Of a DNA stretch of 32,000 nucleotides, positions 1-32,000 are shown in pieces. Each line of letters starts with the position of its first letter. Position 1 is the first letter of the stretch. The position numbers and the translations under genes are program-made. The notes under the pieces are model-generated. The model ran no database searches, was not told the origin of the DNA, and saw nothing but the letters and a program-made list of their open reading frames with translations. The DNA lies in the NCBI RefSeq assembly GCF_003945235.1, contig NZ_RSDW01000001.1, positions 1,410,001-1,442,000 of the forward strand, read 5' to 3'. The stretch is from Edaphobacter aggregans (GTDB taxonomy: Bacteria; Acidobacteriota; Terriglobia; Terriglobales; Acidobacteriaceae).

Positions 1-1115
1 CGATAGGTCTCTTCCATCTTGAACATTTCAATAAAATGCTGGCGGCTTTTACGACCCATATCCAGCCTCAACCTCTCATCAGACATCACACGTTCCAATG
101 CGCGAGCGAGATCAACCTCATCGCCCGGAGTGAAAAGCAACCCTGTCTTCTGGTCGATAATTTGTTCCGGTATTCCACCACACCGACTGCCGACCACCGG
201 GGTCCCCGCGGCCATGGACTCCATCACTACACAGCCAAACGGCTCCGGCTGGACGGACGGTACAACAGTCACATCAAAGCCTGCGTAAAGAGGTCTCGGG
301 TCCTCCACATCACCTGTCAAGATCACATAATCATCCAACTGCAACTCATGGATGAGTTCACGCAAACGCACTAAGTGATCCTTGTTCCCCGACTCCGCGC
401 TACCGACGATTACATATCTGGAATTTGGAAATTTATCTCGGAGAAGCGCAGCCGCCTTTACCAGGACTTCCTGCCCCTTTCGTACAAACTTGATTCTTCC
501 AACCACCCCGACCAGTAGATACGAGTCACCGATACTCGATCGAAAGCTGGCTACTTCATCATCGTTAACAGTCATTGCATCTTCCCCAAGACCGTCATAA
601 ACGATTCTGCAGCGGCCTTGAAGCCCCATCGCGAACTGGTTCTGCACTGTACGAGAAATCGTGATTACCTTGGTAGAAAGCAAGCACATATAGTACTGGT
701 ATACCCTCCACACAGATGGGAACTCGGAGAGGAACTCTCGAATGTGCCACATGTGTCTTCGACCTGTCAGTTTCGCCGCAAGGGCTGGCGAAGGAAGTAC
801 CCCGGTGTTTGTGTGAACAAGATCCACGTTAAGCCGCAAAATCAACAGAGCTAGCCACAGCGTCGACAGTGGATACCTGCACAACAGCATTAGCTTGCCT
901 GCGAATGAAGCATATTGAGCCCTCTCGATAATGGCCAGCTTTTTGTGAATATGAACCTTAATACCCTTGTCTTCCAAGAGACCGACGAGCGGCCCGGTGC
1001 ATGGCACAACCACGTGTACTTCGTGCCCAGCCTTAGCAAACAGCTCCATCATCCTCAATAGGCAGCGGCTCGCTCCGTAAATATCCGCAGAGTTGTTAAC
1101 GGAAAGTATGATCAT
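1..1115 (-). CDS. Glycosyltransferase family 4 (GT-B fold). Partial: the C-terminus lies beyond the window edge.
   Basis: Absent from the ORF track because it runs off the window. Manual minus-strand translation from ATG (complement of 1113-1115) is open down to position 3. It reads MIILSVNNSADIYGASRCLLRMMELFAKAGHEVHVVVPCTGPLV...GRIKFVRKGQEVLVKAAALL...LYAGFDVTVVPSVQPEPFGCVVMESMAAGTPVVGSRCGGIPEQIIDQKTGLLF. EPFGCVVME is the GT4 E-x7-E motif. Confidence 0.8.
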   Translation of the reverse strand, partial: MIILSVNNSADIYGASRCLLRMMELFAKAGHEVHVVVPCTGPLVGLLEDKGIKVHIHKKLAIIERAQYASFAGKLMLLCRYPLSTLWLALLILRLNVDLVHTNTGVLPSPALAAKLTGRRHMWHIREFLSEFPSVWRVYQYYMCLLSTKVITISRTVQNQFAMGLQGRCRIVYDGLGEDAMTVNDDEVASFRSSIGDSYLLVGVVGRIKFVRKGQEVLVKAAALLRDKFPNSRYVIVGSAESGNKDHLVRLRELIHELQLDDYVILTGDVEDPRPLYAGFDVTVVPSVQPEPFGCVVMESMAAGTPVVGSRCGGIPEQIIDQKTGLLFTPGDEVDLARALERVMSDERLRLDMGRKSRQHFIEMFKMEETY

Positions 1116-1311
1116 CGTCGCCTTTTAGCCCTAAGCAATCAGGGGATTTGCGTATTCCCTGTACTGTCTGTCCTCAACGATGGAGCGGACTTCTAATCGT
1201 GAAGTATATGGGCTCGAAATTTCATCGTGCAATCACTCTTTGAACTCTGGACATCCTTCTTATTCCCCACGAGGCCATCCTTCCCCTTTTAGATGCATGT
1301 CTTTGCCTCCA

Positions 1312-1340
1312 TTGACAAGAGTCTTTTGCTATCGGACAAT
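1312..1340 (+). promoter_or_regulatory. Candidate sigma-70-type promoter for the epimerase gene
   Basis: TTGACA (1312-1317), a 17-nt spacer, then GACAAT (1335-1340). It lies about 85 nt upstream of ATG 1426. Pattern match only. Confidence 0.25.
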
Positions 1341-1425
1341 GCCTGTGTATTCAACTTTTCACTCAAGTTATCAGGTCGAATTTGAACCGACCTTATGAAG
1401 GTTTTCAAGCCTGGAGGGGTCAATT

Positions 1426-2403
1426 ATGGATAGAGTTGCTGTTACAGGTGGCAGCGGCTTTATCGGGACGAATCTCATTGAGTTCCTGTCCTTGCGGAGT
1501 GATATAGAAATTCTTAACTTAGATATCAAGCCACCACAAGAAGCGTCAGGTAAAAAGTACTGGACAAAATGCGATCTTCTGAATCCTGAAGATATATATA
1601 GGAACCTGCGTGAATTCCGGCCAAACAAAGTTGTACATCTTGGCGGAAGAACTGACATGCTGGGCACGACACTCCAGGATTATGCTGCAAATCACATCGG
1701 CACAGCGAATCTGATATCGGCGCTTCAGCAGATTTCGGCTGTAGAACGCGTTATATTCACCTCGACCCAGTTTGTCGTAGGTCCTGGTCCGCTCCCTCTT
1801 CACGATCTGGACTTTCGCCCCCACACTGTTTACGGGCAAAGCAAGGTTGAGTCGGAGAAGACTGTACGCGGAGCAGATCTTGATTGCATTTGGACTATCA
1901 TTCGACCGACAAATATCTGGGGGAAGGGACATCCTCGCTACCCCTATGAATTCTGGCGCGTACTAAAACAGGGCCGTTATTTCCATCCAGGCGGGAAGCG
2001 AGTTCGACGATCCTACGGGTACGTGGGGACAATCATTCAGCAGATCGACACCATCCTCAAAAGCCCCCCTGAACTCATCGATCGCGAAGTATTCTACGTT
2101 GGGGACCCGCCAATGGATTTACTTGAGTGGACCAATGCATTTGCCTTGGAACTCACAAATCACTCCGTCCATGTCGTTCCTCGGCCAATGCTCAAAGCGA
2201 TCGCAAAAATTGGAGACATCGTCGTTAGAGCCGGCGGTAAGTTCCCAATCTTCAGTTCACGGTACAGAAGCATGACGGAAGACTACGTGACGCCAATGGA
2301 AAAGACCTTTGAGCGGCTCGGCAGACCGAATATCACACTCGAACAAGGCGTAAAAGAGACAGTTGCCTGGCTCCGTACAACCGATCCATTCTGGCAACAA
2401 TGA
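1426..2403 (+). CDS. NAD-dependent epimerase/dehydratase family protein (SDR, extended)
   Basis: 325-aa ORF with N-terminal Rossmann motif VTGGSGFIGTNL and catalytic YGQSK. GGAGGGG Shine-Dalgarno sits 5 nt before the ATG. Confidence 0.85.
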   Translation: MDRVAVTGGSGFIGTNLIEFLSLRSDIEILNLDIKPPQEASGKKYWTKCDLLNPEDIYRNLREFRPNKVVHLGGRTDMLGTTLQDYAANHIGTANLISALQQISAVERVIFTSTQFVVGPGPLPLHDLDFRPHTVYGQSKVESEKTVRGADLDCIWTIIRPTNIWGKGHPRYPYEFWRVLKQGRYFHPGGKRVRRSYGYVGTIIQQIDTILKSPPELIDREVFYVGDPPMDLLEWTNAFALELTNHSVHVVPRPMLKAIAKIGDIVVRAGGKFPIFSSRYRSMTEDYVTPMEKTFERLGRPNITLEQGVKETVAWLRTTDPFWQQ

Positions 2404-2406
2404 ATC

Positions 2407-4341
2407 TTATCTCTGAACCTTCTTTGTAGCATTGGACGCAACATTGCCGCATCCGGCAGTCCCCACGAATAACGGCATCCGGAAAGAAGCAGAAGAGTTA
2501 CTTGTCACTTGCGCCATTTTTCCTGAACAGGTCTCTTGCACTTGAACCGCATACCCGCACGACGCACAATAAACGGACTCGGAGTAGAGATAGGAAGCGT
2601 TTGCATTAGAAGAACGAAACGCAACGTCAGTGGACGAGACGGCCATCGACGGATAAATCAGAGATCCTAATATTTCCGATTGGCCACCTTGTGAGGTATC
2701 TACCACTGTTCCAGTGCCTTCCGTCTTCAATCCCAAAACCCAAACACTTCCGCCTAAGTTAGTGATCTTCGTTCCGTTCCCCTCTATATTCAGTTGTCGC
2801 GCCCACAGCTGTTGACCACCTTGCACGACAAATGGCCCGGCCTCGACGTCATCCATAAACAAGTTTCCTGCACCAGGCGAGCTTGAATAATTGACGAAGC
2901 TGTCCTTCACAACGATTGGACGGCTCCCATGATGTTCAATTTTCAGGCCATAACCAAACTGTTCAATGACCAGTGGCGTAGGCGCGCTGCTGTTTACCAC
3001 AAGCCTGATACCTCCGCCGTTCGCGCCAGCCGGATCGCCATTGATCACCGAAGAAAACCCAACGACACGAGTCACTGTGTCCGGAACCGTAACCTTGGCC
3101 TCTGCGTAAGAAAAATAGGATGCAAACGGAAAGTAAATAGTAGTGGCGCCGCTATTCAACAATGCCTGCAACGATGATGTATCGCCATACCACGCAGGCT
3201 TGAATGCGGCCCACTGCAGCAGCGGATCGCTTGGCGACGGAGGTGTCTCGCTCACACTCAACTTTAGACTAGTCGACGTTGCAGAACCCGTGAGACTACG
3301 CGGCTGTCCTACAAGATACTCGGACACTGTTCCCTTCACGCTTACAGGTGTTGAGCTTGACTTATCCAGGAGCGTCGCAGAATACCCCGTCGATGTAACG
3401 TTTCTCAGGTAAAACGTGCTGCTCGATTCAATCGCAGTACGAGCCGCACTACCACCATTTAGATTCGCATCCAACAGCACTACAAAACCACCGCCGTTGT
3501 TCAAAATCGCGGGAACCGCATTGTTGCTCTGTAAACCTCGCACGACGATCGTCTGCTGCGCATTGCGAATGCCAGCTACATTTTGCTGGTTCAGAGTGAG
3601 CTCCTCAAACGTTGCGCTGTACTCCGCATTCTTCAAATCAATTCCGACATTAAAACCTTGTATCGCAACATTTTTGATCAACAACGGCCCTGCATACTGC
3701 CCCGTGAGATCGATCCCGGTCGCACCCATTCCATCTTCGCTTGTTATGTTGACGTCGCGCACAGAACCGCTGTTGTTGGAGCCATAACTTACTGCAGTTA
3801 CTCCCGGATTATCGGGACCGATACTGATCCCAATATCCCAGATATTTTGATGAAACGATGTAATTCCTTGTGGAGTTACGATCAATGGCTTCGCATGAGC
3901 CGGATCATTAAAGCCATTCGCATTAGGCGCAAGACGGATGATGCTCACAGACGAACCGGCGCCTTGCAATGTAACACAGCAGCCGATCCATCGCAGCGTA
4001 TCGCTGACCAGATAAGTCCCCGGCGGGAAATACAATGCCTTCGGCCGCCCATAATAATCCGTCGATGCATCCTGACGGCCATCTGCCAGAGCACGCTGAA
4101 TTGCGCCGGTATCATCCGTCACGCCGTCACCCACTGCGCCGTAAGTCTTCACTGAGGGCATAAAGCCATCTGGAAACACAATAGGCCCGGCAATCAGTTG
4201 GGCTCCATACGTCGACTGAGCCGAACTAGCGGCCTGAACAACTGACTGACTTCGCGCACCGTGAGTTATATGAAGTGGAGCACACCAGAGCAAAGTAAGG
4301 CCAGCCAACACTAAGACGATAGTGCGAGGGGAGGGCACCAT
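2407..4341 (-). CDS. Secreted right-handed beta-helix protein, pectate-lyase-superfamily / GH55-like glycoside hydrolase
   Basis: The ORF runs 2407-4401. Internal ATG at 4341 gives a signal-peptide-like N-terminus (MVPSPRTIVLVLAGLTLLWCAPL). VKTYGAVGDGVTDDTGAIQRALADG is the typical N-terminal signature of Pectate_lyase_3/GH55-type proteins. The protein is Gly/Asn/Ser/Val-rich and repetitive, and a second helix-like half follows. Confidence 0.6.
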   Translation of the reverse strand: MVPSPRTIVLVLAGLTLLWCAPLHITHGARSQSVVQAASSAQSTYGAQLIAGPIVFPDGFMPSVKTYGAVGDGVTDDTGAIQRALADGRQDASTDYYGRPKALYFPPGTYLVSDTLRWIGCCVTLQGAGSSVSIIRLAPNANGFNDPAHAKPLIVTPQGITSFHQNIWDIGISIGPDNPGVTAVSYGSNNSGSVRDVNITSEDGMGATGIDLTGQYAGPLLIKNVAIQGFNVGIDLKNAEYSATFEELTLNQQNVAGIRNAQQTIVVRGLQSNNAVPAILNNGGGFVVLLDANLNGGSAARTAIESSSTFYLRNVTSTGYSATLLDKSSSTPVSVKGTVSEYLVGQPRSLTGSATSTSLKLSVSETPPSPSDPLLQWAAFKPAWYGDTSSLQALLNSGATTIYFPFASYFSYAEAKVTVPDTVTRVVGFSSVINGDPAGANGGGIRLVVNSSAPTPLVIEQFGYGLKIEHHGSRPIVVKDSFVNYSSSPGAGNLFMDDVEAGPFVVQGGQQLWARQLNIEGNGTKITNLGGSVWVLGLKTEGTGTVVDTSQGGQSEILGSLIYPSMAVSSTDVAFRSSNANASYLYSESVYCASCGYAVQVQETCSGKMAQVTSNSSASFRMPLFVGTAGCGNVASNATKKVQR

Positions 4342-4643
4342 GCGACTACTCTGACACGATTCGCTTGCTTTGTATATATCGCGCGGAGCCGCACCGTACA
4401 TAACAACAGAACAAAAATCTTGCCGGACAAAATACGTTGCACTGCAGTTATATCCGTATCCACTTCAAAGGAACCCGCTTACCTTCATCTACGCAAATAC
4501 AATACCCTCCCATCATAAGCCGTTAAAACTATACATTCACTAATCAAAACAAAATATTAACCCCACTCAAATAGAATTCATCTTGAGCAAACAAACCACG
4601 AGAAGCAACCTCCTCTTATCATCACCCTTCCACGGAGCCTTGA

Positions 4644-7166
4644 ATGACCACCCGCACGACCCGCCGCCGATTCCTCACCACATCCACCGCCGCCGCAGCA
4701 GCTCTTTCTAAGCGCGCAGCTTTCGCCGCTTCCCTGCCCTCCACCCCACAGGACAACGACACCCCCTATAAGCTTTTCTTCAACCAGCCCGCCACCCAGT
4801 GGTCTGACTCCCTCCCCGTCGGCAATGGGCGCCTCGGAGCCTGCGTCTTCGGAAATCCCTCCCGCGAACGCATCCAGCTCAACGAGGATTCCATCTGGGA
4901 CGGCGAGCACCGCGACCGCAACAACCCTAAAGCAGTCGAAGCCGTCCCCAAAATCCGCGAGTTACTCTTCGCCGGCAAAGTCGCCGAAGCCGAAGCGCTC
5001 GCCCTCTCCGACATGATGTCGATCCCCCGCCGCATGCCCTGCTACCAAACCCTCGGCGACCTTCACCTCGACTTCGGCCCCATCGACACCCCAGAAAACT
5101 ACCGCCTCGAACTCAACCTCGACACTGCCATCGCCACCACAACCTTCACCCACAACGGCACCCGCTACACCCGCGAAGTCTTCAGCTCCTTCCCCGACCA
5201 GGTCATCGTCATCCGTCTCACCTCCAGCACTCCGGGCAAGCTGAACCTCATCGCGACCCTCGACCGCCCCGCGCACTTCGCCACTGCAGCCATCGCTTCC
5301 AATCGCCTCACACTCTCAGGCGAAGCCCTTCCCGTCAACGACAACCCCGGCCTCCCCATCAAAGAGCGCCAAGTCGGCATCCGGTACTATGCCGAACTCC
5401 TCGCCCTCACCGACCTAACCGGAGCCGTCACCACAAAAGACGCCACCCTTACCATCTCCAACGCCACCACCGCTACCCTTTTCATCGACTGCACCACCAG
5501 CTACCGCTACCCCACAGGCGAGCAAGCGATGCAATCAGCCGTAGCCAAAAACCTCACCGCCGCCCGCGTCCGCACCTACGCTGACCTTCGCAGCCGCCAC
5601 ATCGCCGACCACCAGCGTCTCTTCCGCCGCGCCGAGATCTCCTTTTTAGCCCCGGGAGAAAAAGACCCCAACTCCGCCACCCCAACCGACAAGCGTGTCC
5701 AGTGCATTAAAAACGGCGGCGAAGACATCCATCTCCTTCCCATCTACTTTCAATACGGCCGCTACATGCTCATCTCCAGCTCCCGCCCCGGAACTCTCGC
5801 CTCCAACCTGCAGGGCATCTGGAACGAATCCGTCGATCCGCCCTGGGGCTCCAAGTACACCATCAATATCAATACTGAAATGAACTATTGGCTGGCCAAC
5901 CGCGCCAACCTCGCCGACCTCAACGACCCACTCTTCGACCTCATTGAGAACACCCGCCCATCCGGAACCATCACAGCCCAGCGCTACTACAAAGCTCGCG
6001 GCACCGTCATCCACCACAACACCGACATCTGGGGCGACACCTCCCCCATCGACGCGCTAGGCGGAGGCATCTGGCCCATGGGAGGCGCCTGGCTGTCCCT
6101 CCACCTCTGGGACCACTTCGACTACACCCACGACATCGCCTTCCTTCGTGACCGCGCCTACCCACGCCTCCGCGACAACGCCCTCTTCCTCCTCGACTAC
6201 CTCATCCCCGCCCCAGCCGGAAGCCCCTACGCAGGCCATCTCATCACCGGCCCCTCCTGCTCCCCCGAAAACAAATACAAACTCCCCGACGGCTCCCCTC
6301 ACAACCTCTGCATGGGCCCCACCATTGACATCGAGATCACCCGCGCCGTCCTCACTTGTCTCCTTCAGGCGGCCGAAGTCTTCGACCCCTCCGTCTTGAC
6401 CTCCGACACCGACCTCCACACCCGAGCCCGTACCGCCCTCACCAAACTCCCACCCTTCAAGATCGGCAAAGCCGGCAACCTGCAGGAGTGGCCCGAAGAC
6501 TACGTAGAAAACGAGCCCGGCCACCGCCACATCTCACACCTTTTCGCGCTCTTTCCCGACGACCAGATTACCCCACGCCGCACCCCTGAGTTCGCTCAAG
6601 CGTGCCGCACTACCCTCGATCGGCGCCTGGCCGCCAACGGAGGCAGCACCGGCTGGTCCCGCTCCTGGATCATCAACTGCATGGCCCGCCTCGAAGACGG
6701 CGACGCCGCTTACCAGAACGTCCTCCAGCTCTTCCGCCAATCCACCCGCTCTAACCTCTTCGACGTCTGTGGCCTCCAGAAGAATGCCCCCTTTCAGGTC
6801 GACGGCAATCTCGGTGGCCCCACTGGTCTCATCGAAATGCTCCTCCAATCTCACGCCAACAGCACAAACCCAAACCTGAACGTAGTCCGTTTCCTTCCCG
6901 CGCTCCCCGCTGCGTGGCCCACCGGGACCTTCCGCGGTCTTTGCGCCCGAGGCGCTCTGGAGATCGACCTCGCATGGCACGACGGCAAAGCTACCAAGGC
7001 AGTCCTCAAAGCCACAAGCACCCACACTCACCGCTTAGCCGCCCCCAAAGGTCAGACAATCACATCCATCACCCCACCCGGTTCCAAGCCTGTCCCCGCC
7101 GACGCCGCCGACGAGATCTCCCTACCCATCAAAACCGGCGAGGCCTTCATTATTAACTTCGCATAA
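4644..7166 (+). CDS. Glycoside hydrolase family 95 (alpha-L-fucosidase family), TAT-exported
   Basis: 840-aa ORF with twin-arginine leader MTTRTTRRRFLTTSTAAAAAL. Family-typical blocks are present: WSDSLPVGNGRLGA, NLQGIWN, YTININTEMNYW, QVDGNLGGPTGLIEMLLQSH. GGAG lies 8 nt before the ATG. Confidence 0.85.
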   Translation: MTTRTTRRRFLTTSTAAAAALSKRAAFAASLPSTPQDNDTPYKLFFNQPATQWSDSLPVGNGRLGACVFGNPSRERIQLNEDSIWDGEHRDRNNPKAVEAVPKIRELLFAGKVAEAEALALSDMMSIPRRMPCYQTLGDLHLDFGPIDTPENYRLELNLDTAIATTTFTHNGTRYTREVFSSFPDQVIVIRLTSSTPGKLNLIATLDRPAHFATAAIASNRLTLSGEALPVNDNPGLPIKERQVGIRYYAELLALTDLTGAVTTKDATLTISNATTATLFIDCTTSYRYPTGEQAMQSAVAKNLTAARVRTYADLRSRHIADHQRLFRRAEISFLAPGEKDPNSATPTDKRVQCIKNGGEDIHLLPIYFQYGRYMLISSSRPGTLASNLQGIWNESVDPPWGSKYTININTEMNYWLANRANLADLNDPLFDLIENTRPSGTITAQRYYKARGTVIHHNTDIWGDTSPIDALGGGIWPMGGAWLSLHLWDHFDYTHDIAFLRDRAYPRLRDNALFLLDYLIPAPAGSPYAGHLITGPSCSPENKYKLPDGSPHNLCMGPTIDIEITRAVLTCLLQAAEVFDPSVLTSDTDLHTRARTALTKLPPFKIGKAGNLQEWPEDYVENEPGHRHISHLFALFPDDQITPRRTPEFAQACRTTLDRRLAANGGSTGWSRSWIINCMARLEDGDAAYQNVLQLFRQSTRSNLFDVCGLQKNAPFQVDGNLGGPTGLIEMLLQSHANSTNPNLNVVRFLPALPAAWPTGTFRGLCARGALEIDLAWHDGKATKAVLKATSTHTHRLAAPKGQTITSITPPGSKPVPADAADEISLPIKTGEAFIINFA

Positions 7167-7251
7167 CGCAGCGCAAACCAGAGAAAACAAATACACATAC
7201 CCCCTGAGACCCTTGACACCTCTGATAAACTAAATCTAATGAAGCAAAGAG

Positions 7252-7283
7252 AAGCCCGGCGCAAACCGGGCTTTTCCATTTTC
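7252..7283 (+). terminator. Rho-independent terminator after the GH95 gene (possibly bidirectional)
   Basis: Perfect 8-bp stem AAGCCCGG (7252-7259) / CCGGGCTT (7266-7273) with loop CGCAAA, followed by TTCCATTTTCTG. Confidence 0.6.
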
Positions 7284-7372
7284 TGCAAAGTCAAAGGAGG
7301 AAGTCCAGACCTAAGTCATTTATTTTTAGGACTTTGAGGCGTCGTGTAAGGGGAGGGATTCATCCGACAGAA

Positions 7373-7669
7373 TCAAAGTGGATCTGGCCAAACTGTGATC
7401 CGTGCAGAAAGCGATTCCAAAAGATGCTTCGTATATAAGCCGGTCGCTACAAACTTTGCTCCATCTCTGATCATCATCAAAAGAACCTGCTCGCCATCTT
7501 TGTCGATAGAAGTAACCTCATTGAGATCGACAACACAACTCTGAGATGCGGAGGAATGTCGATTCGCTCGCCAGTTTGTGATCAGCTCATCGATGGATGA
7601 TCCTGTCAGCCGGCCTTGAAGAACCCAACGTTGCTCGGATGTCGTCTCGGTAACCGTGATTCGTAGCAT
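7373..7669 (-). CDS. Small STAS-domain-like protein (anti-sigma-antagonist fold)
   Basis: The ORF runs 7373-7687 and its first codon is TTG. The first ATG, at 7669, has AAGGAA 8 nt upstream. The sequence MLRITVTETTSEQRWVLQGRLTGSSIDELITNW...CVVDLNEVTSIDKDGEQVLLMM follows the STAS pattern (L-G-x-L ... VxDLsxVxxiDxxG). Confidence 0.55.
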   Translation of the reverse strand: MLRITVTETTSEQRWVLQGRLTGSSIDELITNWRANRHSSASQSCVVDLNEVTSIDKDGEQVLLMMIRDGAKFVATGLYTKHLLESLSARITVWPDPL

Positions 7670-7777
7670 GTTGCCTGTTCCTTGCAATCCGACATGTTGA
7701 TGTATCTCCTAGGGACAGAGCCTATTTCCTCTCTTCCTTTCCGTCTCAAGGATCACGTCTGCGATTATCTAGTGGCG

Positions 7778-7793
7778 TGCAATCGACATGCCT
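7778..7793 (-). promoter_or_regulatory. Sigma-54 (-24/-12) promoter candidate facing the STAS gene
   Basis: The minus strand reads AGGCATGTCGATTGCA against consensus TGGCACG-N4-TTGCW. GG and GC have the exact GG-N10-GC spacing. It lies about 100 nt upstream of ATG 7669. Confidence 0.55.
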
Positions 7794-7885
7794 AACGTGA
7801 AGCCATTTTCTCGGTGGCTAACTTTTGAAAAAAACGTAGAGCTTGATGAAATCCGTAGGGACACGTTCGCAAAGATGCTTATAGA

Positions 7886-7910
7886 TTGGCAGTGTGCCAA
7901 ACCGTTGGCA
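7886..7910. promoter_or_regulatory. Candidate enhancer (UAS) palindrome for the sigma-54 activator
   Basis: TTGGCAGTGTGCCAA (7886-7900) is a perfect 6+6 inverted repeat with a 3-nt spacer. An extra TTGGCA half-site lies at 7905-7910. The site is about 100 nt upstream of the minus-strand -24 element. Confidence 0.35.
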
Positions 7911-7918
7911 TCAAGCAA

Positions 7919-10006
7919 CTAGGATTTCTGCGGGCGGGAGATGCCGAGCTTTTGCATTCGAAATTGGAGCGTTGGACGCTTCATTCCAAGTTTCGCAGCT
8001 GCTCCGTTTGGTCCGGCGAAGACCCAGTTCGTCTGTTCGAGAACTGACAGAATGTGTCTCCGTTCAATTTCTTCTAGGGTCGCGGCTCCGTTTGTGTGGC
8101 CGTTTGCGTCGGAAGCTTTCGATCTGAGCTCATCTGAGGACACCTTCAGTACAGGACCTTTTGAGAGGATCACTGCTCGCTCGATAACATTTTGCAATTC
8201 ACGAATGTTTCCCGGCCACGGGTAACGAGCCAGTGCGTTCATTGTCTCTGCGGAGATCGTGTCGATGTTCTTAGTCATATTGCGTGCAAAGTGCTGCGCA
8301 AAATGCCTCACAAGGAATGGAATATCCTCTTTCCTCTCTCTGAGAGGAGGGACACAGATTGGAAAAACATTTAACCGGTAAAACAGATCCGAGCGGAACT
8401 TCTGCTCCTCCACCATCGCACCAAGATCTCGATTTGTGGCCGCAATAAGTCGCGCATCCGTGCGAAGCGTGCGCGAACTCCCTAAGCGTTCAAACTCGCG
8501 TTCCTGTAGAACGCGCAGAAGCTTCGGCTGCAGCTCAAGAGGAATCTCACTGATTTCATCAAGAAAGATGGTTCCTTGAGAGGCCAACTCGAAACGCCCG
8601 ATTCTCTGCGCGATGGCTCCAGTAAATGCCCCTTTCTCGTGGCCAAACAACTCGCTCTCCAACAATCCAGTAGGAATTGCCGCGCAGTTCAGTTTGACAA
8701 AGGGAGATTTTCGCCGTCGGCTAAGGTTATGAACGGCACGAGCAATCAGTTCTTTTCCACTACCGGTCTCTCCTTGAATCAGGACGGTCGAATTTGTCGG
8801 AGCAACAGCTTCTACCTGGCGTAACACCTGGCGAAGCGCTGTGCTGTTCCCGATGATCTCCTCAAAGTTTAATTCGTTACGGATCTCATCTTCGAGATAG
8901 AGATTCTCCTGTTTGAGCTGGTCTGAGAGCTCGGTAATCCGGCGGTAGGCAAATGCATTGTCGATGGCAATCGCAACCTGTCCGGCTATTTGTGACAGAA
9001 ATTCAATATCTGGACTAGTAAAGGCATTCTTTTCCAGCCTCATCAAACAAAGTACGCCGAGGTTGCTATTGCATCGAATCAAAGGGAGCATGCAGATTGT
9101 CTCTACGCCATCTCCGGAAATGGCCCAGTCGGCAAAATCGGATCCGTTCAGCTCTTCAATGTCACCGACCCATGGTTTTCCAGTCCGAAAGACTTGCCCG
9201 GCGAGTGAACCGTCGAGCGGTTTTGACATGTCCTGATGCAAGACTCCTTTGCCATCTGGAAAATCGAGCGCATAAAGTTGAAGTTGTCTGTTCGCGGCAT
9301 CGGGCAAAATTAGCGCCACGCCGTCCAAACGCATGGTTTTGCGAATACCAGGAGAGACGGACCGGAGAACTTCTCGCAGCTCAAGGTTCGAGACAACACT
9401 GTTGTTTAGGTCGAGAATGAGCTGCAGCTTGTTACGCTCACTCTCTAACTGGTCTCGCACAACTTCTGAATGGGCAAAATTTAGGCGGTCGTCTATTGCC
9501 AGAGCAACGTAATCGGCAATTAAAGACAGAAGATCGATCTCGCTCTTGGGGAAGGCATCTCGAGACTCTCTTGCAAAACAAAGAACTCCAAGTCTACGGA
9601 GCGCAGTATTGAGTGGAAGCACACAGAGGGATTGGTCCCCACGTTTACGGAAGAACCGGACGACCTCATCGAGCTTAGGCTCCTCGTCAAGCGATGAAAC
9701 AACGAGAGGCAATTGCGTAGAGATGATCTGAGAGAGTTCATCTTGCCATGGTTCCATCGAGGATTCTTGACCGATTGCAAGCCCCTCTCCATCAACTACA
9801 TACCTTGAAAGAATACTTTCCTTCGAAAAAATCAAGGCAGCCGTATGGGAGACGACAAGATTGGAAAGTTCGAACGGCAAGGCACGCAACAACTGCTCGG
9901 GATCGGAATGTGAGCCCAGACTGCGGGCAAAGCACACAAGTTCCTTGATCTGTTCAGACCGCAAGCCGATGTCGGCTGAGGGAATGCGCTGGGAATGCGA
10001 CCTCAT
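7919..10006 (-). CDS. Sigma-54-dependent transcriptional activator (bEBP) with an N-terminal tandem GAF-like sensor region, an AAA+ core and a Fis-type HTH
   Basis: 695-aa ORF. It has Walker A GETGSGKE, the sigma-54 contact loop EKGAFTGA, the blocks [14 protein letters not shown] and [17 protein letters not shown], and the C-terminal [23 protein letters not shown]. About 380 N-terminal residues contain two GAF-like repeats (LCVLPL...LGVLCF and CMLPL...LGVLCL). No receiver domain is present. Confidence 0.92.
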
Positions 10007-10069
10007 ATTCGATTAAAACAATGTCCGTCCTCCACAGATGACTTATAGATGCTGAAGTGACCTGTCTGG

Positions 10070-10106
10070 CTGCCAAATGCTTGGCAGAGAGTCAGTGGGC
10101 TGGCAG
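10070..10106. promoter_or_regulatory. Candidate enhancer (UAS) palindrome upstream of the operon promoter
   Basis: CTGCCAAATGCTTGGCAG (10070-10087) is a perfect 7+7 inverted repeat with a 4-nt spacer. A further CTGGCAG lies at 10100-10106. The half-site is the same as at 7886-7910. The site is about 65 nt upstream of the -24 GG. Confidence 0.35.
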
Positions 10107-10141
10107 ATGAGGGACATATTTTGCGCGGGTGGCAACAAAGC

Positions 10142-10157
10142 AGGCACAAATCTTGCT
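10142..10157 (+). promoter_or_regulatory. Sigma-54 (-24/-12) promoter candidate for the radical-SAM operon
   Basis: AGGCACAAATCTTGCT against consensus TGGCACG-N4-TTGCW. GGCAC and TTGC are both intact with GG-N10-GC spacing. An AT-rich stretch follows. It lies 145 nt upstream of ATG 10301 and is divergent from the bEBP gene. Confidence 0.6.
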
Positions 10158-10300
10158 TTTATATGAGTAATTTATAAAACCTCTGAAGAACAGCATTTTG
10201 TGGCCAGCAAGTTGCAATATGGCTGCACTATCAGGACCGATAATTCGTCCTTGAGAATCGCGGAAATCAGTGTATTTCAACCTGTTCCAAGGGGGCCCGG

Positions 10301-11587
10301 ATGCATCTGGAGCAGCATACCGAACATCAGCCGAACTTTAGGCTTGACGTCCCGCTGCACGATTTACTCACCAAATCCACGGCAACCCAGCCGGGATTGC
10401 ACTCTAGCGGACCACCTCAAAAATTTCCCGACCCTGTTTTCCCGCAGCATCCCGAACTGATCGTGCCGATCGCTCCGACCGATGGGTGGGTTCCACCTGA
10501 AAAACGCACGTGGACCCCGGGGCAGATATATCACACGATGCAAGGCTGGCTGTTCCCTTACATTCGCTCCAGGGTCACAGCGGGAGATTTTCATCCACTT
10601 ATCGCGTATCTCTTCACTGAATTCAAGTGCAATCTCGATTGTCACTACTGCTGGGCCTTCGACAACAAAGTCAAAGGAATGACTGAGGATACGGCAAAGC
10701 GATCCATCGATTGGCTCCATGGCACAGGCTGCCGCGTTCTGGCCTATATGGGCGGTGAGCCCCTGCTGCGCCCGGATCTCATTCATCGAATTACCTACTA
10801 CGCCGCAAAGAAGAACTTCTGGATCTACCTGCCAACCAACGCGCGGCTATTGCATACCGATGTGATCGACAAGCTCGCTGATGCGGGAATCTCCACTTTC
10901 AACATTGCTGTTGATGCCGTCGATCTGAAGCCTGGTCTTCCCAAAGCGCTGGCGCCGATTCGTGAGCAGTTCGACTATCTGATCCGTAAGCAGTACGGGT
11001 ATGGCTTCTCGGTCTTCCTTAACATCAACATCTGCCGCAACAACTTGGATGATGTGCGACAGCTTACCGAGATAGCTCACGACAATGGAATCGCAACCGA
11101 CTATCACATCAACGAGTCTCCATTGCTCGAGCAGGATGAACACTTCAAACACGCGGACAACAATGTCACCTACATCACCAAGGATGACTGGCCAGCCGTA
11201 GAGGAGACTATTCAATGGCTGACCGAGAAGCAGGACTCCGGCTACAAAATGGTGAATTCGAACACTCGACTATGGCAGATGGTCGACTTTATGAAAGGCA
11301 ATCATTTCCCCTGGAACTGCCGAGCTGGACAAAACTCGATGATCATTCGTGTTGATGGAACGCTGGCCCCCTGTTTTCCGATGTACACGGCTAGCTATGA
11401 CTGGGGCGTAGTAGGGAGCCATAAATTCGACACGAAACAACTTGATCACCAAAAAGAAACTTGCCAAACTCACTGTTTTTCTACGCTCAATCACATACTC
11501 GGCTGGTGCTACAACGACCAGCGCGTTATTAAATATTTCTTCAAGCAGCTTGCACATGGTTTCCAGGGGATGAATGGGCAACTGTAA
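10301..11587 (+). CDS. Radical SAM enzyme with a C-terminal twitch/partial-SPASM Cys domain
   Basis: 428-aa ORF. The CX3CX2C motif CNLDCHYC falls at residues 110/114/117 (nt 10628-10651). GGEPLL is present. C340-x12-G-x4-C358 matches the first half of the SPASM/twitch signature, followed by C388-x3-C392-x10-C403. AAGGGGG lies 5 nt before ATG 10301. An alternative start is M80. Confidence 0.85.
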   Translation: MHLEQHTEHQPNFRLDVPLHDLLTKSTATQPGLHSSGPPQKFPDPVFPQHPELIVPIAPTDGWVPPEKRTWTPGQIYHTMQGWLFPYIRSRVTAGDFHPLIAYLFTEFKCNLDCHYCWAFDNKVKGMTEDTAKRSIDWLHGTGCRVLAYMGGEPLLRPDLIHRITYYAAKKNFWIYLPTNARLLHTDVIDKLADAGISTFNIAVDAVDLKPGLPKALAPIREQFDYLIRKQYGYGFSVFLNINICRNNLDDVRQLTEIAHDNGIATDYHINESPLLEQDEHFKHADNNVTYITKDDWPAVEETIQWLTEKQDSGYKMVNSNTRLWQMVDFMKGNHFPWNCRAGQNSMIIRVDGTLAPCFPMYTASYDWGVVGSHKFDTKQLDHQKETCQTHCFSTLNHILGWCYNDQRVIKYFFKQLAHGFQGMNGQL

Positions 11588-11646
11588 AGCCCCGCCATTT
11601 TGAATACTCAAGCCGATTAGACCCTAAAGCAATTAGGCATAAGGAG

Positions 11647-13440
11647 ATGCAAATGCCAGTAACCGAAGAGATCGTTCAGAAAGACTTCGAAGTAGAGATT
11701 CAGGCTCGTATCGACGCTGAGCGGGCGCGCCTTCGCGCTGAGGCTGGACTAGCCCGTATGCGTGAGTTCAAGAAGCCTGTTGAGCGGACGTTCACAGCGG
11801 CTGAGCGTGACTACGTGACGATTCTCTTTGGCGGTCTGACCTGGAAGCACGAAGAGATGATAAAGGCTGTCTTCCACGGCAGCGGCTACCGTTGCGAAAA
11901 CATTCCCACACCGATTGTGGATGACTTCCAGGCCGGAAAAGAGTTCGGAAACAATGGCCAGTGCAATCCGACCTACTTTACGGTTGGCAACCTGGTGCGC
12001 TACCTCCAGAAGCTAGAACAACAGGGTGAGACACGCCAGCAGATCATCGACAACTATGTCTTCTTCACCGCAGGATCCTGTGGACCGTGCCGTTTCGGCA
12101 TGTATGAAGCTGAATATCGCTTTGCGCTGAAAAACGCGGGCTTCGATGGCTTCCGAGTTTTGCTATTCCAGCAGACAGATGGCATCAAGGCTGCCAGCGG
12201 AGAACCGGGTCTGAAATTTTCTGTCGACTTCGGTATGGGCATGCTTAACGCACTCAATCTTGGCGATGTCATTAATGAGCTTGTATACCAGGTGCGTCCC
12301 TTCGAAGTTAATAAAGGCGAGACGGATCGCGTCATACAAGAGTCTGTAAAGACGTTGACCGATACGTTGCGAGACAGGAAGCGATGGCACATCATGGATG
12401 CGGCTCCTTCTTGGGCGAAGCCATATCTCGAGAAGCACGAGAAGCTCGAATCCATTGGCTGCACCCTTGGGAAGATCGGCAACAACCTATACGGCAAAGA
12501 ATACGTAGATGCGTTGCATGCTTGTCGCGACAGCATCAACTCAATTGAAGTCGACCGCTTCCGTGTGAAGCCGGTCATTAAAATCACCGGTGAGTTCTGG
12601 GCGCAAACGACTGAGGGTGACGGCAACTTCAATATGTTTGCCTTCCTCGAAAAAGAAGGGGCACAGGTGCTGGTCGAACCAATCGCGACATGGATCGCCT
12701 ACATGATGTTCGTTGCCAAAGAGGGCGCCAAAGCGCGAGCGGATGCTGAAGCTCCTTATCGCGACCCCAAGTGGTATGAAATTAAAAAACGCCTCACCAA
12801 TGATCTAAAGATATTTAAGAAGACCGGTGGCTTGAGCGCAGGTAGCGTTATGTGGACCTATTTCTATCACCGCACCATCAAGCATATGGGTGATACCGCG
12901 CATCACCTAATCCCACAGAAAGAACTGTCGCGGCTGGCGCATCCCTTCTACCATCAACTCGCTCGCGGTGGAGAGGGCTATATGGAAGTGGGTAAGAATG
13001 TCTATTACACCGTGAACCACCTCTGTCACATGGTGTTGGCACTGAAGCCGTTTGGTTGCATGCCATCGACACAATCAGACGGTGTCCAGTCGCGCGTCGT
13101 CAATAAGTTCAAGGACATGATCTTCCTGCCGATTGAGACTTCAGGAGAGGGTGAAGTGAACGCGCATAGCCGAGTTCAGATGGCGCTTGCAGAAGCAAAG
13201 GCGAAGGCGCGTGCTGAATTCGATGGAGTGCTACAGCAAACTGGGAGGTCCCTCGAGGAGTTGCGAGAGTATGTCGACGAGCATCCGCACCTTAAGCGCG
13301 CGCTTTATAAGGTTCCACACCGGCAGGGCATCGCTGGTACTGCGGCTCAATTCGCCTGGCATGTAAGCGATCTAATGAAAAAAGATAGCGCGTATCGTCG
13401 GAGGATTCGAACAGCTGTCCCTCTCCAGCGAGTTGCGTAA
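11647..13440 (+). CDS. BCR/HAD-superfamily 'activase-related' Fe-S subunit (PlsR-like / DUF2229-related)
   Basis: 597-aa ORF. Conserved-looking Cys motifs are NGQC(106)NPTYF, AGSC(145)GPC(148)RFGMYE and LKPFGCMPS. AAGGAG abuts ATG 11647, so ATG 11653 (6-nt spacing) may be the true start. The gene is translationally close to its neighbours. The family call is from motif memory, not from a search. Confidence 0.65.
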   Translation: MQMPVTEEIVQKDFEVEIQARIDAERARLRAEAGLARMREFKKPVERTFTAAERDYVTILFGGLTWKHEEMIKAVFHGSGYRCENIPTPIVDDFQAGKEFGNNGQCNPTYFTVGNLVRYLQKLEQQGETRQQIIDNYVFFTAGSCGPCRFGMYEAEYRFALKNAGFDGFRVLLFQQTDGIKAASGEPGLKFSVDFGMGMLNALNLGDVINELVYQVRPFEVNKGETDRVIQESVKTLTDTLRDRKRWHIMDAAPSWAKPYLEKHEKLESIGCTLGKIGNNLYGKEYVDALHACRDSINSIEVDRFRVKPVIKITGEFWAQTTEGDGNFNMFAFLEKEGAQVLVEPIATWIAYMMFVAKEGAKARADAEAPYRDPKWYEIKKRLTNDLKIFKKTGGLSAGSVMWTYFYHRTIKHMGDTAHHLIPQKELSRLAHPFYHQLARGGEGYMEVGKNVYYTVNHLCHMVLALKPFGCMPSTQSDGVQSRVVNKFKDMIFLPIETSGEGEVNAHSRVQMALAEAKAKARAEFDGVLQQTGRSLEELREYVDEHPHLKRALYKVPHRQGIAGTAAQFAWHVSDLMKKDSAYRRRIRTAVPLQRVA

Positions 13441-13484
13441 GGCGTCCAGCATTCTTCCAGCATCGAGGCTTCGTCATTGAGGAG

Positions 13485-16400
13485 ATGTCAATGCAACAAT
13501 TCCTGGCTGGTCTGGACGTGGGTTCTACGACCGTCAAAGCGATTGTGGTCGACGCAGCGACGGACAAGACCATATGGCAGGACTACCAGCGTCACGAGAC
13601 GCGTCAGCCAGAGAAGGTCCTTGAGTTCCTGCGCCGGATGGAAGAGGACACGGGAATTGCACCAGAAAACACGCGAATATTCGTCACAGGCTCGGGGGGC
13701 GGAACTATCGCAGAAATGATTGGTGCGAAGTTTGTCCAGGAGGTACATGCCGTCTCGCTCGCGGTCGAAAAACTTCATCCAGAGGTTTACTCCGTTATCG
13801 AACTAGGTGGACAGGATGCAAAGATCATCGTGTTCAAAGACGATGAAGAGACTGGTCGCAAGAAGAAGATCCCATCGATGAATGACAAGTGCGCCGGAGG
13901 CACTGGGGCCGTCATCGACAAGATCAATGCCAAGCTCAAGATTCCCGCTGCAGAGCTCGCAAATCAGGGATATCACAACGTCAAACTACACAAGGTTGCC
14001 GGCAAGTGCGGCGTCTTTGCCGAGACCGACATCAACGGACTACAGAAGACCGGCACACCGTCTGACGAGTTGATGGCCTCTCTCTTTGAAGCCATCGTGC
14101 TACAGAATCTCAGCGTACTGACACGCGGACATACCCTGCGGCCCCATGTTCTTCTCCTTGGCGGTCCGAACGGATTTATCCGTGGCATGCGCGAAGCATG
14201 GCAAGCCAACATTCCGCGTATGTGGAAGGAACGCAAGGTTGAAATTCCGGAAGGCACAAATCCGGAGGAGTTGATTAAGGTCCCCGAGAACGCGCAATAC
14301 TTCGCGGCACTGGGATCGGTCGAATTTGGCAAAGAGGAAGAGCCCGCAATAGGTCGTTACCTCGGCACCGAAAAGCTTATCTACTACATTGACTACGGAC
14401 GCGCAGAAGAAAAGGCAACCTCTGGTGGCAAAGGTTTGGTTGCGGAAGACGCTGAGCTAGTCGCCTTCAAGTCGGCTTACGCGAAGAAGAAATTTAACGT
14501 CGCAGAGTTTTATCCGGGGCAAACGATCACTGGTTTCATCGGAATTGACGCAGGATCGACTTCGACCAAGGCTGTTGTACTCGACAAAGAAGGCGAGATT
14601 CTGTGCAAGACCTACCAGCTTTCGAACGGCAATCCGATTCAGGATACGATCGAAGTTTTTGAGAAGCTTCGAGCGCAGATCGAGACGAAAGGCGCGACGC
14701 TCGAAGTACTCGGTGTCGCCACTACCGGTTATGCCAAAGACATTCTCAAGGATGTTCTGAACGCCGACGTTGCTCTTGTGGAGACAGTCGCACACACGGA
14801 GTCGGCGCTAAAGTTCTACGACGATCCCCATGTCATCGTGGACGTTGGCGGCCAGGACATCAAACTCATCGTTCTGAAAGATGGCCGTGTAAAGGACTTC
14901 AAGCTGAACACACAATGCTCCGCCGGGAACGGATACTTCTTGCAATCGACTGCTGAGGGCTTCGGCATAAAGGTCGACGAGTTTGCCGACATTGCCTTCG
15001 CCGCCAAATCTATGCCATCGTTCGGCTATGGATGCGCCGTGTTCATGCAATCCGACATCGTCAACTTCCAGCGGCAAGGTTGGCGATCAGAAGAGATACT
15101 CGCAGGTCTCGCCGATGTTCTTCCTAAGAATGTCTTCCTCTACGTCGCGAGCATTCCTAATCTCGCAGCTCTGGGCACACGTTTTGTCCTCCAGGGTGGC
15201 ACACAGAATAATCTTGCTGTAGTCAAAGCGGAGGTGGACTTCATTAAATCCAGCTTCCGCGCGAACGGAAGAGAGCCGGAGATTATCGTTCACGAGCACT
15301 GCGGCGAGTCCGGCGCAATCGGCGCCGCGCAGGAGGCCCTCCGACTCTGGCGCAATGGTCGTCAGACAACGTTTATTGGTCTTGAAGCCGTTGCAAACAT
15401 CCGTTATCACACAACACGCAATGAAGATACCCGCTGCTACTTTTGCAAGAACAATTGCCTGCGCACCTTTATCGACGTCGATGTTACGGGTGAAAAGAGC
15501 CACGAGCACAAGCACTCCCATGCTGTCGCAGAAGACCGCGCGGCCACGGTGGAAGAGATAGCAGAAGTCGTATCTACCCTGCCGTCACTTGAGCAGATCC
15601 AGGCAAATCTTCCGCCAGTTGAATCGCATGGTTCTTGCAGCAGTGGTGGGCACAGTTCTCCCTCAGTGTTCAAAGCTAAGGTAGAACCGCTAGTCCAAAT
15701 TCAATTGACTCCCGGATCGAACAAGGTCGTCGAGCTGCCGAAACCAACAGAGTTTCAGCCACGCAAGACCAAGGTTCCCTTGAAAGTAGGAGAACAACGG
15801 CTCATTATCGCCACGTGCGAAAAGGGTGCCGTGGAAGATCTCGACGAGATGAAGGGCATCAAGGCCGATATCGACAAAATCAAAGCCATCAATCCGAACT
15901 ACGTTGATATCGCTGCGCGCGATGTCTTCCGCCATCGTGAGGTAGAGATCGTCTCCGACTCCATCCCATCTACCAAGGGGTTGTTCTTTTCGAAGACAAC
16001 AAAGGAACGTGCCGCTCTCATGGAGCAGCGCAAGGAATACCGCGTAGGAATTCCGCGCCTCCTGAACACGTACACTTACGGGCCGTTCTTCAATGCGTAC
16101 TTCGCCAGCCTCGGGCTAAAGTCTGAAAATATCATCTACTCCGATTACACGACGCCCGAACTTTATCGTGCAGGTGCAAGCCGCGGAGCGATCGACCCCT
16201 GCTATCCCTCAAAAATCGGCATCGCGCACGTCTACAATCTCCTCGCCACCAAACACACAAAGAAGCCGCTCCATGCGATCTGGTTCCCGATGTATGACGT
16301 ATTGCATACGCATCTCGTAAACCTGACTGGATCGAATGCATGCCCCACAGTCACGGCAACCCCAGAGACGGTCAAAGCTGCCTTCACCAAGGAAAGCGAC

Positions 16401-17195
16401 ATCTTCTCCGAAAACGGCATCGTGTACATGGATCCAATCTTGAATCTCCAAGATGAGAGGATATGTGCTGATCAGATGTTTAGGGCCTGGAGCCCTGTAT
16501 TAGGTCTAAGCCGCGAAGAAAATGAACGTGCAGTCGCCGTTGGATTCAAGTCCTTACATGAATGCGAAGTTGAAATTCGCCGGCAGGCGCGTGAGACCCT
16601 CGATCAACTCGAACGCGAAGACCGCATTGGCATTGTGATGCTGGGCCGCGTCTATCATCACGACCCCGGTCTCAACCACGAGATCATGGAAGAGTTTCAG
16701 AAACTAGGGTATCCAGTCTTTTCCCAAAGCACGTTGCCCCTGGACGAAGATTTGCTTGACCGACTATTTGGGGAGGAGGTTCGCGCTGGACTGATCACCC
16801 ACCCACTGGACATCAGCGATGTGTGGAAGAATCGTTACTCCACCAGCACCAACCATAAGGTATGGGCTGCGAAATTTACGGCGCGCCACCCCAACCTGGT
16901 TGCTCTCGAGGTTTCCAGCTTCAAGTGCGGCCACGATGCTCCTATCTATGGAGTCATCGAAGGCATCATCGAACAATCAGGCACGCCCTATTTCTCATTT
17001 AAGGATCTTGACGAAAACAAGCCCTCAGGCTCCATCCGAATTCGTGTCGAGACGATCGATTATTTCCTGCGCCGTTATCGCGAAGACATCATCAAACGGC
17101 GAAGCCTCGAAACCGATATCGAAACACAATTAGCTGTTTTCGAACAGTCACTTCGCAGTAAACCACGAGGTGAGTTGGCAATGGCAGGTGATTAG
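13485..17195 (+). CDS. Fusion protein: two BcrAD/BadFG-type activase ATPase domains, a Cys motif and a DUF2229-type module (PlsA-like / acyl-CoA dehydratase activase-related)
   Basis: 1236-aa ORF. Two ASKHA-ATPase starts are present: GLDVGSTTVKAIVVD near the N-terminus and GIDAGSTSTKAVVLD near nt 14540. Each is followed by ELGGQD/DVGGQD and by CAGGTG/CSAGNG. Then come C651-x2-C654-x3-C658 (nt 15435-15458) and C778 (ATCEKG). The C-terminal part reads YRVGIPRLLNTYTYGPFFNAYFASLGL...DPCYPSKI...FKCGHDAPIY. GAGGAG Shine-Dalgarno is present. Confidence 0.85.
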   Translation: MSMQQFLAGLDVGSTTVKAIVVDAATDKTIWQDYQRHETRQPEKVLEFLRRMEEDTGIAPENTRIFVTGSGGGTIAEMIGAKFVQEVHAVSLAVEKLHPEVYSVIELGGQDAKIIVFKDDEETGRKKKIPSMNDKCAGGTGAVIDKINAKLKIPAAELANQGYHNVKLHKVAGKCGVFAETDINGLQKTGTPSDELMASLFEAIVLQNLSVLTRGHTLRPHVLLLGGPNGFIRGMREAWQANIPRMWKERKVEIPEGTNPEELIKVPENAQYFAALGSVEFGKEEEPAIGRYLGTEKLIYYIDYGRAEEKATSGGKGLVAEDAELVAFKSAYAKKKFNVAEFYPGQTITGFIGIDAGSTSTKAVVLDKEGEILCKTYQLSNGNPIQDTIEVFEKLRAQIETKGATLEVLGVATTGYAKDILKDVLNADVALVETVAHTESALKFYDDPHVIVDVGGQDIKLIVLKDGRVKDFKLNTQCSAGNGYFLQSTAEGFGIKVDEFADIAFAAKSMPSFGYGCAVFMQSDIVNFQRQGWRSEEILAGLADVLPKNVFLYVASIPNLAALGTRFVLQGGTQNNLAVVKAEVDFIKSSFRANGREPEIIVHEHCGESGAIGAAQEALRLWRNGRQTTFIGLEAVANIRYHTTRNEDTRCYFCKNNCLRTFIDVDVTGEKSHEHKHSHAVAEDRAATVEEIAEVVSTLPSLEQIQANLPPVESHGSCSSGGHSSPSVFKAKVEPLVQIQLTPGSNKVVELPKPTEFQPRKTKVPLKVGEQRLIIATCEKGAVEDLDEMKGIKADIDKIKAINPNYVDIAARDVFRHREVEIVSDSIPSTKGLFFSKTTKERAALMEQRKEYRVGIPRLLNTYTYGPFFNAYFASLGLKSENIIYSDYTTPELYRAGASRGAIDPCYPSKIGIAHVYNLLATKHTKKPLHAIWFPMYDVLHTHLVNLTGSNACPTVTATPETVKAAFTKESDIFSENGIVYMDPILNLQDERICADQMFRAWSPVLGLSREENERAVAVGFKSLHECEVEIRRQARETLDQLEREDRIGIVMLGRVYHHDPGLNHEIMEEFQKLGYPVFSQSTLPLDEDLLDRLFGEEVRAGLITHPLDISDVWKNRYSTSTNHKVWAAKFTARHPNLVALEVSSFKCGHDAPIYGVIEGIIEQSGTPYFSFKDLDENKPSGSIRIRVETIDYFLRRYREDIIKRRSLETDIETQLAVFEQSLRSKPRGELAMAGD

Positions 17196-17272
17196 CATTG
17201 AGATTGACCTGAAATCCACTGTGTAACCCTAAGCAAAGATGTGTCGCAGATCTGCGGAGTCCCAACTCGTTC

Positions 17273-18385
17273 ATGAGTGCATCGTGGAGTTTAATCAATC
17301 GGTTCGTCTTCTCCAACCTTGCTCGTCGACCCATTCGCACTATCCTGAGTGTTCTGGCTATCGCGGTTGAAGTAACGATGATCCTTACCCTGGTCGGCGT
17401 CAGTTACGGGACGCTCGACGGAACAGCTCGTCGAGCTCGCGGTGTCGGAGCGGATATTCTGATCCGTCCACCTGGATCATCGATCATATCGCTCAGTACC
17501 GCTCCAATGAGCGATAAGCTAGTTTCGTTGCTCGCTAGCCGACCCGGAGTCGCAATGGCCATCGGTACGGTCGTTCAGCCTCTTCAAGGTCTCGATACGG
17601 TCACCGGCCTCGACCTCAACCAGTTTTCAAAGATGAGTGGAGGCTTTCACTTTCTGGAAGGCGGCCCTTTTCAAACGGATGACGACATTCTTATCGATGA
17701 ATTCTATGCGCGCGAAAAAAGACTCCACGCGGGCGATAATCTTAACCTGATTGGCCACGATTGGCATGTAGCGGGTGTCTTCGAGTCCGGCAAGCTTACC
17801 CGGATATGCATCAGGCTGCCGGTCCTGCAGCAACTAACCGGAAATCCAAACCACTTAAGCCAGATCTATCTCAAGGTCGACAATCCTGCTCATGTGCAGG
17901 ATGTTGTCGACGAACTCCGCAAGACACTCCCCGGATATCCGGTTTATACGATGGAAGAATTCACGTCTCTTCTGTCGATCAACAGCGTCGGCTTGTTGCG
18001 CAACTTTATTGGCGTTGTAATCGCAATTGCTATTGTTGTGGGATTCATTGTCGTCTCAATGGCGATGTATACCGCTGTTCTTGAGCGCACCCGTGAGATC
18101 GGTATTCTGAGGTCGCTAGGTGCATCCTCATCGTTCATCTTCAGCCTTCTTTTGAAAGAGACACTCCTCCTGGCTCTCGTTGGTACTGGCATAGGCATCG
18201 TGTTTACTTATTTCGCCCAATGGTCGATCGAGCACATTGGACACTCCGGCCTAACGCAGGAGACCGTCTACGCTTGGTGGCCTATAGCAGGTGCGATTGC
18301 CATTACAGGTGCAATACTTGGCACCTTGGCCCCGGCGTTCAAGGCTATCCACCAAGAAGTAACTCAGGCACTTTCCTATGAATAG
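17273..18385 (+). CDS. ABC-transporter permease of the FtsX/MacB/LolE type (MacB-like periplasmic domain plus FtsX domain)
   Basis: 370-aa ORF. It has an N-terminal TM helix (RTILSVLAIAVEVTMILTLVGV), an extracytoplasmic region of about 200 aa, then three TM helices. The block AVLERTREIGILRSLGAS is characteristic of the family. Confidence 0.8.
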   Translation: MSASWSLINRFVFSNLARRPIRTILSVLAIAVEVTMILTLVGVSYGTLDGTARRARGVGADILIRPPGSSIISLSTAPMSDKLVSLLASRPGVAMAIGTVVQPLQGLDTVTGLDLNQFSKMSGGFHFLEGGPFQTDDDILIDEFYAREKRLHAGDNLNLIGHDWHVAGVFESGKLTRICIRLPVLQQLTGNPNHLSQIYLKVDNPAHVQDVVDELRKTLPGYPVYTMEEFTSLLSINSVGLLRNFIGVVIAIAIVVGFIVVSMAMYTAVLERTREIGILRSLGASSSFIFSLLLKETLLLALVGTGIGIVFTYFAQWSIEHIGHSGLTQETVYAWWPIAGAIAITGAILGTLAPAFKAIHQEVTQALSYE

Positions 18386-18709
18386 GAACAATATCCTGGC
18401 AATGAACGTGGTTTGCGACTAATCACAAAGTCATAAAGTTATAGACTTGAGCTCTTCCTCGTACCGCATCGGTGATGCTAGACCCGAACGGGATTCAGAT
18501 TATCCTTCAATTGATCATCTGCGAGGGCTCAACAATCATCCACAGACGCGGATACGGCACGCAACCTCACAGACGACGATATACCTCTACGCAGGTGGTC
18601 TCCGCAGATAAACGGAGTGCAAGTAGGAGGCAGGTAGAGTTGATGATGGAGGATCGAAGCGGCTTGGAAAATTCCATACCGCTGATTTCGGGATTGTCAC
18701 TTGGGTTCG

Positions 18710-18738
18710 CCATAAACCATTTATTTTATTATGGTTTA

Positions 18739-18741
<3 letters not shown>
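18710..18741. terminator. AT-rich perfect hairpin abutting the 3' end of tRNA-Asp
   Basis: CCATAAACCAT (18710-18720) and ATGGTTTATGG (18731-18741) form a perfect 11-bp stem with a 10-nt T/A loop. The right arm overlaps the encoded CCA of tRNA-Asp. No clean U-tract follows. Confidence 0.35.
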
Positions 18742-18816
<75 letters not shown>

Positions 18817-18967
18817 GACATGTCACATAAGAAGAAGCAATCTAGGAGAGTATCTCCATCGCTCTCTTCTAATCTGCTATTGCTTTGGAACCCATCTTAG
18901 GCGATCAAAAAACCTATGGATCCGGTCAGCAACAGTACTGAGTGTATCAGAAGATGCGCCCAACAGA

Positions 18968-20428
18968 CTAGCTCACTTCGAATCTATCTCCGCGCTTAGG
19001 GCACACGACCTCCAGCCCATATCGTTTTTCGATCTCTTCCTTCAGTGCCTCTTGTGCGAGCGGCTCGCCGTGCACCAAAAACACCTTCTTCAACCCCTTC
19101 ACCGCAGGTTCCATCCACGCCAACAACTCACTCTGATCCGCATGACCGCTCAGTTCGCCGATCGAATCGACCTCCGCCCGCAGACGCATTGGCTCGCCAA
19201 AGATGTTCACCTCCGGCAGCCTATCTACAATCTTTCGGCCCAGCGTATTTGCCGCCTGATAGCCAGTAATCAGCACCAGGTTGCGCGGATCTTCGATCCC
19301 ATTCTTCAGATGATGCAGTATCCGTCCGGCCTCGCACATCCCCGACGCTGACATCACCAGAAAAGGTACGCGCAGATCATTCAGAGCCTTACTCTCCTGC
19401 ACCGTACGGGTATAGCGCAATCGTTCCCATCCAAAGGGGTCCGTACCCTTGCTGTAGAACACGCACGCCTCTTTGTCCCAATCCTCCGTATGCTTGCGAA
19501 AGACATCGGTCACAGCAACCGCCAGCGGACTGTCCACAAAAATCGGTATATCCGGAATCTGCTTCTCATCAATAAGCTGATGCAGCAGCAGTACCAGTTG
19601 CTGAGTCCGTTCCACGGCGAACGCCGGAACAATAATGTGGCCACCTCGCCCAATCGTCCGCTTCACCAACCTGGCCAGCTTCTGCTTCACCGGCCCAATC
19701 GGTTGATGCAGCCGATTTCCATACGTGCTCTCCATAATCAGATAATCTGCAACCGGCGCCGCATCCGGATCGCGAATAATCGGCAGGTCTTTGCGCCCTA
19801 CATCACCAGAAAAGAGTAGCCGCGTTGTCTGCCCTTTCTCTACAGCCTCGACCAGGACACAGGTCGAGCCCAGCATATGCCCCGCGTTCGACAGCGACAC
19901 GCTGAACCCCGCGTCTTTCGTCGAACCAGCCAGCAGCTTCGGCTCGTGCATCTGTATCTGCTGCATCTGCCGGCTCACCTGCTCGGCATCCTCTTGCGTA
20001 TAGAGCGGCTGAACCGGTTCAGCACCTTGCGGCAGCTTCAACAAGTTCCTGCGTCCACGCCGCCGATTCATGAAATCCGCATCGCCTTCCTGAATATGGG
20101 CACTATCTTTGAGCATCGGCCCGCATAGATCGATCGTCGAAGCAGTCGCGTAGATCGGCCCCCTATACCCTCGCTTCGCTAGCGACGGCAGATTGCCGCT
20201 ATGGTCAATATGCGCATGCGACAATACCACCGCGTTCAACCCGCCAGTTCCCTGCCCCGCAAGCTGCTCGTCTGGCAAAGCCAGATGCGAATTGATCTCA
20301 ACCGCCTCCTGCCGCCGCCCTTGAAACAGCCCGCAGTCCAGCAGAATATTCTGCCCGGCACACTCGAGATGATGAGACGATCCCGTAACCGTCTGTGCTG
20401 CGCCCCAAAAATGCAATCGAATGCCCAT
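18968..20428 (-). CDS. MBL-fold metallo-hydrolase of the beta-CASP RNA-metabolising family
   Basis: The ORF runs 18968-20653. The family-typical N-terminus MGIRLHFWGAAQTVTGSSHHLE begins at ATG 20428. It has the HxHxDH motif (SHAHIDHSGNLP), a beta-CASP region, and C-terminal LSGHADQSELLAWM. Confidence 0.85.
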   Translation of the reverse strand: MGIRLHFWGAAQTVTGSSHHLECAGQNILLDCGLFQGRRQEAVEINSHLALPDEQLAGQGTGGLNAVVLSHAHIDHSGNLPSLAKRGYRGPIYATASTIDLCGPMLKDSAHIQEGDADFMNRRRGRRNLLKLPQGAEPVQPLYTQEDAEQVSRQMQQIQMHEPKLLAGSTKDAGFSVSLSNAGHMLGSTCVLVEAVEKGQTTRLLFSGDVGRKDLPIIRDPDAAPVADYLIMESTYGNRLHQPIGPVKQKLARLVKRTIGRGGHIIVPAFAVERTQQLVLLLHQLIDEKQIPDIPIFVDSPLAVAVTDVFRKHTEDWDKEACVFYSKGTDPFGWERLRYTRTVQESKALNDLRVPFLVMSASGMCEAGRILHHLKNGIEDPRNLVLITGYQAANTLGRKIVDRLPEVNIFGEPMRLRAEVDSIGELSGHADQSELLAWMEPAVKGLKKVFLVHGEPLAQEALKEEIEKRYGLEVVCPKRGDRFEVS

Positions 20429-20683
20429 CTTCCCTCGGTCCAGCCTTGTGGAGTTGTTTGTGCCGGCTTTGCTGGCTGCTCTGTCGGGCCCCCCAGCTAG
20501 CCTCGTGTAAGACACAAAGGATGAAGATATCTCTCCACACACATGTTGACAATACCGGGCCTGAAATACGCCGATGCTGATGTTCGCAGTCAATCTTCTC
20601 TTTTGTCGGAGCGCCTCGCCCCTTCCGCATTGCATCCTGTGATCCACTCCCATACACTTAGATTGGTTCGTAGGAATCGGAGC

Positions 20684-20760
<77 letters not shown>

Positions 20761-20817
20761 TTTCACCGTCTCCCAACCCAAACGCCGCACATCGCATATT
20801 CCGCCGCGCCCTTACTC

Positions 20818-21747
20818 ATGGCATCTCGCCTCATCATTAACGCGGACGACTTCGGCCTAACCCCCGGCATTAACCGAGCTATCGCCCAGCTTCATGAGGC
20901 TGGAGCCCTCACTTCAGCCACTCTCATGGCGACCGGGGCCGCATTCGACGACGCCGTATCTATCGCCCGTGCTCACCCCACACTTGGCATCGGCTGCCAT
21001 ATCGTCCTCACCGACGGCATCCCCGTCTCGCCCCCCCAGAGCATCCCCACCCTACTAGGCGCCGATGGCAAGACCTTCCGCCCCTCGCTCCTCGATTTTG
21101 TCCAAGCCCTTCTCCGCGGAATCATCCGCGAAGACGACATCGAGCGCGAGGCTCTGGCTCAGATTCAGAAACTCCAACGCGCCGGTATCGATGTCACCCA
21201 CATCGACACCCACAAACATACCCATCTCTTCCCTGCCGCCTCGCGACCGCTCCTGCATATCGCCCAACGCTGTTCCATCGGAGCCATACGTAACCCCTTC
21301 GAGCCTGCCTTTACGCGGCGGCTTCCCCACGCCCCCCTTAAGCGTCGCCTACAATTCGCCCTCCTCAAGACTCTCCGCCCCAGATTCACCCAGCTTAGCC
21401 AACTTCGCCACGCCCATGTCCTTACTACTGACGGCACTCTCGGCGTCTCAGCCACAGGCAACGTTACTCCAGCCACACTCACCGAGATTCTTAACGCTCT
21501 CCCCTCGGGAGGAACGTACGAGATTGTCTGCCACCCTGGCTACAATGACGCAGACCTCGATCGCGTCCGCACCAGACTACGCTCCCATCGCGAGATCGAG
21601 ATGCAGGCCCTCCTCAGGGCCATCCCCGCCATTCTCATGCAACCGAATCCGCCTGAGCTCATCCATTACGGTAACCTCGGAGCCTTCGATACTCTTCGAG
21701 AGAATGGTCAGTTTAGCCCCAACACCGGCTATGAAAAGGTGCTGTAA
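20818..21747 (+). CDS. YdjC/ChbG/HpnK-family carbohydrate deacetylase
   Basis: The ORF track starts at 20728, inside tRNA-Val. ATG 20818 gives MASRLIINADDFGLTPGINRAIAQLHEAGALTSATLMATG, the canonical YdjC N-terminus. Later blocks are HIDTHKHTH and CHPGY. Confidence 0.85.
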   Translation: MASRLIINADDFGLTPGINRAIAQLHEAGALTSATLMATGAAFDDAVSIARAHPTLGIGCHIVLTDGIPVSPPQSIPTLLGADGKTFRPSLLDFVQALLRGIIREDDIEREALAQIQKLQRAGIDVTHIDTHKHTHLFPAASRPLLHIAQRCSIGAIRNPFEPAFTRRLPHAPLKRRLQFALLKTLRPRFTQLSQLRHAHVLTTDGTLGVSATGNVTPATLTEILNALPSGGTYEIVCHPGYNDADLDRVRTRLRSHREIEMQALLRAIPAILMQPNPPELIHYGNLGAFDTLRENGQFSPNTGYEKVL

Positions 21748-21774
21748 CCCGGCCACCACCAACGCAGGAGAGTT

Positions 21775-22923
21775 ATGAAGATTGGCATCACCTGCTATCC
21801 CACCTACGGCGGCAGCGGAGTCGTCGCTACTGAACTGGGTATCGAACTCGCCGCTCGTGGCCATCAGATCCACTTCATCACGTCATCTCAGCCCTTCCGC
21901 CTCACCGGACGCGAGGCCAACATCCACTTCCATGAGGTCTCCGTCTCCACCTATCCCCTTTTCGAATACCCACCCTACGATCTCGCTCTCGCCACGCGCA
22001 TGGCTGAAGTGGCCGACTTCTACTCGCTCGACCTCCTCCACGTGCACTACGCTATCCCGCATTCCGTCAGTGCCTTGCTTGCCAGCCAGATGCTTGCCAC
22101 TCGCGGTCGCCGTCTCCCGTTCATTACGACCCTTCATGGCACCGATATCACGCTCGTAGGCCTCGATCCCTCCTACCTGCCCATTACTCGCTTCGGCATC
22201 GAACAATCCAACGGGGTCACAGCCATCTCTAGCCATCTTCGCGATCGAACGCGCGAAGCCTTCGATATCAAGTCAGAAATCGAGGTCATCCGAAACTTCG
22301 TCAACTGCGACGTCTATGTGCACAAGCCCGACCTCGTTGCCGCCATGCGCCCCAATTTCGCCAGTGCCAACGAACACCTCTTCGTCCATCTCTCTAACTT
22401 CCGCCCTGTGAAACGAGTCCAGGATGTCATCGAAGTCTTTGCCCGCGTCTCCCGTGTTCTTCCAGCCCGCCTCATGCTAATCGGCGATGGCCCCGACCGC
22501 AGCCTCGCCGAACAACTCGCTCTCCGTCATAACGTACAGGACCGTATCCACTTTCTGGGCAAGCAGGATAACGTCAATGAACTCCTCCCACTGGCTGATC
22601 TCATGATTATGCCTAGCCAGATGGAGTCCTTTGGTTTAGCCGCCCTGGAAGCAATGGCATGTGGCGTTCCTGCAATCGCCACCCGCGTAGGCGGAGTTCC
22701 TGAACTAGTCGATGATCAGATTAACGGCCTCCTGTTTGAGGTGGGTGGCATCGAATCCATGGCCGCCGCGGCCATATCCTTACTCCGGGACCCGTCTCGT
22801 CTGAAGGCTCTTTCCGTCGCCGCGCGCCAGACCGCGCGGGACCGATTCTGCGCCTCCCGCATCATCCCGCTCTACGAGCAGTACTACGAGCGCGTCATCG
22901 CCCGGACAACATCCTCCACATAA
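21775..22923 (+). CDS. bshA: N-acetyl-alpha-D-glucosaminyl L-malate synthase (bacillithiol biosynthesis glycosyltransferase BshA), GT4
   Basis: 382-aa ORF. The N-terminus MKIGITCYPTYGGSGVVATELGIELAARGHQIHFITSSQPFRL closely parallels my memory of Bacillus BshA (KIGITCYP..GGSG..ATELG..LA..GHEIHFITS..PFRL). The GT4 E-x7-E motif ESFGLAALE is present. Confidence 0.8.
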   Translation: MKIGITCYPTYGGSGVVATELGIELAARGHQIHFITSSQPFRLTGREANIHFHEVSVSTYPLFEYPPYDLALATRMAEVADFYSLDLLHVHYAIPHSVSALLASQMLATRGRRLPFITTLHGTDITLVGLDPSYLPITRFGIEQSNGVTAISSHLRDRTREAFDIKSEIEVIRNFVNCDVYVHKPDLVAAMRPNFASANEHLFVHLSNFRPVKRVQDVIEVFARVSRVLPARLMLIGDGPDRSLAEQLALRHNVQDRIHFLGKQDNVNELLPLADLMIMPSQMESFGLAALEAMACGVPAIATRVGGVPELVDDQINGLLFEVGGIESMAAAAISLLRDPSRLKALSVAARQTARDRFCASRIIPLYEQYYERVIARTTSST

Positions 22924-22939
22924 ACAAGATCAATAGACT

Positions 22940-24343
22940 TTACGACCGATTTAGACGACGCATCACATCTCCGACCGCGCTTGTTGCAGCCTCTAAAAGC
23001 TGCCGTTCGCCCTGCCCCCAAGTCTCTGCCTCCGCGTCGAGAATCGGCATCCTCAGGGTTACTTTCGTTCCCCTCCCAGGCCTGCTGTTGGTCTCCAACG
23101 AAGCCATTTCACCATAGAGCACCTTCATCCGATCCCTCACATTGCGCATACCGATTCCCGTTCCTAACCGCACCAAACCGCTTACAGGCGATGCGATATT
23201 CCGCTCCGGAGCCATTCCCACTCCATCATCCTCCACCTCCACCAGCAGCATGCCATCGTTGGTGATTCTGCTGCGCAATGTCACCGTTCCCCCGCTGATC
23301 CGCGGTTCCAGCCCATGCTTGAGGCTATTCTCGATCAGCGGTTGGAGCAGCATGCCAGGTACCACGATGTCGAGCGTATTATCCGCAATCTCCTTCACCA
23401 CTCTCAACTTCTCTCCGAATCGGACTACCTCAATATCTAGGTAGTCATCGGTAAACGCGAGTTCTTCGCGGAACGGTACAAACGCCTCGCGGTCCTTCAG
23501 AAGCACGCGCAATATGTTCGCGAGCTTCACAATCATCTCCCGCGCCAGTTCCGGCTGCGATCGGACAAGCGACGTAATCGAATTCAGCGTATTAAATAGA
23601 AAATGGGGATTGATCTGCCTTTGCAACGCATCCAGTCTTGCCTCCAGAAGCAATCTCCCCTGCTCCTCCAGCTTTCTTTCTATCCGGATCGAGTTCCATA
23701 TCTTCAATGGAATCCCTACTACCACCGGAGCACACGCACAGATCAAAAGCTGTACCCACCAGTCGTCGGAGTGCAGATCGAAGTACAGGTGCGGACGAAA
23801 CCGAGACAGCATGCTCGTGCAGAACTGCATCGCCGCAATCAGCACCAGTAGCAGAATCTGCCTATCCAGGTGAGGCCGCCGCAAATTCCGCGTCACCCAC
23901 CGGTAGATGCTCAGGTCGATCATCGGCGAGAATGACCACACGTCCTCAGGATCGGCAAACCGTCCGAACGTTCCCGCCACCGCCGCCACAATCAGGTTCA
24001 CCGGTAGCGCCCAGAATTCGTGGTGCACTATTGCCGGGATCGCAAGCGCCGCTCCTCCAGCCATCGCCGCAATCGGCCCGACCAGTATCCCCAGCAGAAT
24101 TGTCGTTTCAAAGGACAGGTCCGCAGCCAGGAAGTTCGGCACCGTCACTCGAACCCAGACGCCCAGTGTCAGCGGCAAGCAGATCATCGCCACTAGCCAC
24201 GCTGTCTGGCGCGGTGTCCGCTTTGACATCAGCAGCAGGTTCTTGAACGCCTTAGACCGAGCCAGCGAACTCGATACCGCTGCCGCCACACCTAACTCCA
24301 CCAGCAGCGTAATCAGAATCAGCTTGGAATCAATCTGTGTCAC
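22940..24343 (-). CDS. LytS/YehU-type sensor histidine kinase (polytopic N-terminal sensor, His_kinase and HATPase_c)
   Basis: 467-aa ORF. The first ~215 aa hold about 5-6 TM helices. Then come the LytS-family H-box region QINPHFLFNTLNSI and the ATPase blocks PGMLLQPLIENSLKHG and DDGVGM...GTGIGMRNVRDRM. Confidence 0.85.
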   Translation of the reverse strand: MTQIDSKLILITLLVELGVAAAVSSSLARSKAFKNLLLMSKRTPRQTAWLVAMICLPLTLGVWVRVTVPNFLAADLSFETTILLGILVGPIAAMAGGAALAIPAIVHHEFWALPVNLIVAAVAGTFGRFADPEDVWSFSPMIDLSIYRWVTRNLRRPHLDRQILLLVLIAAMQFCTSMLSRFRPHLYFDLHSDDWWVQLLICACAPVVVGIPLKIWNSIRIERKLEEQGRLLLEARLDALQRQINPHFLFNTLNSITSLVRSQPELAREMIVKLANILRVLLKDREAFVPFREELAFTDDYLDIEVVRFGEKLRVVKEIADNTLDIVVPGMLLQPLIENSLKHGLEPRISGGTVTLRSRITNDGMLLVEVEDDGVGMAPERNIASPVSGLVRLGTGIGMRNVRDRMKVLYGEMASLETNSRPGRGTKVTLRMPILDAEAETWGQGERQLLEAATSAVGDVMRRLNRS

Positions 24344-24468
24344 ACCCTTACTTTACCCCCATACCTGCTATAGCCCACCATGGCATCCGCCTTTGGGCTG
24401 CGATTGCATCGAATCCACCTCCATCACAATCTAAACACGCTGTGAGCATCGAACCGTATAATCGAATT

Positions 24469-25107
24469 ATGCCCTTCTCCGCAGTAAATAAAGTAGCCGA
24501 CGCCGACTTCCCCACCCGCTGGGGTCAATTCCGCATTCTCGGCTTTGAGGGCATCGTCGACTACCCCGAGCCATGTAATGACGACATCCCGGCGCCGGCA
24601 AAGCGGATCGAATCTGCCGTTGCTCTGGTGATGGGAAACATCCACTCCGCGCCTCCGATTGTCCGCATCCACTCCCAGTGTCTGACGGGTGATGTATTCC
24701 ACTCCCTCCGCTGTGATTGCCGCCAGCAACTTGAGCTTGCTCTCGGCGCCATCTCTGACGCCGGCTCAGGCATATTGCTCTATGAGCAGCAGGAAGGCCG
24801 CGGCATCGGGCTTATGGCCAAGCTTCGTGCCTATGAACTCCAGGACCAGGGCCTCGACACCATCGAAGCCAACCTGGAACTCGGATATAAAGCCGACTGC
24901 CGAGAGTTCGAACTGCCCGCTGAAATACTCAAGCAGATGGGTGTGAACTCCGTCCGCCTCATCACCAACAATCCTGCCAAGGTAGAAGCCCTCGAACTGG
25001 CTGGCGTCAAGGTCGTTGAGAGAATCTCAGCCGAGGTTCCCACCGAACCCACCAACGAGCGTTATCTTCAGACCAAACGTGAAAAGATGGGTCATCTAGT
25101 CAGCTGA
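24469..25107 (+). CDS. ribA: GTP cyclohydrolase II
   Basis: The ORF track starts at 24337 and overlaps the kinase start. ATG 24469 gives a 212-aa protein. It has RIHSQCLTGDVFHSLRCDC (zinc Cys triad), ILLYEQQEGRGIGLMAKLRAYELQDQGLDTIEAN and NERYLQTKREKMGHL, collinear with my memory of E. coli RibA. Confidence 0.92.
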   Translation: MPFSAVNKVADADFPTRWGQFRILGFEGIVDYPEPCNDDIPAPAKRIESAVALVMGNIHSAPPIVRIHSQCLTGDVFHSLRCDCRQQLELALGAISDAGSGILLYEQQEGRGIGLMAKLRAYELQDQGLDTIEANLELGYKADCREFELPAEILKQMGVNSVRLITNNPAKVEALELAGVKVVERISAEVPTEPTNERYLQTKREKMGHLVS

Positions 25108-25354
25108 TCGCCCGCGAAATACCGCTATCTCTGGATGATGGTTAATCCAGTCGAACCAGTAGTCCTTGTGCGAATTAATCTCTTTCAGATACTGCCCTGT
25201 CAGCTTCCCATCGATGGCGCATCCCTGAAAATTCCACACGGGCCGTCAACTACAAAGTGATTGAAACTAGACTCTACCTATCGGAGTAAACTTCTGACCA
25301 GTTCGCCACATCAGAAGGGATACCTTCAATTCGCACGAATGAAAGGTCCTCCGC

Positions 25355-27544
25355 ATGGCACGTCCACGCCGCACTCTCCTGATCGTTCTCGGTAGCATCC
25401 TGGCCCTCATTGTGGCCGTGGTACTCGCGATTCCGCTCTTCCTGAGCGCCGACGCCTTCCGTACCGAAATCGAATCCACTCTCTCCACCTCCCTCGGCCG
25501 CAAAGTCTCCCTTGGCAAGCTCGATCTATCGGTTTGGTCCGGCAGCCTTATTGCACAAAACTCCACCGTAGCAGATGATCCTGCCTTCAGCGCCCAGCCT
25601 TTTTTTGAGACCTCTCTTGTAAAAATCAAGGTTGAGCTACTTCCGCTCCTCATCCGTCACGAGATCCACATCACTGGATTCACCATTGATTCACCACACA
25701 TCACTCTGCTGCGAGCCGCGAATGGCACATGGAACTACTCCACCATCGGTAGTGCAGCCCACAAGCCTACGACGACCAAGCAATCCAACACTGCGATCCC
25801 GAATCTTACTGTTGGCCACCTCACCATCACCAACGGTCAGATGACCGTCAACATTGCACCCGCACCTGGCGAACCCGCCACTCCCCGACGCACCTACGAC
25901 CAACTTAACATCGATGCCAAGGACTTTGCCTTCGACAAATCCTTCCCCTTCAGCGTTTCCGCGCGTCTTCCTGGTGACGGAACCATTTCCGCCAGCGGCA
26001 CTGCGGGCCCCGTGAACCAACACGACGCCTCGCTTACTCCCTTCAGCGCCCATTTCGAGCTCAAGCACCTTGACCCCCTCGCCTCGGGCTTCGTCGATAA
26101 CACCGCGGGAATCACCGGGCTCATCAATGTCATCGACGTCCAGGCCATCTGGAACGGCCAGCAGCTTCATGTCGCCGACCTGCTTATCGACACTCCCAAG
26201 CTCACCCTCGTCCGTACCAATACCCCAACCGCGGCCAAGCCGCCGTCGCCGCCCAATAGCAACGACATGCTCAGCACCCTCACGGCGGATCACCTTCAGG
26301 TCAAGAATGGCGCCATTACAATTACCGCGCCCGGTCAGGCAACACCCGGTGTCTACCAGCAACTCAACGCGGAGATCACCAACTTTTCACCGAACACTGG
26401 GTCGCCCTTTAAGCTAAGCGCCCAGATCCCCGGCGGCGGCTCGCTCACTGCTGACGGAAACGCAGGTCCACTCAACCATGGTAATCCAGCGGCAACACCC
26501 CTCAATGCCCATGCTACTCTCACACATGTCGACCTCGCATCCAGTGGAATTATCGCCCCTGACGCTGGCGTCAGCGGTCTTGCCAACGTCGACCTCCGCG
26601 CCCTCTCTGACGGCCAGACCTTGAACGCTAACATCTCCGCGAATGTACAGGGACTTCGGCTTGCGAAAAACGGCTCGCCCTCGCCTAAGCCCGTCGATCT
26701 ACAGCTGACGGTTGCCCAGAACATGCAATCTCTTACCGGCCAGATTTCGCGAGCCGTTATTACTATCGGGCATGCAGTCATCAATGTCACTGGCACTTAT
26801 CAGACCAGCGGACCCACTACCGCACTCAATCTGCAAGTCAGCGGTCAGTCGGTCCCTATCGACGAGCTTGAGGCGTTCCTTCCCGCCGTTGGCGTTCATC
26901 TTCCTACCGGTTCCCGGCTTCAGGGGGGAACACTGACCACATCACTCAACGTCACAGGCTCCAGTGCCAATCCCATCATCAACGGGCCGGTCCGCCTCGA
27001 CAACACTAACCTCGCGGGCTTCAACCTTGGTTCCAAACTGTCCGCCATTACCGCGCTAACGGGTGCCAAAACCGGCTCCGTCACCGCCATCCGTTCACTT
27101 AGCACGAACATCCGCGTGGCCAATGGCGACGTCCGTACCGACAACCTATCTCTCGTAGTCCCTGCTCTCGGGACGGCCACCGGAGCCGGGACGGTGAGCG
27201 CAGTTGGAGCGCTCAACTATCAGGTTGTCCTCAAGCTCACCGGTCTTGTCGGCGGCGGTAACGGTGCTGCAGGAGCCGGCGGCATAGCAGGTCAGCTCAT
27301 GGCCTTAATACCCAATGGTGGCGCTGCCGGTTCTATCGGGGGTCTTGCCACGAACGCCGTCAAGAACGGCATCCCCGTCGCCATCGGCGGCACGACTTCC
27401 AATCCCACCTTCACTCCGAACCTTGGCGGACTCATGAGCAGTGGAGCGAGCAGCCTCACTAAAGGCAGCCAGCCCACCAGCAAAGGGCAAAGCACAACAG
27501 ATTCACTTACCAACGCTCTCGGGGGCCTCCTCAAGCAACACTAA
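25355..27544 (+). CDS. AsmA-family outer-membrane biogenesis / lipid-transfer protein
   Basis: 729-aa ORF. It has an N-terminal anchor RRTLLIVLGSILALIVAVVLAIPLFL followed by DAFRTEIESTLSTSLGRKVSLGKLDLSVWSG, which is an AsmA-like start. The body is a long repetitive beta-rich region with an internal duplication (PGDGTISASGTAGPVN... and PGGGSLTADGNAGPLN...). Confidence 0.72.
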   Translation: MARPRRTLLIVLGSILALIVAVVLAIPLFLSADAFRTEIESTLSTSLGRKVSLGKLDLSVWSGSLIAQNSTVADDPAFSAQPFFETSLVKIKVELLPLLIRHEIHITGFTIDSPHITLLRAANGTWNYSTIGSAAHKPTTTKQSNTAIPNLTVGHLTITNGQMTVNIAPAPGEPATPRRTYDQLNIDAKDFAFDKSFPFSVSARLPGDGTISASGTAGPVNQHDASLTPFSAHFELKHLDPLASGFVDNTAGITGLINVIDVQAIWNGQQLHVADLLIDTPKLTLVRTNTPTAAKPPSPPNSNDMLSTLTADHLQVKNGAITITAPGQATPGVYQQLNAEITNFSPNTGSPFKLSAQIPGGGSLTADGNAGPLNHGNPAATPLNAHATLTHVDLASSGIIAPDAGVSGLANVDLRALSDGQTLNANISANVQGLRLAKNGSPSPKPVDLQLTVAQNMQSLTGQISRAVITIGHAVINVTGTYQTSGPTTALNLQVSGQSVPIDELEAFLPAVGVHLPTGSRLQGGTLTTSLNVTGSSANPIINGPVRLDNTNLAGFNLGSKLSAITALTGAKTGSVTAIRSLSTNIRVANGDVRTDNLSLVVPALGTATGAGTVSAVGALNYQVVLKLTGLVGGGNGAAGAGGIAGQLMALIPNGGAAGSIGGLATNAVKNGIPVAIGGTTSNPTFTPNLGGLMSSGASSLTKGSQPTSKGQSTTDSLTNALGGLLKQH

Positions 27545-27547
27545 AGA

Positions 27548-28318
27548 CTAGCGTACGCGGCTTTCGGCCATCTTTGTTGCTTCGTAGATCTGGTCGAAGG
27601 ATTCGACAGCGTAGAGTACGGGCTGCATGGCTCCGGTGTTGAACTCCTGGTCGAGGACGGTGTCAAGGTTGAAGTCCTTCACCTCGCATCCGCCTGCCAG
27701 GACTCGGGTGCATTCGCCGTGTGAGCTGATCAAGCCGCTGCCGTAGACCTTTATCTCGCCGTCCTGGCGGATCAATCCGAACTCGACGGTAAACCAGAAG
27801 AGGCGACCCATGCGCTCGAGAGCGATGGGATCGGACATAAGGCCTGCGCAGATCTTGCCGTAGTGCTGGAGGAAGTTTCCGAAGACGGGATGGGCGTGCA
27901 TGGGTACGTGGCCGAAGACGTCGTGAAAGATGTCGGGTTCGGGGGTGTACTCCATGGAGTCGCGCGAGCGAAGCCATGTGGTGGTCGGGAACATCCGAGC
28001 GGCGAGCATCTCGAAGAAGGCGTCGGGCGGAAGGAAGCCACTTACTGGGGTGGACTGCCAGCCGGTGCGAGGAGCGAGCCGGGCGCTGACGGCCTTGAGG
28101 TCCGGCAAGCGATCCTCGCGAAGGCCGATCTGCTCGAAGCCGTCGAGATACTCGCGGCAGGCATGTTGGCGGAGCTGAGGCATTCGGCGGCTGACCAGCT
28201 CGGCCCAGATGGCGTGCTGTTCAGGAGTATATGCGGCCCAATCCTGCTCAATCAGAAACGGCGCTGCTACCTTCAACGACCCCTGCGCCAAGTTCAAACC
28301 CGAAGTGGCAATTCCCAT
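27548..28318 (-). CDS. phhA: Phenylalanine 4-hydroxylase (bacterial aromatic amino-acid hydroxylase)
   Basis: 256-aa ORF. It carries EPDIFHDVFGHVPMH (iron-ligand His pair), REYLDGFEQIGL and RLFWFTVEFGLIRQDGEIKVYGSGLISS. It is collinear with my memory of Pseudomonas PhhA. Confidence 0.9.
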   Translation of the reverse strand: MGIATSGLNLAQGSLKVAAPFLIEQDWAAYTPEQHAIWAELVSRRMPQLRQHACREYLDGFEQIGLREDRLPDLKAVSARLAPRTGWQSTPVSGFLPPDAFFEMLAARMFPTTTWLRSRDSMEYTPEPDIFHDVFGHVPMHAHPVFGNFLQHYGKICAGLMSDPIALERMGRLFWFTVEFGLIRQDGEIKVYGSGLISSHGECTRVLAGGCEVKDFNLDTVLDQEFNTGAMQPVLYAVESFDQIYEATKMAESRVR

Positions 28319-28512
28319 AGAACGTCCTGACCTAACCCGTTAGTGCCATCGAGAGGATACTCTTTCCGGGCTATTCTTGCCTTGCTGTTGCCAGGTCTGT
28401 CGCTCTCGCCCATGCTTTATGAGTGCTTGTGGTTTTAGACTTCTGACATCTGACTTCGTACTGGGAGAACGTTATTCTGAAGACTACAACCCTGCTCGCC
28501 TGGCTTGCCGTT

Positions 28513-29805
28513 TTGTTGGCCTCCGTTCTGTTTGTCTTCCGCGGGCCTTTGCGAGCCAATAGTAATGAAGTCAATGACTTTGCAGCGCCTTATGCTTCGG
28601 CGCGGCTGTGGATGCAAGGACAGAACCCTTACGACGCTAACCTTTTTTTCCCGACGTGGCGGGCGGCTGGTGCCCCGAGGGGGGAAGTGCCCTATAACGA
28701 GTCGGGGACGCATTCGGTCTATCCGCCGCCAAGCCTGGTGGTGATTCTTCCACTGGCCTTGCTGCCCTGGCCTGTGGCTTCACTGACGCTCGTCTGGATG
28801 AGCGCTGCGGTTTACGTTATTGCGGTGGTGCTGCTTGCGTCGTTTGTGGGTAGCAGCTGGCGAGATGTGGGCAAACCACTGTTTGTGGCGTTTGGGCTTG
28901 CCTTTGCTCCGGCGCAGTCGGCATTGCATGTGACGAATCTCGCCTGCTTGTCTGCCAGCCTGATGTTCCTTGCGATCTATCTGCTTGCAAAGCGGCTTCC
29001 TGCAAGCAATCGTTCGCAGGTGCCGGCGGCTGTATTCCTTGCGCTGTCGATCTGCCTGAAGGCTGCGCTTGGGCTGCTCCTAGTGCCTTACCTGCTCTGG
29101 GCACGTGCGTGGCGCGCGCTTGCCGCGACGGTCTTGATCGTTGGTGTTGCTACGGCAGTCTCCCTTTATCCTTCCCTGAAGAGCGGTTCGGCCTGGTTCG
29201 ACAGCCTTCGATTCAACTCTTCGGTAGCCTTTGATAACAGTGGATCTTCTGACGTTGCCGAGACCAATCTCAACCGCTTTGACAGCATCGATCTACAGAT
29301 TCCGATCTACTCCATGACACACCATCGCAAAATGACTACTGCGATTGGCTGTCTGATTGGTGGGGGGCTGTTGGTGCTTTGGTTTCTCTGCAAAGATCCG
29401 GATCGTTCGCTCGATCAGCATCTATTGCGGATGGGATCACTGTTCGCGATTGGATTGCTTCCTGTCTATCAGCGTTATTACATGGCGGTGTTGCTGTTGG
29501 TTCCGCTCATTTGGGCGTTGCGGAATCTGGAGTTGCGAGCCGCTCGGTGGGTGATAGCCTGTTGCGCGGTGTTCCTGGTCAATACCGAGGTGCTGCTGCA
29601 GCGGATTGGTCTGATTCGCGCCATTATGGTCCACCATCCTCATGTCGCGAATATTCTTGTCGGCCCTCATCTTTGCTGGCTGCTGCTTGGGCTGGCTTGC
29701 CTACTGGTGCACACGCTCCGGGACTTCAGCGAGGCTGCCGTTCCGTCCCGGGGCTACCCCATTGGGTACCGAATGGATGCAAAGTATTCGAAACAGATAC
29801 TTTAG
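28513..29805 (+). CDS. Polytopic membrane glycosyltransferase, GT87 / DUF2029 family (start uncertain)
   Basis: 430-aa ORF beginning at a TTG. NDFAAPYASARLWMQGQNPYD is the typical DUF2029 first-loop motif, and many TM helices follow. The in-frame open sequence upstream (from 28447) already encodes a TM-like LLAWLAVLLASVLFVF, so the real start is probably further 5' at a non-canonical codon. Confidence 0.65.
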   Translation: MLASVLFVFRGPLRANSNEVNDFAAPYASARLWMQGQNPYDANLFFPTWRAAGAPRGEVPYNESGTHSVYPPPSLVVILPLALLPWPVASLTLVWMSAAVYVIAVVLLASFVGSSWRDVGKPLFVAFGLAFAPAQSALHVTNLACLSASLMFLAIYLLAKRLPASNRSQVPAAVFLALSICLKAALGLLLVPYLLWARAWRALAATVLIVGVATAVSLYPSLKSGSAWFDSLRFNSSVAFDNSGSSDVAETNLNRFDSIDLQIPIYSMTHHRKMTTAIGCLIGGGLLVLWFLCKDPDRSLDQHLLRMGSLFAIGLLPVYQRYYMAVLLLVPLIWALRNLELRAARWVIACCAVFLVNTEVLLQRIGLIRAIMVHHPHVANILVGPHLCWLLLGLACLLVHTLRDFSEAAVPSRGYPIGYRMDAKYSKQIL

Positions 29806-29822
29806 GTTCGGACTTCGGTCTG
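29779..29822 (+). repeat. Direct repeat, copy 1 (overlaps the GT87 stop codon)
   Basis: GCAAAGTATTCGAAACAGATACTTTAGGTTCGGACTTCGGTCTG. It matches copy 2 at 40 of 44 positions. Degenerate similarity extends about 25 nt upstream and 14 nt downstream. Confidence 0.85.
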
Positions 29823-29956
29823 CACCGTGTTCCCCGGGTCAAGTGGCTGAAGTTGCGATCGCGTGCTGAGGATGGCTCGTTTACTGCTGCCTATGTTCTG
29901 GAACTTCGTGAGTCTTTCGTTTCTTTCAGTGCTGTCCCCTTCGGTACTGTTTCGAC

Positions 29957-30000
29957 GCAAAGTATTCGAAATGGATACTTTAGGTCTGGACTTCGGTCTG
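29957..30000 (+). repeat. Direct repeat, copy 2 (178 nt downstream of copy 1)
   Basis: GCAAAGTATTCGAAATGGATACTTTAGGTCTGGACTTCGGTCTG. It lies in the intergenic region, immediately before a terminator-like hairpin. Confidence 0.85.
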
Positions 30001-30019
30001 TAATGTTTCGCTAAAAGCG

Positions 30020-30050
30020 GAACCCCGCCAGCGCGGGGTTCGTTTGGGCT
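30020..30050. terminator. Rho-independent terminator-like hairpin (could serve either strand)
   Basis: GAACCCCGC (30020-30028) and GCGGGGTTC (30033-30041) form a perfect 9-bp GC-rich stem with a 4-nt loop. GTTTGGGCTT follows on the plus strand and CGCTTTTAGC on the minus strand. Confidence 0.55.
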
Positions 30051-30474
30051 TATGGTTTAATAAGTATAGCAAGTAGAGAGTAATTTCTTGGCAAGCGTAT
30101 GTTGCTGATTATGTGATGGTTATACTGATAATGAGCTTGACAGGATTTTGCTGAGTCGCCTAATCGAGAAGCTCGTTTTACGGACATGTGCCATTCAGCC
30201 GACACCAGCTCCGGGTGAGAGATGGCACTAGGAACGAAGGATTCTTGCCCACTTTGTTAGCGGGAGTCGTTCTGGCTCCCATCTCTTCCAGGAAGAGATC
30301 GCCTCCGTGCCAACAATCGCCCTTCGGCCATAGGGCGAGCGTGGTCAGGAACGGCACTTTGGAAACCGCCGTCCATGCGTAGGTGTAATCCTGATCCTTG
30401 AACGTGCGGCCCGGGATCTTTCTTTGATAGAAAAGATTGCTGGGGTTCGACGATTTTGTGCGACTATCCCACCC

Positions 30475-31896
30475 ATGGCTTTGCCCCAGTCCGAAGCAGC
30501 AGCGGAGCTCGGTTCCCATGCGCTTTACCGGCGGCTGCGCCTGCGCGATCTCGTTCTGACACAGATTCTGTGCGTCGTCGGTAGTTCGTGGGTGGGGGTT
30601 GCGGCTGGTCTCGGGCGCGCGCAAGCTGTGATGTGGATGGCTGCCATGCTGGTGTTTTATCTGCCTATGGCGGCGTCGGTCGTGTGCCTGAACCGTGAGA
30701 TGCCGCTCGAAGGCGGACTTTACGTTTGGGCGAGGACGGCGTTTGGGGATCTGGGTGGCTTTATGACGGCGTGGAACATTTGGGTCTACGGAATCGTCAT
30801 CACTGCCACTATTCTGTATGCCATTCCCTCTGAGCTTGCTTACCTGATCGGCCCTTCGGCTGCGTGGCTTCCTGATAGCCGGGTTGCTGCGCTCAGCATC
30901 GTTGGGTTCATTGTTGTTGCTGTTACCGCTGCGGCGGTTCGAGGCCTTGAGCTTGGTAAGTGGATCCACAATGTCGGCGGACTCTCGATTCTTTTTGTCT
31001 ATGCGTCGCTGATTCTGCTTCCCGTGTGGGCGCTGTCGCGACACATGCATATTCATTGGGAGCCGCTGCAGCTGCAACTGCCGCAACTGAATCTATATTC
31101 GCTGGCGCTGTTCGGTCAGATGATTTTTGGGGCGCTGTGCGGGCTGGAGTACATTGCGATTCTCGCCGGGGAGAGTAGGTCGCCTGCACGGTCTATTGGC
31201 CAGTCGGTAATTATTTCATCGCCGATTATCTGCGCGATGTTCATTCTTGGGACCAGCTCTGTTGTTGCGTTCAGTCAGGGCAAGATTAATTTCATCGCTC
31301 CGATTCCTCAGACGCTGAGGTTGGCGCTGGGCGACCATGGGTTGGGGAATGTCTTCGCCATCGTTGCGATTATGCTGCTGCAGTTCCGGCTGATTGCGGC
31401 TGCGAGTTTCATCTTTACCGGAGTTACGCGGCTTCCGATGGCTGCGGGCTGGGACCACCTGATTCCGTCGTGGTTCACGCGGCTGCATCCTCGGTACCGA
31501 ACGCCGGTTAACTCTATTGTCTGCACGTGTGTGATTATCCTTCTGCTGCTTGTGCTGTCGAACGTTGGGGTTCATGCGCAGGAGGCGTTTCAGGTTTTGT
31601 CCAACGCGGGGATTACTCACTACGAGCTTGCTTATATGTCTATGTTTGCTATTCCTCTGGTGGCGGGCGGAACGCTTCGTGCGGCGCTGCCTCGGTGGCT
31701 CAGGTGGACTTCGATTGCTGGGCTTTGCGCGACGCTGTTCAGCTTCTTTATTTCGGCTTACCCGTTTGTCGAGGTGGTTGATCCGCGTGCGTATGCTGCG
31801 AAGATTCTTGGGACTACGTTGCTCAGTAACGCTCTGGGATATACCTTTTACCGTATTCGCCGGGACAGGCCGGTTGTCAGATCAGCTGACCACTAG
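30475..31896 (+). CDS. APC-superfamily amino-acid/polyamine permease
   Basis: The ORF track starts at TTG 30424. The first ATG, at 30475, gives MALPQSEAAAELGSHALYRRLRLRDLVLTQILCVVGSSWVG. The protein has about 12 hydrophobic segments. The blocks EMPLEGGLYVWARTAFGDLGGFMTAWNIWVY are typical of the APC family. Confidence 0.8.
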   Translation: MALPQSEAAAELGSHALYRRLRLRDLVLTQILCVVGSSWVGVAAGLGRAQAVMWMAAMLVFYLPMAASVVCLNREMPLEGGLYVWARTAFGDLGGFMTAWNIWVYGIVITATILYAIPSELAYLIGPSAAWLPDSRVAALSIVGFIVVAVTAAAVRGLELGKWIHNVGGLSILFVYASLILLPVWALSRHMHIHWEPLQLQLPQLNLYSLALFGQMIFGALCGLEYIAILAGESRSPARSIGQSVIISSPIICAMFILGTSSVVAFSQGKINFIAPIPQTLRLALGDHGLGNVFAIVAIMLLQFRLIAAASFIFTGVTRLPMAAGWDHLIPSWFTRLHPRYRTPVNSIVCTCVIILLLLVLSNVGVHAQEAFQVLSNAGITHYELAYMSMFAIPLVAGGTLRAALPRWLRWTSIAGLCATLFSFFISAYPFVEVVDPRAYAAKILGTTLLSNALGYTFYRIRRDRPVVRSADH

Positions 31897-32000
31897 GCCG
31901 ATTCTTTGGACCAGTCTTCGCCGCGGGCTTCGCGGCCGAGGGCGGTCACGGTGGCTACGGCGAGTGAGCCTATGACCACGGCTCCTGCCATGACGTAGGT
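31893..32000 (-). CDS. C-terminal 35 codons of an unidentified protein. Partial: the N-terminus lies beyond the window.
   Basis: Absent from the ORF track because it is edge-truncated. The minus-strand frame is open from 32000 and reads ...TYVMAGAVVIGSLAVATVTALGREARGEDWSKESA*. This is a hydrophobic helix plus a charged tail. Its stop shares the palindromic CTAG (31893-31896) with the permease stop. Confidence 0.3.
   Translation of the reverse strand, partial: TYVMAGAVVIGSLAVATVTALGREARGEDWSKESA

Follow-up and report, generated by a model that had tools for sequence, protein, structure and literature searches.

A sigma-54-type gene cluster in Edaphobacter aggregans links a radical-SAM gene to a PlsR/PlsA-like pair with a possible role in ether-lipid formation

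Four consecutive open reading frames, all on the plus strand and separated by 59, 44 and 77 nt according to coordinates read from the sequence, lie within the 32,000-nucleotide (32-kb) stretch of DNA analyzed here, hereafter called the window. The reading frames (genes 1 to 4), a divergent activator gene, a palindrome and a -24/-12 promoter are listed in Table 1. No intrinsic terminator-like sites were predicted on the plus strand within the cluster. The gene sizes, spacings, motifs, domains, promoter and divergent activator described in the initial annotation were each borne out. The acidobacterial host it had considered is correct: over 1234 aa, the 1236-aa product of gene 3 shows 100% identity to a 'putative CoA-substrate-specific enzyme activase' that NCBI lists for Edaphobacter aggregans. 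This soil bacterium makes brGDGTs, lipids used as climate proxies, when starved of oxygen. Production of brGDGT-Ia by E. aggregans at 1% O2 is described in passages of published reports (PMC13274423, PMC10087280, PMC8941075).

Table 1. Coordinates of genes and regulatory features in the window.
Feature	Position	Strand	Description
Sigma-54 enhancer-binding protein, 695 aa	7919..10006	-	GAF-GAF, Sigma54_activat AAA+ (GAFTGA), AAA lid, Fis-type HTH_8; Pfam + NCBIfam
Palindrome TGCCAA-N4-TTGGCA, candidate upstream activator site	10071..10086	.	~56 nt upstream of -24 element
Sigma-54 (-24/-12) promoter aGGCACaaatcTTGCt	10142..10157	+	Near-consensus match, conserved across orthologous loci
Gene 1, radical-SAM enzyme, SPASM/twitch type, 428 aa	10301..11587	+	PF04055; conserved ~100-aa N-terminal extension
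Gene 2, PlsR-like second catalytic subunit, 597 aa	11647..13440	+	Predicted BCR/HAD/DCCP fold; invariant C106, C148, C471
Gene 3, PlsA/Ger-like subunit, 1236 aa	13485..17195 (NCBI start 13491)	+	Two BcrAD/BadFG ATPase modules, 4-Cys site, variable linker, DUF2229 catalytic domain
Gene 4, orphan MacB/FtsX-type permease, 370 aa	17273..18385	+	Pfam MacB_PCD + FtsX

The gene 3 product showed two BcrAD_BadFG stretches and DUF2229 in Pfam, and its only sequence matches in the PDB were activators (1hux, 4eht and 9gai). Its translation contains the motif C651-xx-C654-xxx-C658. Invariant cysteines occur in the ATPase modules (C136, C175, C478 and C517), at the 4-Cys site (C651, C654, C658 and C778) and in DUF2229 (C906, C953 and C1148). 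The gene 2 product, in whose translation the motifs GQCNP (104-108) and SCGPCRFG (144-151) were read, had no match in Pfam (HGD-D/PF06050 included), NCBIfam or PDB sequences, and no similarity to the gene 3 DUF2229 domain emerged from a profile comparison. The AF2 model of gene 2 had a pLDDT of 84, and its best Foldseek matches were DCCP (7yyl/6eno), BzdNO (8s02) and MbdON (9g87) at probabilities of 0.97-1.0, with TM-scores of only 0.3-0.44 and identities of 10-12%. Judging from this model, gene 2 is predicted to fold like the catalytic subunits of DCCP and benzoyl-CoA reductases. DCCP with DCCP-R and BzdNO/MbdON are ATP-driven low-potential reductases with HgdC-type ATPases; their substrates, however, are soluble, and DCCP has the six Cys of a double cubane as opposed to the three that are invariant in gene 2. 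The gene 2 family (1871 clusters at 50% identity) is small, has no Pfam model and appears to be unreported in the searchable literature. In other lineages the homologue forms one polypeptide with the double-ATPase and DUF2229 protein (P0278 and P0305); in P0275 its fusion partner is a GltD-like reductase.

Wherever a locus is long enough to include both genes 2 and 3, the two are neighbors, with gene 2 immediately upstream. Distant lineages have the two coding regions 2 nt apart or overlapping by 4 nt, and one distant pair adjoins a PlsC-type acyltransferase and Lgt. In the plasmalogen synthase PlsA/PlsR of Clostridium perfringens (CPE1195/CPE1194; Jackson et al. 2021), likewise made up of two genes, the R-type gene precedes the A-type gene. 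Its A subunit also consists of two BcrAD/BadFG ATPase modules and DUF2229, its R subunit provides a further HAD-like reductase/dehydratase module, and both systems fall in the O2-sensitive BCR/HAD superfamily. PlsR is shorter, however (420 aa), and differs from gene 2, which lacks the HGD-D match and whose family is ~21% identical to it, a figure from the published S. usitatus comparison. Gene 3 is ~230 aa longer than PlsA, with a variable linker. E. aggregans also has the radical-SAM gene and sigma-54 control, and Acidobacteria would be expected to make a saturated alkyl ether instead of a plasmalogen. Ger (T. maritima Tmari_0479 and D. alkenivorans SHJ90043; Sahonero-Canavesi et al. 2022) has the same two-ATPase plus DUF2229 core and the same expected product, a saturated alkyl ether, and its activity was seen only anaerobically. 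Its modules are fused in one polypeptide, with short HGD-D and DUF2229 segments in the tail, whereas the second module in E. aggregans is encoded by a separate upstream gene. The T. maritima and D. alkenivorans enzymes have demonstrated Ger (glycerol ester reductase) activity, and the same authors reported a Ger homologue in E. aggregans (PMC13159169). In the same phylum, the Solibacter usitatus PlsR/PlsA homologues Acid_0921/Acid_0922 were proposed for brGDGT ether-bond formation by Halamka et al. 2022 (PMC10087280). According to Table S6 of that paper, the 589-aa S. usitatus protein matched C. perfringens PlsR at 20.9% identity (e-14) and the 1188-aa protein matched PlsA (1004 aa) at 30.2% (e-126); neither a linked radical-SAM gene nor regulation was described. 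Based upon size, order and taxon, we infer that genes 2 and 3 are orthologous to Acid_0921/0922. The published Ger homologue and the S. usitatus pair of like sizes and order uphold the PlsA/PlsR-type architecture proposed in the initial annotation and the assignment of genes 2 and 3 as a putative acidobacterial PlsR/PlsA (Ger)-type pair.

Gene 1 scored 61.7 bits on the Pfam Radical_SAM model (cut-off 29.5) and a sub-threshold 17.2 bits on SPASM (cut-off 21.5). The motifs C110-x3-C114-x2-C117 and C340-x12-G353-x4-C358 were read from its translation, and C110, C114 and C117 are invariant, as are C245, C340, C358, C388, C392 and C403. The best Foldseek matches, obtained with a low-confidence model (pLDDT 60), were BlsE, SuiB, viperin, MoaA and PqqE. 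The gene is linked to genes 2 and 3 in 53 of the 76 loci centered on gene 2, in the orders rSAM-g2-g3, g2-rSAM-g3 and g2-g3-rSAM (rSAM, radical SAM), and this linkage appears to be unreported in the searchable literature. Distant gene 2/3 pairs have no radical-SAM neighbor. Tes (GDGT-MAS) and Mss, which couple membrane lipids, are also radical-SAM enzymes with auxiliary clusters and belong to the same biosynthetic theme. Gene 1 is ~100 aa shorter than Tes, and its PDB profile match to GDGT-MAS is restricted to the cluster-binding core. It was rejected as a Tes-type lipid coupler on its score of 34.5 bits against the NCBIfam cut-off of 450. The earlier proposal of a radical-SAM enzyme in a lipid module stands in part: a SPASM/twitch enzyme is linked to the pair, but it is not of the Tes type, and for more distant family members, as sampled, 40 of the 61 metagenome loci that could be interpreted show no linkage to genes 2 and 3.

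The exact promoter pattern GGCAC-N5-TTGC has one match in the window, which is weak evidence because 0.24 matches are expected by chance and at least one was found in 22 of 100 shuffles. The promoter is convincing because it is conserved across orthologous loci: 22 of 54 scored at least 9/11, against ~1.5 expected from shuffles, and the activator is present in 19 of those 22. In most of the 29 activator-bearing loci the start of the radical-SAM gene is preceded, at a distance of 66-145 nt, by a TGGCAC-N5-TTGCW-like element. About 10 activator-bearing loci besides this one have the palindrome or a near variant some 90-130 nt before the -24/-12 element. Where the activator is missing, the -24/-12 element is largely missing too, yet three such loci score 9/11. 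Promoter and palindrome appear, on sequence grounds, to go together with the GAF-GAF activator and to be largely confined to loci having it, an arrangement apparently unreported in the searchable literature. Of 76 related loci, 30 have the activator gene upstream in divergent orientation. Its product contains GAFTGA, the sigma-54 contact loop, and is more conserved in the HTH (0.87) and AAA+ (0.88) regions than in GAF1 (0.45). The domain order, divergent gene, upstream palindrome and -24/-12 promoter resemble those of the FhlA/NifA class of GAF-domain sigma-54 activators. However, the protein is FhlA-like at 601 bits, under the NCBIfam equivalog cut-off of 830, and no NifA-type Cys cluster or recognizable O2-sensing motif was found in its sequence. 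The palindrome is a candidate binding site for this protein. Conservation of both elements supports the enhancer-dependent control claimed earlier, but sigma-54 control is lineage-specific, not general.

Gene 4 gave weak matches to LolCE and ADOP. Only eight of 76 loci have a permease following gene 3, and none of the larger ORFs scanned in the window encodes an ABC ATPase domain. The permease was dropped as a conserved member of the module. It is an accessory, lineage-specific neighbor, possibly co-transcribed, with no terminator predicted in the gap between genes 3 and 4.

The reading to which we incline, with slightly better than even confidence, is that of a sigma-54-driven operon of a radical-SAM enzyme and a PlsR/PlsA-like ester-to-ether reductase. 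The sigma-54 promoter would drive the radical-SAM, plsR-like and plsA/ger-like genes, and possibly the ftsX-like gene downstream, on activation by the divergently encoded GAF-GAF enhancer-binding protein, with a presumptive signal and a putative link to low O2. In the presumed cluster stoichiometry, the two BcrAD-type ATPase modules of the 1236-aa protein would share an inter-domain [4Fe-4S] and use ATP to drive low-potential electrons through a further 4-Cys cluster to a HAD-like heterodimer. This heterodimer would consist of the DUF2229 domain and the 597-aa protein, each with a 3-Cys [4Fe-4S]. By analogy with PlsA/PlsR and Ger, the ester carbonyl of a membrane glycerolipid may be reduced and dehydrated, yielding alk-1-enyl or alkyl ethers. 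Likely substrates would be esters of iso-C15 or iso-diabolic acid, whose etherification in this reaction would lead towards brGDGT. The radical-SAM enzyme would perform an additional radical step on the same lipid pool, as an add-on confined to Terriglobia.

We consider it unlikely that the gene 2/3 complex instead works on a soluble small molecule or CoA thioester, reducing or dehydrating it as DCCP, benzoyl-CoA reductase and the 2-hydroxyacyl-CoA dehydratases do, with the radical-SAM enzyme in the same catabolic or biosynthetic route and the PlsA/Ger likeness architectural only. The closest solved folds of gene 2 are not those of a lipid enzyme, but the PDB has no PlsA/Ger structure, so the fold search was unable to return one. 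A domain scan found no genes for lipid synthesis around the cluster in this window, the FhlA-like activator belongs to a class typically answering to small metabolites, and the GltD-like partner fused to one gene 2 homologue is an NAD(P)H/Fe-S reductase. Against this, no CoA ligase, transferase or beta-oxidation genes were found nearby in ~160 loci inspected, and among characterized enzymes only PlsA/PlsR and Ger have the two-ATPase plus DUF2229 fusion with an adjacent second subunit. The presence of Ger homologues also tracks ether lipids in the literature's small sample; Tes and Ger co-occur in a brGDGT producer, and a Tes-only strain has tetraesters only (PMC13023045).

A poorer prospect still is that gene 1 encodes the missing tail-to-tail coupler of Acidobacteria, which like Mss or Tes would synthesize iso-diabolic acid or tetraesters, and that the three genes turn diester lipids into membrane-spanning ethers. 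Acidobacteria have no Mss homologues, and stringent Tes homologues occur in only three of 14 iso-diabolic-acid producers. The six extra invariant Cys of gene 1 would be enough for auxiliary clusters, its closest folds include the C-C cross-linkers SuiB and PqqE, and its linkage to genes 2 and 3 is tight in Acidobacteriaceae. Yet E. aggregans has its own Tes homologue (32% identity, e-61; PMC8941075), and Koribacter tetraesters are reportedly made by Tes homologues. The low Tes score and core-only GDGT-MAS match also speak against such a role, and iso-diabolic acid is constitutive in air, whereas gene 1 lies behind an enhancer-dependent promoter. Least probable of all is a maturase role, in which the radical-SAM protein would act not on the substrate but in assembling or repairing an unusual Fe-S cofactor for the gene 2/3 reductase: predicted co-transcription, similar conservation in Acidobacteriaceae (rSAM 82-95%, g2 78-92%, g3 78-91%) and weaker fold matches to NifB and HydE would suit it, but gene 2/3 pairs of other lineages lack such a neighbor, the radical-SAM family is often found alone, far from genes 2 and 3, and PlsAR and Ger function in E. 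coli without a dedicated maturase.

A lipid function of the sigma-54-driven cluster, as inferred by analogy with PlsA/PlsR and Ger, would bear on how E. aggregans makes its ether lipids. The Ger/PlsA homologue of this organism was already published; the linked radical-SAM enzyme and the sigma-54 switch appear to be new to the searchable literature, and both are testable leads to brGDGT lipid synthesis and its regulation.

Open reading frame calls recovered the four same-strand genes of the initial annotation, with gaps of 59, 44, and 77 nt, and a Pfam profile search returned the domains that it had assigned to genes 1, 3, and 4 and to the divergent activator. Every one of the cysteine, GQCNP, and SCGPCRFG-type motifs quoted there was found in the translations. 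The features are collected in the following table.

Features of the gene cluster and its upstream region (window positions)
Feature	Position	Strand	Basis
Activator	7919-10006	-	Pfam GAF-GAF, sigma-54 interaction domain, lid, HTH
Palindrome TGCCAA-N4-TTGGCA	10071-10086		candidate operator
Sigma-54 (-24/-12) element aGGCACaaatcTTGCt	10142-10157		sequence match
Gene 1, radical-SAM, 428 aa	10301-11587	+	ORF and Pfam Radical_SAM
Gene 2, 597 aa	11647-13440	+	ORF; Pfam and NCBIfam blank
Gene 3, 1236 aa	13485-17195	+	ORF and Pfam two BcrAD_BadFG, DUF2229
Gene 4, 370 aa	17273-18385	+	ORF and Pfam MacB_PCD, FtsX

Genes 2 and 3 are predicted, from their sequences and from a structural model, to encode one enzyme in which the 597-aa protein is the second catalytic subunit. 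Across 76 non-redundant related loci, every contig long enough to show both genes had gene 2 directly before gene 3. Where gene 2 has diverged to about 50% identity, its coding region either overlaps that of gene 3 by 4 nt or is 2 nt away from it. Two fused proteins were also observed: in P0278 a gene-2-like region precedes the two ATPase modules and DUF2229, and in P0305 it comes after them. Gene 3 itself contains two stretches of PF01869 (241 bits) and PF09989 (152 bits) on a single polypeptide, and its NCBI counterpart from E. aggregans, 100% identical over 1234 residues, is named 'putative CoA-substrate-specific enzyme activase'. No Pfam match at E <= 0.01, PF06050 (HGD-D) included, was obtained for gene 2 or its homologues; gene 2 had no NCBIfam match, and sequence and profile searches of gene 2 against the PDB found none, so that matches came from the fold search alone. 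The AlphaFold model of gene 2 had a pLDDT of 84, and its best solved-structure matches were the double-cubane cluster protein (DCCP) and the class I benzoyl-CoA reductase catalytic subunits BzdNO/MbdON, with probabilities of 0.97-1.0 and low TM-scores. To see whether the two are paralogous halves, the profile of the gene-2 family was compared with that of the gene-3 DUF2229 region; the probability was 0.5%, which is uninformative rather than negative because the gene-3 alignment was too shallow.

Three cysteines are invariant in gene 2 (C106, C148, and C471) and eleven in gene 3, where they fall into four groups: one pair in each ATPase module, a four-cysteine site (C651/C654/C658/C778), and three residues within DUF2229. 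HgdC-type activators and 2-hydroxyacyl-CoA dehydratases are the established reference for reading such a pattern. By analogy with them, these cysteines would hold an inter-domain activator cluster, a relay cluster, and a pair of catalytic clusters with three cysteines each. The nearest other cultured relatives among the matches listed were Tunturiibacter lichenicola and T. psychrotolerans, with gene 2 92% identical. The gene-2 family is small, with 1871 clusters (50% identity) at E <= 1e-3, of which 351 reach E <= 1e-30, yet it is widespread in soil Acidobacteriota, being present in at least 595 GTDB species genomes. In a metagenomic protein of 1271 aa (P0275), a gene-2-like domain is joined to a GltD-like module (Fer4_20, Pyr_redox_2, and 4Fe-4S ferredoxin), which suggests that electron supply to the gene-2-type subunit may be NAD(P)H- or ferredoxin-linked in some organisms.

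Among characterized enzymes, two ATPase modules together with DUF2229 occur only in the glycerol ester reductase Ger and the plasmalogen synthase subunit PlsA. These enzymes share with gene 3 the order of two BcrAD_BadFG modules followed by DUF2229, and their second HAD-like module is either adjacent (PlsR) or fused, just as gene 2 adjoins gene 3. In a published comparison, Clostridium perfringens PlsA (1004 aa) is 30.2% identical to Acid_0922 (1188 aa) of Solibacter usitatus over 96% coverage (e-126), and PlsR (420 aa) is 20.9% identical (e-14) to the product of the neighbouring gene, Acid_0921 (589 aa) (Halamka et al., PMC10087280 Table S6). The sizes and gene order of this S. usitatus pair are those of the window pair and of more distant Terriglobia loci. 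Insofar as sizes and order match Acid_0921/0922 and the architecture is otherwise characterized only in Ger and PlsA, the gene 2/3 pair is best filed, by architecture and published S. usitatus similarity, as a putative acidobacterial subfamily of the PlsA/PlsR-Ger kind. The PlsA/PlsR type proposed in the initial annotation was supported by the architecture, the fold of gene 2, and the cysteine sets, but not by the HGD-D model PF06050, which matches the second module of Enterococcus faecalis PlsA and Thermotoga maritima Ger and gave no match in gene 2. Gene 2 is also much larger than PlsR.

By analogy with these enzymes, the gene 2/3 pair would convert glycerolipid esters to vinyl or alkyl ethers. 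Two distant gene 2/3 pairs (L087:9766-15231 and L090:1885-5786) are each followed by a 93-aa ORF of equal length. Beyond this ORF, L087 encodes a PlsC-type acyltransferase and Lgt, and these two neighbours are the sole direct contextual hint of a glycerolipid role. In a deeper Terriglobia locus (L060:15364-17483), the genes after gene 3, on its strand, encode a class I SAM methyltransferase and a radical-SAM protein that differs from that of gene 1 and is shorter (364 aa), with a possible bearing on the extra methylations of brGDGTs. Production of brGDGT-Ia by E. aggregans is reported to be triggered by oxygen limitation at 1% O2 (PMC13274423, PMC10087280, PMC8941075). A Ger homologue in this species has already been published (PMC13159169); as a homology match, the presence of a PlsA/Ger-type enzyme in an acidobacterium that makes ether lipids is known from the literature.

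Gene 1 matched PF04055 with 61.7 bits against a gathering threshold of 29.5, and C110, C114, and C117 of its CX3CX2C motif are invariant. For the SPASM/twitch assignment made initially, the signs were mixed: the C340-x12-G-x4-C358 signature is invariant, as are C245, C388, C392, and C403, but PF13186 reached only 17.2 bits, below its threshold of 21.5. The later cysteines are spaced C-x3-C-x10-C, compared with the canonical CX2CX5CX3C, and the structure model is poor across this region. Gene 1 is strongly conserved, with a mean column identity of 75% in the sample. Its fold and sequence matches (BlsE, SuiB, viperin, MoaA, PqqE, and CteB) are generic for the subgroup, and because the structure model is of low confidence (pLDDT 60) the fold matches indicate the subgroup only.

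Gene 1 was located before gene 2 in nearly all of the 78-92%-identity loci (Acidobacteriaceae) that extend far enough upstream, as well as in some deeper Terriglobia, after gene 3 in loci L058 and L064, and between genes 2 and 3 in L153. That the genes stay adjacent in three different orders points to a functional link, though not an obligatory one: in metagenome loci sampled around one radical-SAM protein about 64% identical to that of the window, the gene was linked in 21 loci and unlinked in 40, and distant gene 2/3 pairs lack it. The unlinked genes had no consistent conserved partner among the loci compared, and a few occurred with an efflux trio and a sigma-54 activator. An accessory radical step on the same lipids is the most likely role for gene 1, ranked above C-C coupling or cofactor maturation. 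Judged from sequence, gene 1 is not Tes: it scored 34.5 bits against the Tes model NF045702 (cut-off 450), and its profile match to 7tol (32 bits) was confined to the core. A separate Tes homologue is reported in E. aggregans (PMC8941075), and a 2025 study, as relayed in PMC13023045, credits Tes homologues with tetraester formation, which together make a tail-coupling role for gene 1 less likely. Mss homologues were not found in Acidobacteria under stringent criteria (PMC13159169). A reading of the cluster as anti-phage defence was rejected, the matches (viperin core, LolE-TM) being generic only.

Several other settings of the radical-SAM gene were observed. In L064:15616-18699, the order is gene 2, gene 3, radical-SAM gene; beyond them are encoded a 199-aa protein without a Pfam match and an HTTM-domain membrane protein. 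A solitary radical-SAM gene 85% identical to that of the window (L001:10001-11287), without genes 2 and 3, is found near a resolvase and an HTH_17 gene on a contig of 282 kb and may be a relocated or mobile copy. In L093:639-9329, an unlinked homologue (64% identity) is preceded by genes for a GAF-GAF sigma-54 activator, a STAS protein, and an efflux set (OEP/MFP/MFS), with a URO-D family gene next and an opposite-facing phospholipase-B-like gene.

The FtsX-type permease of the initial annotation was confirmed as to its domains (PF02687, 60.8 bits; PF12704, 41.6 bits), but not as a core part of the cluster, as only 8 of the 76 loci have an FtsX/MacB-type gene after gene 3. The best family matches of gene 4, to LolCE and the ADOP orphan-permease family, were weak, and a scan of 19 larger ORFs of the window detected no ABC_tran domain. 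Gene 4 may be co-transcribed with gene 3, since a terminator was not predicted.

The activator matched PF00158 with 243 bits, contains HTH_8 and a GAFTGA loop, and has an HTH that is 87% conserved; by NCBIfam it is FhlA-like yet under the equivalog cut-off. The NifA-type O2-sensing cysteine motif is absent from its sequence. The near-consensus -24/-12 element noted initially is present and is kept in most activator-bearing loci. One such match within 32 kb carries no significance by itself; a score of at least 9/11 was obtained in 22 of 54 loci, where about 1.5 were expected, and the activator was present in 19 of these 22. GG at -24, GC at -12, and the correct spacing are conserved in orthologous loci. 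In most activator-bearing loci a TGGCAC-N5-TTGCW-like element precedes the radical-SAM start by 66-145 nt; it is mostly absent from loci without the activator, and the palindrome upstream of the promoter recurs in about 10 activator-bearing loci as a candidate operator. With promoter and palindrome conserved and an activator of the GAFTGA type, enhancer-dependent control is well supported, at the level of sequence, for the Edaphobacter/Tunturiibacter lineage. A link of the activator and operon to O2 would be consistent with the physiology of E. aggregans. A riboswitch or structured leader was rejected; there was no Rfam match, and leader folding (z = -1.65) was no better than that of shuffles.

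G+C content was 0.55-0.64 over the GH95 gene (window 4001-7000), compared with 0.49-0.54 over the activator and operon (7001-19000), and rose to 0.54-0.60 downstream of the cluster; the lower value could reflect a different history. Downstream, a 561-aa beta-CASP metallo-beta-lactamase nuclease (18968-20653, -) is located between tRNA-Asp (18739-18815, -) and tRNA-Val (20684-20760, +), and scored 332 bits (cut-off 800) with the NCBIfam type VII CRISPR 'Cas14' model and 245 bits with archaeal aCPSF1. A YdjC/HpnK-like deacetylase (20728-21747, +; HpnK model 186 bits, cut-off 233), whose true start must be further downstream because the listed ORF start overlaps tRNA-Val, is followed by a GT4 glycosyltransferase (21775-22923, +). 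An AsmA/DUF748-family gene is found a few kb downstream of the cluster (25355-27544, +) and also in an unrelated Terriglobia locus (L002:19593-21308, -). This family has a role in envelope lipid transport, and its recurrence near the cluster could be coincidence.

No relevant paper emerged from literature searches on the operon (Acid_0920-0922), on E. aggregans transcriptomes, or on acidobacterial radical SAM together with hydroxyglutaryl-CoA dehydratase. The anatomy of this operon, in the organism used to demonstrate O2-triggered brGDGT synthesis, thus appears to be unreported in the searchable literature, as do the recognition of a Pfam-less 597-aa protein as a second catalytic subunit and the linked radical-SAM gene, sigma-54/GAF switch, and candidate operator. 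It is considered unlikely that the radical-SAM protein is a new lipid-modifying enzyme needed by the PlsR/PlsA-type reductase to convert membrane-spanning iso-diabolic-acid esters to brGDGTs, with the GAF-GAF activator as the low-O2 switch; its targets might then be the sn-2 position, a vinyl-ether intermediate, or a C-C bond. If true, this reading would fill in the enzymes and the regulation that are missing behind a palaeoclimate proxy in wide use, since few terrestrial palaeothermometers and pH proxies are used more widely than brGDGTs.

The locus turns a published Ger BLAST match into a defined genetic unit with a second subunit, a radical-SAM protein, a regulator, a promoter, and a candidate operator. 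Each part is open to deletion, expression, or reporter use, so two questions become directly testable: how a shortage of oxygen turns on the synthesis of ether lipids, and whether a single reductase suffices. Because of its presence in so many GTDB species genomes, the gene-2 family could be a sharper marker of ether-lipid potential in soil metagenomes than generic ATPase domains.
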